In this document: positions 1 to 51,916 of the stretch, piece after piece | Position numbering within the stretch: position 1 is the first letter of the stretch | How the letters are laid out: each line of letters opens with the position of its first letter | Origin: Clostridia bacterium | Lineage (GTDB): Bacteria; CBDUZB01; JAGLHV01 | Length of the DNA: 51,916 nt | NCBI GenBank assembly: GCA_030637025.1 | Contig: DAOVVV010000019.1 | Location: forward strand, 1 to 51,916 | Reading direction: 5' to 3' | Made by a program: the position numbers and the translations under genes | Notes under the pieces: model-generated | Database searches by the model: none | The model's input: only the letters and a program-made list of their open reading frames with translations | What the model was told of the DNA's origin: nothing

Positions 1-142
1 ATTCTACAAATTTTAAGTATATCCACATTTGAAAAAACACCGCTTTTACAGGCATTTTCAGATTTTGATATTCAAAGAACAGAGCCAGATGCTCAAATGC
101 CCTTATTTTAAAGGCAAAAACATCGGGACAGTAGTGCCCTAG

Positions 143-162
143 CTCCCTTTTTCAAAGGGGGG
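143..162. repeat. REP-like hairpin CCCTTTTTCAAAGGGGG
   Basis: Short inverted repeat downstream of nfnB; the same core recurs at 36334-36360. Confidence 0.5.
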
Positions 163-207
163 AACTCAACAAGGTAATCTCATAACAAGTTACGGGAAAT
201 TACAAAA

Positions 208-1623
208 TTAATCTCCAGCTTTTAAATATTCATCTATTGACTGAGCAGCTTGCTTACCTGCTCCCATTGCTTCTATAACCGTAGCCGAACCGGTAACGAT
301 ATCCCCTCCGGCCCAAACCTTTTCTTTGGATGTTTTCCCTGTTTTTTCATCGGTAACAATATAACCCCACTTGTTCATCTTTAAATCCGGAACAGTAGAA
401 AGAAATAAGGGATTAGCTTTGGTCCCCACTGCTACAATTACTTCGTCCACCTCCAACTCAAATTCGGAATTTTCTATCGGCAAAGGCCTTCTGCGGCCGG
501 ATTCATCCGGTTCTCCTAATTTAACCTCTAAACATTCCATGCTACTTACCCATCCTTCTTTTTTACTTAAAATACGGACAGGCACAGTTAAAAATTTCAT
601 CTCAATTCCTTCTTCCTGAGCATTTTCAATTTCTTCTTTTCTTGCCGGCATTTCCTCCATGGAGCGACGATAAACAATATAAACATTTTCCGCTCCCAGG
701 CGTAAAGCTACCCGGGCGGAATCCATCGCTACATTTCCTCCTCCGATTACCGCTACTTTTTTGCCTCGTTTAATCGGTGTTGCATACTCAGGAAAACGAT
801 ATGCTTTCATTAAATTAGCCCGGGTAAGAAATTCATTAGCCGAATAAACGCCGTTTAAATTTTCACCGGGAATATTCATAAATCGGGGTAATCCCGCTCC
901 GATACCCAGAAAAATTGCCTTATATCCTTGTTGAAATAAATCATCCAGGGTATATGTTTTTCCAATAATTTGATTATTCTCAAGTTCTACACCAAGATGC
1001 TGAATATACTCTACTTCTGTTTGTACAATTGCTTTGGGCAAACGAAACTCCGGGATACCATAAACAAGTACTCCCCCAGCCTGATGTAAGGCTTCAAATA
1101 TCTTTACTTTATATCCTAATTTAACTAAATCGGCCGCACAAGTTAATCCCGCCGGTCCCCCACCCACTACGGCCACTGCGGACAAAACACCTTCCTCCGG
1201 GACAACCTTCTTTATATTTGGTTTTAAAGATTGTTTGTTTTTTCCCTTCATTTCCCAATCAGCAACGAACCGTTCTAAGCCTCCAATGTTTATTCCTTTA
1301 TTTTTTTTCTCTAAGATACATTCTTTTTCACATTGATTTTCCTGGGGGCATACCCGGCCGCAAATTGCCGGCAAACTATTTTTCTCTTTAATTTTTAAAA
1401 TAGCCCCGGAAAAATCTTTTTCTTTAATTTTTTTGATAAATCCCGGGATATCTATTTCTACCGGACACCCTTTAACACAAAAAGCCTTCTTACATTGAAG
1501 ACACCGGCTTGCTTCGGCAATAGCTTGCTCCTCACTATACCCTAAAGCCACTTCATCAAAATTCCCAATCCGCTTTTCGGCAGACTGTTTATTCATTTTT
1601 ACAACGACATTCTCTTTGTCCAT
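208..1623 (-). CDS. nfnB: NADPH-dependent oxidoreductase, GltD-like; large subunit of NfnAB electron-bifurcating transhydrogenase
   Basis: Fe-S motifs RCLQC...CVKGCP and GRVCPQENQCE; Rossmann motifs GGGPAG and GGGNVAMD; GGDIVTG; overlaps an nfnA-like gene. Confidence 0.88.
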   Translation of the reverse strand: MDKENVVVKMNKQSAEKRIGNFDEVALGYSEEQAIAEASRCLQCKKAFCVKGCPVEIDIPGFIKKIKEKDFSGAILKIKEKNSLPAICGRVCPQENQCEKECILEKKNKGINIGGLERFVADWEMKGKNKQSLKPNIKKVVPEEGVLSAVAVVGGGPAGLTCAADLVKLGYKVKIFEALHQAGGVLVYGIPEFRLPKAIVQTEVEYIQHLGVELENNQIIGKTYTLDDLFQQGYKAIFLGIGAGLPRFMNIPGENLNGVYSANEFLTRANLMKAYRFPEYATPIKRGKKVAVIGGGNVAMDSARVALRLGAENVYIVYRRSMEEMPARKEEIENAQEEGIEMKFLTVPVRILSKKEGWVSSMECLEVKLGEPDESGRRRPLPIENSEFELEVDEVIVAVGTKANPLFLSTVPDLKMNKWGYIVTDEKTGKTSKEKVWAGGDIVTGSATVIEAMGAGKQAAQSIDEYLKAGD

Positions 1624-2440
1624 TCATTTTTCCCATTTCTAAAATAGTTTTTTCTTCTGTTAAATACATTTTTTGACGCTGTAGGAGTAACTGAAAATTG
1701 ACTTTATGTCCATCAAAATCCGGGCCGTCTACACAAGCAAATTTCGTCTCCCCCCCTACTTCCACCCGGCAGGCACCGCACATTCCCGTGGCATCGACCA
1801 TTATCGAATTAAGACTAACTATGGTTTTTATTTTATACGGCTCAGAAACCCGGCAAACCGCATTCATCATCACCATCGGCCCTACGGCAAAAATCAAATC
1901 ACATTTTTCGTTTTTAATAAAAGATTCTAATTCTTCGGTCACAAAACCCTTTCGGCCGCAAGAACCATCGTCAGTAGTAATAAACATTTCAGAGCTAACA
2001 GATTTTATTTTCTCTTCCCAGAATAAAAATTCTTTAGTTTTTGCCCCCATTATAGCTACTGTTTTATTCCCTGCATTTTTAAATGCTTTAAGTAATATGT
2101 AAAGCGCAGCTGATCCTACCCCTCCTCCTACACAAACAACTGTTCCGACCTTATCTATAGATGAAGGAATCCCCATCGGGCCGGCAACATCCATTATAAA
2201 ATCCCCTTTATTTAAAAACCCTAATTGCTGGGTGGTTTTTCCTGCTTCCTGAAAAATAACCGTCATTGTTCCCTTTTCCCGGTTATAATCAGCAACGGTA
2301 AGAGGTATCCTCTCTCCTTTTTCATCAATACGGATAACGATAAATTGCCCGGCCTGCGCCTTTTGGGCAATAGCGGGAGTATCCAAAACTATCTCTTTTA
2401 TTTGCGGACAAAGAATTTTTTTTTCTAAAATTTTATACAC
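1589..2440 (-). CDS. nfnA: NfnA/SudB-like FAD/NAD-binding [2Fe-2S] subunit
   Basis: ERIPLT, GGGVG, DATGMCGACRV...CVDGPDF motifs; paired with the GltD-like gene. Confidence 0.88.
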   Translation of the reverse strand: MYKILEKKILCPQIKEIVLDTPAIAQKAQAGQFIVIRIDEKGERIPLTVADYNREKGTMTVIFQEAGKTTQQLGFLNKGDFIMDVAGPMGIPSSIDKVGTVVCVGGGVGSAALYILLKAFKNAGNKTVAIMGAKTKEFLFWEEKIKSVSSEMFITTDDGSCGRKGFVTEELESFIKNEKCDLIFAVGPMVMMNAVCRVSEPYKIKTIVSLNSIMVDATGMCGACRVEVGGETKFACVDGPDFDGHKVNFQLLLQRQKMYLTEEKTILEMGKMNGQRECRCKNE

Positions 2441-2497
2441 TATCTTCTCCTTCTTATAAAATATCTAAATTTTTTTATTCTCACTAAAAAACTAAAT

Positions 2498-2661
2498 AAT
2501 AAAGACAAATTATGTTTTGAACGGCTTAGCGAATTTTAGCGGAAATAAGCGTTAAAAAAATGGGCATGTCTGAGCAAAGCGAGTTGCTCATTTTTAGCTT
2601 ATTTTTGCATGCCCGCAGGGTAAAATTACGCGTTTAGAGAAAAACATATTTTGTCTTTATT
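2498..2661. repeat. Long nested inverted repeat (MITE/REP-like hairpin)
   Basis: Arms AATAAAGACAAATTATGTTTT (2498-2518) and AAAACATATTTTGTCTTTATT (2641-2661) match 20/21; inner stems surround TGTCTGAGCAAAGCGAGTT. Confidence 0.6.
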
Positions 2662-2885
2662 GAGCAACTACATTTTGTTATCTTTGTCTTTTGCCATTCG
2701 CCATTTGCCCTTTTTGCTGGAGCAAAGCGACAGTCCGCCAGTCAGTAAGGCGGATGCCTTGATGCCTGTCTTTATCTGTTATCTATGGACTATGGACTGT
2801 ATTATTTGTTGCCTTTGTCTTTATCTTTTATCTTTTCTAACTAATAAAACTAATCTAAACCAATTCAACTGTCTTTTAACTGCAT

Positions 2886-5072
2886 TTAACCTTGCTGATC
2901 AAGCATCCTCTGGGATGGTTTTATATCTTCCAACCGTAACCGGACAGATTCTCTTGACTGCCATTTGTTTATTTCTAATTGAAAAGCAAAATCTACAAAA
3001 TCCACCTGAGAAAATAGTTCTTTTCTAAAACCCATTTTCCAGCCTACAGCATCTACTTTACTTCCATTATTTCCTATTTTTATAAACAGATGTTCTTTAG
3101 TAGTTTTAGTCACGGAACACTTTTTTATGGAAATATCTTCTATGGCAAAGAGTGGAGATGGATTACTCGTTCCATAGGGACCCAATTGATCTAAATCCTG
3201 CATAAACTTATGATTGGCTAAAGATATATCTATTCGGGCATCTATTTCCAACTTAGGTATCAATGTCTTTTGATTAATTTCTTTATGAGCAATTTTTTTA
3301 ATTTTTTCCGTAAATTTTGTAATATTCTCTACGGTAATAGTCAATCCGGCTGCTTTTTTATGTCCACCGTAACGAATTAATAAATCACTACATTTTGCAA
3401 AAGCCCAGGTTAAATCAAAAGAATCTATACTTCGAGCCGAACCCCTCGCTTCTTTTCCATCTATACAAAGAATAATTATGGGCCTCTTATACTCTGCGAA
3501 AAGCCGGGAAGAAATAATACTTATTATTCCGTGTTCTAACTTACTGGTACTAATTATAAGAATTTTATCCTTATCCAAATCACACTGTTGTGATAAAAGG
3601 CCTTTAACCCGAACTAAACTTTGCTTTTGTAATTCTTTTCTTTGTTGATTTAAATCATTAATCTGAGTTACTAAAGCTTGTACTTCTTCTGGTTTATTAC
3701 TTAAAATTAACTCAACCCCCAAATACCCTTTTCCCATTCTTCCCGCTGCATTTAAAAAAGGTGCAATAAGCCAGTTAATCTCCTCAATAGTAAGAATATC
3801 ATCAATATTACATTTTTTAAAAATTGCTTTTAAACCTTTTCTCTTGGTATCCCTCATTTTTTTTAATCCATATTTAACAATAATTCTATTTTCATCAATT
3901 AAAGGCATATGATCAGCAACAAGCCCTAAAGTAACCAAATCTATATACTCCTTGATAAAATAATTCATCTTGAAGTCGGATAGGGCAAAAAGTTTATAGA
4001 AAATTCCGGCTGTGGATAAAGCCTCTGTTAGCCGGTTATGTTCATCCAGCATACTATGCTTTTGAATATCTGTTTTTAAACTATTATCTATTATTTTTTC
4101 CGGACTAAAAATTAAATTATCTAATTTCAGTTGTGGATGAGCATAACTCATTGTCAAAACATCCAATAACGAATTTTTCATTTCTTTCCCTAAGATTTCT
4201 TTAATCTGTTCTTTCAAGAAACAAAAACCTTCTTTAGCATTATAGACAATCAATGTCTTTTCTTTTATAAAATCCAAAAAATCTTCTAACGTTTTTTTTA
4301 AAGAAATTTTATCCGGCTCACATTTCCTATTAAATGTATCTATTACTAATCCATTTTTTAATTTTACCGCTCCTATTTCCAACCCCTCTTCTTTTACTGT
4401 TATTGCTACTAATTCTTTATTATAGTACCTTCCATTGGAATATAAAAAAGCCTGACAAAGTTTAAAAGCAACCGTTGATCCGGCTATTGATTTAAAAGGA
4501 TACGCTGAATCTTCTCTTTTGGGATTTACTATGGCTAAAGCATCCGGAGGTAACATCTCTAAGGGTTGATGATGATCAGTTATTATAACTTCCATTCCTA
4601 AACTTTTAGCATAGGTAATTTCTTCTATTGCACTTATTCCACAATCTACTGTAATAATTAATTTAACTCCTTTTTGGTAATATTGCTTTAAAATATCATT
4701 AAAAATTCCGTATCCTTCTTCTGCCGGTATATGGTAAACTGTTTCTCCTCCTAAATTATCAATAAATTCTTTTACTATTGCTACACTGGTTATCCCATCT
4801 ACATCCCGATCCCCATAAATAAGTATTTTTTCTTTATTTTCTATAGCTTGCTTTATTCTTTTCACCGCTTTTTCTATATCCGGTAATAAAAAAGGAGAAT
4901 ATATGTCTAAAATGTTAGGTTTAAGAAAATCATTAGCTTCTTTTACTGTTTTTACTCCTCGATTTACCAAAATGCGGGCAATAACCGGAGAAACATTTAA
5001 CTTGGAGGAAAATTTTTCTACTAATTTTTTATCCGGATTTTTTAAGACCCATTTTTTTATTATCAAATTCAC
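2886..5072 (-). CDS. recJ: ssDNA exonuclease RecJ with an inserted degenerate DEDDh-like domain
   Basis: YGDRDVDG, ITVDCG, DHH, ADHMPL, RGSARS, GGH and C-terminal OB region; about 145 aa insertion. Confidence 0.93.
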   Translation of the reverse strand: MNLIIKKWVLKNPDKKLVEKFSSKLNVSPVIARILVNRGVKTVKEANDFLKPNILDIYSPFLLPDIEKAVKRIKQAIENKEKILIYGDRDVDGITSVAIVKEFIDNLGGETVYHIPAEEGYGIFNDILKQYYQKGVKLIITVDCGISAIEEITYAKSLGMEVIITDHHQPLEMLPPDALAIVNPKREDSAYPFKSIAGSTVAFKLCQAFLYSNGRYYNKELVAITVKEEGLEIGAVKLKNGLVIDTFNRKCEPDKISLKKTLEDFLDFIKEKTLIVYNAKEGFCFLKEQIKEILGKEMKNSLLDVLTMSYAHPQLKLDNLIFSPEKIIDNSLKTDIQKHSMLDEHNRLTEALSTAGIFYKLFALSDFKMNYFIKEYIDLVTLGLVADHMPLIDENRIIVKYGLKKMRDTKRKGLKAIFKKCNIDDILTIEEINWLIAPFLNAAGRMGKGYLGVELILSNKPEEVQALVTQINDLNQQRKELQKQSLVRVKGLLSQQCDLDKDKILIISTSKLEHGIISIISSRLFAEYKRPIIILCIDGKEARGSARSIDSFDLTWAFAKCSDLLIRYGGHKKAAGLTITVENITKFTEKIKKIAHKEINQKTLIPKLEIDARIDISLANHKFMQDLDQLGPYGTSNPSPLFAIEDISIKKCSVTKTTKEHLFIKIGNNGSKVDAVGWKMGFRKELFSQVDFVDFAFQLEINKWQSRESVRLRLEDIKPSQRMLDQQG

Positions 5073-6376
5073 TTTATCTCCTCATAAATCAGAGAAATCT
5101 TTTTTGGTTTTCTCTTCGTAATCCTGCAACCGGAAAGAAACATCTCCTGAGCCAAATGTAATTTATCTTGATTATTAACATGAAAAGTAGCCAATGTTTC
5201 TCCCTTTTCCACTGTATCCCCTACTTTCTTATGTAACTGGATTCCTACCGCACAATCAATCAAACTATCCACTTTTTCTCTTCCTGATCCTAAAAGCATA
5301 GCTGCTACCCCAACTTTCCGGGCATCTAAATCTTGTAAATATCCTTGCTGGAGAGTTTGTATTTTTATTTTTTCCTTAGCCTGGGGTAAAATTTTGTCCG
5401 GATTATCAATTACCCGACTGTCCCCTCCCTGGGCAACTATCATCTGTTCAAATTTTTCTAACCCTTTCCCTTGTTCTATTAATTCTTTCAAGAGTTCTTT
5501 TCCCTCTTCAATATTCTTAACCCGATTTCCCTCTACCAGCATCCAACCCCCCAAACAAAAAATCAACTCTTTAAAATTTTCCGGGCCTTCTCCCTTTAAC
5601 ACATCAATAGCTTGTTTTATTTCCAAAGCATTCCCAACCATCCATCCTAAAGGATAATCCATATTAGTTATCAAAGCCATCGTCTTAATACCAAACTCTT
5701 TTCCCATTTCTATCATAAGTTCCGCTAATTTTTTAGCCCTATCCTTTTTTTTAATAAAAGAACCTTTTCCTACTTTCACATCCAGAATCAAAACATCTGC
5801 CCCGCCTGCTATTTTTTTGCTGATAATACTAGAGGCAATCAGAGGAATGGATTCTACCGTCGCTGTAGCATTGCGTAAGGCATAAATTTTCTTATCAGCA
5901 GGATTAATTTTGTCAGTCTGTCCAATTATGGCTACACCTATTTGTTTTATCTGTTCAATGAATTGTTGAATAGATAAATCTGTTTTAAAACCCGGAATAG
6001 ATTCTAATTTATCTACCGTTCCTCCTGTATGTCCTAATCCTCTACCACAAATCATCGGAACAGAAATCCCTGCTGCCGCGACTAAGGGAGCAAGAACCAG
6101 GGAAGTTCCATCCCCTACCCCTCCTGTAGAATGTTTGTCTACCCTTTTCCCTTCTATTCCCGTCCAGTTTATTATTTCTCCGGACAAAGCAAGTGCCTGA
6201 GTAAAAGAGCTAATCTCTTCTCTGCTCATTCCTTTCAAAAAAATTGCCATAATTAAAGCAGCTATTTGATACTCCGGAATTTCTTCCTCAACAAAGCCCT
6301 TTACTATATATCCTATTTCTTCCTTATTTAAAATGCCTCCGCTTCTTTTTTTACTGATAAGATTAAGTATTTGCAT
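5069..6376 (-). CDS. pdp: Pyrimidine-nucleoside/thymidine phosphorylase
   Basis: DKHSTGGVGD, GRGLGHTGGT.DKLESIPG, IASSIISKKIAGG. Confidence 0.93.
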   Translation of the reverse strand: MQILNLISKKRSGGILNKEEIGYIVKGFVEEEIPEYQIAALIMAIFLKGMSREEISSFTQALALSGEIINWTGIEGKRVDKHSTGGVGDGTSLVLAPLVAAAGISVPMICGRGLGHTGGTVDKLESIPGFKTDLSIQQFIEQIKQIGVAIIGQTDKINPADKKIYALRNATATVESIPLIASSIISKKIAGGADVLILDVKVGKGSFIKKKDRAKKLAELMIEMGKEFGIKTMALITNMDYPLGWMVGNALEIKQAIDVLKGEGPENFKELIFCLGGWMLVEGNRVKNIEEGKELLKELIEQGKGLEKFEQMIVAQGGDSRVIDNPDKILPQAKEKIKIQTLQQGYLQDLDARKVGVAAMLLGSGREKVDSLIDCAVGIQLHKKVGDTVEKGETLATFHVNNQDKLHLAQEMFLSGCRITKRKPKKISLIYEEIK

Positions 6377-6424
6377 TCATGCCCCCTTTTTTTTAAATAA
6401 AAAAAGCATTTCTGTCAAAATTCA

Positions 6425-7270
6425 TCAAATCTGAAACAAAATTTCTTCTATTAATTTTAATAAATTTCCTTTAAATTTATGCATATTTTTTATTATCCGG
6501 TGGTGAGAAAGAACAATTTTGCCCTTTCCTTTTTTTATTACATTAACATTAGCTATACAAGCCACCGCTAAAACCCGTATTTTTAAATATTCAGCCATAA
6601 TTACTTCCGGAACAGTAGACATTCCCACCAGGTCTCCACCAATTTTCCTCATTAATTTAATTTCCGCCGGTGTTTCGTAAACAGGCCCCTGAGTAGCAAC
6701 ATAGACCCCTTCTTTTATATTTATTTTTTGTTTTTGAGCACAACTTTTTGCTAAATTTATTAATTTCTTATCATAAACATTAGCCAGATTCAAGAATTGT
6801 ATACGCTGCTTATCTCCGCCAATTAAAGGATTATCTCCCATTAAATTTATATGGTCGGAAATTAGCACCACATCTCCGCAAGAAAAACTTTCATTAATTG
6901 CTCCGCTGGCATTAGTTATAATTAATGTTTTTATTCCCAACGATTTCATTATTCTTACAGGGTAGGTAATTTCCTGCATTGAATACCCTTCATAAAAATG
7001 GAATCTTCCTTGCATTACACACAAATTTTTTTCACATTTTTTATTTTTTCGGCTTTCCGGCCATTTACCTAAAATCAATTCTCCCTTATGTCCTTCTACC
7101 CTGGGTAAAGCAAAATAAGGAATATCCGCATAGGGTATTTTTACTTTTTGTTTTATTTTTTTTTCCAGGCCTTCCCAGCCGGAACCTAAAATTAAGCCTA
7201 TTTCAGGTTTAATTTTACTTTTACTTAAAATATAATCTTTAGTTTTTTTTACTTTTTTATTCCAATTCAT
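6425..7270 (-). CDS. punA: Purine-nucleoside phosphorylase (trimeric type)
   Basis: GLILGSG, GRFHFYEGY, GPVYETPAE, VGMSTVPEV. Confidence 0.92.
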   Translation of the reverse strand: MNWNKKVKKTKDYILSKSKIKPEIGLILGSGWEGLEKKIKQKVKIPYADIPYFALPRVEGHKGELILGKWPESRKNKKCEKNLCVMQGRFHFYEGYSMQEITYPVRIMKSLGIKTLIITNASGAINESFSCGDVVLISDHINLMGDNPLIGGDKQRIQFLNLANVYDKKLINLAKSCAQKQKINIKEGVYVATQGPVYETPAEIKLMRKIGGDLVGMSTVPEVIMAEYLKIRVLAVACIANVNVIKKGKGKIVLSHHRIIKNMHKFKGNLLKLIEEILFQI

Positions 7271-7367
7271 TTTAATTTAAACTTAACCTTAAAAATTGAT
7301 ATATTTGTAAACAGATTCAACTATCCGTGTTTTTTTCTACCATAAATAAAAAAACTTATACTTACTC

Positions 7368-8777
7368 CTATTCGTCCATTTTTGCTGAATAAAAGAAAAT
7401 TCTATTTTTCCCTTTCTTTTTAGCTAAAACCATCGCTGAACGTGCTTGCGATATTAACTTCTCTTTTTCCCTTCCTTTCTCCGGATATACTGTACAACCA
7501 ATACTACAGGTAAGTTTTTCGCCTTCAGTCTTCCAGGGATATTCTTCTATTATTTTTTTTATCTTTAATCCTTCTCTTTCTACTTCTCTCCCATCCACGC
7601 CTATTTGAATTATGCCAAATTCATCTTCCCCTAATCGGGCAACGCAATCAATTTTCCGCATATTTTTCTTCAACAAAACACCAATCTTCTTCAAAATTTC
7701 GTCACTGTGATTATACCCAAACTTATCACTTATTTTATTAAAATTATCCATATTTATAATAAAAAGGCTAAAAGGAATTTCTTTCTGTCCGTTTTTTTTC
7801 ATTTCCTGTTCAAAAAATTTTTCAAAATAAATATTATTATAAATCTGAGTTAACGGGTCTAACCGGTTTTTTATTTTTACTTCTTCACAAAAACGGGCAT
7901 TGGTAATAGCAACTGATGCCTGAAGAGCCAGCAATTCTAAAATATCTCTATCTTCCTTAGAAAAAGAATTTACTTTATCACTGTCCACATTTAAAACCCC
8001 GATAAACCGTTCGCCGGAAAACAAAGGTGTAGCAAAAATACATTTTACTTCCCCATACGGCTCAATAAATCTCTTATCGCTTAATATATCTGAAATATAT
8101 AAAGACTTTTTATTTTCTGCTACCCACCCGGCTACTCCTTCACCTATTTTAAATTTAACTGGGGAAGGATTTTTTTCCCTATACCCTGAAAGAACTTTTA
8201 ATTCTAATTCTTCTTCTTTATTCAAAAGCATAATAGAAAAAGAATAATAATTAACCAGTGATAAAACCTCATCGGCAATAAGAATCAAAAGTTTGTCCAA
8301 ATCCAACATTTTATTCATTGCCGAAGAAATAGCCAGGAGCATAGATAATTCCTGTATTTTCCTATCTAAAATACTTTTTTGCTTTATAATAATAGCTTCA
8401 TGAGTTGCTAAATATAATTCCGAAACCTTAAAAATAATACGAAATAAAAGCTTTTCAAGTTCTTTTAAAATTAATTCTCCGGAAATATCATTTTTCTCAA
8501 ATTTATCTTTTAACTTAAACGCTATTGCTTCTCTAAAATCTAAAAAGGCTTCCTGAATAGAAGAAATCTTTATATTTCTATAAAGCGGTATTTCAGAAAT
8601 TTCTTCTACTAAATTCTCCAATTTTTGATAGTTTTCTTTTTCTATTATTTCCATTATTCTATCAATATATTTTAAAAGACCCTGTCCATATTCTTTTTCC
8701 TTTAAAATTTCTGTATATTTTGCAATTAAACCGGCTTTATCTTGTTCTATTATTTCCTGCCACTTCATATTTTTCAT
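7368..8777 (-). CDS. Helical N-terminal (RsbRD_N-like) + GAF + degenerate GGDEF protein
   Basis: GAF segment GEGVAGWVA...IGVLNVDS...F; DPLTQIYN; RKIDCVARLGEDEF; TCSIG. Confidence 0.85.
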   Translation of the reverse strand: MKNMKWQEIIEQDKAGLIAKYTEILKEKEYGQGLLKYIDRIMEIIEKENYQKLENLVEEISEIPLYRNIKISSIQEAFLDFREAIAFKLKDKFEKNDISGELILKELEKLLFRIIFKVSELYLATHEAIIIKQKSILDRKIQELSMLLAISSAMNKMLDLDKLLILIADEVLSLVNYYSFSIMLLNKEEELELKVLSGYREKNPSPVKFKIGEGVAGWVAENKKSLYISDILSDKRFIEPYGEVKCIFATPLFSGERFIGVLNVDSDKVNSFSKEDRDILELLALQASVAITNARFCEEVKIKNRLDPLTQIYNNIYFEKFFEQEMKKNGQKEIPFSLFIINMDNFNKISDKFGYNHSDEILKKIGVLLKKNMRKIDCVARLGEDEFGIIQIGVDGREVEREGLKIKKIIEEYPWKTEGEKLTCSIGCTVYPEKGREKEKLISQARSAMVLAKKKGKNRIFFYSAKMDE

Positions 8778-8941
8778 TTCTTCTCCCTGAATATTTTTTT
8801 CAACTGATGGATAAGATTACCTATAAAAATTATTTTATTATGTTTGCATAAAAGGAGCATGGGAAGAATTAAGTAAGTTTTTTTAAATTTAAAAATATCA
8901 CAGTCACAATAACTGTTAATTAGTTTTTAGAATTTCGTAAT

Positions 8942-9901
8942 TCACAAAGGAAGGATAGTTTTCTTTTTTTTCAATACTCTTTTTACTGCTTTCACAATTT
9001 CTTTTGCCGTCAATCCGAACTTTTCCATCAATTCACTTGCTTCTCCTGACTCTCCAAAGCTATTTTTAACCCCTACCATCTCTAAGGGAACAGGCATTTC
9101 TCTTGCTATTATTTCACTAACCATTCCTCCCAATCCCCCTATAATCTGATGTTCTTCCGCAGTAACTAAGGCCCTTGTCTGTTTTGCTGCCTGAATAATC
9201 GCTTCTTCATCGGGAGGCTTAATTGTATGAAAATTGAGCAGCTTTACCGAAATACCTTCCTCTTTTAATTCTTCAACAGCTTTTAATGATTCCCACACCA
9301 TTATGCCGCAAGCAATAATGGTAACATCTTTCCCTTCGTTAAGAGTAAGGGCTTTTCCAAAAATAAACGGAGTTGATTCCTGGGTAATTGAAGGAACTGC
9401 CCCTCTACCCAATCTAAGATAAACAGGCCCTTGTATCTCTTCTGCTATTGTAAACACAGCCTTACGTGCTTCCACGGCATCACAAGGAACAACCACATTC
9501 ATATTTGGAATAACCCTCATCAAAGCAATATCTTCCAATGCCTGATGAGTTGCTCCATCTGCTCCTACAGTTATTCCTGCATGAGTAGCACCTATTTTTA
9601 CGTTTAACTTACAATAACAAATTATATTTCTAATCTGATCCCACGCTTTTCCTGAAACAAATATACTATACCCACTGGCAAAAGCAATTTTACCGGTTAA
9701 CGATAATCCCGCTGCTATCCCCATTAAATTTTGTTCAGCAACTCCTACATTAAAAAACCTATGCGGAAATTTTCGGGCAAATATATCTGTTTTAGTAGAA
9801 CAAGAAGTATCCGCATCTAAAACGACTAAATTATTATTCTTCTCTCCTAAGAGGAGTAACCCTTCTCCATAACCTTCTCTGGTTGAACGCATTTTTCCCA
9901 T
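8942..9901 (-). CDS. tktB: Transketolase, C-terminal (pyrimidine-binding) subunit
   Basis: GVAEQN, DGATHQ, GPVYLRL, TAEEH. Confidence 0.9.
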   Translation of the reverse strand: MGKMRSTREGYGEGLLLLGEKNNNLVVLDADTSCSTKTDIFARKFPHRFFNVGVAEQNLMGIAAGLSLTGKIAFASGYSIFVSGKAWDQIRNIICYCKLNVKIGATHAGITVGADGATHQALEDIALMRVIPNMNVVVPCDAVEARKAVFTIAEEIQGPVYLRLGRGAVPSITQESTPFIFGKALTLNEGKDVTIIACGIMVWESLKAVEELKEEGISVKLLNFHTIKPPDEEAIIQAAKQTRALVTAEEHQIIGGLGGMVSEIIAREMPVPLEMVGVKNSFGESGEASELMEKFGLTAKEIVKAVKRVLKKKKTILPL

Positions 9902-9918
9902 AATAAAATATCTTCCTT

Positions 9919-10731
9919 TTAAACTAATTCCTTTAAAGCCCGGTCTGTCTCTTCCTTGCTGGGAGCTTTACCATGCCAGCCGGCTACATTTTCCATAAAA
10001 GATATGCCTTTTCCTTTTATAGTATGAGCGATTATTACCGTTGGCTTATTTTTTTCTTCCTGGGCAGCTTTAAAAGCATTGAGTATTTCCTGCATTTTAT
10101 GCCCATCAATTTCTATAGTATTCCACCCAAAAGAATTCCATTTTTCCCTTAAAGGCTCAATGTTCATCACTTCTTTCAGGCACCCATCTATTTGCAATCC
10201 ATTATTATCAACAACAGCACATAAATTGTTTAATCGATAATGAGCACCAGCCATTGCTGCCTCCCAAATTTGTCCTTCATCAAGCTCTCCATCTCCCATT
10301 AAACAATACACTCTTTGTAATTTATTATCTAATTTAAATCCTAAAGCATTCCCAACAGATATAGATAAACCCTGCCCTAAGGAACCACTGGAAACCTCTA
10401 TCCCCGGTAATTTTTTATCTTTTCCCGGATGCCCTTGTAAACGGCTATTTAATTTACGTAAAGTAAATAATTCCTCTCGATTAAAATATCCGGCCCGAGC
10501 CAAACAAGCATATTGAACAGGACAACTGTGACCTTTGGATAAAATAAAACGATCTCTCTCAATCCAATTGGGTTTTTGCGGATCATGCTTTAAAACAGAA
10601 AAATATAAAGCAACCATAATCTCTGTGGAAGACAATGATCCTCCCGGATGTCCTGATTTAGATTCCTGCAACATTAAAACAATGTCTCTTCTTATCTGAG
10701 TAGCCTTTTTTTCTAATTCCTTATTTTCCAA
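9919..10731 (-). CDS. tktA: Transketolase, N-terminal (TPP-binding) subunit
   Basis: GHPGGSLS, RDRFILSKGH, GSLGQG, GDGE..EG TPP motif, WHGKAP. Confidence 0.92.
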   Translation of the reverse strand: MENKELEKKATQIRRDIVLMLQESKSGHPGGSLSSTEIMVALYFSVLKHDPQKPNWIERDRFILSKGHSCPVQYACLARAGYFNREELFTLRKLNSRLQGHPGKDKKLPGIEVSSGSLGQGLSISVGNALGFKLDNKLQRVYCLMGDGELDEGQIWEAAMAGAHYRLNNLCAVVDNNGLQIDGCLKEVMNIEPLREKWNSFGWNTIEIDGHKMQEILNAFKAAQEEKNKPTVIIAHTIKGKGISFMENVAGWHGKAPSKEETDRALKELV

Positions 10732-10778
10732 TTTAAATTACTCTCCACCTAAAATTCAAAATTTCTATTTTAAATTTA

Positions 10779-13046
10779 TTATTTTTTATGACTTACTAAA
10801 ACAATATCTAAAACCAGATTCAAAAATCTAAATTGTTTGCCTATATCTGCGAAAGGAACAAATTGTAAAGAAATTTTAGCATCGCTCAAAAATGCGTTTA
10901 AGCCGGTAGAAAACTCCGCCTCTTTTAATTCTTTACCCTTTGGCGGACCTAAAACTATAACAATTTTTAACCCGGCTTTTTTACATAAATCAACAAAAAA
11001 CTTATATTCTACCTTTTCATAAGGTATATATTCTTTTTCAAATACTGCTTTTAATTGAAATTTTAATTTATGCTTTTCAATAACACTTTCGAACTCCTTT
11101 TTTATTTTTTTTAATTCTTCTTCATGCTCCTGAGGATAAAAATAACCTACTTTAACTACTTTAACAGTTTTACCGTTTGTAGTTACTTCCTCTATAGTTG
11201 CTTTTTGTGTAGAATAAATTTCTTCTACTAAAGAAACTTTTTCTATCGGTTTTTCCTCTATTGTTTTTTCCTCTTTTTCCTCAGGCTTTTCCTCAGGCTT
11301 TTTCTCAGGCTTTTTCTCAGGCTTTTTCTCAGGCTTTTTCTCAGGCTTTTCCTCAGGCTTTTCCTCAGGCTTTTTCTCAGGCTTTTCCTCAGGCTTTTCC
11401 TCAGGCTTTTCCTCGTATTTTTGTTCCGGTTCTCTTCTTTTATCCTTAAAACTAAACACTTCTCTCTCTAAAAATTCTTCCGCTCTCTTTTTTTCTTTTT
11501 CTTCGATTGATTTTTCCTTTATTTCTGTTTTTTGCTTTCCTTCTTCTGGACTCTCCTTTTCAGAAGGAAGAAGTTCTTCCAACAAAGTTTTTATCGTTTC
11601 CAAATTTACTTCCTGTTTAGTAAGCTGAACATAAGCCTCTATTCTTTTTAAAAAACCTTCTAATTCGCGAATATTAGACTTTAATCTTCCGGCAATATAA
11701 AGAAGAATATCGTCGTCCAGTTTCATGTTTTGAGCTTCTTCTTTCTTTTTTAAAATAGCTACCCGTGTCTCCAAATTAGGCGACTTAATATCCGCAGTTA
11801 ATCCCCATTCAAACCTTGATTTCAACCGCTCTTCTACATCTACTAATTTTTTGGGTGGTTTATCACTGGTAATAACTATTTGCTTTTGTTCATCATATAA
11901 AATATTAAAAGTGTGAAAAAATTCTTCCTGTGTAGATTCTGCTTCTGCTAAAAACTGAATATCATCTACCAATAAAATATCAAATTTTCTGCAATGACTT
12001 CGAAAATTCTTTACTGTTCCCTGCCGAATAGCATCGATCACATCTTCTATAAATTTTTCTGCAGTAATATACAACACTTTTAAATTTTTATTTTCCCCCC
12101 GGGCAAAATGCCCTATAGCATGTAAAAGGTGCGTTTTTCCCAAACCTACTCCACCATAAATAAATAACGGATTATAAATTTTTCCGGGGTTTTCTGCTAC
12201 AGCTAAAGCAGCCGCATGAGTAAATCGACTATTAGGGCCAACGACAAAATTATTGAAGGTATACCTCTGATTTAATTTTACTTCTCCAAAAAGTTTTTCG
12301 CTCTCTTCTTTTTCTTTTTCACTATTTTGATTTACTTCAACATCTAATAAATTTTTTTCTCTTAAAAGATCCTCTATTTCCTCACTTCTTTGAGGTGTCC
12401 CGGTTTTTTGTTTGACTTTTTTAGTTTGTTCTAATAAAAAGTCCTCGTCTATTTCTTCTAGTTCCTTTTGCTCCTTCACTTTTTCTTTTACTTTTTCTTT
12501 TACTTTTTCTTTCACTTCTTCTTTTATTTCTTCTTTTATTTCTTCTTTTACTTCCTCTTTTACTTCCTCTTTTACTTCCTCTTTTACTTCCTCTTTTATT
12601 TCTTCTTTTATTTCTTCTTTTGCTTCCTCTTTTACTTCCCCTTTTACTTCCTCTTTTATCTCTTCTTTTGCTTTCTCTTTTACCCCTTCTTTTTTGATTG
12701 TCTTTTTTTCATAATTTACTATATTTTCTAAAATATATTCCAACGATGGGGTAGTTTCTGTTTCAGCAGAATTTTCTACACCTTCTTTATTTTCTTTTTC
12801 CTTAGACTTCATAGGACAAATTTTTTGTAAAGTGTTTTCTATTCTCCCCTTTTCTTCCTTATTTACATTATAAACATAGAAAACCCAATTAAACAATTTA
12901 CTTATTGGAACAAAGGATTTACCACAATCTTTACCAACTTTCTTTATTAAATCGAAAAGATCCTCTTCATTTCCATCTATTCTTATCTTATATCTGCGGG
13001 CATCTTTTTCACATGGAGCATAAATAAACTCCCATTTTTTAATCAT
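10779..13046 (-). CDS. DnaA-like AAA+ ATPase lacking domain IV, with repeat linkers and unrecognised N- and C-terminal domains
   Basis: YTFNNFVVG, NPLFIYGGVGLGKTHL, DDIQFL, QEEFFHTFN, RLKSRFEWG, NIRELEG; no RQIAMYL/GGRDHTTV helix-turn-helix. Confidence 0.85.
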   Translation of the reverse strand: MIKKWEFIYAPCEKDARRYKIRIDGNEEDLFDLIKKVGKDCGKSFVPISKLFNWVFYVYNVNKEEKGRIENTLQKICPMKSKEKENKEGVENSAETETTPSLEYILENIVNYEKKTIKKEGVKEKAKEEIKEEVKGEVKEEAKEEIKEEIKEEVKEEVKEEVKEEVKEEIKEEIKEEVKEKVKEKVKEKVKEQKELEEIDEDFLLEQTKKVKQKTGTPQRSEEIEDLLREKNLLDVEVNQNSEKEKEESEKLFGEVKLNQRYTFNNFVVGPNSRFTHAAALAVAENPGKIYNPLFIYGGVGLGKTHLLHAIGHFARGENKNLKVLYITAEKFIEDVIDAIRQGTVKNFRSHCRKFDILLVDDIQFLAEAESTQEEFFHTFNILYDEQKQIVITSDKPPKKLVDVEERLKSRFEWGLTADIKSPNLETRVAILKKKEEAQNMKLDDDILLYIAGRLKSNIRELEGFLKRIEAYVQLTKQEVNLETIKTLLEELLPSEKESPEEGKQKTEIKEKSIEEKEKKRAEEFLEREVFSFKDKRREPEQKYEEKPEEKPEEKPEKKPEEKPEEKPEKKPEKKPEKKPEKKPEEKPEEKEEKTIEEKPIEKVSLVEEIYSTQKATIEEVTTNGKTVKVVKVGYFYPQEHEEELKKIKKEFESVIEKHKLKFQLKAVFEKEYIPYEKVEYKFFVDLCKKAGLKIVIVLGPPKGKELKEAEFSTGLNAFLSDAKISLQFVPFADIGKQFRFLNLVLDIVLVSHKK
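11275..11414. repeat. 12-bp tandem repeat TTTT(C/T)CTCAGGC x11, encoding E(E/K)KP
   Basis: TCAGGC recurs every 12 nt from 11281 to 11401. Confidence 0.95.
12471..12692. repeat. Degenerate 12-bp tandem repeat, about 18 copies, encoding KE(E/K)(V/I/A)
   Basis: TTTTACTTCCTC-like units; protein reads KEEVKEEVKEEI... Confidence 0.9.
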
Positions 13047-13074
13047 TTGTCCCTTTTCCTCAAACCTTCATTTT

Positions 13075-13473
13075 TTAAGCTTTATTTTCTTCCTTAACAA
13101 ATTTTTCATATTTTTGAGCATCTAATAACAAATCTATTTCTGCCCTGTCCTTTATTTTTAATTTTATCACCCACCCTGCCTGATAAACACTTGTATTTAT
13201 TATCCCGGGATTATCCGCCAGAGAAAAATTAACATCAATTATTTCACCACTTAATGGACTAATCAAGTCGGAAACTGCCTTAGCTGATTCTATAATTCCA
13301 AAACTATCTCCCTTTTTTAAACCTTTCCCTGTTTGGGGTAATTCTACAAAAATTACTTCTCCCATTAGTTTTTGAGCATACTCACTAATACCTATTATCC
13401 CTAAATCTCCCTCAATTTTCACCCAACTATGTTCCGGAGAATATTTCAGTTCTTGAGGAAATTTTTTTTCCAT
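13075..13473 (-). CDS. gcvH: Glycine cleavage system H / lipoyl-carrier protein
   Basis: YSPEHSWV, GISEYAQ, ESAKAVSDL (lipoyl Lys), SPLSGEI. Confidence 0.92.
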   Translation of the reverse strand: MEKKFPQELKYSPEHSWVKIEGDLGIIGISEYAQKLMGEVIFVELPQTGKGLKKGDSFGIIESAKAVSDLISPLSGEIIDVNFSLADNPGIINTSVYQAGWVIKLKIKDRAEIDLLLDAQKYEKFVKEENKA

Positions 13474-13486
13474 TTTTACTCTCCTT

Positions 13487-14563
13487 TTAATTTTCCCCTT
13501 TAGAAATCCCTCTCATTTTTAACATTACATTATCCGGATTAGTAGCATACTCCAGAGCATTCTCTAAAGATATCTTTTTTCCCATATATAACTGATAAAT
13601 CGCCTGATCAAAAGTTTTCATCCCATAAAATTCTCCCTGCTCCATTACTTTGTATAAATCTTTATTTTGAGCATCAAGAATAAGCTTTTTTATTAAAGAT
13701 GTCCCTATTAATATTTCAGTCGCAGGAACTACACTTTCACCATCTATCCCGGGAATCAACCTTTGCGCCACAATGCCACGCAACACATTAGCTAATTGTA
13801 TTCTAGCTTCTGTGGTATTTGCAGAAGGATAAAGACTAATTATTCGGTCGAGGGTCTGTACTGCATCCAGAGTATGAATGGTAGAAAAAACTAAATGCCC
13901 TGTCTCAGCAGCAAGGATACCTTGTCGGATGGTTTCAAAATCACGCATTTCTCCAAGAACGATGACATCCGGATCCTGCCTCAAAATATATCTTAAGGCA
14001 CTAGAAAAAGAATTGGTATCTTCCCCCACTTCTCTCTGACTAATCGTGGCTTTTTCATCCTGATGATAAAACTCAATAGGATCTTCAACCGTAATTATAT
14101 TACATGCTCTATTTTTATTAATATAATCTATCATTGTATTCATCGTTGTAGTTTTCCCTGCCCCTGTTACCCCTGTTATTAAAATTAGCCCCCTTTGTTC
14201 CTGGCATAATTTTATTAATGTCTCCATAGGTAAATTTAAGTCCTCAAACTTTTTCATTTCTAAAGGAATAACCCTTAAAGTAAGAGCGATAGACCCTTTT
14301 TGACGATAAACATTTACCCGAAAACGGGAAACCCCGGAAATAGTATGTGAAAAATCTAATTCTTTTTCCCGTTCAAAGATTTGCCTGTGCAGCGGATTCA
14401 TCAATTTATAAGCAATTTCTTCTATATGTTTAGGTGTAAATCCTTCAAAAGCAGTGGCAATTAATTTCCCATTAATTCTAACTAATGGTGAAACTCCGGC
14501 TTTAAAATGAATATCCGAAATACCTTTTTTAATCATTAATTGTAAGATTTCATTAATATCCAT
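13487..14563 (-). CDS. pilT: PilT/PilU-family type IV pilus retraction ATPase
   Basis: SDIHF, RFRVNVY, GVTGAGKTTT, TVEDPIEF, LRQDPDVI..GEMRD, AETGHLVFSTIHT. Confidence 0.9.
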   Translation of the reverse strand: MDINEILQLMIKKGISDIHFKAGVSPLVRINGKLIATAFEGFTPKHIEEIAYKLMNPLHRQIFEREKELDFSHTISGVSRFRVNVYRQKGSIALTLRVIPLEMKKFEDLNLPMETLIKLCQEQRGLILITGVTGAGKTTTMNTMIDYINKNRACNIITVEDPIEFYHQDEKATISQREVGEDTNSFSSALRYILRQDPDVIVLGEMRDFETIRQGILAAETGHLVFSTIHTLDAVQTLDRIISLYPSANTTEARIQLANVLRGIVAQRLIPGIDGESVVPATEILIGTSLIKKLILDAQNKDLYKVMEQGEFYGMKTFDQAIYQLYMGKKISLENALEYATNPDNVMLKMRGISKGEN

Positions 14564-14622
14564 TCATTCCTCCTTAATTAAAACTCTTTTTTAATCATCC
14601 TAAAACAAAAACAATTTTCAGT

Positions 14623-15081
14623 CTATTTTTTCTTAAAATATTTTTTTTCTATATCCATAATTTTCTCAATACGGCATATATGTCTTTCTTCTTTAGAAAA
14701 AGGGGTACGTATCCAGTTTTCAATTATTTGATTCGCTTTATCTTTATTTACAATTTCACTTCCCAAACAAAGAATGTTTGCTTTATTATGTTTTCTTACC
14801 AAAAAGGCGATTTGCTCATCATAAACAAGAGCTGCTCTTATCCCGGGAATTTTATTAGCAGCAATACTCATCCCTACTCCGGTAGCACAACAAAGAATAC
14901 CTCTTTCATAGTCCCGAGTACTTACTGCTTCTGCTGCAAGTAAAGCAAAATCGGGATAATCACAAGGTTCCCGATTAAAACAACCAACATCTTTTACCTG
15001 ATGTCCTGCTTTTTTTAAAAAAAGTTTTATCTCTTCTTTTAATTCAAATCCTCTGTGATCTGCTCCCAGGGCGATATTCAT
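14623..15081 (-). CDS. rpiB: Ribose-5-phosphate isomerase B
   Basis: ADHRG, CATGVGMSIAANK, HNKANIL; start moved to the internal ATG (MNIALG), which follows an AAGG-containing RBS. Confidence 0.92.
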   Translation of the reverse strand: MNIALGADHRGFELKEEIKLFLKKAGHQVKDVGCFNREPCDYPDFALLAAEAVSTRDYERGILCCATGVGMSIAANKIPGIRAALVYDEQIAFLVRKHNKANILCLGSEIVNKDKANQIIENWIRTPFSKEERHICRIEKIMDIEKKYFKKK

Positions 15082-15104
15082 AAATATACCTTTCCTTCTT
15101 TCAA

Positions 15105-15704
15105 TCATTCTTCTGTAAAATTAACAATCTGGACTTTTTGCCCGTTTTTTAATCCGCAAGCATTCGCTTCATCCATGTCTATATGACATTCCAGAGCAAA
15201 ATCTTTTCTTACTCTAACTTGAACATTACCAAAAATAAGTCCTCTTTCTCCTTTAACCTTCACATTTACTATCTCTTTATCCTTAACTTTATATTGTTTA
15301 GCTTCCTCAGCCTTCATATGAATATGACGACGAACTATAATACAACAGGCTTTTGCTTCTATTTTTCCTTTCGGCCCAATAATACCGATTTTAGCACTTC
15401 CTTCTAAAGCTCCTGAATCTCTTAAAGGAGGATTTATTCCTAAATAAAATCCTTCTGTTCGGGAAATTTCTATCTGGGTTTTCTTTCTTAAAGGCCCGAT
15501 TATTCTCACTTTATTAATTACATTTTTCGGTCCAACTATATTTACCTTTTCTTTACAGGCATATTGTCCCGGTTGAAGCAAATTCTTTAGGTTATTTAAC
15601 TTATAACCCTTTCCAAAAAGACAAAACAAATCTTCTTCGGACAAATGGATATGATGATTAGATATATTAGCAGTAACAGATTCTCCAATACTTTTTAATT
15701 TCAT
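15105..15704 (-). CDS. pduL: PduL-type phosphate acyltransferase (phosphotransacylase)
   Basis: SNHHIHLS, QPGQYA, RRHIHM, HIDMDEANA. Confidence 0.9.
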   Translation of the reverse strand: MKLKSIGESVTANISNHHIHLSEEDLFCLFGKGYKLNNLKNLLQPGQYACKEKVNIVGPKNVINKVRIIGPLRKKTQIEISRTEGFYLGINPPLRDSGALEGSAKIGIIGPKGKIEAKACCIIVRRHIHMKAEEAKQYKVKDKEIVNVKVKGERGLIFGNVQVRVRKDFALECHIDMDEANACGLKNGQKVQIVNFTEE

Positions 15705-15756
15705 CCTTGTTTCTCCCGGAAATATAAGTAAGAATAAATTTCAAATTTACATTATA

Positions 15757-16506
15757 TTATATAAACTTTACAATTTTAATAAAATTATCTGCTGATAAAC
15801 TTGCCCCTCCCACTAATCCTCCATCTATATTTTTACAAGCCATAAGAACAGAAATGTTTTCCGGTTTAATACTTCCACCATATAAAATTCTTATTTCTTC
15901 TGATTTTCCTACAAACATATTTTCTAATAATTCCCTTATGAACTTATGAACTTCTTCTGCCTGAAGAGGAGTTGCTGTTTTACCCGTACCTATAGCCCAA
16001 ATCGGTTCATACGCAATAACTAATTTTCTAAAATCTTCTATCTTTAAACCATCCAATCCTTCTCTTAGTTGTTTTTCTACGACCTTAAAAGCATCTCCTT
16101 TTTCTCTCTGGGTTAATGTTTCACCCACACAAACAATAGGAATTAAATTATAAGCAAAAGCCGCTTTTACTTTTTTGTTAACAAACTCATTGGTCTCCCC
16201 AAAATAAATTCTTCTTTCCGAATGCCCAATAATTACATAATCACATCCAGCATCTTTCAACATTAAAGGGGATATTTCTCCCGTATAAGCTCCTGTTTTT
16301 TCCCAATACATATTTTGTCCGCCCAAAAAAATATTAGAATTACAAATTACTTTTTTTACTTCTTTTAACACTGTAAAAGGGGGACAAACAACAACCTCCC
16401 GGTCTTCCACATTTTTTAATTCTGTTTTCAAATCATTCACTAAAGACACAGCCTTTTCTGTTTCATTATTCATTTTCCAATTTCCAGCAATTAATGCCTT
16501 TCTCAA
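15757..16506 (-). CDS. tpiA: Triosephosphate isomerase
   Basis: AGNWKMN, IGHSERR, AYEPIWAIGTG, LVGGASL; TTG start after AGGAGG. Confidence 0.97.
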   Translation of the reverse strand: MRKALIAGNWKMNNETEKAVSLVNDLKTELKNVEDREVVVCPPFTVLKEVKKVICNSNIFLGGQNMYWEKTGAYTGEISPLMLKDAGCDYVIIGHSERRIYFGETNEFVNKKVKAAFAYNLIPIVCVGETLTQREKGDAFKVVEKQLREGLDGLKIEDFRKLVIAYEPIWAIGTGKTATPLQAEEVHKFIRELLENMFVGKSEEIRILYGGSIKPENISVLMACKNIDGGLVGGASLSADNFIKIVKFI

Positions 16507-16621
16507 AACAGTAACCCTCCTTTATTCTCATTAAATATAAATAAAGACGAAATCATAATCCACTCTTCGCAGACTATGATTTTACCTTTAATAACTCATT
16601 TTTTTCCTGCTTAATTATGCT

Positions 16622-16650
16622 AATTTATCATATTTTTCCCTTTTTTGCAA
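16622..16650 (-). promoter_or_regulatory. Putative sigma70 promoter of the tpiA operon
   Basis: Minus strand TTGCAA-N17-TAAATT with TGn extended -10. Confidence 0.55.
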
Positions 16651-16697
16651 GAAATTTATCTTTTTTGAATATTCTATACCTGTATAAAATCTTACTT

Positions 16698-17978
16698 TTA
16701 CATGCTGTTTAATTCCATTGCTTTAAGAAAATCTTTATTGGATTTAGTTGCCTGCAGTTTTTCTATTAATAATTCCATTGCTTCTACAATGTTTAAAGAA
16801 CTTACAACCTTCCTCAATATCCAAATTTTATTTAATTCATTTTCCGAAAGCAATAAATCTTCTTTCCTCGTTCCTGAGCGATTTATATCAATAGCAGGAA
16901 AAATCCTTTTGTCTACCAATTTTCTATCCAGACAAATTTCAAGATTTCCCGTCCCTTTAAACTCTTCAAAAATTACGTCGTCCATGCGAGAACCGGTATC
17001 CACTAAAGCAGTAGCTAAAATAGTCAAACTACCCCCTTCTTCTATATTCCGTGCAGCCCCAAAAAATCTTTTGGGCCGTTGGAGAGCAGTAGAATCTATT
17101 CCTCCGGAAAGCACTCTCCCGCTGGAAGGGGTAATTGTATTATAGGCACGAGCTAAACGGGTTATACTGTCTAATAAAATTACCACATCTTTTTTGTGTT
17201 CTACCAACCTTCTTGCTTTTTCTATAACCATTTCTGCTACCTGAATATGTCTATCAGAAGATTCATCAAAGGTAGAAGCAATAACCTCTCCTTTTACCGA
17301 ACGCTGCATATCCGTGACTTCTTCCGGCCTTTCATCAATTAATAAAACAATTAAATTAACGTGCGGATTATTAGTCGTTATACTATTTGCTATTTTTTGT
17401 AACAAAATAGTTTTTCCGGTCCGAGGCGGAGCAACAATCAACCCCCTCTGCCCTTTACCTATCGGAACAATCAAATCCATTACTCTGGTAGAAATTTCAT
17501 TTTTTGTGGTTTCCAAGACAAACCTTTCTTCCGGATACAAAGGAGTCAAGTTGTCAAAAAATACTCTTTCTCTAAGATTATCCGGATTTTCTCCGTTGAC
17601 TGCCTCGACTCTTAGCAAGGCAAAAAATCTTTCTCCTTCCTTGGGAGGACGAACCTGCCCTGAAACAGTATCCCCCTTGCGTAAAGCAAATTTCTTTATT
17701 TGTGACGGAGAAGTATAAATATCATCGGGACCCGGCAAATAATTATAATTTGGTGACCGCAAAAACCCGAAACCATCGGGTAATATTTCTAAAACCCCTT
17801 CATCAAAAAGTAAACCGTTTTTCTCCGCCCGTTTTTCCAGTATTTTAAAAATTAATTCTTGTTTCCTCAAACTACCAATACTCTCGACACCTAAACTCTT
17901 AGCAGTTGTTATTAACTGATTCATCGTCATTTTGGCTAAATGGGTAATATCCAAAGTCATATTATCTACCGTTTTCAT
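16698..17978 (-). CDS. rho: Transcription termination factor Rho
   Basis: [39 protein letters not shown]; start set at ATG 17978 after AAGGAGGT (the ORF track extends to 18047). Confidence 0.96.
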
Positions 17979-18105
17979 AAAAACCTCCTTCTTTTTTTTA
18001 TAAAATAAACTGCTTTCCAAATTTTTCCGTATTGTATTTCTTTTCACTCAAACCAAATTTACTTTTACTAAAAATAAACCTCACAAAAAAACATTTTTCA
18101 ACACT

Positions 18106-18723
18106 TTACTCTAAATTAAATAATTTTTGCCAAACATGTTCCACCTTCTTTCTTGTTTTTTGCCTGTTTTTCGAATTATCAACAAGATAATCAGCATACT
18201 CTCTTTTTTTTCTCAACGGCCATTGTTTATTTATTCTTTGTAGAATTTCTTTTTTATTTAATCCGTTTCTTTTTTTTATTCTTTCTATTTGGCAAGCCCG
18301 CGAAACACTAATTACTATTATTTTATCCATAAAAACATTTAACCCTGTCTCAAAAAGAAGGGGCGCATCCACCATTATTATCTGTCCCGGTAATTTAGTG
18401 TTTCGTTTTAATATTCTAATCTCTTTTTTTATCTGATTAATTATTAAAGGATGCATTAATTCGTTTAATTTCTTTAGCTTTTTTCTATCGAAAAAAACTA
18501 TTCTGGACAATTTTTTTCTGTTTATATAAACTGTTGCGTTCCTTTTATATAATATTTGTTTACCAAAATAATTAACAATTTTCTTCCCTGCATTTGTTTG
18601 TGGAGAAAGTATTTTTCGTGCAATTTTATCTGCATCGATAATATATGCCCCTAATCTTTTAAATTCTCCGGCGATAGTACTCTTTCCGCTGCCTATACCT
18701 CCGGTTAGACCAACTACAAGCAT
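18106..18723 (-). CDS. coaE: Dephospho-CoA kinase
   Basis: VGLTGGIGSGKST, DAD, HP, PLLFE; likely start MLVVG at 18723. Confidence 0.93.
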   Translation of the reverse strand: MLVVGLTGGIGSGKSTIAGEFKRLGAYIIDADKIARKILSPQTNAGKKIVNYFGKQILYKRNATVYINRKKLSRIVFFDRKKLKKLNELMHPLIINQIKKEIRILKRNTKLPGQIIMVDAPLLFETGLNVFMDKIIVISVSRACQIERIKKRNGLNKKEILQRINKQWPLRKKREYADYLVDNSKNRQKTRKKVEHVWQKLFNLE

Positions 18724-18743
18724 AATATAAATCTCTCTTTTTT

Positions 18744-19550
18744 TTATTTCTGGCAATTTGGACAAAAAGCTGTTCCTCTTCCTGCTATTTTTATCCCTTT
18801 AAGCATGGACATGCATTTAAAACACATCTTTCCTTTCCGACCATATACTTGAAGCCGTTCCCCCATTTTTCCTTTATTCCCTTCTAAATCCAGGTAAGTA
18901 TTAATTGAAGACCCCCGTAATTTTATTGCTTCCTTTAATACTTCTCTTATTGAAAAAAATAATTCTTTAATTTCTCCGGAATTAAGGCTCGCGGCACCTC
19001 TCGCGGGATTAATTTTTGCTTTGAATAAAGATTCCTGAGCATAAATATTGCCTATGCCCGCTATAAAACTTTGATTCATTAATAAAGATTTAATATTTGC
19101 CTTTTTGTTTTTAATCATTTCATGAAATATTTTCAGAGTGAAATTTTTATCCAAAGGTTCCGGACCTAATTTATTAATTCCTCCTAAATTTTTAAAATCA
19201 CTCACCAGATGCATTTCGCCAAAAAGGCGCCAATCACAAAAATTCAAGTATTGCCCATTGTCTAAAAGGAAACTAATTCTACTTTGCTCTTTTTTGCCGC
19301 CATAAATTAATTGCCCGGTCATTTTAAGATGAATTACTAAGTATTCACCGGAAGAAAATTCAAAAATAAGGTATTTCCCTTTACGAACAATTTTTTTAAA
19401 AATTTTTCCTTTTATTTTGCGGGTAAATTCTTCGATAGCAGGCTTTTTAATGATTTTTGCCGTTTTAATTTCCACGGTTTTTATTTTTAATCCTAAAATT
19501 TTTTTGTCCAAATCCGTTTTGATCGTTTCTACTTCCGGCAACTCAGGCAT
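18744..19550 (-). CDS. mutM: Formamidopyrimidine-DNA glycosylase
   Basis: MPELPEVE, HLKMTG, GIGNIYA, C-terminal zinc finger CFKC...CPNCQ. Confidence 0.96.
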   Translation of the reverse strand: MPELPEVETIKTDLDKKILGLKIKTVEIKTAKIIKKPAIEEFTRKIKGKIFKKIVRKGKYLIFEFSSGEYLVIHLKMTGQLIYGGKKEQSRISFLLDNGQYLNFCDWRLFGEMHLVSDFKNLGGINKLGPEPLDKNFTLKIFHEMIKNKKANIKSLLMNQSFIAGIGNIYAQESLFKAKINPARGAASLNSGEIKELFFSIREVLKEAIKLRGSSINTYLDLEGNKGKMGERLQVYGRKGKMCFKCMSMLKGIKIAGRGTAFCPNCQK

Positions 19551-19588
19551 AACATTCCCCTTCTATTACATAAACGCTAACAAATTTT

Positions 19589-22252
19589 CTACTCCAGATC
19601 GCTCCATCTTTTACCTGTTTTTATATTTACTTTTACCGGCACTTCCAGCTCTACTGCTCTTTCCATTTTTTCTTTGGCTATTTGAACAAGTAATTCTTTC
19701 TCTTCCTGTGGAACCTCAAAAATCAATTCATCATGTACCTGTAACAGCATTTTAGATTTTAAATTCTTTTTCTTCAATTCAGAATCTATTTGCACCATTG
19801 CCACTTTAATAATGTCAGCAGATGTTCCTTGTATAGGCATATTTATAGCTACTCGTTCTGCAAATTCTTTTAAAATACGATTTTTACTTTGAATTTCAGG
19901 AAGATATCTGCGACGATTGAAAAGCGTTAGCACATAACCGCATTTTTTAGTTTTTGTTAATGTTTTATCTATGAAGTTTTTAATCCCTTCGTATTTTATG
20001 AAATATTTTTCAATATAATCATGTGCTTGTCCCGGACTAATTCCTAATTCCTGAGCAAGACCGTAAGACGACATTCCATAAATAACACCAAAATTTATAG
20101 TTTTAGCCATCTTTCTCTTCTCCCGGGTAATTTCCTGGATAGGAATATTAAAAATTTCACTTGCAGTTTGATTGTGAACATCTTTTCCATAACAGAAAGC
20201 ATCTTTTAGATTCTTATCTTTTGAAAAATGGGCTAAAACTCTTAAATCTATTTGTGAATAATCTAATGATACTAAACACCACCCTTTTTGAGCAATAAAA
20301 GCTTTTCTAACCATCTTTCCCCTTTTTGTATGAACAGGAACGTTTTGCAAATTAGGGTCCGAAGAAGAAAGCCTTCCCGTTGCCGTAATCGTTTGGTTAA
20401 AAGAAGAATGAATACGTTTAGTCCAGGGATTAACTAATTTTAATAAAGCATCAACATATGTAGATTTTAGTTTTTGTAATTCTCTATATTTCAGAATTAC
20501 TACAGGTAAATTATGTGAAAAAGAAAGTTTTTTTAAAATATCCTCCGAAGTAGAAATCCCTGTTTTAGTTTTTTTTATAACCGGCAGCCCTAATTTTTCA
20601 AATAAAATAACGCTTAATTGTTTCGGGGAATTTATATTAAATTCTGTTCCGCTTTGAGCATAAATATCTTTTTTTAAATTATCAATTTCTCCTTCTAATT
20701 CAACTTTTATCTCTTTCAGATAATCAATATCCAAAAGAAAACCTTCCATTTGCATTTTTGCCAAGACTATAAGTAGCGGCATTTCTATTTCAGAAAAAAG
20801 TTTATCTAATTCTTTTTCCTTTAATTGAGCAGTTAAAATTCGTGCCAACTCTATTATATACCCTATATCCCTGCAGGCCAAGCCGGCAACTTCTTCTATT
20901 TTTATTTGGGAAATTTTCTTTTTTTCTTTTTTAATTAAATCTACAATGGTTGTTATTTTGCAATTTAAATATTCTAAAGTTATATTTTCCAGTTGATGTT
21001 TTCCCCTAGAGGGATTGAGCAAATAAGAAGCAACCATTACATCAAAGTCTACACCGCAAAGATTAATCCCCCTCTGTTTTAAAACAATGACACTAAATTT
21101 CAAGTCCTGTCCGCATTTTTTAATTTTTTCATTTTCGAAAACTAATTTCAGTTTTTCCAGAACATAATCACCCTCCAGCTGCCGGCAACATCCTACATAA
21201 TTATATGCAAGAGGTAAATAAAAAGCTTCCCCTTTTCTAAAGGCAAATGTAAAACTTAATATCTGCGCATCCATAGGATTGGGACTGATTGTTTGCATAC
21301 TAAAAGAAAATCTTTCTACTACACAAAGTTTTTTTAATAACTTCTCAAAATCTTTTTTCTCAGTAATAATCTCAAACTCATCTCTATTACTTTTTTTTTC
21401 TTTTATCCATTCTGTAATTAAATTTTTAAATTCAAGTTCTTTTAATATTTTTAAAAATTTATCCTGATCAATTTCTTTTAATTTACAATCATGAAAATCC
21501 AGATGGATTGGAACGTCTTTCACTAATGTAACTAACTTTTTGCTCATTTGCGCCACAGGAAAGAACTCTTTTATTCTCTCTTTAATTTTTCCCTTAAATT
21601 GAATCAAGTTGTTTTTTAAATTTTCTATAGTCCCATATTCCTGAATCAATTTAATTGCTGTTTTAGTTCCAATTCCCGGAATACCCGGAACATTATCCAC
21701 AGAATCTCCGGCTAAGCCCATAAACTCCACAACTTGTTTAGGCTCTATTCCCAGCACCTCTTTTACTTTTTCAAAATCATATATAATATTTTTAGATTCA
21801 TTCAGAACTGTTATCTTCTCATTTACCAGTTGCAACATATCCTTATCATTGCTTACTATAACGGTTGCTATTTCCTCCCTTTCTGCTTTTTGAGAAATAG
21901 TAGCAATCAAATCATCTGCTTCATAACCTTCTTTTTGGAAAAAAGAAATATTTAAAGCTTCTATTACTCTTTTACATAAAGGAACTTGTACCTTTAAATC
22001 TTCCGGCATAACCGGACGGTTTGCTTTATATTCAACAAATTCTTTGTGCCTAAAGGTTGGCCCCGGAAAATCGAAACAAACAACTAAATAATATGGCTTT
22101 TCCTGTTGAATGATTTTTAAAATCATTTTTGTAAACCCATAAACAGCATTAACCGGAAAGCCTTTCGAATTAACCAACGGAGGAATAGCATAAAAAGCCC
22201 TATAAAAGTAAGCATTTCCATCTATAAGGTATAACTTTTTATTAGTCATCAT
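19589..22252 (-). CDS. polA: DNA polymerase I
   Basis: 5' nuclease IDG...YKANR...EADD; TGRLSSSDPNLQN; DYSQIDLR; QVHDEL. Confidence 0.97.
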   Translation of the reverse strand: MMTNKKLYLIDGNAYFYRAFYAIPPLVNSKGFPVNAVYGFTKMILKIIQQEKPYYLVVCFDFPGPTFRHKEFVEYKANRPVMPEDLKVQVPLCKRVIEALNISFFQKEGYEADDLIATISQKAEREEIATVIVSNDKDMLQLVNEKITVLNESKNIIYDFEKVKEVLGIEPKQVVEFMGLAGDSVDNVPGIPGIGTKTAIKLIQEYGTIENLKNNLIQFKGKIKERIKEFFPVAQMSKKLVTLVKDVPIHLDFHDCKLKEIDQDKFLKILKELEFKNLITEWIKEKKSNRDEFEIITEKKDFEKLLKKLCVVERFSFSMQTISPNPMDAQILSFTFAFRKGEAFYLPLAYNYVGCCRQLEGDYVLEKLKLVFENEKIKKCGQDLKFSVIVLKQRGINLCGVDFDVMVASYLLNPSRGKHQLENITLEYLNCKITTIVDLIKKEKKKISQIKIEEVAGLACRDIGYIIELARILTAQLKEKELDKLFSEIEMPLLIVLAKMQMEGFLLDIDYLKEIKVELEGEIDNLKKDIYAQSGTEFNINSPKQLSVILFEKLGLPVIKKTKTGISTSEDILKKLSFSHNLPVVILKYRELQKLKSTYVDALLKLVNPWTKRIHSSFNQTITATGRLSSSDPNLQNVPVHTKRGKMVRKAFIAQKGWCLVSLDYSQIDLRVLAHFSKDKNLKDAFCYGKDVHNQTASEIFNIPIQEITREKRKMAKTINFGVIYGMSSYGLAQELGISPGQAHDYIEKYFIKYEGIKNFIDKTLTKTKKCGYVLTLFNRRRYLPEIQSKNRILKEFAERVAINMPIQGTSADIIKVAMVQIDSELKKKNLKSKMLLQVHDELIFEVPQEEKELLVQIAKEKMERAVELEVPVKVNIKTGKRWSDLE

Positions 22253-22270
22253 TCTTCACATTGATATTTA

Positions 22271-22951
22271 TCAACAAATTACCTCTTTTAGTTTTTCTGT
22301 ATCAAGAATAGTTATATAGTGCTCATCTATAACCAAATATCCATTTTTTTTAAAATTACTCAAAACTTTAGTAATAATCTCTCTGGCGGTACCGACTAAA
22401 TTGGCTAATTCCTGATGAGTTAATTCCATGTTAATTTTTATTCCTTTTTCGGTTTTTACTCCAGACTTGTCCACCAAATCTAAAAGTGCTGATGCTGTTC
22501 GTCCTACTATATTTTGAAAGGTCATTATCTGTATTTGTTTATTCGCTTCCCGCAAACGCAAACATAGTGTTTCTATTATATTAAAAAGTATTTCCGAACT
22601 ATCCTTAAGCAATAATCTAAAAGAATTATGATCTATTAGCAGCATTTCAGTTTCTTCTATCGCTTGAGCAGTAGCTGAGCGTAACTCTTTATCTAAAATA
22701 GCCATTTCACCAAAAAAATCTCCATTTTTTAATAACGCCAGAGTTTTTATTCTTCCCCCCGTAGAAACTTTAAAAATTTTAATCACCCCTAAACTTACAA
22801 TATATAATTTATCCCCTGCATCTCCTTCAGAGAATATTTTTTCTTCTTTTCTATAATTTTTTATATAGGCTATTTTAGCTATTCTATTTAAATTATGAGA
22901 AGAAAGTCTGAAAAAAAGCCCTACTTTTTTTAACAACTCAACTTTATCCAT
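22271..22951 (-). CDS. Crp/Fnr-family transcriptional regulator
   Basis: cNMP-binding GDFFGEMAI...RSATA; HTH THQELANLVGTARE. Confidence 0.92.
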   Translation of the reverse strand: MDKVELLKKVGLFFRLSSHNLNRIAKIAYIKNYRKEEKIFSEGDAGDKLYIVSLGVIKIFKVSTGGRIKTLALLKNGDFFGEMAILDKELRSATAQAIEETEMLLIDHNSFRLLLKDSSEILFNIIETLCLRLREANKQIQIMTFQNIVGRTASALLDLVDKSGVKTEKGIKINMELTHQELANLVGTAREIITKVLSNFKKNGYLVIDEHYITILDTEKLKEVIC

Positions 22952-23023
22952 TTTTTTCTCCGCAAATAAAATTAAATTATTTAAATTTTACCTTCCCCAA
23001 CTTTTCTTTAACTAATCCCCCTT

Positions 23024-24451
23024 TTACCGTTTTGTTTTTGTAGTTCCCCCTACTATTATTTGCGGAATTCGCAAAGTAGGCTGACCATCTGAAACAGGCA
23101 CACCCTGTCCATCTTTTCCACAAGTTCCAATATTAAAACCCAAATCATTTCCTAATTTATCAATAGAATTCAAAACTTCCGGGCCATTTCCTATTAAAAT
23201 AGCACCTCGCACTAATGGCCCAACCTTGCCATTAATTATCTCGTATCCCTCTTCTACTTCAAAAACAAAATCACCATTCGCAGTATTTACTTCTCCCCCT
23301 CCCATTTTCTTAACCAACAACCCTCTTTCTTGTGCTTTAATAATATTTTGAGGATCTTCTTTTCCCGGAGCGATAAAAGTATTACTCATCCGGGGAATAG
23401 GTTTAAAGCGGTAGGACGCACGCCTGCCATTTCCTGTCGATTTTGTATTATCTTTCCATGCACTAAAAAGATCATAAAGATAATTTTTTAAAATACCATT
23501 TTCTACTAAAATATTTCTTCTGGCAGGAATTCCTTCATCATCAAAAAGATAAGACCCTCTCTTAGTAAAAAGAGTGGGGTCATCAATAACTGTAATTAAT
23601 TCCGAACCTATTTTCTTTCCTTTCTTTCCAGCATAAGCGGGAGAAACACCTTTTTGTACTAAATCCGCTTCCAAACTATGCCCTATTGCTTCATGAATCA
23701 TAGTCCCCCCGGCTTCTGCAGATAAAATTACAGGCATACTTCCCGCAATTACCTGGGGAGCATTTAATAAATTTACCGCCCTCTTTGCCACCCCGGAGGA
23801 TAAACTTTCAATGTCATAACTGTCAAACAATTCAAACCCCAGTAACCCTCCAATAAGTTCATGACTTGTTTGAATGATTTTCCCATCAGAAGCAACTACG
23901 CTTATTAGAAATGTAGTATATATTCTCTTTTCACAATTATATAACCCGAAAGAATTAGCTACAATTATTTCTTTTATCACATTATTACAAATCACTTTAA
24001 CTTGTTTTACTTTTACATCTACTTTTCTTGCCGCTTTATTAGCCAGATTAACTAATTTAATTTTTTCATCTATCGGAATCATATCCGGCAACTTTTTTAT
24101 ATTATATAATTCATTTTTTTCATTATTAAGATGTTCATAAGTAAAAACATCCAGGCATTTTTTCTTTCCTTTTTCTTTATTTGTCCGGCATTCGCAAGAC
24201 AGCAATAAATTTTCACTTAACCCTCTTAGTTTTTTAGGAGAAAAATCGTTAGAGCTCGCGTACAATGTTTTTTCCCCTGTTAAAAAGCGAATTCCTAAAC
24301 CTTTATCCGTCCCGGAAGAAATATATTCAATTTTGTTTTCTTCACAAATTATATTAGTAGAACATGTATTTTCTACATAAATATCCGCAAAATCCGCTCC
24401 TTTTCCCAAAGCAATTTTAAATAATTCATTGGCTAAATTTTGAGTAAACAT
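23024..24451 (-). CDS. tldD: TldD metalloprotease
   Basis: HEAIGHSLEAD, DDEG, TGNGRR, PRMSNT, CGKDGQ. Confidence 0.92.
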   Translation of the reverse strand: MFTQNLANELFKIALGKGADFADIYVENTCSTNIICEENKIEYISSGTDKGLGIRFLTGEKTLYASSNDFSPKKLRGLSENLLLSCECRTNKEKGKKKCLDVFTYEHLNNEKNELYNIKKLPDMIPIDEKIKLVNLANKAARKVDVKVKQVKVICNNVIKEIIVANSFGLYNCEKRIYTTFLISVVASDGKIIQTSHELIGGLLGFELFDSYDIESLSSGVAKRAVNLLNAPQVIAGSMPVILSAEAGGTMIHEAIGHSLEADLVQKGVSPAYAGKKGKKIGSELITVIDDPTLFTKRGSYLFDDEGIPARRNILVENGILKNYLYDLFSAWKDNTKSTGNGRRASYRFKPIPRMSNTFIAPGKEDPQNIIKAQERGLLVKKMGGGEVNTANGDFVFEVEEGYEIINGKVGPLVRGAILIGNGPEVLNSIDKLGNDLGFNIGTCGKDGQGVPVSDGQPTLRIPQIIVGGTTKTKR

Positions 24452-24617
24452 AAACTTTATCGTCCTTTATTTTTAACTTTTAAAATGGAAATTATTTACC
24501 TTGCCGAAACGTTCTTACAATGCTTTTATAAAAACAAATACAGTAACAGGCACTTTTTAGAAATTTTTTTATATTAAAATAAATAAGTACTGAGGATCCC
24601 CGGCTGGAAATTTTTTA

Positions 24618-25367
24618 CTATATGAAAAAAATATATTTATTCATATCAGTTTTTATAAATATAACTCCTTTTAAAGCAAAGACATACAAAATTTCAGATA
24701 CATCTGATTCTGAAAAACCGGTTTTTTTTACTATTTCATCTTTTTTGGTTTTCCCATCTATTAAAGAAATTACTTCTTTCTCTTTGTCAAAAAGAAGTCC
24801 TCTTTGAGATTTCAGCTCTTCTTTCATTGTAAAAATTAAAGATTTTTCAGCAACAATATTTTTTTTTAATATTTCCGCCTTTTTATGCCACATAATTCCT
24901 CTACTAACTAAAACATTAATATCCGCTGAAAACTGTATTTTCTCTGTTTTCTTCAAAAAACTATCATCTAAATATTCTTTTTTAAACGCGTAAACTCCCT
25001 TTCCCCACGTATATACATCGTAAACCTCTTCTAAGAGCTGACGTTTTAATACTTCTACAAATTCATTCTGTGAAAAAATTTTTTGTTGCATCAAAATTTC
25101 TTCCATCGATTTATTCGTTTTACTTTGAATTTCTTTTATTTCTTTTATTTTCTCCTCTGAAATTTTTTTAAATCCTAAAATTATTCTTTCCAGTGGTATT
25201 TTTCTTGAAGAAGAAACCCAGCATAAATCTCCTTCTCTAAAATAAAAACTTTTTTCTACTTTATTTTCTAAATTAGTGATAACTAAAAAACCTGTTTCTT
25301 TGTTTTCATAAAAAGTTTTTAAAATTTTACTCAAATCAACCGGATTTAATTTTCCCTTAATATCCAC
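24618..25367 (-). CDS. DUF4388 (PatA_N-like) domain protein with possible C-terminal wHTH
   Basis: IKGKL..VDL..IL......TG.L.I, F.F.EG, W.KG.Y.F pattern; C-terminal LIDGKT...I. Confidence 0.75.
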   Translation of the reverse strand: MDIKGKLNPVDLSKILKTFYENKETGFLVITNLENKVEKSFYFREGDLCWVSSSRKIPLERIILGFKKISEEKIKEIKEIQSKTNKSMEEILMQQKIFSQNEFVEVLKRQLLEEVYDVYTWGKGVYAFKKEYLDDSFLKKTEKIQFSADINVLVSRGIMWHKKAEILKKNIVAEKSLIFTMKEELKSQRGLLFDKEKEVISLIDGKTKKDEIVKKTGFSESDVSEILYVFALKGVIFIKTDMNKYIFFI

Positions 25368-25465
25368 TCTTTGTTTTTCTCTCTTTTCTATTGAAAAATA
25401 CCCGCATCATATAAACATGTTTTTAAAAACTATTATCTCATAAAAATATTTACAAATACTATTTT

Positions 25466-26710
25466 CTACAACTTCATTTCCTGCAATTTATTAATTAGTT
25501 TAAACGCTTCCCGCAAGTTTTTTTCATCTAACAATTTTTTTACTTCATTTAACATATCCACCGCTTGTTGATTTTGTTTCTTTTCTGCTCTAGGAATTAA
25601 AAAATCTACTGTTTCTCTAATAACCCCGATTATTTCCTGCAGGTCTTTTGATTTTTTAATCTTTTCTTTAAAAATTTTTACAGCTTTTGAATGGTCTTCT
25701 TTTAGCCTGGTTTTTTCAGCATATAAATCCGTTTCCGCAAAAACTAAAATATCTTTAAGTAATTCCTTTGCCTTTGATACTGTTATTTCTCCGCCTTTTA
25801 ATGTTAGCTGAGAAATTGCAATTAACCTGTTTAAAACTCCTTCTAATTCTCTTACACTATTAGAAATATTTTGAGCCAGGAAAAAAATAACTTCATCAGA
25901 AAGTTTGATTTTGTTTTCATTTAAACTAAGTTTCTTTTTTAAAATAGCTACTCTGGTTTCCAAATCCGGGGGCTGAATATCTGTTATTATTCCCCCTGCT
26001 AACCTTGTTCTTAATCGTTCTTCAATATTTTTAAACTCTTCCGGGGGACAATCACTGGTAATTACAATCTGTTTATTCGCTTGTGATAAAGCATTGAAAG
26101 TATAAAAAAATTCTTCTTGCGCTGCTTCTTTTCCAATTAAAAACTGAATATCATCAATTAAAAAAACATCATTATTTCTGTACATATCCTGTAATTCGTC
26201 TACCGTATTGTTTTTTATTGCGTTAACTATATCTTTAACAAAACGTTCTGCATTAATATAAAATACTTTTGTTAATGGACTATTCTCAGCTAAATAATTG
26301 CCTATCGCATTTACTAAATGAGTTTTACCTAATCCCGTATGACTGTAAATAAGTAACGGATTATATTTACTCCCGGGAAATTTAGCCACTGCCACCGCTA
26401 CTGCATAGGTAAAACTATTTCCGCTACCTATTACGAAATTTTCAAACATAAATTTTTTCATTAAAGAAAGTCTTTTTTCTTTTAAGCAGGGTCTTTCACC
26501 TAAATCATATTTCTCCTCGCTTTTACCTTCAACAGGAAAAGACCTCCTTTCATATTGATAAAAAAGAACTTTCTCAATATCTTTTTTTCTACTAACAAAA
26601 GGCAAAATACAATAATCCGTTACTCTCCGTAAACCGTCAACAACTTCATCACTCACAGGATCCAACATACTTACAGCAAGGACATTATTAGATTTAGCAA
26701 TGGGAACCAT
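25466..26710 (-). CDS. DnaA-like AAA+ ATPase with N-terminal T2SSE_N/MshEN segment and no domain IV (3' part of a frameshifted gene starting at 26969)
   Basis: VPI....L.VSMLDP...VVD.L (T2SSE_N); FENFVIG, NPLLIYSHTGLGKTHL, IDDIQFL, RLRTRL, VRELEG; helical C-terminus. Confidence 0.85.
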   Translation of the reverse strand: MVPIAKSNNVLAVSMLDPVSDEVVDGLRRVTDYCILPFVSRKKDIEKVLFYQYERRSFPVEGKSEEKYDLGERPCLKEKRLSLMKKFMFENFVIGSGNSFTYAVAVAVAKFPGSKYNPLLIYSHTGLGKTHLVNAIGNYLAENSPLTKVFYINAERFVKDIVNAIKNNTVDELQDMYRNNDVFLIDDIQFLIGKEAAQEEFFYTFNALSQANKQIVITSDCPPEEFKNIEERLRTRLAGGIITDIQPPDLETRVAILKKKLSLNENKIKLSDEVIFFLAQNISNSVRELEGVLNRLIAISQLTLKGGEITVSKAKELLKDILVFAETDLYAEKTRLKEDHSKAVKIFKEKIKKSKDLQEIIGVIRETVDFLIPRAEKKQNQQAVDMLNEVKKLLDEKNLREAFKLINKLQEMKL

Positions 26711-26795
26711 ACAAAATTTTTTTGCTATATAATACGGTATCTGTTTTATAATGCCCTTTCCTATTTTATAATTTGCTAAATCGAAATAAACATAT

Positions 26796-26969
26796 TTATA
26801 TTTTTTTTTTCAAAAAATCTATCAAATCATCTTCTGAAAGACAATCATTTTTTATTAAATAGCCAACACTCGTTTCTCCTGCTCCAGCAATTGCCGCCTT
26901 TGCTTTTTGAAAGCAATCATTAGTTATTATCTTTTCCTGTTGAAGAATAACATCTAATTTCCTTACCAT
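26796..26969 (-). pseudogene. 57-aa MshEN-like 5' fragment, joined to 25466-26710 if one A is removed from an A10 run
   Basis: Translated by hand: MVRKLDVILQQEKIITNDCFQKAKAAIAGAGETSVGYLIKNDCLSEDDLIDFLKKKI*; with A9 it continues YKYVYFDLANYKIGKGIIKQIPYYIAKKFC-MVPI. Confidence 0.85.
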
Positions 26970-27059
26970 AAATTACCTTGCCTCAAAACCTTATCTTTTA
27001 TACAACTTCCATATTTAAAAAATTAACCCGCATCTGAAAATTTTAAAAGACACCTAAAC

Positions 27060-27755
27060 TTATTTTGACTGTTTGGCTATTTCCTCAACTACCTTGTTTA
27101 GAGAAAAAATCAAAGACCCCAGTCTAGCCATAGGTGTTGATAAAGAAACCAGAAATAATCTACTGTTTATTTTACAAAAAGAAACAAATCCTTTTTCATC
27201 ATTTACAAACATTTGAACAATTGTGGGCCTTTTTATTTTTTTATAATCTCTATAAAAATTAAAAAAAAGTTCGGGCACAGATAAAACAGTATCGTCTTTC
27301 AATTTACCACTTAATATCCGGAAAATAATTTCCCCCTCAAAATCAACAATTATCGCTCCCAATATTTGATTATCATCCGATACTAATTGCTTTAAAATTC
27401 TTTCCATTTTTTCTCTTATCGGCAAAACTTTCTCTTTTTCTTTAACCCTTTTTTCATCAATCCTTTTTATCCCTTCCATAAAAAGTTTCTGAATACTCGT
27501 TTTTATTGTTTCCTGACTTGACTGTTCGTTTATTTTAAATTCAAATTCTCCTTTCTCCCATAATAACATTTCAAAAATAACTTCCTGCCCAATTAAATTT
27601 TTTAAGGTTGCATGAACGACTTTCCCGGATTTAAAATATATTCTCCCTGTTTGATTATTATTTATTATTTCCAGGCACCCTGCTTTCCCCGCCATTTCTA
27701 AAATTTGAATTGTATCTGTTAAATTAACATCTTCCAGCGATCCGCGCAAACTCAT
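27060..27755 (-). CDS. DUF4388 + Roadblock/LC7 fusion protein
   Basis: MSLRGSLEDVNLTDTIQ...GRIYF..G.VVHA...WEKGEFEF; C-terminal GAIIVDFEGEII...ARLG. Confidence 0.8.
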   Translation of the reverse strand: MSLRGSLEDVNLTDTIQILEMAGKAGCLEIINNNQTGRIYFKSGKVVHATLKNLIGQEVIFEMLLWEKGEFEFKINEQSSQETIKTSIQKLFMEGIKRIDEKRVKEKEKVLPIREKMERILKQLVSDDNQILGAIIVDFEGEIIFRILSGKLKDDTVLSVPELFFNFYRDYKKIKRPTIVQMFVNDEKGFVSFCKINSRLFLVSLSTPMARLGSLIFSLNKVVEEIAKQSK

Positions 27756-27797
27756 TTTCTCCTCATCTCCTTTCCTAAACAGTTCAGTTATCTATTA

Positions 27798-28382
27798 TTA
27801 TTCTATTTCGAATTTTTCAATAACCAATTTACAAATTGCTTTAATTGTGGCAAAAACCCCTTTTCCTGTAGTAGCAATAGACTCAAAAGAAGGTTTTTTA
27901 TGTATATTTATCACTTCTTCCAAATGATTAAGTGTATTTATATCGGGTAAATCCCGTTTATTATATTGTATGGCACAGGGTAAAGTGTCAAAATCCAATT
28001 TATATTCTTTTAATCTATCCAACAGTTCCTTATAGCTATTTATGTTCTCCTTTAACCGCTGTTTCTGTGAATCAACAATAAAAGCAACTCCGTCTGCACC
28101 TTTTAAAATTATTTTTCGGCTCGCTTCATAATATTCCTGTCCGGGAACGGTATAAAGATGAAATCGGGTAGTAAACCCTTTTATTTTCCCTAAATCCAAA
28201 GGAAGAAAATCAAAAAATAAAGTGCGTTCCTGATCGGTCTTTAATGAAACCATTTTCCCTTTATAGGAAGGTGCTATCGATTGGTAAATATATTCCAGAT
28301 TAGTAGTCTTTCCCCCAAAGCCAGGACCGTAATACACAATTTTGAAATTAATTTCCCGTAACGCATAATTAAAGGACGCCAT
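27798..28382 (-). CDS. mglA: MglA small Ras-like GTPase
   Basis: REINFKIVYYGPGFGGKTTNL, RTLFFDFLPL, TVPGQ, NKRDLP. Confidence 0.95.
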   Translation of the reverse strand: MASFNYALREINFKIVYYGPGFGGKTTNLEYIYQSIAPSYKGKMVSLKTDQERTLFFDFLPLDLGKIKGFTTRFHLYTVPGQEYYEASRKIILKGADGVAFIVDSQKQRLKENINSYKELLDRLKEYKLDFDTLPCAIQYNKRDLPDINTLNHLEEVINIHKKPSFESIATTGKGVFATIKAICKLVIEKFEIE

Positions 28383-28915
28383 TATTCTTCCTTTTTTTTC
28401 TGACCATCAGGAGTAAAATTAGAATCCGAATCAGAAAAAATAGTATCTATTAAATTAGTAGCATATTCCTTGAAATCCGATAACTCTATTTTCACTCTTT
28501 CTTCTTCTTTTTTCCCTTCTTTAATTAAAGAATTTGTTACCTTCCGGGATACTGATTTTGCATAAAATCTAACCTTTCCTACACTTCCAAGATTTTCAAA
28601 CACTACCACCATCATCGCAATAGAACCCAACAAAGAAATATGCACATGCCGTTTTTCTCCCTGTTGAAGAAGAATACTGAATTCCTGTTCTCCCAGAAGA
28701 AAGGCAACTTCTTTTGTCGCAGCAAAAGACCCTGCCACTAATGCCGCTAAAGCAGTAGTGTTAATAAAAGAAACATCCCCTCTATTGGTTATTAATTGCC
28801 CGTCTTTGGTAATAAGAATTATACATATCGCTTTAGTTTGAACTATAAAATCATCTAAAAATTTATTAATTTGTTCTACCTGAGATGAAAAAGTAATCAT
28901 TTTATGATTCTCCAT
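28382..28915 (-). CDS. mglB: MglB roadblock GTPase-activating protein
   Basis: LITKDGQLI, LAALVAGSFAAT..VA.LLGEQEF.IL.QQG; translationally coupled to mglA. Confidence 0.9.
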   Translation of the reverse strand: MENHKMITFSSQVEQINKFLDDFIVQTKAICIILITKDGQLITNRGDVSFINTTALAALVAGSFAATKEVAFLLGEQEFSILLQQGEKRHVHISLLGSIAMMVVVFENLGSVGKVRFYAKSVSRKVTNSLIKEGKKEEERVKIELSDFKEYATNLIDTIFSDSDSNFTPDGQKKKEE

Positions 28916-28959
28916 TGCTTGATTTTTCTCCTTTTATATAATAAAATGAACCGCTCCGT

Positions 28960-29784
28960 TTAATTCTTAATCTGTAATATTATTTTTTTTAAAACATTCT
29001 CTGCTAAATTTACTCCCGGAGAGAGTTCATTTAAAAGACAGGACTGCAAAAGCACTGCATCACATAAAATATTTATCCAAAAAGGGAAAACAATTTTATC
29101 TTTTTTATCTAAAAATTCAAAAATTTTTTCTTTTACTTTTTCAGAAAAAATTTCCTGCCCCCCCCCGGACAATTCAAGATTTTGATTAATAAATTCTTTC
29201 ATCTCCTCAAAACTAAAAGGCTCCATGTTGTATTGCTTTGTTATCTTTTTAAACTTTTCGTTTTTTTCTATCCATTTATTAATTTCCGGTAACCCTAATA
29301 AAACAAAACTAACTATCCTTCCTCCATTTTCATCTTTTAATTCCGTTAAACGAAACAGGCTAAGAAGTGTTTTTTCTCCGGCAATATTATCACTATTATC
29401 AATTATAAAAAGTGTTCGTTTCTTTTCTGTATTATATTTCTCCTCTATAAAATCGGTAATACTTTTTATTTTTGATCCTGAACTATTAACCTGCCTTACT
29501 ATTCCTTTAGAAAGTGCCTCAAAATCAGTCTGTTCACCGGTAACAATCAGCAAAGCAGCATTATAATCATCTTCCCTTAGTAACTCTCTTAAAAGTTTTA
29601 TTCCTAAAGTGCTTTTTCCTGAACCCTTCTTTCCCGTAATTGTTAGGAAAGGAACCTTAAATTGTTTTATGGTTTCTAAGATTTCTTTTTCTATTTTATA
29701 TTTTCGTTCACTTTCATAACAAAGATTTACCTCTAAACCGGTTTCAAAAGGCAATTCTTTGAATCCAAAAAAATCTTTATACAT
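28960..29784 (-). CDS. ExeA/GspA/MshM-like AAA ATPase
   Basis: N-terminal MY..FFGF.E.PF, Walker A GKKGSGKST, Walker B LFIIDN, LLGLPE. Confidence 0.8.
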   Translation of the reverse strand: MYKDFFGFKELPFETGLEVNLCYESERKYKIEKEILETIKQFKVPFLTITGKKGSGKSTLGIKLLRELLREDDYNAALLIVTGEQTDFEALSKGIVRQVNSSGSKIKSITDFIEEKYNTEKKRTLFIIDNSDNIAGEKTLLSLFRLTELKDENGGRIVSFVLLGLPEINKWIEKNEKFKKITKQYNMEPFSFEEMKEFINQNLELSGGGQEIFSEKVKEKIFEFLDKKDKIVFPFWINILCDAVLLQSCLLNELSPGVNLAENVLKKIILQIKN

Positions 29785-29935
29785 AATCCCTCAAGTATTA
29801 GTTATTACTGTATTCAAATAAATAACTATTATAATTTGCTTAAAAGAATATTTCTTTACTATTTTGAATTTAAAATTTATGGTTTGTTCCTTGAAGTTAT
29901 CTTGTTTTAGGTAGTTTTTCTATTCAGTAACAATC

Positions 29936-29964
29936 AATATAATATATAAAACAAAAAAAGTCAA
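29936..29964 (-). promoter_or_regulatory. Putative sigma70 promoter of the mgl operon
   Basis: Minus strand TTGACT-N17-TATATT. Confidence 0.6.
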
Positions 29965-29989
29965 GTTTTTTCAATTACTTCATTCCCCT

Positions 29990-31252
29990 TTAATTCTTAT
30001 CCGTTATCAATTGTTTTCTTAATAAATCAAACACAGCATCAGCTACTTCTTCTTTAATTTTTTCACGTTTCCCCACAAATCTACATTCTTTGCATTCTCT
30101 CTTTTTAGCCGAAACGAAAGCCAAATAAACCAACCCGACAGGTTTAGATAATGACCCGCCTGTTGGTCCGGCAATGCCCGTAGTTGCTAAACCTATATCT
30201 ACCTGAGCACTTTGCCTTATTCCCTCAGCCATCGATAAAGCTACTTCTTTACTAACAGCCCCAAACAGATCTAAATCTCTTTTTTTTACTTTTAACATAT
30301 TAATCTTAACTTCATTGCTATAAGCAATTATTCCTTGCTTAAAATAAACAGAACTTCCTGCAATATTAGTCATCCGGTGGGCAATCAATCCCCCGCTACA
30401 GGATTCGGCAATAGCTAAAGTTAGTTTTCTTCTATTTAAAAGTTTTCCCACAACAGCCTCTAAAGTTTCCCGATTTTCACCATAAATACTATCTCCCAGT
30501 CGCTGATAAATTTCTGATTTTATTTTAAATAAAACTTCATCTATAAGTATTTCATCTTCTCCCTGAGCAGAAATCTCTAGATCAACAATAGCACCATGTG
30601 CCCGCAAACTAAAATTTAGTCCGCCTATTTTTTTCTCTATTCGTATTAAGTCTCTAATTTTTTCTTCTACTGCTGACTCGGGCAACCCGCAAGCATGTAA
30701 CATAATAGATTTTCTGATTTTATGTTCATATCTTATTTTCAAAAAAGGTAAAACTTTTTTTTTCATCATTGGTTGCATTTCTGAAGGAGGACCGGGAAGC
30801 ATAATGATTATAGGACCTACCGTCATTTTCTTTAATTGAATAATCATTCCGGGAGCAGTTCCCGTTAAATTAGGAATTACTTTCGCTCCTTCAATGATAT
30901 AAGCCTGTTTTTCATTTTCTTGCGGCATTTCCAAGTTCCTTTTAGCAAAATGAGCCGCTATATTATGCATAACTTCTCTGTCAAATACCAACTTTAAATT
31001 GATTACTTTAGCCATTATATCCCTGGTTAAATCATCAAAAGTAGGACCTAATCCACCGGTAGTAATAATAACCTGAGACCTTTCAATTGCTTTTTTAAAA
31101 AAATCCTCCAATAATTTTTCCTTGTCTTCCACAGTACTAATTAAATTTACTTCTATCCCTATATTCGTTAATTCCCGGCTAATATAGGCACTGTTAGTAT
31201 TTAAATGCCCTCTTAACAGTTCCGTTCCGATATTGATTAGTTCTGTATGCAT
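29990..31252 (-). CDS. cinA: CinA competence/damage-inducible protein (MoCF-like + NMN deamidase PncC)
   Basis: IGTELL.G...NS, GGLGPT.DDLT, LPGPPSEM, AESCSGG, TTGIAGP. Confidence 0.93.
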   Translation of the reverse strand: MHTELINIGTELLRGHLNTNSAYISRELTNIGIEVNLISTVEDKEKLLEDFFKKAIERSQVIITTGGLGPTFDDLTRDIMAKVINLKLVFDREVMHNIAAHFAKRNLEMPQENEKQAYIIEGAKVIPNLTGTAPGMIIQLKKMTVGPIIIMLPGPPSEMQPMMKKKVLPFLKIRYEHKIRKSIMLHACGLPESAVEEKIRDLIRIEKKIGGLNFSLRAHGAIVDLEISAQGEDEILIDEVLFKIKSEIYQRLGDSIYGENRETLEAVVGKLLNRRKLTLAIAESCSGGLIAHRMTNIAGSSVYFKQGIIAYSNEVKINMLKVKKRDLDLFGAVSKEVALSMAEGIRQSAQVDIGLATTGIAGPTGGSLSKPVGLVYLAFVSAKKRECKECRFVGKREKIKEEVADAVFDLLRKQLITDKN

Positions 31253-31269
31253 GTTTTATATTTTACCTT

Positions 31270-32589
31270 TTACTGTAATTTTAAAACGCAAAACTCCCCG
31301 CACATAGTACATGGTTTTTCTTTTTTATTTCTTGTTTTAAGTAAAGAATTTTCTACCCTAACTTTTTTCTTGAATCTTTTCGGGTTGATACACAATTTTT
31401 TTTGGGCATCCCAATCCAGTGCCCTGCGCGCTTTGGCCATCTTAATATCCCATTCAAGACTATTTTTTACACCCTTTACTATATCAGCTGCATGAGCAGC
31501 AATGCGTGAAGCAATTACCCCCTCTTCCACATCCTTTACCGAAGGTAAAGATAAGTGTTCTGCAGGGGTAACATAACATAAAAAATCTGCTCCGTAAGAA
31601 GCCGCCATTGCTCCTCCGATTGCTGAAGTAATATGATCATACCCGGGAGCTATATCAGTAACTAAAGGACCTAAAACATAGAAAGGAGTTTCCTGACATA
31701 AACTTTTTTCTAACATTATACTAGTTTCTATCTGATTTAAGGGAACATGTCCAGGCCCTTCAATTATTACCTGAACATTTTTTCTCCTCGCTCTTTTGGC
31801 TAATTCACCTAAAATAGAAAGTTCTTCCAGTTGAGCAAAATCTAAAGAATCTGCCAAACAACCCGGACGCAAACCATCTCCTAAACTTAAGGTAACATCG
31901 TAAGTTTGTGCAATTTCCAAAATTTTATCGAACTTCTCGTAAAGAGGATTTTCGCGTTTATTAAAAAGAATCCAATTAGCCAAAAAAGCCCCCCCCCTAC
32001 TCACTATACCCATTATCCTTTTATTTTTCTTCAAAACATCTAAAACATTCCGGGTTACCCCACAATGTAAAGTCATAAAATCAACACCTTCTTTTGCCTG
32101 TGCTTCAATAACATTAAACATATCTCCTGCCGTCATATTTTTAATATCTTTTCCTTTTTCCATGGTTTTTCGTGCTACCTGATAAATAGGAACCGTTCCT
32201 AAAGGCAAGGGAGATTCTTTTAAAATCATTCTTCTAATTTCTTTTAAATTTTTTCCTGTAGACAGGTCCATTAATACATCTGCACCTACTCTGACAGCTG
32301 CTCCCAACTTCTTCTTTTCTTCGATTAAACTTCCATAATCAAAAGACGTCCCGATATTGGCATTGACTTTAGTTCTTAAGCCTTTACCTATACCTACCGG
32401 TTTAAATTTTCTGTTTTTATTTTTTCCTAATTTCAACAAAGATGTTTTTCTTAATTTATTTTGAAGAATTACTATTTTCCCCTCTTGTACACCCTTTCGA
32501 ATAAATTCCGGTGACAAACTTTCATGGTCCGCAACTATTTCCATTTCCGGCGTAATTTTTTTCTCTCCAGCTGCCTTCAACTGTATCAT
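31270..32589 (-). CDS. thiC: Phosphomethylpyrimidine synthase ThiC (family includes BzaF)
   Basis: [52 protein letters not shown]; likely start MIQLKA. Confidence 0.88.
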
Positions 32590-32794
32590 TTTTCTTTTTT
32601 CTCCTTTTATATAATGTTCTTGAAACACCCTTGAATCAACTAAACCATCAAACTAAATTTTTCTTTTGCTAAATTTAAAAGCCCCTTCTTCTAAATTATC
32701 ATGTTTTTGGATTTTGTATTCTAAGGAAAAATTTCGGATTAAACTATCTATAAAACTGTGTTTTACGGCTCTTTGGAATTTTTAGCCGTTTTTC

Positions 32795-33469
32795 TCAATA
32801 AATATATACTATTCTGGCAATTATTCCTACAATAATAGCCATCCCACTCCCTACAATTATATTTTCCCGGGAATAATCTAATTGCTCTTTTATTCGGGTC
32901 TTAGCCAGAAAAAATCTCCCCATCCAGACTAAGGGAAAAAGCATCTTCCAAAAACCCGGCAAAAGTAAACAGAAAAAAATAATTGTTCTTTCTGCTATTC
33001 CATAATATTTTTCTTTTCCTTTTATACTTGTTTCGTCAAAATTTTTAAGGTAATAAATAAAAATAGTTGTAAAGTGCGTAGCAATAATATATAACGCCAA
33101 AACAATTACCCATCTCTCCCTCATTAAAGGGGCTGAAAGAACAAGAAAAAACTTCCATACTAAAAAAATAATCGAAATATGTAAAATTTGATCTACAATA
33201 AAAAACAAAACACTATCTTTTTTCCTATATTTTTTTATTACAACAATCCTCATAGTATCAATAAAAAAATGCGAAAGGGCAATAACAACAATATAAATCC
33301 AGTTATTTTCTAAAAAATTATTATACAAAAACAAACTCAGCATGAAAAAAATAAGGGTATGAACCATAACCCCAAAAATATTTTTACTTTTAACTTCGGC
33401 AATTTTATTCGTCTGCAGAGTAAAATCAGCTAATAAATGTGCTAAAATTAAACGCCAAAACAAAAACAT
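32795..33469 (-). CDS. DUF3307 membrane protein
   Basis: AHLLADFTLQ, H.., HFFID and DQILH motifs; hydrophobic. Confidence 0.8.
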   Translation of the reverse strand: MFLFWRLILAHLLADFTLQTNKIAEVKSKNIFGVMVHTLIFFMLSLFLYNNFLENNWIYIVVIALSHFFIDTMRIVVIKKYRKKDSVLFFIVDQILHISIIFLVWKFFLVLSAPLMRERWVIVLALYIIATHFTTIFIYYLKNFDETSIKGKEKYYGIAERTIIFFCLLLPGFWKMLFPLVWMGRFFLAKTRIKEQLDYSRENIIVGSGMAIIVGIIARIVYIY

Positions 33470-33530
33470 TTTTTTTCCTTTCCTTTAATTTAAAATCAAA
33501 TTTTTTATATAATTAAATTATCTTTTATAA

Positions 33531-36200
33531 TTATTTTTTCTTCCACAAATTATCTAATAAGTCGCGTGCTTTTTCTTTAAGTATATCCTCGGGTTTTTCC
33601 TCTCCGTTTTCCCCTTTAATCTTTATTTTTTTAAATATTTCTTCCACAACTTTTTGTTTTATTACTTCTTTTGCTTTTTTAAGTTTGGGTTTAATTTTAG
33701 GATTATCATAATTTCCTTTAATGAAAAAGGTTAAAATTACACGACCGTCTTTATCGACTTCGGTATAAGCTGCCAGCTCTTTTCCTTTTCCCTTGGGCAA
33801 TTTAACATCCATCTGTAAATCCAGTTTTTCTTTAACTAAATCAATCTTTCCCTTAGAGAAAATATCCGAACTTAAAGTATAAACAAAACTTTCTTCTGTC
33901 ATTATCCCCCGGTTAAAAATATAATCTCCTTTAATTCTGTTATAAGAAATTTCTCCCCCCAGAGAATCAACATTTTTAACCAGTCCTTTTTTTTCTAATT
34001 TCTGTAATAAAAGAACCGGGGAAAGCAATGCTTTAAGCAGTTTAGACTTGGAAGCTAAAGCGGTAAGATTATATATTTTTCCTTTTCCCATAGTGACAAA
34101 AGCTTTTCCGGAAAGTTTTCCTAAATCTGCCGTAAGATTCCCAAATGTCCACTTTAACTCTATATTGTTCCCCCGATAATTACTATGGATTATTTTTCCA
34201 ACTTTAAATTTACCTCTTGTTTTAATTTTCATCCCCGGAATTTTTTTAGTACCGGAAGAAACAACTTTTTTTTCTTTTTTAGAAATTTTTTCTCCTTGAG
34301 GCAGGGGAGGAAATAAAAAGAAAATTTTATCAAAATCCAATTCTGACAAAGAACCCTCAAAAGAAATATCCGGCGACTTAAAGTTTTTCACAAAAAGCTT
34401 ATTTATTTTAAAATCAGCACCATTCATTTTAGCCGTAAATTTTTTTGTGTTAATGCTTTGTTGACTAAAATCAATGTCGGCAGTAAAATCGGTTATTTTA
34501 TTCTTTTTATACTCCGCCTGAAAATTATTTAGTTTAAAATTACCTTTGAATTTAAGTTTTTTAACATCCCCGCTTAAATCAGTCTTTATTCCCATTATCC
34601 CCTTGATTTTATATTTTGGAATTAATTCAGAAATGTCGGCAAATTTTTGTAAATTAAACTGATTGGTAAATAAATTACCAACCAGTTGCTGTTTATCAAG
34701 ATTAAATATTGCTTTTTGCATTTTTAGTTTAAAATCAGAAAATAAAAATTCTGCTGAATTTATCTTTATTTGCCTCTTATCCCGGGGTGTTTCCTGATAA
34801 TTAACTGCTAATTTAATATGCGCGGGAACCTGTTGCGTTTTTTTAAAAATATTGCTGTATTTCATTTCTACCCCGGAAAAATCCAGCATTGATTCAATAA
34901 AAATATTTTTCAAGGTACCTTTAAGTTTACTCTTTAATATGGACTTTCCAGTGAAAATAAAATCTTTAGGGAAAGGTAATTGCAAAAAATCCCTGATTTT
35001 ATCAACAGAATTTATTTGCAAATCCAAATCCAAATCTATATAGGGATTATCAAGATTATTAATTAGCCCCTTACTCTTTAACTTAAGATTGGAAAACAAG
35101 AGCTCTGCAGAGTTTACCTTCAATTGTTTTTTCTTTTCTTCTGTTTCCTTAAAATTAACTGCGAAGTTAATATTCGCCGGCATTTGCCGGGTTTTTTTAA
35201 AAAGATTCCCGTATTTTAATTCCAACCCGGAAAAATCTAAATTTGATTCAACAAAAACATCCTTTAAATTTCCCTTCACTTTCCCTTTCAAAACAGATTC
35301 TCCTTTTATTACCAACCCTTCAGGAAAAGACAAATCCAGTAATTGTTTAATTTTATCAATGGAATTCAGGTTAAATGAAAAACTAAAATCAAACAAAGGA
35401 TTATTTATGTTTTTTACCTGTCCGAAAAGATTAGCACCCATTTGGTTACTGGTAAAACTCAGTTGCTCAATATCTATTTTGACTTTGTCCAATTCTAAAT
35501 TAGACAAACTAACTTTACTCTTAAACTTAACTTTTCCATTTAATTCTTTTTTATTCAAAACAACTTTCCCTTTAAAAGAGAGATCTACCTTAAAAGGAGT
35601 TAACAAATTAGCATTTTTCACTTCTAAATTGATTTCTTCGATAGTTGTATCAAATTTATTAGTAAACTTGTCTTTGAAAGAAACCGTCCCTTTTGAAATT
35701 TTAACCTTCGAAACTAAAAAAGAAAAATCGCTTTTTTTATCTTCGACTGATTTAGACTGCTTTTTTCCCTCAATATTTTTTTCTTTTTCGGTTGAACTTT
35801 TTTCCATTAAATCACTAAAATTAAACTTTCCATCCCCTATTTGCTCCAATGCAATTTGTGGCTCAACTAATACTATTTTACTAACAACTAACTTTTTCTT
35901 TAATAAAGCCAATAAATAATATTTAACTACAAATTCTTTGGCTGATATAAAAGTCCCTTCCTGAAAAGTTGACAATTGTGAAATTTTTAATCCTTCAACG
36001 GTAATTCCTTTAAACAATCCAATACTAATTTTTTCCATCCTGACTTCCCGATTTAAAAATTCAGTTAATTGCCCTGTTAAAATTGTTTTTATTTTTTCCG
36101 GCGGAAATAAAATGCGAATTAAAACTGTTCCTGCCACCAATAGCAGTAGAATTATTGTTACTGCCCAAAACAAAATTTTTTTTATTTTCCCTTTTCTCAT
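33531..36200 (-). CDS. AsmA-family protein with an internal 118-aa duplication
   Basis: N-terminal TM helix, L.REV, P.I.L...GDGKFNFSDL; C-terminal G.IDL...I.G...NP. Confidence 0.8.
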   Translation of the reverse strand: MRKGKIKKILFWAVTIILLLLVAGTVLIRILFPPEKIKTILTGQLTEFLNREVRMEKISIGLFKGITVEGLKISQLSTFQEGTFISAKEFVVKYYLLALLKKKLVVSKIVLVEPQIALEQIGDGKFNFSDLMEKSSTEKEKNIEGKKQSKSVEDKKSDFSFLVSKVKISKGTVSFKDKFTNKFDTTIEEINLEVKNANLLTPFKVDLSFKGKVVLNKKELNGKVKFKSKVSLSNLELDKVKIDIEQLSFTSNQMGANLFGQVKNINNPLFDFSFSFNLNSIDKIKQLLDLSFPEGLVIKGESVLKGKVKGNLKDVFVESNLDFSGLELKYGNLFKKTRQMPANINFAVNFKETEEKKKQLKVNSAELLFSNLKLKSKGLINNLDNPYIDLDLDLQINSVDKIRDFLQLPFPKDFIFTGKSILKSKLKGTLKNIFIESMLDFSGVEMKYSNIFKKTQQVPAHIKLAVNYQETPRDKRQIKINSAEFLFSDFKLKMQKAIFNLDKQQLVGNLFTNQFNLQKFADISELIPKYKIKGIMGIKTDLSGDVKKLKFKGNFKLNNFQAEYKKNKITDFTADIDFSQQSINTKKFTAKMNGADFKINKLFVKNFKSPDISFEGSLSELDFDKIFFLFPPLPQGEKISKKEKKVVSSGTKKIPGMKIKTRGKFKVGKIIHSNYRGNNIELKWTFGNLTADLGKLSGKAFVTMGKGKIYNLTALASKSKLLKALLSPVLLLQKLEKKGLVKNVDSLGGEISYNRIKGDYIFNRGIMTEESFVYTLSSDIFSKGKIDLVKEKLDLQMDVKLPKGKGKELAAYTEVDKDGRVILTFFIKGNYDNPKIKPKLKKAKEVIKQKVVEEIFKKIKIKGENGEEKPEDILKEKARDLLDNLWKKK

Positions 36201-36224
36201 TTTTTCATCCCTTTTTTAATTTTC

Positions 36225-36397
36225 GTAATGCCAAAAATGTTCGACATTTAATTTATAATTTGTATAATTTATTAACGAGAATATTTGTTTAGTTTTGTGT
36301 TCCCGTCGTCCTCCCCCATTGAAAAAGAATAATATTTCCCCCTTTTTCAAAGGGGGAAATCTCTTTTCATATTTTTTCATCTAATTTTTGACATTAC
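36225..36397. mobile_element. Candidate MITE-like element with an internal REP-like hairpin
   Basis: GTAATGCCAAAAAT / ATTTTTGACATTAC terminal inverted repeats (13/14); internal perfect 12-bp stem at 36334-36360. Confidence 0.45.
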
Positions 36398-36530
36398 CTT
36401 AATTTTTATTCCTACCATTTTTACAGGATAAACCTCTCGCTTTTTATTTTATCCCCCCAGCAGATAAAATCCAGAATTTCAAAACCTATACGAACCAAAA
36501 ACCGTTAACTTTAATACTCTACTAATTTTG

Positions 36531-38537
36531 TTACTTCTTTGGTTGTTCCTTTAATATAATAATTTCCACTCTTCTGTTTTGTGCTCTTCCCTGCCGGCTG
36601 GAGTTACTGGCTATAGGCTTCGTTTCCCCAAAACCAACGACTGTTATTCTCTGAGAATTTATTCCTTTTTCAACTAAATACTTATAGACACCGCCTGCCC
36701 TTCTCACCGATAACTTTTGATTAAAAGAAGCTTTTCCTACACTATCGGTATGTCCTTCAATAACTACTTTATTATCCGAATATTCATTAAGCAGCATTAC
36801 TACTTCCGATAAAGCTTTATAAGATTGTTTTTTTAGAGTACTTTTTCCCGAATTAAATAAAACATTGGAAGAAAGATTTACTTTCAATCCTCTCTTGTCT
36901 TCTTTAATTATAATTTCCTTTACTTGAATTACTTTTACTTTTATTTCTTTAGGTGTACTTACCGCTTTATTACCTGCTTCATCAGTAAGAGTCATTACTA
37001 TATTATATATATCATTAGGTACAACTTTGTTATAATAATCATCCTTGCCATCCCATAAAATAGAAGAAGGCAATAATTTTTCTCCCTTAAAACTTTTTAC
37101 TAACTTCTCTTCCCCGGTTAAAATATCTATCTTCCATTTTCCTATTCCCTGCACCTGAGCTGTAGAAAAATTAATTGAGGCTATATCATCTTTTCCATCT
37201 CCGTTAGGCGAAATAATGAAGGGAGAAACTGACCATTCCAGCAAAGGAGGAACCGTGTCTAAAATAATCCACCCTTCTTTAGACCTAATTTTTTTCCTCC
37301 CTTTTCCTTTTACCTGAAAAACATATTTATACTTTCCATCTTCCACGACTTCTCTTGTTTCATTTGTTCCTCTCCAAATAATCTTTAGCGGAATTTGATC
37401 CTTTCCCATAAATTCTTTAATTAATTCATCATTACTATCTCTTATTTGAAAAATCCACTTTTTTACCGTTTCAAAATTAGAAACCATAATAGTAAAAACA
37501 ACCTTATCCTTTACTTCATCCCTATTGGGAGAAAAAATTCGGGGTTTAGCTAAAACTATTACTTCTGCACCAAAAGGAATGTCTTTTTCTACTCCACTCC
37601 CAAAACTACCGGTTAAAGATATTCGATGAGTAAACCCCATTCCCCCGTAAGGAACGAAAGCATAATCCAATAAAAATCCTCTGCATTTAATCCCCACACC
37701 CATTCTCCAGCCGGAAAGGGGGTCCCCTTCTCTGAGTTTATTATCTTCAAGATCATATTTATACCCAAAGCGTAAAGCCAGAATATCCGCACCCCAATGT
37801 TCCAGCCCAAAACAAAAATTATAATCTTCATCTATAGGCTTATTTATATCTACGGTCAAATTAAGGTCGGTATGCTGCTCGGGGAAAGAAAAACATCCAG
37901 CCATCCCTAATTTAACATTTACCGGTAAATATTCTTCTTCTTCAATAAATTTCATTCTCGAACCAAGATTTTGACCCACAAGCCCCAGAGAAAAACTATT
38001 TCCTTCTTTATTAGTACAAAATAACACCCCAATATCGGAAGCAATTGACATTGCTTTTTGATCATCTATTTTACTCTCCAACGCTTTTGCACTCACCCCC
38101 AGAGAAAATTTTTCTCCCAGACACACTCCATAAGAAAGCATTCCTAAAGCATCATAAACGCTAAATTTCCCCTCTTCCACTCCTTCGGAAATTCTATACA
38201 TTTTATCCATATAGACATACTGCATTCCTACCCCAAAAGTCCCAATTGAAGTGGGTTGAATATATCCCAAGAAATCATAACTAATATCACCTAACCATAT
38301 CGCATGGGTTGCTTGAATTTCTGAGTCTAAAGCCCATCCCAAACCAGCAGGGTTAAAATAAAGAGCATCTACTCCCTCAGCTAGCGCAGTATAAGCTTCT
38401 CCCATCCCACAAGAACGGGCTCCTATTGGTATTTTAAGGAAAGAAGCTGTTGTTTGATGAGTAGAAGCATTTAAATAATTATTTACGCTAAAACAAAAAA
38501 ATAAACTAATGATAAAAAAGACTCTTTTTCTATTCAT
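36531..38537 (-). CDS. PorV/FadL-like beta-barrel + two FlgD-like Ig repeats + OmpA-like C-terminal domain
   Basis: Signal peptide; FLKIPIGAR..GMGEA...YFNPAGL; FSPN.D and ISPNGDG..WDG; EGHTDS...NQKLS.RRA...NRRVEI. Confidence 0.82.
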   Translation of the reverse strand: MNRKRVFFIISLFFCFSVNNYLNASTHQTTASFLKIPIGARSCGMGEAYTALAEGVDALYFNPAGLGWALDSEIQATHAIWLGDISYDFLGYIQPTSIGTFGVGMQYVYMDKMYRISEGVEEGKFSVYDALGMLSYGVCLGEKFSLGVSAKALESKIDDQKAMSIASDIGVLFCTNKEGNSFSLGLVGQNLGSRMKFIEEEEYLPVNVKLGMAGCFSFPEQHTDLNLTVDINKPIDEDYNFCFGLEHWGADILALRFGYKYDLEDNKLREGDPLSGWRMGVGIKCRGFLLDYAFVPYGGMGFTHRISLTGSFGSGVEKDIPFGAEVIVLAKPRIFSPNRDEVKDKVVFTIMVSNFETVKKWIFQIRDSNDELIKEFMGKDQIPLKIIWRGTNETREVVEDGKYKYVFQVKGKGRKKIRSKEGWIILDTVPPLLEWSVSPFIISPNGDGKDDIASINFSTAQVQGIGKWKIDILTGEEKLVKSFKGEKLLPSSILWDGKDDYYNKVVPNDIYNIVMTLTDEAGNKAVSTPKEIKVKVIQVKEIIIKEDKRGLKVNLSSNVLFNSGKSTLKKQSYKALSEVVMLLNEYSDNKVVIEGHTDSVGKASFNQKLSVRRAGGVYKYLVEKGINSQRITVVGFGETKPIASNSSRQGRAQNRRVEIIILKEQPKK

Positions 38538-38658
38538 TTTATCCCCTTTTTATTTTTATATTTAAGTCAAAAACAAATTCCCAATATTAAAAATTTATCC
38601 TGTTTTTATCTATTACTCTTTTTACATATTGAAACTTTATTATTGATTAATTTATTAT

Positions 38659-40482
38659 TCATTTGCTCTTTTGTATTTCATACTGGCGATATTTTTCTCT
38701 TTTTTGCAATGCTTTCTCTTCATTCAAAGAAAGGGACGGAGCATTTAATGTATTCTGGTAATCATAAATATTTAATAGCTGTTTTTTTAACTCTTTTGTA
38801 TTATATTTCTCCACTTTATCTTTAAGTGGAGCAATATTCTCCTTTAGCCATATTTCCGCCTCTTTTTTCTTCCCTTTATCCACCATTTTAATCGCTCTTT
38901 CCATAACTAGGGTTGATTCCATAAGACTTGCGCTCTGCCCTACATAATTATTTTCGTTTTGTTCAACAAGTTTTTTGTTTTTTGTATACAATAATGAAAC
39001 TTCTGACAATTCTTTCTCTTTTTTCCCCGAATTCATTACATCACTATAAGTAAGAATTACTCTTGCTACCCGGAAAGGCTCCCTCCAGGAAACAGGTACT
39101 TTCAATTTTAATATAATTATTTTTTTCTCTCTGGCAAAAACATCATTCAACTTTATTTTTACTTTATTTCCCTTTTGTTTAAATAAATATCCATAAATCT
39201 CTTCCAGTTTAACTTGTTTGGGGATTTCTATTTGAAGAGAAACATCCTGAGCTACTACTGCCAGGAGCCCCTTTAATTCTTTATCAAACATATTGGCTAT
39301 ATTCCCGGGTTGATCAATATAATAATAATTTCCCGCACCGTATTCAGCAAGCAATAACATTAAATCTTCATTAAATTGGACACCAACCCCAAAAGAAGAA
39401 ATAGAAATACCCTGCCGGCTCTTTTCCTGACAAATTGCTTGAAGCGATTCATCATTAGTAATTCCCCTGTTGGCTAATCCATCTGATAAAAGAAGTACGC
39501 GATTTACTTGTCCTGTCCGATAATTTTTAGCTATCTGCTTATACCCTTCTATCATTCCACCGCTAAGATTGGTACTTCCTCCCGGAAATATTTTATCAAT
39601 TATCTCTAAAATATATTTTTTATTGGTAATCTTTCCTGCTTCAAAAAGAACTTCTACTTCACTTTCATAAGTTACAATAGACAAAATATCTTCTCTATTT
39701 AAATTATTGACTACAAATTTAGCTGCTTCTTTTACATATTCCATTTTTTTCTCACTAGCCATAGAACCACTTCTATCGATAACCAGAGCAACATTTAAAG
39801 GGATTCTTTTTCTCTTTTCTATTTCCCGCGCAAAAAGATCTATCTGTAAGTAAGTTTTTTGGTTACTCCCCTGTAATCGATATTGATTATTCACTGCTGT
39901 TTCCATAAAAAGAGATTTACCCTGGAAAGATTTAATATCTACCGGGGGTAATTTTTCAGTGTCTCCGATTTTTATTTCTTCTCCGGTAAGACTTTTTATG
40001 ATTTTTTCCGCTAATCTGTCAGTAGCTTCTATAACTTCATCCTCATTATTAAATTCTACTTTCTCTGCTAAAATTACTTCGCTTGTCCGGATATCAATAA
40101 GTCTTGCATCTATTCTCATTTTGTATCCGATTTTTATTATACTCCCCATAAGCAGGGCTGTCGCCCCGGTCATCTTCCCTATTTCTATTGATTTTTCCGG
40201 TGCAATTGTGCCTGAAAGTGAAAACTTTAGTTCTTCCAATACTTTCTTTAATTTTTCCCTCTCTACCACTTTAATTTTTTTGCTGATTAAGAGATCGGTT
40301 ATTAACATTTCAGGAATTGCATTTTGAAGGTAATCAAGTTTGCCGGAATTAGAAACATTTTTAAAATCCAGCACAGCTACTGTTTTCTTTGCTTTCATTT
40401 CTTCTGCTTTTATGCTTTTTATATCAATACTAAATAAACTTAACATTAATATTATTAAAATTACTTTTTTTACTCTTTTCAC
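38659..40482 (-). CDS. Exported CsgG/FlgO-like + von Willebrand A (YfbK-like) protein
   Basis: Signal peptide; VAVLDF.N...VVER...IG..GA...GS...DARLID; MIDAS DRSGS, GSTN, LLSDG. Confidence 0.8.
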   Translation of the reverse strand: MKRVKKVILIILMLSLFSIDIKSIKAEEMKAKKTVAVLDFKNVSNSGKLDYLQNAIPEMLITDLLISKKIKVVEREKLKKVLEELKFSLSGTIAPEKSIEIGKMTGATALLMGSIIKIGYKMRIDARLIDIRTSEVILAEKVEFNNEDEVIEATDRLAEKIIKSLTGEEIKIGDTEKLPPVDIKSFQGKSLFMETAVNNQYRLQGSNQKTYLQIDLFAREIEKRKRIPLNVALVIDRSGSMASEKKMEYVKEAAKFVVNNLNREDILSIVTYESEVEVLFEAGKITNKKYILEIIDKIFPGGSTNLSGGMIEGYKQIAKNYRTGQVNRVLLLSDGLANRGITNDESLQAICQEKSRQGISISSFGVGVQFNEDLMLLLAEYGAGNYYYIDQPGNIANMFDKELKGLLAVVAQDVSLQIEIPKQVKLEEIYGYLFKQKGNKVKIKLNDVFAREKKIIILKLKVPVSWREPFRVARVILTYSDVMNSGKKEKELSEVSLLYTKNKKLVEQNENNYVGQSASLMESTLVMERAIKMVDKGKKKEAEIWLKENIAPLKDKVEKYNTKELKKQLLNIYDYQNTLNAPSLSLNEEKALQKREKYRQYEIQKSK

Positions 40483-40545
40483 TAACTCTCCCCTTTTTCT
40501 TTGTTAATTTTTCTCAAATCTTAAAAAAGTTCTTTTTTCCATTAT

Positions 40546-41766
40546 CTATTTTGGTTTACTTCTCGAAGATAACTCTATTTTCTTAGGAGAAACCGAAGAA
40601 CTAAGAATTACGGCAATCTGCCTTAATCTTGCTTTTTTTAACCTATTAAATTCTGCACGATGACTTGTAGATATTCGTTTTTTAGATGGAAATTTCAGTC
40701 TTAAAAAATTAACACATTTTTTATTTTTTATCATACGAAAATCTAAATGAGGTCCGGTAGAAAGACCTGAAGAACCAACATAACCAATTATCTGCCCCTG
40801 TTTTACTTTCGCTCCTTTTCTAATTTTTTTTGCATACCGCGAAAGATGCCCATAAGTTGTGGTATAAACCGAATTATGGCGAATTTTAATAAATCTTCCA
40901 TAACCACCCTTCCACCCTTTAAAAAGCACTGTTCCGTCAGCTACAGTTGCTATCGGGGTTCCAATAGGAGCAGCATAATCAATACCCAAATGAGGACGCC
41001 AATACCGTAAAATGGGATGAAACCTGCGGCGGGAAAAAAAAGAAGAAATACGCCGATAATTTAAGGGTGCCCGTAAAAATTGTTTTTGTAAAGACCTTCC
41101 TTTTAAATCATAATATCCATCTTTAAAATTCATTGCTCTATGATTTTTTGTTTCTTTACCGTAATATTGAGCAATTAATATTTTACCCTCTTTCTTTTTT
41201 TGGCCATTTGAATATTTTTCCCAAACAACTCTATAGGTATCTCCCTGTCTTGTTTCTGTTAAAAAATCGATTTGCCAGGCAAATATATCCACAAAATTTA
41301 AAATTGTTTCCGCACTTAATCCTTGTTCATACATTGCACTCCATAGAGTAGTTTTTATTGTACCGTTAATTCCTACGACACTTTTTTCTAAAAGAATTTT
41401 TTTTTCTAAGGCAATTAATTCTCCGGAAACAGTTTTATTTACTTCATAAATGTTCATCCCTGAATAATATTTAAACTCTTTAAAAATCCCTGTCGTTGAT
41501 TTTATTACTTTATAGTTGTCATTTGCCTTGCATTTACGAACATCGAAAATTTTTTTCAAAGCTTTTGATATTTGCCATACCTCTTTATTAGAAAGCCCCT
41601 CTTCCGTTAAACAGGTATACAGTGTTCCGCCCCGGGGTATTTTACCCTCGGAAATAATAGTTAACGGAGAAGAAAAAACCTTTTCTTCCCCGCTTTTATA
41701 AACAGTCAAAAATAAAATAATTACACCTATTATTCCCGTAAGAAAAAATATTTTTTTCTTTTTCAT
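40546..41766 (-). CDS. M23-family peptidoglycan DD-endopeptidase (MepM/Csd3-like)
   Basis: N-terminal TM helix, RISSFF..R.HPI, HLGIDYAA, YGHL, TGPHLDF. Confidence 0.9.
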   Translation of the reverse strand: MKKKKIFFLTGIIGVIILFLTVYKSGEEKVFSSPLTIISEGKIPRGGTLYTCLTEEGLSNKEVWQISKALKKIFDVRKCKANDNYKVIKSTTGIFKEFKYYSGMNIYEVNKTVSGELIALEKKILLEKSVVGINGTIKTTLWSAMYEQGLSAETILNFVDIFAWQIDFLTETRQGDTYRVVWEKYSNGQKKKEGKILIAQYYGKETKNHRAMNFKDGYYDLKGRSLQKQFLRAPLNYRRISSFFSRRRFHPILRYWRPHLGIDYAAPIGTPIATVADGTVLFKGWKGGYGRFIKIRHNSVYTTTYGHLSRYAKKIRKGAKVKQGQIIGYVGSSGLSTGPHLDFRMIKNKKCVNFLRLKFPSKKRISTSHRAEFNRLKKARLRQIAVILSSSVSPKKIELSSRSKPK

Positions 41767-41804
41767 TCCACCGTCCTTATCGCCAAAAAAATAACCGCAA
41801 TCAT

Positions 41805-41833
41805 ATATTACCCTAAAAAATAAGGAAAGTCAA
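41805..41833 (-). promoter_or_regulatory. Putative sigma70 promoter of the M23 gene
   Basis: Minus strand TTGACT-N17-TAATAT. Confidence 0.5.
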
Positions 41834-41981
41834 GGGGGAAACAAAGCTTTTTATAAAAAGCTAAAAAGGCCCACAATCTGCGTCCTTAACCTTCATTAGA
41901 AATTTCATACTATTTATTCTTGCAATACATCAACTGGTTATTCCGAATTAAGGAAAACGAATAAAAATTCGGGAAATATTA

Positions 41982-42030
41982 TCATTCCACTAATCCCACA
42001 ATTTTTATAAAAGTGGCATTAGTGGAATGA
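41982..42030 (-). terminator. Strong hairpin just downstream of tonB
   Basis: TCATTCCACTAATCCCAC / GTGGCATTAGTGGAATGA, 17 of 18 paired; no clear U-tract. Confidence 0.5.
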
Positions 42031-42050
42031 AGGAGAGTTATAAAAAATCT

Positions 42051-42644
42051 TTATTTTGTTTTTAATTCAAAGCAGATTTTTTGGATACCCCATACGGCAA
42101 CAGGCATACCCATAATTTCAGCCGGCTTAAAACGCCATTTTCGAATTACCCTCATTGCTTCCTGCCCAAACTCGTATAAACCGCCGTTATCCACTAATTT
42201 TACCATTGAAACTTTCCCTTCCCGGTCGATAAGAATTTTCAACGTTACGATTCCTTCCATATTTTTTGCACTGGCTTCAAAAGGATAATCCGGCTCCCTA
42301 TATTTTATAAGCTGTGGCAATTGTTCCACTTCGCTTAAATCATAAGTAACCATAGGGGCAATCAAATCCACTTCATTGGCTAAAGCATTAGGATCTAACT
42401 CAAAAGTAATTTTCCGCCTTAATTCCGGTTTAATTATGTTTTTTTTAATTTTTCTTTGTTTTAGTTCTTTGGGTTTTTGCTTTTTTTTAAGCTTTACCTT
42501 TTCTTTCTTTAACTTAACTACTTCCACTTCAATAGGTTTAATTTTGCTTACCGGTTGATGAAAACAATAATGCAGTAAGGGTAGAAAAGAAAAAACAGCA
42601 ATATTAATTAAAAAAGACAAACCAAAATCTTTGCATTTTTCCAT
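42051..42644 (-). CDS. tonB: Energy transducer TonB
   Basis: N-terminal TM helix, Lys-rich linker, P.YP..A....EG.V...I...G.V...WRFKPA. Confidence 0.88.
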   Translation of the reverse strand: MEKCKDFGLSFLINIAVFSFLPLLHYCFHQPVSKIKPIEVEVVKLKKEKVKLKKKQKPKELKQRKIKKNIIKPELRRKITFELDPNALANEVDLIAPMVTYDLSEVEQLPQLIKYREPDYPFEASAKNMEGIVTLKILIDREGKVSMVKLVDNGGLYEFGQEAMRVIRKWRFKPAEIMGMPVAVWGIQKICFELKTK

Positions 42645-42656
42645 TCTTTTAATCCT

Positions 42657-43073
42657 TTATTCTTCTTTCATTGCGGCTAAAGATATTCTTTCCGCACCGG
42701 CTTGTTTACATTCATCCATCACTGCAATTACTCTGCCAGTAAAAGATACTTTATCCACAATAATAATTATAGAACTGTCTGTTTTATTCCTTAATGTTTC
42801 TTTTATTATCCTGTTTAATTCTTCCAAATCAACTTTGCGGTTATTAATATGAATAGTTCCTTCCTTAGTCACGGAGATTAATACACTTTCCCGGGATAAA
42901 CTCCGGGCTGTCTTTGCTTTTGGCTTGTGAACTTCAACCCCTGTTTCTCTGGAAAAAGTAGTAGTAACCAGAAAGAAAATCAGAAGCAAAAAAACCATAT
43001 CCACTAAAGGAGAGATATTCAGTTCCGGGGTTTTCCTTTCTCTCCGATATGAAAATCCTTTTAACTCACTCAT
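42657..43073 (-). CDS. exbD: Biopolymer transport ExbD
   Basis: NISPLVDMVFLLLIFFLVTT. Confidence 0.92.
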   Translation of the reverse strand: MSELKGFSYRRERKTPELNISPLVDMVFLLLIFFLVTTTFSRETGVEVHKPKAKTARSLSRESVLISVTKEGTIHINNRKVDLEELNRIIKETLRNKTDSSIIIIVDKVSFTGRVIAVMDECKQAGAERISLAAMKEE

Positions 43074-43693
43074 TGTCTATCTCCTTTCGTCAAAATATTA
43101 ATTATTTTGTTGATGTTTTTTTCAAATTCGAAAATTTGTTGATTAACTTTTTTCAATAAATGATTATGGGAAAAAAGAGCCGGTATAGCTACAATCAATC
43201 CCGACTGGGTAGTAATTAAGGCCTGGGATATTCCTTTAGCCAAAGACTGCGGATCTCCCGTTCCAAAAATAGTAATACTATCAAAAGTTGTTACCATGCC
43301 GCTAACCGTCCCTAATAATCCTAAAAGAGGTGCCACAGAAGCTAAAGAAGCAATAGTGGAAAGGGTTTCCTCCAGACGGGGATATTCTTCATGCATTATT
43401 TCCTGCACAATATTTAACAAAGATTTCCTTGTTTTATATTCATCATCGGTCAAGGCCTTTACCGTTTTGGATAATATACCCGGAGTGAGAGAGGATAACT
43501 CTACTATTTTCTCTTTTTCCCCTTTTTGTAAAAAACTAATAATTTTATCAGTAAATATCTCCTGGTTTATATCTTCTTTTTTAAGCCGGCGATACTTTCC
43601 GATAATTAAAGTCCAAATCACAAGTGAAACAATAAATATAGGAATCATTACCGGGCCACCACAAATTAACATTTCCAAAACTGATTTACCCAT
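43070..43693 (-). CDS. exbB: MotA/TolQ/ExbB proton channel
   Basis: APLLGLLGTVSGM, GISQALITTQSGL. Confidence 0.9.
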   Translation of the reverse strand: MGKSVLEMLICGGPVMIPIFIVSLVIWTLIIGKYRRLKKEDINQEIFTDKIISFLQKGEKEKIVELSSLTPGILSKTVKALTDDEYKTRKSLLNIVQEIMHEEYPRLEETLSTIASLASVAPLLGLLGTVSGMVTTFDSITIFGTGDPQSLAKGISQALITTQSGLIVAIPALFSHNHLLKKVNQQIFEFEKNINKIINILTKGDRQ

Positions 43694-45068
43694 TTATCTT
43701 TTCCTTACACAAAGAATTAATAAATTTAACTGCGTTTTTTTCCATATCAGCAGCGATTTTTTCCGCCCGGTCGGAAAGATAATTATGGATCAATAAAGCC
43801 GGTATTGCAATAATCAGTCCTGCCTCTGTAGTAATTAAAGCCTCTGAAATACCCCCTGCTAATAACCTGGGGTCTCCTCCCCCGTGGTAGGTAATTATTT
43901 TAAAAGTAGAAATCATTCCACTTACCGTTCCCAACAATCCTAACAAAGGAGCAACCCCGGCTAAAACACCGATGGTAGAGAGATTTTTTTGCAGGAGGGG
44001 AATTTCTTCTAAATGTTGTTCGTGAAACATTTCTTCTACTACCTGTCTTCCGGCTTGTTGCTGTTCTAATCCTATTTTTAACATTCTGGCTACCGGACCG
44101 GGAGTATTCAGGCATAATTCTATCGCTCTATTTTTATCATTGCTTTTCCACAAATCCATTATTTTGTTCATTAGTAAATCCGCATCAGTATGTTCTCTCC
44201 TAAAAGCCAATAACCTTTCAACCGACATCATAATAATTCCCAAAAGTAAAAATCCGATGGGAATCATTACCGGTCCGCCTTTTATTATCCATCCTATAAT
44301 ACCCTTCCCCCCCTCTTCGCTTATTTTAGATTTAGCACCCTGGATTATATCCATAGGAACAAGAATGTTTTCTTTATCTCTTTTACGCAAAGAAATAAAC
44401 ATTTGCTTTAATTCTTTGCGTAAGGAAGAAGATAGGTTTTTATTCCATCGATTAACAATTTCCCCCTTTTTATAATTTTTTTCCCACAATCCTAATTTAC
44501 CATCTTTTAATTGATAAACAGCAAATGCATTTCCTATTTTTAAGAGCTCTACTTCCTGTCCGTCGACTTTGTCCCGACAATATTTTAAGGTTTCCGCTTC
44601 CGAAATTTCCTTTTCTAAAAAATTGAGGAGATCGGAAAAACTTATTATTGAATTTATTTCTTCAAATTTATCCTGCTGAGTAAAAAATAAATTATTTTCG
44701 TTTTTTCTCTTTAAACTTTCTTTTTTCTCATTTATAAAATTTCGGATTTCTTTTGCTATATTTTCCAAAGTCCCACATTCATTCTGAATCTCCTCTTTAT
44801 TTTCCTCTAAAATATTCAGCTCTTCTTCCATGTTAAATTTTTTCGTTTTCAAATCAGCCAACCCGTCTTCCAATGAATAAACTTTCATTTCCAGTGATTT
44901 TAACCGGTTATAGCTATTCACTTTATCATTAACCCTTGCTATTTTTTCCTGCCTTAATTGTTCTCTCAATTCATTCAATTTATTAAGGTCTTCTTTGTTA
45001 TACGCCATTAGACTTTGCGTAAAAAAAATAACGGCGATTAAACAAACAAACCCAATATATTTTTTCAT
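43686..45068 (-). CDS. Long ExbB (TtpC-like) with exported coiled-coil N-terminus
   Basis: Signal peptide, coiled coil, then APLLGLLGTVSGMI and GISEALITTEAGL. Confidence 0.85.
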   Translation of the reverse strand: MKKYIGFVCLIAVIFFTQSLMAYNKEDLNKLNELREQLRQEKIARVNDKVNSYNRLKSLEMKVYSLEDGLADLKTKKFNMEEELNILEENKEEIQNECGTLENIAKEIRNFINEKKESLKRKNENNLFFTQQDKFEEINSIISFSDLLNFLEKEISEAETLKYCRDKVDGQEVELLKIGNAFAVYQLKDGKLGLWEKNYKKGEIVNRWNKNLSSSLRKELKQMFISLRKRDKENILVPMDIIQGAKSKISEEGGKGIIGWIIKGGPVMIPIGFLLLGIIMMSVERLLAFRREHTDADLLMNKIMDLWKSNDKNRAIELCLNTPGPVARMLKIGLEQQQAGRQVVEEMFHEQHLEEIPLLQKNLSTIGVLAGVAPLLGLLGTVSGMISTFKIITYHGGGDPRLLAGGISEALITTEAGLIIAIPALLIHNYLSDRAEKIAADMEKNAVKFINSLCKEKING

Positions 45069-45874
45069 TATTGTAAACCCTCCGCATGGCTAATAGAATC
45101 AACTATAACCGGAAATTCTATAAGCTCGGAAATTCTTTTACCTTTCATTGTCTCAATTGCTTTTTTTATATTTGTTCGACACTTTCGGCATAAATCATTT
45201 TTCCACATATATCCCTGTTTGTTTTTTAGCAAATAGCCTGTTTCTTTCCTGTCATTAGTCTGATAAAAAAGCATAACTCTTCCCACTCTTACTATTTTTG
45301 CTTTTTTTATCTCACCTTCCATAGTTTCTCTCTCTTCAGCATAAATCTCGCTGTTTTCACCTAATTCTACTTCTCTAACAAGCTGAATATAAATTTCCTG
45401 CATTACTTCTACCAAATCATTTTCTTCTTGTTGCAGATTTCTTTTAAGATTGTCCATCCGGTTTAACTGCAGATCAACTTCATAAGGAAACCCGGACTTA
45501 ATTCTTTCTTTTATTTTCTCGATATCTTCAACTAACACTTTTTTTGCCTTACCAAAAAAAATCTCTGCTGCTTTTTTATCCTTACTTAATTTACTTTCTT
45601 CTTTTTTAACACTATTGATTTTATTTTTTAATTCCCGGGTATCCTTTCTTAAATTACCAATTTTTTCTTCCATCACTTTTATTCGTTCTTCCAGGCTTTT
45701 GTGTGCTAAAGAAACCTGCTCTTTTTCCCTTTGATGTACCTTTTTTTCTTCTTCCAGCAATCGGGTTATTCTTTTAATATCCTCATTAATTTTTCCCCCG
45801 GGTCCTGCTTCAATAAAAGAACTTAAAAGAAACACTGCTAACCCTGTGATTAAAATTAATTTTTTTATACCCAT
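45068..45874 (-). CDS. DUF3450 (TtpB-like) exported coiled-coil protein
   Basis: Signal peptide, coiled coil, GFPY, RVGRVMLFYQT; located before the TtpC-like gene. Confidence 0.75.
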   Translation of the reverse strand: MGIKKLILITGLAVFLLSSFIEAGPGGKINEDIKRITRLLEEEKKVHQREKEQVSLAHKSLEERIKVMEEKIGNLRKDTRELKNKINSVKKEESKLSKDKKAAEIFFGKAKKVLVEDIEKIKERIKSGFPYEVDLQLNRMDNLKRNLQQEENDLVEVMQEIYIQLVREVELGENSEIYAEERETMEGEIKKAKIVRVGRVMLFYQTNDRKETGYLLKNKQGYMWKNDLCRKCRTNIKKAIETMKGKRISELIEFPVIVDSISHAEGLQ

Positions 45875-46028
45875 ATAATATCTCCTTTTTTATCTCTTTT
45901 GTCTGCCCGCCAATTTATAAGGAGGGCCGTTCGTCTTTTTATTTTATCATTCCTCTCCCTGCCTTGGCAGGGGAAAAAGGGGAAACAGGAATCTATTAAT
46001 ATTTTAAGAACATTATAGATTACGCATA

Positions 46029-46204
46029 AATAGATTATGCCATAATTCTACTTTGGGTAATCGCAGGCTTTCCTCCAAATCCGCTTAAGATGGAGCGTAC
46101 AAATAGCCTGTATAATTTTTCCGCAGAGAACGTAACCTTCCTCCAGAGGCGAACAAGAAAAGTTGCAGACACCACACAAAAACGGAGTTGTGGCATAGTC
46201 TGTT
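46029..46204 (+). ncRNA. Candidate structured RNA or MITE
   Basis: 21-bp closing stem whose 5 non-Watson-Crick pairs are all G-U on the plus strand; nested internal stems. Confidence 0.35.
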
Positions 46205-46240
46205 ACCGGAGAAAGCGGTTAATAGCTTTCTCCGGTTTTT
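46205..46240 (+). terminator. Intrinsic-terminator-like hairpin
   Basis: ACCGGAGAAAGC-loop-GCTTTCTCCGGT followed by a T run on the plus strand; immediately 3' of the TBDR stop codon on the minus strand. Confidence 0.65.
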
Positions 46241-46250
46241 ATACTGTTCG

Positions 46251-48446
46251 TTAAAACTTAACTTCCATTCCTCCATAAATGATTCTTCCGGTATAAGGAG
46301 CCCACATAAAAGCTGCATCTGCAGGTCTTTTATCATCCTGGATATAATCAAACAGATTCTTTGCTCCCGCCACTAAAATAACCCCTTCTGATATTTCTTT
46401 CGACACCTTTACATTGTTGACTACGAACCCTTTTGTATGCTTTATTTCATTCTCCACTTCATCCTCTTCATTACAATAATCAATGTATAAACTGCCGGTA
46501 TAATTAGCATCCCAGATAAAACTCCAACCTTCAGGCCTATAGGCTAATTTTACTCCTGCTGTTGTTTGCGGAACGCGGGAAATATATTTACTGTCATCAT
46601 AATAAGTGGTCCCTTCCCAGTCATCTCTTTTATCTTCGTACTGGGCATCAGTATAAGTAAAATTAAAATCGATGTCAAAATCCTTAATCATTTCTATCCC
46701 TAATCCTAATTCTATTCCCTGAGTATAGGCATCTCCAATATTTTCCCATTGATAATCATAACCTAAATTGGCTACTTCCTCATCAGCATCAGCAAAGCTA
46801 ATTTTTTTCTCCAAATTAGTCCTAAAAAAATTAATACTTAGAGAATATTCTTCATATATTTGATCCCACCCTAAATTAAAACTTACTGATTTTTCCGGTT
46901 TCAGTTCACCGGACTTATACACCCGGGGCGAGCCGCTGCAAAGATGTAAATCTTCACTAAAACCGTAAGGAACTCTAAAACCCGTTCCGACACTCGTTCT
47001 CAAAATATTACCGGGATTAATCTCGTATTTTAAAGCACAACGAGGATTAATTGTTGTTTCATCATATTCCACTTTCACATCTTCTAAACCCACCTTTGCA
47101 CTTCCGGCAAATGTATCTTCGGAATTATGACTATCATAGCGGGCACCAAAAACCAATTCCAATTTAGCTGTTGGTTTAAATTCATCTTGAATATAAAATC
47201 CGATTTCCGTAGCACTCTTTTCACTTTCTGATTTATAGGAAGTACTGGACTCCAGATTGACATACATCCCTTCTTCTGTCAAATTGTTGTAATTGTACTG
47301 TACCCCGGCAAGAAGTTTGTTTTTTTCTCCCAATGGATGAGCATAGCATATATCCATTACATAAAGATTTTCATCCGCCATATAAGGATGTAGTATATTG
47401 CTGGGGGGATATTCATCGTCATGAGTAGCTAAATAATCACCCACAAAGGTATCATTAGTAGCATTGCGGTTATGTGTAGCAAAAGCAAAATTTATTCCCA
47501 GACTATTGCTTAAATCAAAGTCTTTCTGCCAGCCAAGAGTTACTTCCTGCCTTTTGCTTGCTATATGTTCCGAACCCTCTGCAAAGGGATTCTCAAATAC
47601 ACCTTCTCCTTCGCCGCCTTTTCTTGACTCGTTTATCGTTCTCCCGGTAAAGGATAATTTATCATTCCCGGTAAGGTCATAAAAGTTTACCCTTGCTCCG
47701 ATACTAATATTATCGGTCCTTACTCTGTCGGTAAATCTAACTCCCCCATCTATTTGCGCCTTATTTTCATCATCTACAAATATCTCATCTGCAGTACTTT
47801 TCTGAGCAGTAAGCATAATATCTTTATTTTCTCCTGCAATTGAAGCATTTAAAGAATAAACATTAGAATTATGCTGTCCCCATTCGGTTTTAAGCGTTAG
47901 TTCCGGCTTGGAAGTCGGCTTCTTGGTGATAATGTTTATAACTCCCGAAATTGCCGAACTACCATAAAGCGCAGAACCTGCTCCTTTTACAATTTCTATT
48001 CTTTCAATATTAGACGCAGGAATCTGATCTAAACCATAAACCCCTGCTAATCCCGAAAAAATCGGTTGTCCATCAATTAACACCTGAACATGTCCTGCTT
48101 CCAGTCCCTGCATTCTAACAACGGTAAAACTACAATAAGAACATTGTTGTTCAACCCTTACACCCGGAACCCCTTCCAAAATTTGATAAAGATTAATTGC
48201 CCCTTTATCTTCAATATCCTGTGCTGTTAGGACCTCAGTTCTCACCGGAGTATCTTTTAACTTTCTTTCCGTTTTAGTCCCGGTAACCACTACCTCTTCT
48301 AATTTTAAAACTTCCTGCTCCTCTTTCTCCACCTGCTTAACTTCTTCAGTCTGTTCGATTTCCTCTGCCAGACAGTAACAGCTATTTACTCCCAAAGATG
48401 CGATTAATACCATTCCTGCCATCAACAACCTTGCTTTTCTAAACAT
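46251..48446 (-). CDS. TonB-dependent outer-membrane receptor (probably metal uptake)
   Basis: Signal peptide, TonB box EEVVVTGT, plug LIDG...IERIEIVKGAGSALYGS.A..GVINIIT, NLFD, terminal Phe. Confidence 0.93.
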   Translation of the reverse strand: MFRKARLLMAGMVLIASLGVNSCYCLAEEIEQTEEVKQVEKEEQEVLKLEEVVVTGTKTERKLKDTPVRTEVLTAQDIEDKGAINLYQILEGVPGVRVEQQCSYCSFTVVRMQGLEAGHVQVLIDGQPIFSGLAGVYGLDQIPASNIERIEIVKGAGSALYGSSAISGVINIITKKPTSKPELTLKTEWGQHNSNVYSLNASIAGENKDIMLTAQKSTADEIFVDDENKAQIDGGVRFTDRVRTDNISIGARVNFYDLTGNDKLSFTGRTINESRKGGEGEGVFENPFAEGSEHIASKRQEVTLGWQKDFDLSNSLGINFAFATHNRNATNDTFVGDYLATHDDEYPPSNILHPYMADENLYVMDICYAHPLGEKNKLLAGVQYNYNNLTEEGMYVNLESSTSYKSESEKSATEIGFYIQDEFKPTAKLELVFGARYDSHNSEDTFAGSAKVGLEDVKVEYDETTINPRCALKYEINPGNILRTSVGTGFRVPYGFSEDLHLCSGSPRVYKSGELKPEKSVSFNLGWDQIYEEYSLSINFFRTNLEKKISFADADEEVANLGYDYQWENIGDAYTQGIELGLGIEMIKDFDIDFNFTYTDAQYEDKRDDWEGTTYYDDSKYISRVPQTTAGVKLAYRPEGWSFIWDANYTGSLYIDYCNEEDEVENEIKHTKGFVVNNVKVSKEISEGVILVAGAKNLFDYIQDDKRPADAAFMWAPYTGRIIYGGMEVKF

Positions 48447-48533
48447 TCTTTAACTTCCTCCTTTATTAAAATTCAATTTTTTTTCAGTGTAAATTTTGTA
48501 TTACTCACCTCCTTCTTTATTTTTTTCTTTGTT

Positions 48534-48566
48534 TTAGTCTTTGCTATCTTTTTTAGGATTACCTAT
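48534..48566. promoter_or_regulatory. Two imperfect DtxR-type boxes upstream of the TBDR
   Basis: TTAG-TCTTTG-CTAT (48534-48547) and TTAG-GATTAC-CTAT (48553-48566), similar to the box at 51648. Confidence 0.5.
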
Positions 48567-48607
48567 ATTTAATCCCAAAAAAAATTTTCTTTCTTTTTTG
48601 TATCCCT

Positions 48608-50626
48608 TTAAATAAACAAACTACCTATTTGATAAATCAAGACCGCCACTATCCAGCCAAGGATTAAACTATATCCTACCGCTAATGCAGTCCACTTCCA
48701 GTTAGTCTCTTTCTTTATGGTGGCAATTGCGGCAATACAGGGAACATAGATTAAGGACATGGCCATAAAAGCATAAGCAGAAAGAGGAGTAAATTGCTGT
48801 AAAATTACACTTTTTAATCCTATTCCTTCTACTCCATACAAAGTCCCTAAAGTCCCCACTACTATTTCTTTAGCTACTATGCCAAAAAGCAGCGATACTG
48901 CTGCCTGCCAGGTCCCAAAACCGGCTAAGGAAAATAACGGGGCAATTAAGGAACCCAACTTACCAATTAAACTTTCTTTGGCTGCATATTCTACTCCCGG
49001 GGGTAAAGAGGCTAATACCCAAATAATTATCACCCCTGCAAAAATAATCGTCCCCGCTTTTTTTAAAAAAAGACTTCCTTTTTCCCACATATGAATTAAA
49101 ACACTTTTTACCTGTGGCAATCTGTAAGGAGGTAATTCCATTATCAAAGGAGCTATTTCTTGTTTAAAAAAAATACTTTTAAAAATTCTGGCAACTACTA
49201 TGGCTAATACTATTCCCATAAAATAAAGAGAAAACACCACTAATCCCTGATGTCTAGCAAAAAAAACTCCGGCAAAAAGGGTATAAATAGGTAATCTTGC
49301 GGCACAAGACATTAAAGGGTTAACTAAAATAGTGAGAATTCTGTCCTTCTCTGATTCCAGTGTCCTGGCTGCCATAATCCCGGGAATATTACAACCAAAC
49401 CCTAACATCATCGGAATAAAAGATTTCCCGTGTAATCCCATGGCATGCATCACTCTATCCATAATAAATGCTGCCCGGGCCATATACCCGGATCCCTCCA
49501 AAACAGATATAATTAAAAATAAAAGCAATATATTAGGTAAAAAAACTAATACCGAGCCTACCCCACCAATAATACCATCCACCAGTAAAGAACTAATCCA
49601 TCCAGGAGCACTTAATGCAGTAAGTCCCAAAGATATTATCTCTCCTACCCACCCAAAAAAAGCATCAATTAAATCAGCTAATGGGGACCCCAAAGTAAAT
49701 ACCAGCTGAAAAGAAGCCCACATCAATCCTAAAAAAATAGGAATTCCCAAAAACTTATTAGTTACTATTTGATCAATTTTATCGGTAATTTCTTTTCTTT
49801 CTTTTATTCCCACGACATGTGTACAACATTCCTTTACCAAACCCCTTAAAAAAGCGTATCTTCTCTCCACAATTGCCGTTTCCAAATCATACCCAAAATG
49901 TTCTTCCAGCTTAGTTATTGTTTCAGTAATTTTATTTGTTACTTCATCTTTGTCCTCTAAATTCTTAACTTTTTCCAGAATATTTTCATCTTGTTCCAGG
50001 AGTTTTAATACCAGCCACCTCCGGGAATAGTTTTCCAATATTTTTTTCTCTTTTAAAACCCGGGACAAATTCTCTACTTCTTTCTCGATATCATTATTAT
50101 AATCTATCTTAAAAGTAACTGCTTTTTCCTGATTATAACTACTTTTAATCGCTGCTTTTAATTCATCCATTCCTTTCCCTTTATTGGCAATCGTTTCTAT
50201 TACAGGAATATTCATTACCCGGGAAAGTTCTTCCATGTCAATTTTCATCCCCTTTTTTTTCACCAGGTCAATCATGTTTAAACTCAAGACTAAATTTACC
50301 TCTAACTCCAGCAATTGCACTGCCAGATAAAGATTTCTTTCCAAATTAGAAGCATCAATAATTACTACTACTACATCGGGTTTTTCTTCCAGCAAAAAAT
50401 CCCGGGCAACCTTTTCATCCAGAGAATGGGAAGTTAAACTATATATTCCCGGCAAATCAATTATATCAAACTCCCGGCCTTCATAAAAAAAGCTTCCTTC
50501 TTTTTTCTCTACGGTTACTCCCGGCCAATTACCTACATGCTGACGGGCACCGGTTAAATTATTAAAAACCGTAGTTTTTCCGGAATTAGGATTTCCGGCT
50601 AAAGCAATTTTAATTTTTTTCTTCAC
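48608..50626 (-). CDS. feoB: Ferrous iron transporter FeoB
   Basis: GNPNSGKTT, VGNWPGVTVE, DLPGIYSL, NMID, SGYMARAAF, GFGCN, MELPPY. Confidence 0.97.
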   Translation of the reverse strand: MKKKIKIALAGNPNSGKTTVFNNLTGARQHVGNWPGVTVEKKEGSFFYEGREFDIIDLPGIYSLTSHSLDEKVARDFLLEEKPDVVVVIIDASNLERNLYLAVQLLELEVNLVLSLNMIDLVKKKGMKIDMEELSRVMNIPVIETIANKGKGMDELKAAIKSSYNQEKAVTFKIDYNNDIEKEVENLSRVLKEKKILENYSRRWLVLKLLEQDENILEKVKNLEDKDEVTNKITETITKLEEHFGYDLETAIVERRYAFLRGLVKECCTHVVGIKERKEITDKIDQIVTNKFLGIPIFLGLMWASFQLVFTLGSPLADLIDAFFGWVGEIISLGLTALSAPGWISSLLVDGIIGGVGSVLVFLPNILLLFLIISVLEGSGYMARAAFIMDRVMHAMGLHGKSFIPMMLGFGCNIPGIMAARTLESEKDRILTILVNPLMSCAARLPIYTLFAGVFFARHQGLVVFSLYFMGIVLAIVVARIFKSIFFKQEIAPLIMELPPYRLPQVKSVLIHMWEKGSLFLKKAGTIIFAGVIIIWVLASLPPGVEYAAKESLIGKLGSLIAPLFSLAGFGTWQAAVSLLFGIVAKEIVVGTLGTLYGVEGIGLKSVILQQFTPLSAYAFMAMSLIYVPCIAAIATIKKETNWKWTALAVGYSLILGWIVAVLIYQIGSLFI

Positions 50627-50655
50627 TAAATTTCTCCTATTTATTTCGCTTTTCT

Positions 50656-50877
50656 TTACTCTTTTACAAAAATTTTTTGTGCCATCCCAAAACCTAATCC
50701 CAACCGTATCTCCTTTTTAGCCACAATGAGCGGACCATAACCATTATTGGAAACCACTGCTATTTTCACCCCCGGATAAAAACCCATATTAAGTAATTTG
50801 GTAACCAACCCTCTTCCCCCCCTTATTTCCACAATCTCTACTTTTTCCCCGGATAATACGCAACTTAGAGGTTTCAT
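50656..50877 (-). CDS. feoA: FeoA
   Basis: L.MG..PG, GPLIV, LGFGMAQKI.V. Confidence 0.9.
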   Translation of the reverse strand: MKPLSCVLSGEKVEIVEIRGGRGLVTKLLNMGFYPGVKIAVVSNNGYGPLIVAKKEIRLGLGFGMAQKIFVKE

Positions 50878-50879
50878 TA

Positions 50880-51611
50880 TTATTTTAACACCTCCACTTC
50901 AATGTGAGCAGCTTCTTCTTTTCTTAATGATAAATGATACCCCTTTATTTTTATATCTATCGGGTCCCCCAAAGGAGCTACTTTGCAAACCTCTATTTCT
51001 ATCCCGGGAACAACCCCCATACTTAATAATTGTTTTTTTATTACAGATTTAGGGTTTATTTTAATAATTGCTGCTTTCTGTCCAATTTTTAATTTATCTA
51101 AAGTCAAAATTAACGGCATCGTCTTTTTCTTCTCCTTTTGCCCTTTTTTCCGGGTAATTTCTTTTTGATTTAAAGAACCCTTCTTAATAAAATTATGAAA
51201 ATCCGAAAACCATAAGTCCTTTTTTTGGGGAGAAAGGGTTTCTGTGAATTCTACCAACTGAGCAATTTTTTTTACTGTTTCTTCCCCTATATAATGTTCT
51301 ACCTGACAGGCATCTTTTATTGCTACCCGAATATCAATCCCTAATATCTTATGAAAAAAATTAAATAATACCTGATGTTTTTGGTAAATTTTCTCCGCCG
51401 CAATATTTCCTTTAGCAGTAAGTTCAATATAGCCGTATTTTTCGTGATTAACCAGTCCCTTACTACTTAAAATCTTTATTGCCCCAATTACCGAAGAGGC
51501 TTTGACATTCAAAGATTTAACAATATCTTTCACTCTAACTACTTTTCCCCGAAAGGAATTTATTAAAATAGTTTCCAAATAATCTTCTAAACTTGGGCTT
51601 AAAAAATTCAT
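50880..51611 (-). CDS. DtxR/MntR-family metal-dependent repressor with C-terminal FeoA domain
   Basis: SLEDYLE, HEKYG.I.LT..G, DAC.VEH, LLSMG..PG...APLGDP. Confidence 0.92.
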   Translation of the reverse strand: MNFLSPSLEDYLETILINSFRGKVVRVKDIVKSLNVKASSVIGAIKILSSKGLVNHEKYGYIELTAKGNIAAEKIYQKHQVLFNFFHKILGIDIRVAIKDACQVEHYIGEETVKKIAQLVEFTETLSPQKKDLWFSDFHNFIKKGSLNQKEITRKKGQKEKKKTMPLILTLDKLKIGQKAAIIKINPKSVIKKQLLSMGVVPGIEIEVCKVAPLGDPIDIKIKGYHLSLRKEEAAHIEVEVLK

Positions 51612-51647
51612 CCCCCCTACTCCCAGTGTTATAGTATTTTAGATAAA

Positions 51648-51665
51648 TGTTAGCCTTCCCTAACA
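51648..51665. promoter_or_regulatory. DtxR-type operator TGTTAG-N6-CTAACA
   Basis: Perfect 6-bp arms overlapping the predicted transcription start of the regulator. Confidence 0.75.
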
Positions 51666-51693
51666 ATATACCATAACCCTCTTATCTTGTCAA
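51665..51693 (-). promoter_or_regulatory. sigma70 promoter of the dtxR-feo operon
   Basis: Minus strand TTGACA-N17-TATATT with TGn extended -10. Confidence 0.8.
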
Positions 51694-51778
51694 CAAAAAA
51701 ATATTTATTATGGAGTTATCGATGAAAAAATCAGCTATAACCCTCTATTGTTTTGTTCCCGCTTTTTTCTGTTCGCAT

Positions 51779-51813
51779 AAAAAAAGGGGAGACTTTAATT
51801 CTCCCCTTTTTTT
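51779..51813. terminator. Bidirectional intrinsic terminator
   Basis: A7-GGGGAGA-loop-TCTCCCC-T7. Confidence 0.85.
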
Positions 51814-51833
51814 GATTTAAATACTAGTTTTTT

Positions 51834-51916
51834 TTAAAACGTATATCCAACTTCTATAAAGAAATTCCTCCCTATCGTGGGATAATCTTTTATTTCTTCA
51901 TATTTTGTATCAAAAA
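51834..51916 (-). CDS. 3' end of a second TonB-dependent receptor (partial)
   Basis: Translated by hand: FDTKYEEIKDYPTIGRNFFIEVGYTF*, a typical TBDR C-terminus ending in Phe. Confidence 0.75.
   Translation of the reverse strand, partial: FDTKYEEIKDYPTIGRNFFIEVGYTF

Follow-up and report, generated by a model that had tools for sequence, protein, structure and literature searches.

A DnaA-core protein with a predicted Argonaute MID-like tail, apparently conserved across several uncultivated bacterial phyla

Overview

We describe a gene whose product joins a DnaA ATPase core to a tail resembling the MID domain of Argonautes, a combination that appears to be conserved across several uncultivated bacterial phyla. 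The gene lies in a stretch of DNA of 51,916 nucleotides, referred to here as the window. It is probably a neofunctionalised paralogue of dnaA that does not act as an initiator, in which the ATP-driven, DnaA-type oligomeriser has been repurposed; both its role and its ligand are inferred. Domain I, which recruits the helicase, and domain IV, which binds DnaA boxes, have been lost together with a conserved Lys of the core, and the two domains are replaced by two globular heads carried on long, length-variable, disordered K/E/P linkers.

Gene layout and domain architecture

The open reading frame occupies positions 10779..13046 on the (-) strand, has its stop codon at 10779-10781, and encodes 755 aa without an internal stop. 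Its product consists, in order, of an N-domain, a K/E repeat linker, a DnaA AAA+ core, an E/K/P repeat linker, and a C-domain. The N-domain (residues 1-82; 12801..13046, (-)) folds as a beta-beta-alpha-beta-alpha sandwich in a confident AF2 model (pLDDT 94.1), which bears out the N-terminal domain of about 80 aa that an earlier, sequence-only reading of this DNA had proposed. The same reading had proposed an alpha/beta C-terminal domain of about 130 aa. This too was recovered: residues 620-755 (10782..11189, (-)), structured from about residue 626, were modelled by AF2 as beta-alpha-beta-alpha-beta-alpha-beta-alpha (pLDDT 92.8).

The two linkers are made largely of short repeats. Linker 1 (residues 83-250; 12297..12800, (-)) is rich in E and K (55 E and 36 K among 168 residues), and linker 2 (residues ~499-619; 11190..11552, (-)) is rich in E, K, and P. 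The KEEV and EKPE repeats reported from the sequence are both genuine 12-bp tandem arrays, with KEEV/KEEI in linker 1 (12478-12693; 18 copies, 86% matches) and [EK]KPE in linker 2 (11275-11414; 11.7 copies, 96% matches), copy numbers that lack independent confirmation because short-read contigs assembled from four public runs stop at both arrays, none of them spanning the gene. Linker 2 also contains a 15-bp repeat at 11242-11274. Among orthologues, linker 1 differs in both length and sequence, and 4 of 24 relatives display a CxxC...CxxC zinc-ribbon-like motif in place of linker 2. None of the 12 public runs containing the DNA of this gene was an RNA run.

A DnaA core that lacks the conserved lysine

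DnaA domain III, comprising the AAA+ core and its lid, spans residues 251-498 (11553..12296, (-)) and is matched by both Pfam and NCBIfam models. Pfam Bac_DnaA (PF00308) matches residues 258-418 (E 1.2e-69; window 11793-12275), and TIGR00362 aligns to residues 156-498, reaching profile positions 41-344 of 437 only. Given the extents of these matches, the well conserved DnaA core that had been placed at about 11565-12276 is indeed present, and the interval corresponds to the AAA+ core plus the lid. Secondary matches were obtained to IstB_IS21 (E 1.2e-10) and, weakly, to Hda_lid (E 0.075). The canonical DnaA of the same genome has a core that shares 58% identity with this one, which is about the level observed between DnaAs of different phyla.

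The protein retains the full domain III, including every residue for ATP binding and hydrolysis and for head-to-tail contacts. All 24 full-length relatives keep the Walker A Lys, the Walker B Asp-Asp, sensor 1, box VII Arg281, the Arg finger Arg285, sensor 2 Arg334, the hydrophobic residue of the H-motif, and AID-2 Leu290, and 15 of the 24 also display the AID-1 Arg; the roles of these residues are as given in a review (PMC5742627). Slow evolution of the core and retention of the residues of DnaA-DnaA contact suit co-assembly with DnaA equally well.

Meanwhile, the equivalent of Lys243 of E. coli DnaA is absent from all 24 relatives, which carry A (9), S (12), G (2), or D (1) at this position. 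In the window protein the segment reads FLAEAES (residues 365-371; 11934..11954, (-)), where the canonical DnaA of the same genome reads FLAGKES. The positions of E. coli Asn242-Lys243 are thus occupied by Glu-Ala and the Lys is lost, just as the sequence-only reading had noticed. The canonical DnaA and a third paralogue both retain GKE. The position of Arg245 is Ser in the window protein, and likewise in the canonical DnaA of its genome. Basic residues after Walker B (Lys243 and the B-motif) act in both oligomerisation on oriC and unwinding, and according to the same review neither step can do without Lys243 (PMC5742627).

Canonical dnaA elsewhere in the genome

The profile of the domain IV helix-turn-helix, Bac_DnaA_C (PF08299), had no match in the window protein at E <= 1, and the same profile detects the canonical DnaA on contig C53 with an E of 3.7e-32. 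The C-terminus is a Rossmann-like domain, in agreement with the earlier statement that a helix-turn-helix is missing. Stand-alone PF08299 matches occur elsewhere in the genome, in frames of ~330 aa; they were considered as split-off domain IV partners and rejected as such. At the other end of the protein, hhalign compared the N-domain profile to that of DnaA domain I, the binding site for helicase and DiaA, with a probability of 2.1%, and domain I was not among the 50 best structural matches of the N-domain.

The search for a canonical dnaA elsewhere in the genome had been set beforehand as a test, and it found a 456-aa gene with domain IV that adjoins dnaN on the separate contig C53. A canonical DnaA with domain IV was found in all six checked genomes that carry the paralogue. 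In the tree of the cores, the 24 paralogue cores share one side of a branch (SH-aLRT 98) and form a single clade apart from canonical DnaA, with the canonical DnaAs of genomes G000, G004, and G005 grouping outside of it. The family sits on a short stem (0.18), and one divergent branch within it, whose linkers measure 600-1150 aa, displays a far more drifted core (Bac_DnaA E ~1e-30).

Pfam scans of 40 window ORFs detected neither dnaN nor gyrB. For the DnaA-box-like sequence TTWTNCACA, 15 copies were counted across the window against an expectation of 6.9, at dispersed sites and without a cluster at the gene. The absence of dnaN, of gyrB, and of a box cluster reported earlier was thus upheld. 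GC skew is negative throughout the window, hence there is no origin-type skew switch in it. The canonical dnaA elsewhere, the separate clade of cores, and the loss of domain I, domain IV, and Lys243 lend good support to the view, already put forward from the sequence, that the protein is a non-initiator derivative of DnaA.

Terminal domains and the Argonaute MID-like fold

A MID fold like that of Argonautes is predicted for the C-domain. Its model, a Rossmann-like beta-alpha x4 structure, was compared by VIA-align to 48,161 PDB representatives, and ranks 1-19 were all Argonaute/PIWI MID domains (Z 14.4-10.1). These came from eukaryotic, bacterial, and archaeal Argonautes and covered 114-128 of the 136 residues, the best being MIWI (4p1z; Z 14.4, rmsd 2.2 over 123 residues), and the first fold other than MID had a Z of 10.0. 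Foldseek retrieved the MID domains of hAGO2 and MIWI (TM 0.60-0.75). A protein language-model look-up led to ArgoMid/Piwi clusters (scores 0.78-0.83), and profile-profile comparison to a pAgo MID profile by hhalign gave a probability of 74% (E 2.8e-5, 77 columns) in a topologically equivalent register, which pairs VLTPP with VLGPP and PSQIL with SLQFV. The probability was only 1.7% when the C-domain profile was compared to the single TtAgo sequence. Pfam ArgoMid (PF16487) had no match in 27 C-domain sequences at E <= 10, and a profile search of the PDB gave chance-level rows only (mevalonate diphosphate decarboxylase, E 0.3). Lumazine synthase, MoaB/MogA-type proteins, receiver domains, and LacI/PBP lobes reached Z 8.5-10 against the C-domain, and lumazine synthase was interspersed in the Foldseek top ten.

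The 5′-phosphate pocket of Argonautes is formed by Tyr or Arg, Lys, Gln, and Lys, at TtAgo positions R418, K422, Q433, and K457; the identities of the four residues were checked in the TtAgo sequence. In a low-confidence alignment of 67 sequences, made up of 66 relatives plus the window protein, this canonical pocket does not seem to be preserved as a set. By the weak hhalign mapping, R418 corresponds to position 713 (Ser in the window protein, Tyr in 22/67), K422 to position 717 (Asn in the window protein, with no basic residue among the five that are most frequent there), and Q433 to position 728 (Gln in the window protein and in 40/67). K457, at the C-terminal end where hhalign is weak, corresponds to position 752, which is Ser in the window protein and Lys or Arg in 54/67. 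PIWI (PF02171) had no match in the five genomes searched (G000-G004), and control genomes did match.

The N-domain is conserved across the family as a generic ferredoxin/ACT-like sandwich. Its best PDB match is the ACT domain of aspartate kinase (Z 7.3, VIA-align), which lies in the range that the tool calls common; Foldseek gave no match at E <= 0.001 and the language-model look-up returned nothing usable. The structure searches that had been suggested for the two terminal domains therefore divide the earlier description of both as unrecognised: it stands for the N-domain, for which only common-range matches were obtained and nothing was outstanding, and it falls for the C-domain, which is recognisable in its predicted model as a MID fold. 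By phmmer, the N-domain is present in 24 of 71 proteins, all of them long carriers of the C-domain or the window protein itself. Prediction of a complex between the N- and C-domains gave a score of 0.00 in both runs, which speaks neither for nor against an interaction.

Distribution of the family

Of 1.84 billion cluster representatives, 67 contain the C-domain, and it is invariably C-terminal. A Pfam scan of the 66 representatives other than the window protein found Bac_DnaA in 31 of the 32 with at least 400 aa, and Bac_DnaA_C in none of the 66. The C-domain profile matches 4/4, 9/9, and 166/301 genomes of three GTDB phyla. Among the matches of the weak class that were inspected, Bac_DnaA and the C-domain occur together in 6/6, and the N-domain is present as well in 5/6. 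Genome G000 has no second C-domain gene. In the literature searched, which left out journals under subscription and some 1.7 million articles of PMC, there was no description of a DnaA-MID fusion or of a DnaA paralogue built alike.

Genomic neighbourhood

Upstream of the DnaA paralogue lie gcvH (13075-13473) and then, two genes upstream, a gene for a PilT-like ATPase of 358 aa (13487..14563, (-)). The gaps are 13 bp between pilT and gcvH and 28 bp between gcvH and the paralogue, confirming that the gene follows pilT-gcvH. The neighbourhood was surveyed at 43 loci whose upstream sequence extends for at least 2.6 kb. A gene for a PilT-like ATPase is at most three genes upstream in 28 of them, and an ATPase-less paralogue with the N- and/or C-domain is at most two genes upstream in 22, counts that overstate independence since many loci are near-duplicates or kin. 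Synteny with pilT across relatives, which had been suggested as a check, is thus present in most of the loci. In many relatives the same two heads recur without the ATPase in the paralogues directly upstream, and the gene for a dedicated PilT-like hexameric ATPase usually precedes the entire set; in the window it is gcvH, rather than such a paralogue, that separates pilT from the DnaA paralogue.

Thirty upstream PilTs, including that of the window, form a starred clade (99) without the other two PilT paralogues of the genome, and this clade is separate from the PilT of the type IV pilus operon of the same genome. Besides pilT, no pilus genes were found in the window. The surroundings consist chiefly of housekeeping genes (tpiA, rpiB, deoC, tkt, recJ), the order of which is deeply conserved, and recJ is a recurrent neighbour of the family. 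The adjacency to pilT may reflect synteny passed down by descent instead of a link in function. No replication genes travel with the family in the loci compared.

The sequence-only reading had also pointed to an MshEN-DnaA fusion about 12 kb away and suggested that DnaA cores are reused next to pilus genes. The gene with the other DnaA core does exist (25466-26710, 12 kb away), but its MshEN match is weak and below the cut-off (E 6e-4; 20.1 bits vs 23.1), and it is flanked by PATAN/DUF4388 and Roadblock/LC7 genes and not by pilus genes. The broader suggestion holds insofar as a PilT-like gene lies upstream in the majority of the loci, and fails insofar as this PilT is in a clade apart from the PilT of the pilus operon and the other gene is away from pilus genes.

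Proposed function and alternatives

Under the reading that we favour, a non-initiator DnaA paralogue, the protein would be a DnaA-type scaffold that assembles with itself under the control of ATP and, when ATP-bound, gathers many copies of both heads. The MID-like head may hold a ligand that bears a phosphate, either a nucleotide or the end of a nucleic acid, and its pocket would be built unlike that of canonical Argonautes. This module would cooperate with the PilT-like ATPase encoded nearby and with the paralogues devoid of the ATPase, in a housekeeping process that is conserved and differs from origin unwinding. More speculatively, and with a rather low probability in our estimation, a MID fold outside Argonautes would serve as the ligand head of a DnaA-type filament former, joined by ATPase-less partners and by a PilT-like motor of its own, in an undescribed, guide-free housekeeping machine that recognises nucleic-acid ends or a nucleotide signal. 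Such a machine may handle ssDNA ends, as the recurrence of recJ would fit, or may gate replication via DnaA.

A different reading, which we regard as somewhat unlikely, is that the protein regulates initiation via canonical DnaA. Its AAA+ face would dock on DnaA-ATP as that of Hda does, or would cap or poison DnaA oligomers, and the heads would link this to a cellular signal; without domain I, domain IV, and Lys243, the protein would be unable to support unwinding. This agrees with the requirement for Lys243 stated in the review cited above (PMC5742627), with the 58% identity of the core to that of its own genome's DnaA, with the Arg finger, box VII Arg, and AID-2 Leu kept in all 24 relatives (the AID-1 Arg in 15), with the short stem of the family, and with the presence of canonical DnaA alongside in 6/6 genomes. 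However, the Hda model TIGR03420 gives 115.7 bits against a cut-off of 194.8 and the remaining Hda models score lower, and a clamp-binding-type motif, searched with a loose pattern that divergent motifs could escape, occurs at no conserved place outside the AAA+ fold in the 24 relatives. Conservation in the neighbourhood extends to a PilT-like ATPase and to ATPase-less paralogues and to no replication gene, and the drifted core of the branch with the longest linkers would be unexpected if a fit to DnaA were required.

We consider it improbable that the C-domain is a generic flavodoxin/Rossmann-like module (receiver-like, or binding a sugar or cofactor), with its likeness to MID due to convergence or to a shared ancient fold and irrelevant to nucleic acids. 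The Z of 8.5-10 reached by other Rossmann-like folds, the lumazine synthase in the Foldseek top ten, the lack of a sequence-level ArgoMid match, and pocket residues that are unconserved as a set are what such a module would display. Yet the top 19 matches are all MID, up to about 4 Z units over the first other fold (14.4 vs 10.0), the language-model look-up, which is independent of the fold search, also arrived at ArgoMid, and the 74% hhalign probability was obtained in a topologically equivalent register. Finally, a true initiator, whether for the chromosome or for a second replicon, with the C-domain substituting for domain IV to find the origin, is disfavoured to the point of being very improbable. 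The NCBI DnaA equivalog model does score the window protein just over its cut-off (349.2 vs 343.9), and NCBI names one relative chromosomal replication initiator protein DnaA. Against this, the genome has a canonical dnaA-dnaN pair, the paralogue is devoid of domain I, domain IV, and Lys243, the window lacks a DnaA-box cluster and a skew switch, and the gene is within a chromosomal housekeeping cluster conserved across phyla. The same score and name imply that pipelines which find or rotate to the origin by relying on the dnaA gene can choose wrongly in these phyla; rotation of genomes by the name dnaA is described in an Omnitrophota preprint.

The non-initiator paralogue would represent a DnaA ATPase module captured for a job away from the origin, in a lineage-wide and strongly conserved protein and not a decaying duplicate. 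The MID-like domain, joined here to an AAA+ ATPase in a genome in which no PIWI was found, is in a context entirely new for it and bears on the origin and ligand range of MID domains. The family, limited to a pair of small domains, a single ATPase, and a single PilT-like partner, is also a compact, testable system.

Comparison with known systems

The window protein shares with DnaA (PF00308 and PF08299, TIGR00362) a domain III that is complete in its catalytic and oligomerisation residues. It differs from DnaA by the missing domain I, domain IV, and Lys243, by terminal domains that are both foreign to DnaA, by its long linkers of repeats, by a gene that is not beside dnaN or an origin with clustered DnaA boxes, as the sole or primary dnaA typically is, and by a core in a separate clade. 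Hda/HdaA, which inactivate DnaA-ATP and have an N-terminal sliding-clamp-binding motif, are likewise DnaA-type AAA+ paralogues without a DNA-binding domain that coexist with DnaA. In contrast to them, the window protein is threefold longer, has extra N- and C-domains, scores far under the cut-offs of the Hda models, and groups by its core with DnaA-like cores. Helicase loaders of the DnaC/IstB types belong to the same initiator/loader AAA+ clade, but the window protein scores much lower for them than for DnaA and has neither a transposase nor a helicase context. Meanwhile, the C-domain, in its predicted model, shares the Rossmann-like beta-alpha x4 fold of the Argonaute/PIWI MID almost end to end, whereas it is fused to an AAA+ ATPase and is attached to neither PIWI nor PAZ.

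A DnaA paralogue distinct from the replication initiator

The gene at 10779..13046 on the minus strand is a single uninterrupted frame of 755 codons. Its sole strong Pfam domain is Bac_DnaA (PF00308; residues 258-418, E 1.2e-69), followed by a weak match to Hda_lid. Bac_DnaA_C was absent from the 755-aa protein at E <= 1, in agreement with the sequence-only reading of a DnaA AAA+ core without domain IV. The score against TIGR00362, the NCBIfam DnaA equivalog, lay barely above the cut-off (349.2 vs 343.9 bits), and the alignment covered only profile positions 41-344 of 437, hence both profile ends were unmatched. The two repeat linkers noticed earlier were both recovered by Tandem Repeats Finder as 12-bp arrays. 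The first (12478-12693, 18 copies) encodes KEEV/KEEI in an E/K-rich linker 1, and the second (11275-11414, 11.7 copies) encodes [EK]KPE in a linker 2 rich in E/K/P. Contigs from four public short-read runs break off at both arrays, so these copy numbers are those of this assembly alone. Among close orthologues the linkers vary in length and sequence, and the three globular parts are conserved. A zinc-ribbon-like motif, CxxC-(16 to 18 residues)-CxxC with the conserved core YDRWYC, lies in linker 2 of four of the 24 full-length relatives (P0005, P0033, P0052 and P0058; also in P0025 and P0034), where the window protein has its E/K/P repeat.

The genome assembly (77 contigs, 97.8% complete) contains three PF00308 genes: the one described here, a 414-aa gene at 25466-26710, and a canonical 456-aa dnaA on contig C53, which has domain IV and dnaN after it. 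A canonical-length DnaA with domain IV was also present in all five further genomes carrying the paralogue. In a maximum likelihood tree of 44 AAA+ cores (quick method, SH-aLRT support only; row L063 was left out because its core has 326 residues), a branch with support of 98 held all 24 paralogue cores on the same side, and the canonical DnaAs of the host genome, G004 and G005 clustered together elsewhere (91). The paralogue core shares 58% identity with the host canonical core, the same range as between canonical cores of different phyla (55-61%). GC skew is uniformly negative over the whole window (-0.16 to -0.37), with no switch, and all annotated ORFs are on the minus strand, a strong strand bias. 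The 15 DnaA-box-like words of the window (6.9 expected) are scattered, with no cluster, as had been remarked before. The gene is a paralogue and not the initiator; the canonical dnaA-dnaN pair, the separate core clade and the missing domain IV bear out the earlier proposal of a non-initiator DnaA derivative.

The 414-aa gene (minus strand) retains the Gly-Lys-Glu segment, has a helical tail and lacks domain IV; its branch in the core tree is long. It had been described as an MshEN fusion some 12 kb away. A DnaA-core gene is indeed there; its MshEN-like N-terminus is weak, below the Pfam cut-off, and its neighbours (24618-25367 and 27060-29784) are two DUF4388/PATAN genes, a Roadblock/LC7 gene and an AAA_22 gene, so that the locus looks more like a polarity/small-GTPase-type module than a pilus locus. 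Stand-alone weak Bac_DnaA_C matches in frames of ~318-340 aa occur on host contigs C26 and C6 (L005-L007), with similar ~330-aa frames in genomes G001-G004; these were rejected as partners of the paralogue.

Conservation of the ATPase core

We aligned the family to the E. coli DnaA sequence from NC_000913.3 and counted residues in 24 full-length relatives. All 24 retain Walker A Lys178, Walker B Asp235/236, box VII Arg281, the arginine finger Arg285, sensor 2 Arg334, AID-2 Leu290 and the hydrophobic H-motif residue; AID-1 Arg227 is retained in 15. The position of Lys243 is occupied by Ala, Ser, Gly or Asp in every relative, preceded by Glu in 16, and Gly-Lys-Glu is present in the host canonical DnaA and in the third paralogue. 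The loss of this Lys, already pointed out for the FLxGKE segment, extends to all 24 relatives. The Arg245 position is Ser in the paralogue and in the host canonical DnaA alike, hence the lost Lys is the segment's only basic residue in this lineage. According to passages of a review (PMC5742627), Arg285 and Arg281 make ATP-dependent head-to-tail contacts, Lys243 acts in oligomerisation on oriC and in unwinding, and Val211 and Arg245 bind single strands. From the alignment, the ATPase looks functional and altered at one place.

The C-terminal domain resembles Argonaute MID domains

Every structural statement here is based on predicted models. The C-domain (residues 620-755, alignment of 27 rows) was modelled with a pLDDT of 92.8 and a beta-alpha-beta-alpha-beta-alpha-beta-alpha topology, in line with the alpha/beta character first ascribed to it. 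Compared with 48,161 PDB representatives, ranks 1 to 19 were exclusively Argonaute/PIWI MID domains, with bacteria and archaea represented as well as animals, plants and fungi. The best of them was MIWI (4p1z), at Z 14.4 and an rmsd of 2.2 for 123 residues, and the last a short pAgo (Z 10.1); the first non-MID fold was lumazine synthase (Z 10.0). Foldseek also gave MID domains (TM 0.60-0.75, E from 7e-5), with lumazine synthase rows interspersed. A language-model look-up returned ArgoMid/Piwi-bearing clusters at low scores (0.78-0.83), which we treat as a lead only. Sequence-only searches from the C-domain found no MID, and its profile matched the single TtAgo sequence with a probability of 1.7%. 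A 90-row C-domain profile matched a pAgo MID profile, a narrow one built from seven Thermus-type MID regions, with a probability of 74% (E 2.8e-5, 77 columns), in topologically equivalent register. The predicted fold is MID-like, and common descent with Argonaute MID is likely.

The MID pocket residues of TtAgo are Arg418, Lys422, Gln433 and Lys457, identities that agree with the TtAgo sequence. Their equivalents in the window protein are Ser713, Asn717, Gln728 and Ser752, by a profile alignment that is weak at the C-terminal end. Over 67 sequences (the window protein and 66 relatives), column 713 is mostly Tyr (22) or Ser (16). Column 717 is Thr, Ser, Leu, Ala or Gly, with no basic residue among these five commonest, and column 728 is Gln in 40 and Glu in 16. 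Column 752, where the alignment is weak, is Lys or Arg in 54. The pocket thus seems not to be canonical and may be partly kept. Near-invariant are Phe636, Pro638, Lys658-His659, Lys662, Tyr673, Cys688, Pro701, Phe712, Lys737, Asn743 and Asp747; because several of these are basic, the C-domain would suit a phosphate-bearing ligand. A PIWI domain was not detected in any of the five genomes examined.

The N-domain (residues 1-82) was predicted with a pLDDT of 94.1 from 24 rows. Foldseek gave no match at E <= 0.001, the best VIA-align match was an aspartate kinase ACT domain (Z 7.3, a level the tool calls common), and profile comparison with DnaA domain I gave a probability of 2.1%, i.e., unrelated. 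Structure searches thus changed the picture of two unrecognised terminal domains by half: the N-domain model has no clear structural relative, and the C-domain model matches the MID fold. The N-domain was detected in 24 of 71 stored proteins, each a long C-domain carrier or the window protein itself.

Distribution across uncultivated phyla

A single-sequence HMMER pass over 1.84 billion cluster representatives yielded 67 C-domain matches (E <= 0.001), C-terminal in all. By Pfam, Bac_DnaA occurs in 32 of the other 66 proteins, the remainder being short, and in 31 of the 32 with at least 400 aa; Bac_DnaA_C occurs in none of the 66. The C-domain profile matched all four genomes of the host's GTDB phylum, which equals one genus, all nine of G005's phylum, and 166 of 301 sampled genomes of G004's phylum. 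In the latter, ~55 genomes had strong matches (E <= 1e-42, frames of ~310-920 aa) and ~111 weaker ones. All six weak matches opened share this architecture, and their DnaA cores are more divergent (E ~1e-30); four have linkers of 600-1150 aa, and the N-domain was detected in five. Because the profile matches genomes of three phyla and the opened weak matches share the architecture, the protein is conserved lineage-wide across several uncultivated phyla and is no single-genome rarity. Same-architecture relatives of 985-1624 aa with a divergent core (L166-L169, in G023, G058, G176 and G114) carry a 600-1150-residue linker between N-domain and core with no Pfam match. In a contig of an Elusimicrobiota-labelled MAG (L048, G005:C142, 1105-2781), the orthologue reads as two pieces with one TGA within the DnaA core match; a frameshift, a misassembly and a disrupted gene are all conceivable causes.

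Genomic neighbourhood and a dedicated PilT-like ATPase

We compared 66 metagenome loci and five genome loci. The usual upstream order is tpiA, pduL-like, rpiB, a TPR protein, a lipoprotein-like ORF, a deoC-like aldolase and a PilT-like ATPase, often followed by one or two ATPase-less N- and/or C-domain genes. Downstream follow genes for sensor kinases or GGDEF proteins, transketolase, or recJ together with genes for a purine nucleoside phosphorylase and a PfkB kinase. Of the 43 loci that extend at least 2.6 kb upstream, 28 have pilT at most three genes upstream and 22 have an ATPase-less paralogue at most two genes upstream; these counts are not independent because several loci are near-copies. 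The window fits this pattern on one strand with short gaps: rpiB, pilT, gcvH, the paralogue, a split transketolase, a GAF-GGDEF protein, two nucleoside phosphorylases and recJ. The pilT-gcvH context had been read correctly, and gcvH occupies the place where relatives carry the ATPase-less paralogue; a profile search of the host genome found no second C-domain gene. A type IV pilus cluster and two Tad-like clusters lie elsewhere in this genome, which has three PilT-like genes in all. The 30 family-upstream PilTs, the window's included, formed one clade (99; tree with two outgroup rows only), to which neither the pilus-operon PilT nor the third copy belongs. Of the idea that DnaA cores are reused near pilus genes, then, the PilT-like neighbour stands, and its clade is separate from the pilus-operon PilT.

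The ATPase-less genes (215-634 aa) have the family C-domain, often the N-domain, no AAA+ core and no Pfam match. They sit between the PilT-like and DnaA-core genes (L011, L106, L109, L113, L115-L118, L125, L129-L132, L137, L139-L145 and L160), with two of them in tandem in L118, L125 and L160. The window's recJ (2889-5072, minus strand) lies 5.7 kb downstream of the paralogue; recJ is immediately downstream in five listed loci (L113, L115, L116, L126 and L129), and the L116 RecJ has an additional RNase_T-type exonuclease domain (E 2.5e-12).

A probable repurposed DnaA-type oligomeriser

In the full texts searched, which leave most subscription journals outside, neither a DnaA-MID fusion nor a paralogue of such architecture turned up. 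Passages of a pAgo review (PMC6279821) do not mention such a fusion, and a 2026 Omnitrophota preprint relies on database names to pick the dnaA used in rotating genomes.

We consider it probable, with some reserve, that the protein is a non-initiator, MID-like, repurposed oligomeriser. Its main rival, that the AAA+ face acts on canonical DnaA, Hda-like or as a cap, would account equally well for the slow evolution of the core, but the family travels with no replication gene and no Hda hallmark was found in it; the NCBIfam Hda models score far under their cut-offs for the window protein. We hold this reading to be rather unlikely. The interspersed lumazine synthase rows would suit a generic Rossmann-like C-domain without MID kinship, and the exclusively MID top ranks speak for the MID reading; the generic domain appears improbable. 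That the protein is the true initiator would match its marginal TIGR00362 score, and next to a canonical dnaA-dnaN pair we give it hardly any credence.

As a repurposed oligomeriser, the protein would bind ATP and assemble in a DnaA-like manner, thereby clustering its heads, the MID-like one holding a phosphate-bearing ligand. The module, the PilT-like ATPase and the ATPase-less paralogues may act together in some housekeeping process. Both globular heads of the protein are conserved, and the flexible tethers that carry them vary greatly in length; the same heads occur in the ATPase-less neighbours, and the PilT-like neighbour is dedicated. Judged by its aligned residues, the protein is a DnaA-type ATPase whose nucleotide site and head-to-tail contact residues are intact, and from which all DnaA parts for origin-specific unwinding and helicase recruitment have been lost.

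Follow-up and report, generated by a model that had tools for sequence, protein, structure and literature searches.

A DnaA ATPase core joined to the N-terminal part of a pilus motor protein is encoded among polarity genes at one locus and next to pilus or polarity genes in distant bacteria, an arrangement suggesting that the core may have taken up a new job outside DNA replication. The locus lies in a 51,916-nucleotide stretch of DNA from a Clostridia bacterium (contig DAOVVV010000019.1; hereafter, the window), where six consecutive ORFs occupy the minus strand. They are given below; the fifth is listed as ORF 25466-26710 in the ORF listing of the window. All six genes are real, and each has the domains first stated in a sequence-only reading of the window. 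Profile scans confirmed AAA_22, Robl_LC7, DUF4388, MshEN, and Bac_DnaA without Bac_DnaA_C, and MglA was confirmed by its match to 6hjh. The same reading knew of no characterised system of such composition, and our full-text literature searches likewise found no prior description of a system of MglA/MglB with a DnaA-like fusion.

29936..29964, minus strand: promoter-like site TTGACT-N17-TATATT (10/12 positions; 205-bp gap after a CinA-like gene)
28960..29784, minus strand: ExeA/GspA/MshM-like P-loop ATPase, 274 aa, no peptidoglycan-binding domain (Pfam AAA_22, E 2.7e-11)
28382..28915, minus strand: MglB, Roadblock/LC7 GTPase-activating protein, 177 aa (Robl_LC7, E 1e-8)
27798..28382, minus strand: MglA small GTPase, 194 aa (M. 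xanthus MglA 6hjh, E 2e-68, residues 2-190)
27060..27755, minus strand: DUF4388 (PATAN)-Roadblock fusion, 231 aa (DUF4388 residues 4-103, E 2e-25)
25466..26969, minus strand: MshEN-DnaA (domain III) AAA+ protein, ~500 aa with A9 (Bac_DnaA and partial MshEN)
26801..26810, minus strand: A10 homopolymer that breaks the frame in this assembly (ORF split in the fusion gene)
24618..25367, minus strand: DUF4388 (PATAN) protein with an MshEN_N-like helical insert and a C-terminal winged helix, 249 aa (DUF4388, E 6.2e-11)

The six genes had also been proposed to form one operon behind a single promoter, and this proposal was unsupported. The promoter-like site (29964..29936) was the best minus-strand promoter match, but the region held 31 such sites against 24.7 +/- 5.3 in shuffles, so that the match is not above chance. 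The co-orientation of the six genes carries no information, since all coding in the window is on the same strand: of the 53 ORFs that reach 100 aa, 41 lie on the minus strand, and the other 12 are short and nearly all overlap a longer minus-strand ORF.

The gene of the fusion protein is split in this assembly, which had gone unnoticed in the first reading. Its N-terminal piece is a 57-aa ORF starting at ATG 26969, and the frame is lost in the A10 run. The contigs of all four public runs covering the region, from two studies, have one letter fewer at 26801 (A9), and the frame is uninterrupted, with 499 aa, in three of three congeners. Judged from these sequences, the A10 run is a fault of the assembly and the fusion gene is intact; its length of ~500 aa was counted from the coordinates. 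The broken frame, together with another domain-IV-less DnaA paralogue (755 aa) in the same genome, would fit the idea of a decaying or selfish DnaA-like paralogue whose place beside mglBA is fortuitous and implies no joint function. We consider this very improbable, and it was already disfavoured: besides the missing frameshift in the runs and congeners, the catalytic motifs are invariant among lineages that are only 34-62% identical, and a comparable type of neighbourhood recurs across nine GTDB families.

In Pfam, the ORF 25466-26710 matched Bac_DnaA (E 1.3e-62) and part of MshEN; the profile search gave no Bac_DnaA_C in this ORF or anywhere on its contig. The orthologue in genome G002 showed MshEN at residues 57-135 (E 3e-11) and Bac_DnaA at residues 163-324 (E 2.3e-65). 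Among PDB structures, residues 1-152 of the fusion matched PilB 3jc8 (PilB residues 1-156; E 4.5e-17) and residues 156-430 matched B. subtilis DnaA 8btg (E 1.1e-78). Walker A (GLGKTHL), Walker B (DD), sensor I (SD), R312 and R316 of box VII, and R367 of sensor II were invariant in all nine aligned fusions; that is, the motifs for nucleotide binding, hydrolysis and the arginine finger are all kept. The fusion thus resembles DnaA, Hda and DnaC in having domain III with Walker A/B, sensor I, the box VII arginine finger and sensor II, but it differs from them in the lack of DnaA domains I, II and IV, in an N-terminus from a secretion/pilus ATPase, and in its pilus and polarity context. It also carries a lineage-specific tail of ~90 aa. 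With MshE, PilB and GspE it shares the N-terminal MshEN, whereas it has no T2SSE ATPase domain and a degenerate c-di-GMP motif. The main text of PMC5013675 names domains that partner MshEN, and a DnaA fusion is not one of them.

Our sample comprised 401 genomes, 397 of them outside the genus of the window. MshEN-DnaA fusions were found in nine of these 397, in six GTDB families other than that of the window. In eight of the nine, the fusion gene lies at most two genes from pilB, pilT, pilC or a pilM-pilN fusion; in the ninth, G325, a contig end truncates the locus, which shows only further MshEN-DnaA paralogues. In G339, a DUF4388 gene immediately precedes the fusion. In two further families (G007, G176 and G329; G021), a DnaA-like protein without domain IV is encoded beside mglB-mglA and PATAN genes. 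The order is DUF4388-TPR / TPR-Roadblock / MglB / MglA / DnaA-like / DUF4388-TPR in G007 and REC-DUF4388 / MglB / MglA / DUF4388 / 121-aa protein / DnaA-like in G021, and by coordinates mglA is ~40-100 bp from the DnaA-like gene in G176 and G329. These data bear out the earlier idea that a DnaA AAA+ core without domain IV was recruited into a pilus and polarity context, and the claim now draws on neighbourhoods conserved in other lineages as well as on the window.

Among close relatives, G001 and G002 have all six genes in the same order as the window. A further lineage shares only 61-77% identity, and its fusion (P0004), PATAN-Roadblock protein (P0274) and MglA (P0280) are each found on a contig with a length of exactly 62,652 bases. 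In the genus of the window, the fusion gene and the pil cluster are on different contigs. The genome of the window holds this full T4aP cluster on contig C74, where pilB, pilT, pilC and pilM were placed by Pfam matches and the flanking ORFs were labelled pilN-pilQ from position only. The link to MglA did not hold across the fusion family: MglA was found in only three of the nine distant fusion-bearing genomes, against 148 of the 397 overall. Since MglA is not enriched genome-wide among fusion carriers, the link is specific to some lineages.

The fusion has 50-55% identity to DnaA cores and 51% to the genome's own DnaA, a canonical protein with domain IV encoded on contig C53. The TIGR00362 score of the fusion (337.5) is just below the cut-off of 343.9. 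The trees of AAA+ cores were poorly resolved, and a topology grouping the fusions of the window lineage with the DnaA of their own genome was not rejected (p-AU 0.25; lnL 17.3 lower); because of this, the window-lineage fusions may have arisen recently from DnaA. These values, together with the intact box VII and sensor II, would suit a protein that, as an Hda-like factor or a filament cap, co-assembles with true DnaA through the AAA+ faces and the arginine finger and tunes initiation to polarity or surface signals. We regard such coupling to replication, which the sequence-only reading had raised, as unlikely, and we found no evidence of any kind for it. None of the 13 neighbourhoods examined holds a replication gene, and all of them except the contig-cut G325 hold pil, mgl or PATAN genes. 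The Hda model scored 94, far under its cut-off of 194.8, and in the MglA-linked homologue of G007 the stretch from Walker A to Walker B, which is the site of the initiator-specific motif, has ~12 fewer residues.

Many bacteria use type IV pili for DNA uptake, and the fusion gene adjoins pilB and pilT in five loci. We therefore also considered whether the fusion protein is a pilus-base ATPase that binds ssDNA and handles incoming DNA in pilus-mediated natural transformation. When the ssDNA-contacting residues of B. subtilis DnaA were mapped to the fusion, K222 and E223 (backbone contacts) and E228 were unchanged, and the hydrophobic residues I190 and I193 corresponded to V and I. Because several of these residues are kept, a DNA-related role may be retained. 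However, the base-capturing N187 and R202 are replaced (by K and H in G002; the second is Q in the window), the initiator-specific region is shortened in the G007 homologue, and the MglA/PATAN context indicates polarity. Competence genes were not noticed in a general reading of the annotated neighbourhoods. Taken comprehensively, we rate a role in DNA uptake slightly lower still than coupling to replication.

The polarity genes of the window are close homologues of those of Myxococcus xanthus. MglB matched M. xanthus MglB 6izw_B over residues 6-163 (E 4.6e-20), and the mglA start shares one base with the mglB stop. MglA, the only one in its genome, gave weak Arf/Ras matches only in Pfam, and its alignment to 6hjh showed GPGxxGKTT, RTLFFDFLP, LYTVPGQ and NKRD. 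The M. xanthus module (SgmX, FrzS, SopA, MglC, RomR/RomX) also resembles the locus in having an extra Roadblock protein, MglC, and its output is presumed to be the same, the type IV pilus motor. In contrast, no SgmX, FrzS, RomR or RomX was identified in the window cluster, the Roadblock paralogue is fused to PATAN, and the locus has a DnaA-derived AAA+ ATPase, of which no Myxococcus counterpart is known to us.

Pfam did not detect the Roadblock half of the PATAN-Roadblock protein; residues 115-228 matched the Roadblock structure 9jue_D (E 0.0017). A fold search with the predicted model returned Roadblock, MglB and MglC chains (TM(target) 0.64-0.84; E 2.6e-7 to 1.2e-4), and the C-terminal half of the model has the order alpha-beta-beta-alpha-beta-beta-beta-alpha. 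In the 249-aa DUF4388 protein, residues 67-110 matched NF053729 (c-di-GMP_motif) with E 3.9e-5, under its cut-off. A low-confidence model of this protein (pLDDT 53) resembled MshE 5htl at residues 52-116 (Z 7.4) and a winged helix at residues 161-241 (Z up to 9.8). PATAN is known to co-occur with MglA/MglB (PMC4316618). The PATAN domain and a genetic association with an N-terminal domain of the PilB type are shared with the cyanobacterial PatA-type PATAN-REC regulators (PixE, PixG, LsiR), which bind PilB1 and PilC, but the PATAN proteins of the window have no receiver domain, and its PilB-like domain is followed by a DnaA AAA+ core instead of a T2SSE motor.

With modest confidence, we lean towards the reading that the fusion protein oligomerises in an ATP-dependent manner and serves as an adaptor between MglA polarity and the base of the type IV pilus, and is not a replication protein. 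The locus would then be a polarity module controlling type IV pili, made up of the MglA switch, its GAP MglB, the PATAN-Roadblock adaptor, the second PATAN protein, the ExeA/MshM-like ATPase and the DnaA-derived AAA+ protein with a PilB-type MshEN. The DnaA-like protein, probably no initiator of replication, may serve as a self-oligomerising ATP-dependent switch or scaffold. Its PilB-like domain may bring it to partners of PilB, either the PilM/PilC pilus base or the PATAN proteins, and the Roadblock half of the PATAN-Roadblock protein may tie it to MglA/MglB. We speculate that the GTP state of MglA would determine where or when the platform assembles and pili form. In yeast two-hybrid assays, the PATAN of PixE binds both PilC-NTD and residues 1-366 of PilB1, its N-terminal half (bioRxiv 10.1101/2021.06.11.447907), and in M. 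xanthus PilB is brought to the pole by MglA via SgmX (PMC11580455).

MshEN is an established receptor of c-di-GMP (PMC5013675), and the second messenger might instead bind the MshEN of the fusion and gate AAA+ assembly, making the protein mainly a receptor for pilus control to which MglA is incidental. Near-canonical motifs occur in some members, P0121, G172_409 and G325_423 fitting the relaxed motif of PMC5013675, and a GGDEF-GAF gene is found within the window at 7368-8777. However, the strict and relaxed forms of the 24-residue motif are both absent from the window protein, three close relatives and P0004, the glycines at motif positions 3 and 10 being replaced; among 21 fusion-type sequences tested, three had the relaxed motif and none the strict one. 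We think that c-di-GMP sensing by MshEN was probably lost in the lineage of the window, and we hold such an effector role to be as improbable as coupling to replication.

The ExeA-like ATPase matched TIGR03015, the XrtA/PEP-CTERM-associated ATPase, over its full length but below threshold (E 1.9e-24; 86.5 bits against a cut-off of 324.5). MSHA-type pilus operons have the order mshM (ExeA-like ATPase) - mshN (TPR) - mshE - mshG, and the first gene of the window encodes the same kind of AAA_22 ATPase, although here it precedes mglB and mglA instead of pilus genes and has no peptidoglycan-binding domain. The pil cluster that holds the fusion in G304 reads ExeA-like / TPR / PilB-like / PilC-like ahead of the fusion gene, and its opening ExeA-like homologue also carries PG_binding_1.

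The six genes that the sequence-only reading had placed in this cluster were borne out, together with the domains that it had stated for them, by Pfam and PDB matches. They are listed below.

Genes of the cluster, in order along the minus strand
28960-29784 (-), ExeA/MshM-like ATPase, 274 aa; AAA_22, E 2.7e-11; sub-threshold full-length match to TIGR03015
28382-28915 (-), MglB, 177 aa; Robl_LC7; MglB 6izw_B, E 4.6e-20
27798-28382 (-), MglA, 194 aa; M. xanthus MglA 6hjh, E 2e-68 over residues 2-190
27060-27755 (-), PATAN (DUF4388) protein with a predicted Roadblock half (PATAN-Roadblock protein), 231 aa; DUF4388, E 2e-25
25466-26710 (-), listed ORF of the MshEN-DnaA domain III fusion, 414 aa; Bac_DnaA, E 1.3e-62; partial MshEN
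24618-25367 (-), PATAN protein with a predicted winged helix, 249 aa; DUF4388, E 6.2e-11

The listed ORF of the fusion does not cover the whole gene. Three-frame translation placed the start of MshEN at the ATG at 26969 and showed that the frame is broken in a run of ten A (A10) at 26801-26810. The congeners G001-G003 have unbroken open frames of 499 aa with 75-77% identity (the G002 gene itself is 494 aa). In addition, when the region 26300-27300 was compared with contigs from four public runs, which belong to two studies, all four had one letter fewer at 26801, and in three of them a single contig of 10.6-18.7 kb spanned the whole compared stretch with no further difference. Because the contigs of all four runs have A9 and the congeners are intact, the break reflects a mistake in the assembly, or a minority variant at the most, for which contigs leave room; on the same grounds we rejected a programmed frameshift, phase variation and a pseudogene. 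The gene therefore spans 25466-26969 and encodes about 500 aa, and the full-length searches were run with the intact G002 orthologue. Other homopolymers in the genome may hold similar false frameshifts. The nine sequencing runs that contain the window DNA are labelled cold seep metagenomes, and no RNA run was listed among them.

HMM scans of the fusion found Bac_DnaA and MshEN without Bac_DnaA_C, as had been expected from the sequence. In the G002 protein, MshEN occupies residues 57-135 (E 3e-11) and Bac_DnaA residues 163-324 (E 2.3e-65); residues 1-152 align with residues 1-156 of M. xanthus PilB (3jc8; E 4.5e-17), and residues 156-430 align with B. subtilis DnaA (E 1.1e-78). DnaA domain I is absent, since the G002 protein gave no DnaA_N (PF11638) match, and domain IV is absent, since neither the window ORF nor the G002 protein matched Bac_DnaA_C (PF08299), of which the four matches in the genome lie on contigs C53, C26 and C6 and none on the window contig. 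The fusion scored below the TIGR00362 (DnaA) cut-off (337.5 vs 343.9 bits). It is also distinct from Hda, with 94 bits against a TIGR03420 cut-off of 194.8 and about 500 aa including MshEN rather than domain III alone. The T2SSE ATPase domain (PF00437) is absent from it, and all seven T2SSE matches in the genome are in other genes.

In nine aligned fusions (34-62% identity), Walker A GLGKTHL, Walker B DD, sensor I SD, box VII R312 and R316, and sensor II R367 were invariant. A tail of about 90 residues was found, among the aligned fusions, only in the G002 protein and P0004, and the ESM Atlas yielded no known match to the 95-aa C-terminal tail. We mapped by hand the DNA-contacting residues known from the B. 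subtilis DnaA-origin structure (PMC10721633). In the G002 protein, I190, I193, K222, E223 and E228 are retained or have conservative substitutions, unlike N187 and R202. The c-di-GMP motif published for MshEN (PMC5013675) was found in neither strict nor relaxed form in the N-terminal sequence of the window protein or in G002, P0002, P0003 and P0004; the relaxed form occurred in 3 of the 21 fusion-type sequences tested.

As for the other products, the alignment of MglA shows a P-loop, the intrinsic arginine in RTLFFDF, TxxGQ (not DxxGQ) and NKxD, motifs that are expected of an MglA. It is the single MglA of the genome and its gene starts at 28382, where mglB, the gene for its GAP, ends; MglB itself is below the cut-off of the NCBIfam equivalog NF052242 (73.3 vs 200). 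Both PATAN proteins passed PF14332 (89.7 and 42.8 bits vs a cut-off of 25), and their genes are the only two PATAN genes in the genome. Pfam found Response_reg in neither, so the PatA-type PATAN-REC architecture is absent here; Response_reg is present in a neighbour in G021. For the protein at 28960-29784, Pfam found AAA_22 alone and not the ExeA/GspA composition, and its G304 homologue carries PG_binding_1. This protein is possibly an MshM-like form without PG_binding_1.

The C-terminal half of the PATAN-Roadblock protein matched PDB 9jue_D (E 0.0017). In its predicted model (mean pLDDT 62; mostly 60-80 in the C-terminal half), the order of elements in this half is alpha-beta-beta-alpha-beta-beta-beta-alpha, and it matches Roadblock, MglB and MglC chains with TM(target) 0.64-0.84. 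An hhalign comparison with MglB, for which both alignments are very shallow, gave no match (probability 0.5). Judged from the predicted model, this half is a Roadblock domain. When the MshEN domain was modelled in complex with the PATAN-Roadblock protein, the score was 0.12 (mark, 0.32), which speaks neither for nor against a contact. The protein at 24618-25367 has a C-terminal winged helix in a low-confidence model (pLDDT 53), and in this low-confidence model its residues ~52-116 form a helical insertion within PATAN that resembles the c-di-GMP-binding four-helix part of MshE/PilF (5htl, MshE, Z 7.4; 8pdk, Z 6.8; NF053729, E 3.9e-5, below cut-off). The sequence of this insert, judged by eye, does not match the published c-di-GMP motif.

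The sequence-only reading had taken the six genes for an operon with a single promoter. The promoter-like site is present (29964..29936, minus strand, 10 of 12 positions matched), but the region holds 31 such sites compared with 24.7 +/- 5.3 in shuffles, so the match is no better than chance and carries little weight. Co-orientation of the genes, which had also been noted, carries no weight, because the long ORFs throughout the 52-kb window all lie on the minus strand. The successive gaps between genes are 44, -1, 42, 90 and 98 bp, and the three terminator-like matches all lie within ORFs, two of them on the coding strand. Co-transcription of the six genes is plausible. The GC skew is strongly negative along the entire window (-0.16 to -0.37), and the GC content is about 28-40%.

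Conservation of gene order in relatives was confirmed: all six genes stand in the same order in G001 and G002, and the G003 cluster is cut by a contig end. The genome set searched contained no relatives of this genus between 'same genus' and 'same domain'. A lineage with 61-77% identity has its fusion, its PATAN-Roadblock protein and its MglA each on a contig of 62,652 bases, most simply one and the same contig. To find mglA beside domain-IV-less DnaA genes elsewhere, an association that the earlier reading led one to look for, we compared MglA positions with DnaA-like positions across genomes and then fetched the candidate loci. Such genes were found in G007 and G021 and, by coordinates, in G176 and G329 of the same family as G007, where DnaA-like orthologues adjoin mglA.

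MglA-linked loci outside the genus
G007: DUF4388-TPR, TPR-Roadblock, MglB, MglA, DnaA-like (453 aa), DUF4388-TPR
G021: REC-DUF4388, MglB, MglA, DUF4388, 121-aa protein, DnaA-like (359 aa)

The DnaA-like protein of G007 has Bac_DnaA at residues 9-157 and no MshEN. Including the genus of the window, the mglBA-PATAN-DnaA-like arrangement occurs in three GTDB families and 8 of the 401 genomes. In G325, a possible DUF4388 gene, MglB, MglA and a DUF4388-Roadblock-like gene are on one contig and the MshEN-DnaA genes are on another. The TPR-Roadblock protein and the two PATAN-TPR proteins of the G007 module (L161, G007:C21; 9917-10930, 5306-6925, 10998-12263) recall the Myxococcus TPR adaptor SgmX.

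We next consider the distribution of the fusion. A word-based search of 5.8 billion proteins with the G002 query found MshEN plus Bac_DnaA, among the best 120 of 8000 scored, in P0001-P0004 only (at least 61% identity to the query); the truncated window ORF, P0005, appeared there with Bac_DnaA only. More came to light when 1.84 billion representatives were searched exhaustively with HMMER: the fusions P0129, P0137, P0138 and P0149 of about 400 aa, very large proteins ("giants") of 1876 and 1990 aa, and many tandem proteins. A profile of the fusion N-terminus was also run against the 401 genomes (about 274 GTDB families), where coverage past the MshEN-DnaA junction (position 187 or beyond) was taken as a fusion. 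Among the 150 matches listed, fusions were found in the three congeners and in at least nine other genomes from six families, a lower bound since there were 872 further matches.

Gene order around the nine distant fusions
G304: ExeA-like (AAA_22 + PG_binding_1), TPR, PilB, PilC, PilT, unknown, fusion, TPR
G172: three MshEN or MshEN-DnaA paralogues, giant fusion, TonB_C, PilB, unknown, PilT
G325: like G172; contig ends within the giant gene
G148 and G302: TPR, fusion, PilM-PilN
G339: TPR, PilT, DUF4388, fusion, REC, histidine kinase, PilM-PilN
G081: fusion, PilB, then PilS, PilR, PilC
G389: fusion, PilB, PilT, PilS, PilR, PilC
G243: fusion, PilB, PilT

Core pilus genes are at most two genes away in eight of these nine, and none of the nine has MglA or MglB within about 8 kb. 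An obligate partnership of MglA with the fusion family was rejected: MglA is present in 3 of the 9 fusion genomes, as compared with 148 of 397 non-genus genomes. TPR genes flank the fusion in G304, G148, G302 and G339. The assemblies of the carriers G007, G148 and G339 consist of 3-20 contigs each and may come from isolates. A related-locus search of genome contigs (alignment A2) returned ordinary DnaA genes in 80 of 80 loci, and one of metagenome contigs with the P0004 N-terminus returned 14 loci that match the start of DnaA domain III only.

The AAA+ cores were compared in quick trees (LG+G4, SH-aLRT support only). The true DnaAs, a 755-aa paralogue encoded in the window and four tandem domains formed one branch (support 96), and the window fusion grouped outside it with P0004, P0149, P0137, P0129 and the G304 protein (support 89). 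When the G007 and G021 proteins were added, the 15 fusions all fell, together with the giant domains, five tandem domains and both MglA-linked proteins, into one branch (support 95) separate from the true DnaAs. The two MglA-linked proteins are on long branches. Constraining all 15 fusions to one clade gave a likelihood 20.1 lnL above the free search (p-AU 0.82). Constraining the window-lineage fusions with the genome's own DnaA lowered it by 17.3 lnL (p-AU 0.25), and this placement was not rejected. The trees are compatible with a single old origin of the fusions and mildly favour it.

The genome has other DnaA-type proteins. Its canonical DnaA, on C53, has Bac_DnaA and Bac_DnaA_C within one frame of 492 aa. 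The 755-aa paralogue without domain IV (10779-13046, minus strand), the third Bac_DnaA protein of the genome, has Bac_DnaA at residues 258-418 and flanks of about 250 and 340 residues in which nothing was recognised. Its gene is two genes downstream of one for a PilT-family ATPase (13487-14563) and is kept in all three congeners (frames of 716-729 aa). Such paralogues can reach or exceed the curated DnaA threshold: this protein passed the TIGR00362 cut-off (349.2 vs 343.9) and therefore can be mislabelled in annotation as a replication initiator. The source names for fusion-family proteins are 'ATP-binding protein' or 'DnaA/Hda family protein' only.

The giants (P0121, P0122; L059:7943-13924; L058:8416-12342) are of 1876-1993 aa, apart from one that a contig end truncates at 1308 aa. 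They consist of MshEN, DnaA domain III, a charged helical linker of great length and a second DnaA domain III. In G172 and G325 the giant is preceded by a row of two or three smaller paralogues of the MshEN or MshEN-DnaA type. The tandem domain III-domain III proteins, of about 550-700 aa and without domain IV, are a large family (P0123-P0141, P0006-P0009). One tandem protein, from a Gemmatimonadaceae MAG, is labelled 'DnaA/Hda family protein'.

A complete type IVa pilus cluster is present on another contig of the genome. According to PMC11580455, M. xanthus MglA-GTP brings PilB to the pole via adaptors; how SgmX delivers PilB to the machine is, by the same source, not yet known. Other reports state that PATAN domains interact with PilC and with PilB1 through its N-terminal half (bioRxiv 10.1101/2021.06.11.447907) and that PATAN genes have been seen beside mglA and mglB (PMC4316618). 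A PilB N-terminal domain on an oligomerising DnaA-type ATPase, in an mglBA-PATAN or pilB/T/C/M context, is most simply read as an adaptor or platform. That is, the fusion may link the polarity switch to the pilus base in an ATP-dependent way, through binding steps all of which we infer. A conserved ATPase with a PilB docking domain, whose gene adjoins mglBA-PATAN or pilB/pilT/pilM depending on the lineage, is a testable candidate for the link by which MglA-type switches and PATAN proteins would reach the pilus motor.

The earlier reading knew of no such characterised system, and in our full-text searches no earlier account of pil or mgl clusters with a DnaA-like component came up; the supplementary tables of PMC5013675 and PMC4316618 might list the architecture. 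The word DnaA is absent from a 2024 review of PilB cofactors.

In a wider reading, to which we give somewhat less than an even chance, a DnaA-core-derived ATPase family, in at least nine GTDB families and with the tandem and ~2000-aa giant forms included, would organise the cell pole and the base of the type IV pilus in a nucleotide-dependent manner. Its filament-forming chemistry would build or time a polar platform, under the control of MglA/PATAN in some lineages and of c-di-GMP or PilB partners in others. If true, this would be the first non-replicative role of a DnaA-type initiator module and would extend the DnaA AAA+ module beyond replication. The window also contains a gene for a GAF-GGDEF diguanylate cyclase (7368-8777, minus strand), 16 kb from the cluster.

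Follow-up and report, generated by a model that had tools for sequence, protein, structure and literature searches.

To our knowledge, DnaA relatives that lack a DNA-binding domain are essentially represented by initiation brakes of the Hda type. Hda itself carries a short clamp-binding peptide directly before its AAA+ domain. The MshEN domain has been defined by a tandem 24-residue motif, RLGxx(L/V/I)(L/V/I)xxG(L/V/I)(L/V/I)xxxxLxxxLxxQ, with four glycines, and its c-di-GMP ligand is contacted by Gly-Asp backbone amides and conserved leucines (PMC5013675). For PATAN (DUF4388) proteins, excerpts of a preprint report a yeast two-hybrid interaction of the PixE PATAN domain with residues 1-366 of PilB1, its N-terminal half, together with the existence of DUF4388+GspE_N fusions and a frequent location of MglA and MglB genes close to PATAN genes (bioRxiv 10.1101/2021.06.11.447907). 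Our literature search returned no paper on fusions of MshEN to a DnaA-type core (the supplementary architecture tables of PMC5013675 lay outside this search), and publications on DnaA paralogues, on MglA/MglB with DnaA and on c-di-GMP receptors with DnaA, judged by titles and abstracts, described no such fusion. We analyzed a gene of this composition in a 51,916-nucleotide stretch of a Clostridia bacterium contig, called here the window.

The MshEN-DnaA gene lies on the minus strand at 25466..26969, with an ATG at 26969 and a stop codon at 25466..25468, and is split by a +1 frame break. Read through this break, the product starts with an MshEN domain of the PilB/MshE type (~140 aa) and continues, after a disordered linker, with the AAA+ core of a DnaA domain III and a four-helix bundle of ~90 aa. 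In the AF2 model of P0002, an intact orthologue, three modules are folded and two linkers disordered (mean pLDDT 86.9). The four-helix subdomain MshEN_N corresponds to codons 1-56 (26802..26969), falls within the 57-aa open reading frame (ORF) 5' of the break and is colinear with the orthologue N-termini; its helices are residues 5-57 of the P0002 model. The alpha/beta subdomain MshEN_C (repaired residues ~57-140, 26549..26800) is the part matched by Pfam MshEN (PF05157, E=3.4e-8 over residues 5-81 of the 447-aa frame 3' of the break, and 2.1e-13 on intact P0002). PilB N-terminal domains also match, at 2e-4 with the single sequence and at 1.5e-19 with the family profile (3jc8, residues 1-142), as does the N-domain of V. 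cholerae MshE (5htl), both by family profile (1.6e-9) and by Foldseek of the model (E=2.1e-7 over 138 columns). Pfam, profile and fold thus bear out the sequence-only reading, which had seen about 135 aa of MshEN/T2SSE_N-like sequence at the N-terminus of a 500-aa repaired product. The T2SSE ATPase domain (PF00437) was not found in the protein by Pfam; in the window, it occurs in a separate PilT-like gene (13487..14563). The linker between MshEN and the AAA+ core is poorly conserved (26465..26548, 27% identity to P0002, pLDDT <50 at residues 142-158 of the P0002 model). DnaA domain III, core and lid, follows at 25745..26464 (Pfam Bac_DnaA, E=1.5e-62 on the 447-aa frame), and the C-terminal tail at 25469..25744 comprises a short disordered stretch and then the four-helix bundle (~25478..25708).

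Conservation peaks in the AAA+ core (88% identity to P0002 vs 48-68% in the other folded parts of the protein), which closely resembles that of genuine DnaA. All four motifs that had been quoted for it are present in the translation of the minus strand: Walker A (TGLGKT, with GLGKT at 26321..26335), Walker B (IDDIQ, 26144..26158), the RLRTR box (26003..26017) and VRELEG (25838..25855), previously designated sensor II. The core retains 60 of the 68 columns that are near-invariant (>=95% identical, that is at least 95%) among 185 canonical DnaA cores. Superimposed on B. subtilis DnaA domain III (8bv3), its model gives a TM score of 0.95 and an rmsd of 1.6 A, with 51% identity in the structural alignment, and B. 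subtilis DnaA 8btg is matched by sequence at E=3.2e-74. Thus, the ATPase machinery is intact in motifs and modelled fold, and the protein is probably an active ATPase. The DnaA equivalog model TIGR00362 scores the 447-aa frame at 329.2 bits, below its cut-off of 343.9. DnaA-like paralogues score at or near this cut-off and a neighbouring 755-aa paralogue passes it, so that the latter can be mis-annotated as an initiator.

From high likeness to DnaA alone, a contact with DnaA or with DNA does not follow, since a similar share of the invariant columns is retained by other cores without domain IV, including TPR- or T2SSE-fused ones (median 58 of 68, n=76). Nine residues of B. subtilis DnaA are named as ssDNA or DnaA-trio contacts in excerpts of one paper (PMC10721633). 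Mapped through the alignment of our protein to the PDB DnaA sequence, six of these nine positions are identical, one is conservatively substituted (I190V) and two are changed (N187K and R202Q). These two changes affect base-reading contacts, and recognition of the DnaA-trio type may therefore be lost, as far as the excerpted residue list goes.

The two ends of DnaA are missing. Neither Bac_DnaA_C (PF08299) nor DnaA_N (PF11638) was found by Pfam in the 447-aa frame or in intact P0002. A domain IV HMM built for this analysis, which recovered 186 of 270 stored proteins, scored the window frame at E=2.7 and did not match the orthologues. The tail that occupies this position (~92 residues, four helices in the models) carries no visible RQIAMYL/GGRDHTTV signature, in line with the ~90 helical residues described earlier. 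Among 269 stored proteins, a tail HMM matched only the window protein P0001 and its orthologues P0002-P0005. Foldseek of the tail model returned a best PDB hit at E=1.4 (cytochrome b562-like and designed bundles), with 0 matches at E<=0.001 and no significant match to DnaA: no DnaA chain figured among the best 50 of 304 matches. The ESM Atlas yielded no usable match to the tail, and Pfam only weak, chance-level ones. The tail is thus specific to the window clade and stands in place of DnaA domain IV.

Could the tail nevertheless be a domain IV that has diverged beyond recognition, in a true initiator acting at some origin? The hhalign comparison of the family with canonical DnaA does extend into the tail (query 403-456, template 347-406), with a few matching positions, and Foldseek alignments to full-length DnaA chains cover 343 columns. 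However, long alignments of this type have an rmsd of 12.8-18.2 A, the tail alone finds no DnaA, the domain IV HMM gives no significant score, Bac_DnaA_C is missing and TIGR00362 stays under its cut-off. We give this explanation almost no credence. The earlier claim that the protein has no DnaA-box reader is upheld by Pfam, by the domain IV HMM and by the fold search, which all agree on the absence of domain IV.

The MshEN head has preserved its fold, and the motif that defines c-di-GMP receptors is eroded. Both 24-residue motifs, which lie in MshEN_N, are degenerate, with 6+6 = 12 of 22 constrained positions and none of the four glycines retained. As had been noticed from the letters, KLD occupies the RLG position and the terminal Q is missing, position 24 being I. 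Neither the strict nor the relaxed published c-di-GMP pattern is matched by the head. Were the head nevertheless a c-di-GMP receptor, the DnaA-type ATPase would respond to the second messenger, and three features favor this: the MshEN fold itself, a GAF-GGDEF cyclase gene in the window (7368..8777) and the near-canonical state of sister fusions. In nine fusion clusters, 18-21 of 22 positions are kept in tandem (14-17 in the fusions of 398-411 aa), and in P0121 both motifs pass the relaxed pattern, with a longer spacer between them. But the window protein has none of the four glycines and 12 of the 22 constrained positions, the ligand is contacted by Gly-Asp amides and conserved leucines, and in XpsE comparable substitutions abolished c-di-GMP binding (PMC5013675). 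A receptor function is therefore very unlikely here, and binding of c-di-GMP by this head is as improbable as the sequence-only reading had supposed.

As sequenced, the gene consists of two ORFs, one of 57 aa at 26796..26969 and a 447-aa stop-to-stop frame at 25466..26809. They overlap at an A10 homopolymer (26801..26810, minus strand), which is the longest homopolymer of the window and, among the 12 long homopolymer runs listed in it, the only one to coincide with a broken frame. With A9 in place of A10, the reading becomes orthologue-like (...FLKKKYKYVYFDL...) and the product measures 500 aa. Across the break, this read-through product aligns colinearly with four orthologue clusters of intact proteins (494-495 aa): P0002-P0004 (494 aa) are 74% identical to it and P0005 (495 aa) 62% by BLASTP. 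Both halves match the orthologues end to end, without further stops. The 56 codons 5' of the break show 48% identity to P0002, and intact P0005 shows 43% over the same stretch; by this comparison, the region appears no more diverged than in an intact relative and does not seem decayed. We also considered a single four-letter reading step as a clean bypass of the break and rejected it: a further in-frame TTGA lies 12 bases upstream, and there are 21 occurrences of AAAA.

A frameshifted gene may be dead in this strain, and if the lesion were real and fixed the gene would be a fresh pseudogene here, whatever its intact relatives do. The frame is indeed broken as sequenced, and the sequence search yielded no intact protein above 90% identity. 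Moreover, the exact 414-aa ORF occurs on 1 contig and both flanking proteins on 8 contigs. The other 11 long homopolymer runs fall within intact ORFs or between genes, from which it follows that the assembly is not generally error-prone at homopolymers. Against a dead gene, the lesion is single and placed in the longest homopolymer, the two halves align fully with the orthologues without additional stops, and divergence 5' of the break does not exceed that of intact P0005. A10 runs are, besides, classic places for sequencing error and for polymerase slippage, and slippage on an A run could partly rescue a broken frame. We regard a fixed pseudogene as quite unlikely; the break is either an error of assembly, a lesion that is very recent or phase-variable, or one that polymerase slippage partly rescues.

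The gene sits in a cluster of minus-strand genes in the order AAA_22 ATPase, mglB, mglA, PATAN, MshEN-DnaA, PATAN. At its head, the AAA_22 P-loop ATPase gene (28960..29784, Pfam AAA_22 at 2.7e-11) matches TIGR03015 over its full length at 1.9e-24, below cut-off. The mglB gene (28382..28915), whose product we take to be the GTPase-activating partner of MglA, encodes a Roadblock/LC7 protein (Pfam Robl_LC7 at 1e-8; phmmer to the MglB chain 6izw at E=4.6e-20), and its stop overlaps by one base the start of mglA. The latter (27798..28382) encodes a small Ras-like polarity GTPase, with a phmmer match at E=2e-68 over residues 2-190 to 6hjh, the chains of which are named 'Mutual gliding-motility protein MglA'. 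PATAN (DUF4388) proteins are encoded on both sides of the MshEN-DnaA gene: upstream, one of 231 aa (27060..27755, Pfam DUF4388 at 2e-25, with no assignment for its C-terminal ~110 aa) and downstream, one of 249 aa (24618..25367, 6.2e-11). For the upstream PATAN protein, a Roadblock-like C-terminal half was considered and dismissed, at an hhalign probability of 0.5% and with no similarity to MglB. The best promoter-like site of the minus strand lies at 29964..29936, just upstream of the AAA_22 ATPase gene; across the window, the promoter and terminator scan gave 31 vs 24.7 +/- 5.3 in shuffles, which is not above shuffles, and Rfam 0 matches.

Linkage to the upstream PATAN gene recurs in relatives: its orthologues are carried by contigs 33136, 3532 and 62652 bases long, equal in size to those that carry P0002, P0004 and P0005. 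On the 3.5-kb contig, which carries both genes, the two must be adjacent, whereas the size-matched long contigs show co-location of PATAN and MshEN-DnaA genes and not adjacency. For the downstream PATAN gene, one of three orthologue clusters lies on a contig equal in size to that of P0003 (32405 bases), so that this linkage is seen in one relative only. A complex prediction of two PATAN orthologues with residues 1-160 of P0002, run without controls, scored 0.00 both times and speaks neither for nor against an interaction. By analogy with the PATAN-PilB two-hybrid interaction in the preprint excerpts, and given the flanking PATAN genes, the MshEN head may well be a protein-docking module.

Similar fusions exist elsewhere, in public metagenomes. 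An MshEN domain with a DnaA AAA+ core is present in 18 of the best 150 clusters at 50% identity, and Pfam confirmed both domains in all 8 fusion clusters scanned. These fusions, among them P0121, P0125, P0133, P0140 and P0211, range from 398 to 1990 aa, and two ESM Atlas fusion clusters have 72 and 56 members, with Candidatus Hydrogenedentota as the commonest phylum. The architecture is thus that of a recurring small family and not a one-off. One relative is named 'ATP-binding protein [bacterium]' at NCBI. A genome contig search with P0002, made with six patterns including a general DnaA motif, listed 80 matches, all 80 canonical dnaA-type with a best-segment identity of at most 54%, and among the matches listed none started before query residue 64. 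The phylogeny of the core varied with the sampling: in a 147-row tree the window clade was nested among the canonical DnaA cores (SH-aLRT 95), and in a 103-row tree free of long branches it grouped with 15 further MshEN-fused cores and a further 16 that lack domain IV (SH-aLRT 97). This disagreement means that the placement depends on the data set and allows no conclusion on the origin of the fusion. The scanned TPR-fused P0144 falls within the same group of the 103-row tree.

Altogether, we tentatively favor, with somewhat less than even confidence, an ATP switch of the DnaA type that does not initiate replication and is docked to a polarity module of MglA and PATAN proteins. The protein keeps domain III, which in DnaA is the engine for ATP binding, hydrolysis and self-assembly, and the two anchoring ends of DnaA have been exchanged, domains I/II for a PilB/MshE-type head minus the c-di-GMP pocket and domain IV for the four-helix bundle. 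ATP would drive head-to-tail oligomers of the DnaA type, made of this protein only or also of the genuine cellular DnaA, and possibly on single-stranded DNA. The PilB-like head would attach the protein to the PATAN products of the two flanking genes, and these in turn would connect it to the MglA/MglB polarity switch encoded just upstream. Such an assembly would be placed or gated by cell polarity and not by c-di-GMP or DnaA boxes.

Alternatively, the protein could act as Hda does, capping or joining DnaA-ATP oligomers through its arginine-finger face and promoting DnaA-ATP hydrolysis or blocking filament growth; it would then be a negative regulator of initiation whose MshEN head and tail only tune timing. 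As in Hda, a DnaA-related AAA+ core is present and domain IV is missing, its RLRTR box and sensor motifs are intact, and the 51% identity of its core to B. subtilis DnaA domain III makes a matching interface with genuine DnaA plausible. Yet it is far nearer to DnaA (329 bits with TIGR00362) than to Hda, its N-terminus is a 140-aa MshEN domain in which no Q-led hexapeptide clamp motif was seen by eye, and its neighbours are polarity genes, not replication genes. On balance, an Hda-like role seems unlikely.

On a broader scale, MshEN-DnaA fusions might form a new regulator class that wires pilus, polarity and c-di-GMP signals into DnaA-type oligomerization, and thus into the start of replication. 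In this improbable scheme, members with intact motifs would sense c-di-GMP, and the window clade would have swapped this input for PATAN/MglA docking and gained a four-helix output domain of its own. In these proteins, the DnaA engine bears a docking domain of pilus ATPases or a c-di-GMP domain, and at this locus it is found inside an mglBA-PATAN polarity cluster. Should the fusions touch DnaA or origin ssDNA, they would provide a direct and testable link from surface, polarity or second-messenger signalling to replication control; should they not, the DnaA filament engine would have found a second use as a general ATP-gated scaffold. Both outcomes would be new biology for a family labelled only 'ATP-binding protein' in databases.

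Compared with known systems, the protein shares AAA+ motifs and the domain III fold with DnaA, but it is without domains I, II and IV, scores below the TIGR00362 cut-off and, relative to the contact residues listed in the excerpts for B. subtilis DnaA, has two DnaA-trio base contacts altered. With Hda/HdaA it has in common a DnaA-family AAA+ core without a DNA-binding domain and a conserved arginine-finger box, but the Hda model TIGR03420 scores it at 87.3 bits against a cut-off of 194.8 (other Hda models lower), PDB Hda chains match it only at ~1e-5, it has a large MshEN head where Hda has its short N-terminal clamp binder, and it carries an extra four-helix tail. The unnamed MshEN-DnaA fusions have the same domain order, MshEN and then a DnaA-type core, without domain IV, and differ in that the four-helix tail belongs to the window clade and is missing from the others. 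The traffic ATPases PilB, MshE and GspE contain the same MshEN_N and MshEN_C subdomains, which they join to a T2SSE ATPase, whereas here MshEN is joined to a DnaA-type core and its motifs are degenerate. Finally, in PixE/PixG-PilB1 of cyanobacterial phototaxis, as described in the preprint excerpts, PATAN is paired with a PilB-type N-terminal domain, as at this locus; the partner there is a real pilus extension ATPase, whereas here the PilB-like head is borne by a DnaA-type ATPase and its interaction with PATAN is a putative one.

The coordinates proposed by the sequence-only reading (25466..26969) turned out to be the exact bounds of a single minus-strand gene, with its ATG at 26969 and its stop at 25466..25468. 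As sequenced, this gene is split into a 57-aa ORF (26796..26969) and a 447-aa stop-to-stop frame (25466..26809), within which the longest ATG-started ORF is 414 aa. The frame switches inside an A10 run (26801..26810), the longest homopolymer of the window (33% GC), and the product would be 500 aa if this run were one A shorter. Among 5.8 billion clustered proteins, four intact orthologue clusters were found: P0002-P0004 (494 aa, 74% identity by BLASTP) and P0005 (495 aa, 62%), which align over the break without a gap (...DFLKKK/YKYVYFDL..., break at the slash). The broken frame makes a fresh pseudogene one of the main rival explanations; upstream of the break, however, the 56 codons are 48% identical to P0002 vs 43% for the intact P0005 over the same stretch, and this part therefore carries no extra decay. 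A list of 12 long homopolymer runs includes no other that falls on a broken frame. The extra A could stem from an error in the assembly or from a mutation, either recent or phase-variable; it could also be a lesion that slippage on the A run would bypass.

The protein cluster search gave no intact relative above 90% identity. The exact proteins of both flanking PATAN (DUF4388) genes (24618..25367 and 27060..27755) occur on 8 contigs, the longest of 66294 bases, and the exact 414-aa ORF (25466..26710) on 1 contig (51916 bases). The A run may be read differently in other assemblies of the same organism. Two C9 runs on the plus strand (29158..29166 and 31989..31997; G9 on the coding strand), unusual at 33% GC, sit within intact genes for an AAA_22 ATPase and ThiC and could be mutable tracts.

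In the 447-aa frame, Pfam detects Bac_DnaA (E=1.5e-62) and MshEN (E=3.4e-8; E=2.1e-13 on intact P0002), and neither DnaA_N nor Bac_DnaA_C is found in this frame or in P0002. The MshEN/T2SSE_N-like N-terminus, as first read, is borne out by this Pfam match, by family profile matches to PilB chain 3jc8 (residues 1-142, 1.5e-19) and to the V. cholerae MshE N-domain 5htl (1.6e-9), and by fold, the modelled N-domain matching 5htl in Foldseek at E=2.1e-7 over 138 columns. As modelled by AlphaFold2 (mean pLDDT 86.9), P0002 comprises an N-domain of four helices plus alpha/beta (residues 1-140), a disordered linker (142-158), the AAA+ core (about 160-400), a second disordered stretch (406-416) and four helices (416-491).

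The AAA+ core is the best conserved region (88% identity to P0002). In an alignment of 185 canonical DnaA cores, 68 columns reach 95% identity or more; the target retains 60 of these, and the 8 changes are mostly conservative. Its model superposes on domain III, the AAA+ core of B. subtilis DnaA, with a TM of 0.95 and an rmsd of 1.6 A over 239 columns (Foldseek). In a gap-free alignment to B. subtilis DnaA, whose contact residues are given in a cryo-EM study of the origin unwinding complex (PMC10721633), the target is identical at E183, I193, N196, K222, E223 and E228; I190 is V, and K and Q replace the base-reading residues N187 and R202. It is therefore plausible that the protein assembles in the DnaA manner when ATP is bound and touches the ssDNA backbone; DnaA-trio specificity is doubtful. 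Another main rival is an Hda-like brake on DnaA. In a search of the PDB, the best-placed match of the core is to B. subtilis DnaA (3.2e-74), with Hda chains at just ~1e-5, and the NCBIfam Hda model gives 87 bits vs a cut-off of 194.8.

A divergent true initiator, a further rival, is disfavoured by direct tests. The match to TIGR00362 (NCBIfam DnaA) reaches 329.2 bits, below the 343.9 cut-off, and stops at model position 375 of 437. An HMM of the DnaA-box-binding domain IV, for which 60 canonical DnaAs supplied their C-terminal 100 residues, detects this domain in 186 of 270 stored proteins, gives E=2.7 on the window frame and has no match in P0002-P0005. The 98-aa tail models as an up-down four-helix bundle (helix pLDDT 82-92). 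The PDB folds closest to this model are bundles, either designed or cytochrome b562-like (E>=1.4); all 304 fold matches have E above 0.001, and the best 50 of them include no DnaA chain. With hhalign, the alignment of the family to canonical DnaA extends into the tail through scattered matches only, and full-length Foldseek alignments to DnaA (343 columns) have an rmsd of 12.8-18.2 A. Of 269 stored proteins, a tail HMM matches five, P0001 (the window protein) and its orthologues P0002-P0005, and an ESM Atlas search with the tail gave no lead. By profile and model, the tail is thus not domain IV, and the earlier claim that the DnaA DNA-binding domain is missing holds.

A further rival is a retained c-di-GMP receptor, as an MshEN domain would suggest. 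According to Wang et al. 2016 (PMC5013675), the site consists of two 24-residue motifs with a five-residue joiner, in which four glycines are key; the authors also give a relaxed pattern for searches and report that XpsE binding is lost through substitutions at such motif positions. The window protein scores 12/22 on the tandem motif, has 0/4 glycines and matches neither the strict nor the relaxed pattern, in agreement with the degeneracy noted at first sight; this rival is disfavoured by direct tests. P0002-P0005 score 14-15/22 and four 398-411 aa forms (P0125, P0132, P0136, P0137) 14-17/22, all without a pattern match. Nine other MshEN-DnaA clusters are near-canonical (18-21/22), and in P0121, whose longer spacer makes the tandem score not comparable, both motifs pass the relaxed pattern. 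Degeneracy is a trait of the window clade (P0001-P0005), not of the entire fusion family. At a distance of 17 kb lies a gene for a GAF-GGDEF diguanylate cyclase (7368..8777, minus strand), and c-di-GMP signalling therefore exists in the organism despite the degenerate pocket.

When run against 1.84 billion cluster representatives, the clade profile retrieved 26,475 proteins at E<=0.001, and 18 clusters among the best 150 carry an MshEN-like N-domain before a DnaA-type core; both domains were Pfam-confirmed in 8/8 clusters scanned. The set includes two giants (1876 and 1990 aa), each with two DnaA-type cores. Two ESM Atlas clusters, one with 72 members (704 aa) and one with 56 (788 aa), have Bac_DnaA and MshEN on all members, most commonly from Candidatus Hydrogenedentota. 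DnaA-type cores without domain IV are also found with a long TPR array (P0144, 1361 aa; ~15 further proteins of similar length group with it in the tree) and fused to a T2SSE/PilT-like ATPase (P0148, 806 aa), and 18 stored proteins are tandem pairs of the P0123 type, with two modules. Searches of the literature gave no description of MshEN-DnaA fusions, and two trees disagree on the position of the window clade.

The window encodes a second DnaA-type AAA+ paralogue without domain IV (10779..13046, minus strand, 755 aa), nearest to P0234 and P0260 in both trees. Its core (residues 258-498) is flanked by long Glu/Lys-rich and Glu-Lys-Pro repeat linkers, with a small N-terminal and an unassigned ~150-aa C-terminal domain at the ends. 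A PilT-type ATPase (13487..14563) is encoded two genes away from the paralogue. The paralogue scores 349.2 bits on TIGR00362, over the 343.9 cut-off, and could therefore be misannotated as DnaA.

The 36 Pfam-supported ORFs of the window all run along the minus strand, every plus-strand ORF of at least 100 aa overlaps them, and Rfam finds no RNA families; this coding-strand bias is extreme over 52 kb (1..51916). The target lies within a tight minus-strand six-gene run (24618..29784; gaps of at most 98 bases, in which a terminator scan places no terminator-like site): an AAA_22 ATPase (28960..29784), mglB (28382..28915; 4.6e-20 to MglB chain 6izw), mglA (27798..28382; 2e-68 to MglA chain 6hjh), the upstream PATAN gene, the target and the downstream PATAN gene. 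Together these genes make up an MglA/MglB polarity module that includes two PATAN proteins. The genome is diderm-type, with TonB/ExbBD, OmpA and AsmA genes elsewhere in the window. Orthologues of the upstream PATAN protein are on contigs of 33136, 3532 and 62652 bases, exactly the lengths of the contigs of P0002, P0004 and P0005, and one contig is just 3.5 kb, so the two genes must be neighbours there; target-PATAN co-location thus recurs in relatives. For the downstream PATAN protein, 1/3 orthologue clusters is on a contig sized as that of a target orthologue (32405, P0003). A Synechocystis preprint (10.1101/2021.06.11.447907) shows by yeast two-hybrid that PixE, through its PATAN domain, binds both PilB1 (N-terminal half) and the N-domain of PilC; it also describes DUF4388+GspE_N fusions and states that PATAN genes are often neighboured by mglA and mglB.

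The evidence fits best with an ATP switch or scaffold derived from DnaA, which would neither read DnaA boxes nor sense c-di-GMP. Only architecture, motif states and gene neighbourhood are observed; from these we infer that the PilB-type head would dock onto the flanking PATAN proteins, which would link the target to the MglA/MglB polarity switch, and that the output would be a DnaA-style assembly, gated by ATP and formed by the protein alone, together with DnaA or on ssDNA. The target is real and uncharacterised, and of clear interest to specialists of replication, c-di-GMP and polarity, although the frameshift of this copy and a function that is as yet predicted lessen that interest. Within the unnamed family of MshEN-DnaA(AAA+) fusions to which it belongs, the window clade forms a branch of its own, which has lost the pocket and carries a four-helix tail private to it. 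Compared with known systems, the core of the target is predicted to work like those of DnaA and Hda; the protein differs from DnaA in lacking domain IV and DnaA_N and in scoring below the TIGR00362 cut-off, from Hda in scoring below the Hda model cut-off, and from MshEN c-di-GMP receptors in failing their motif test.
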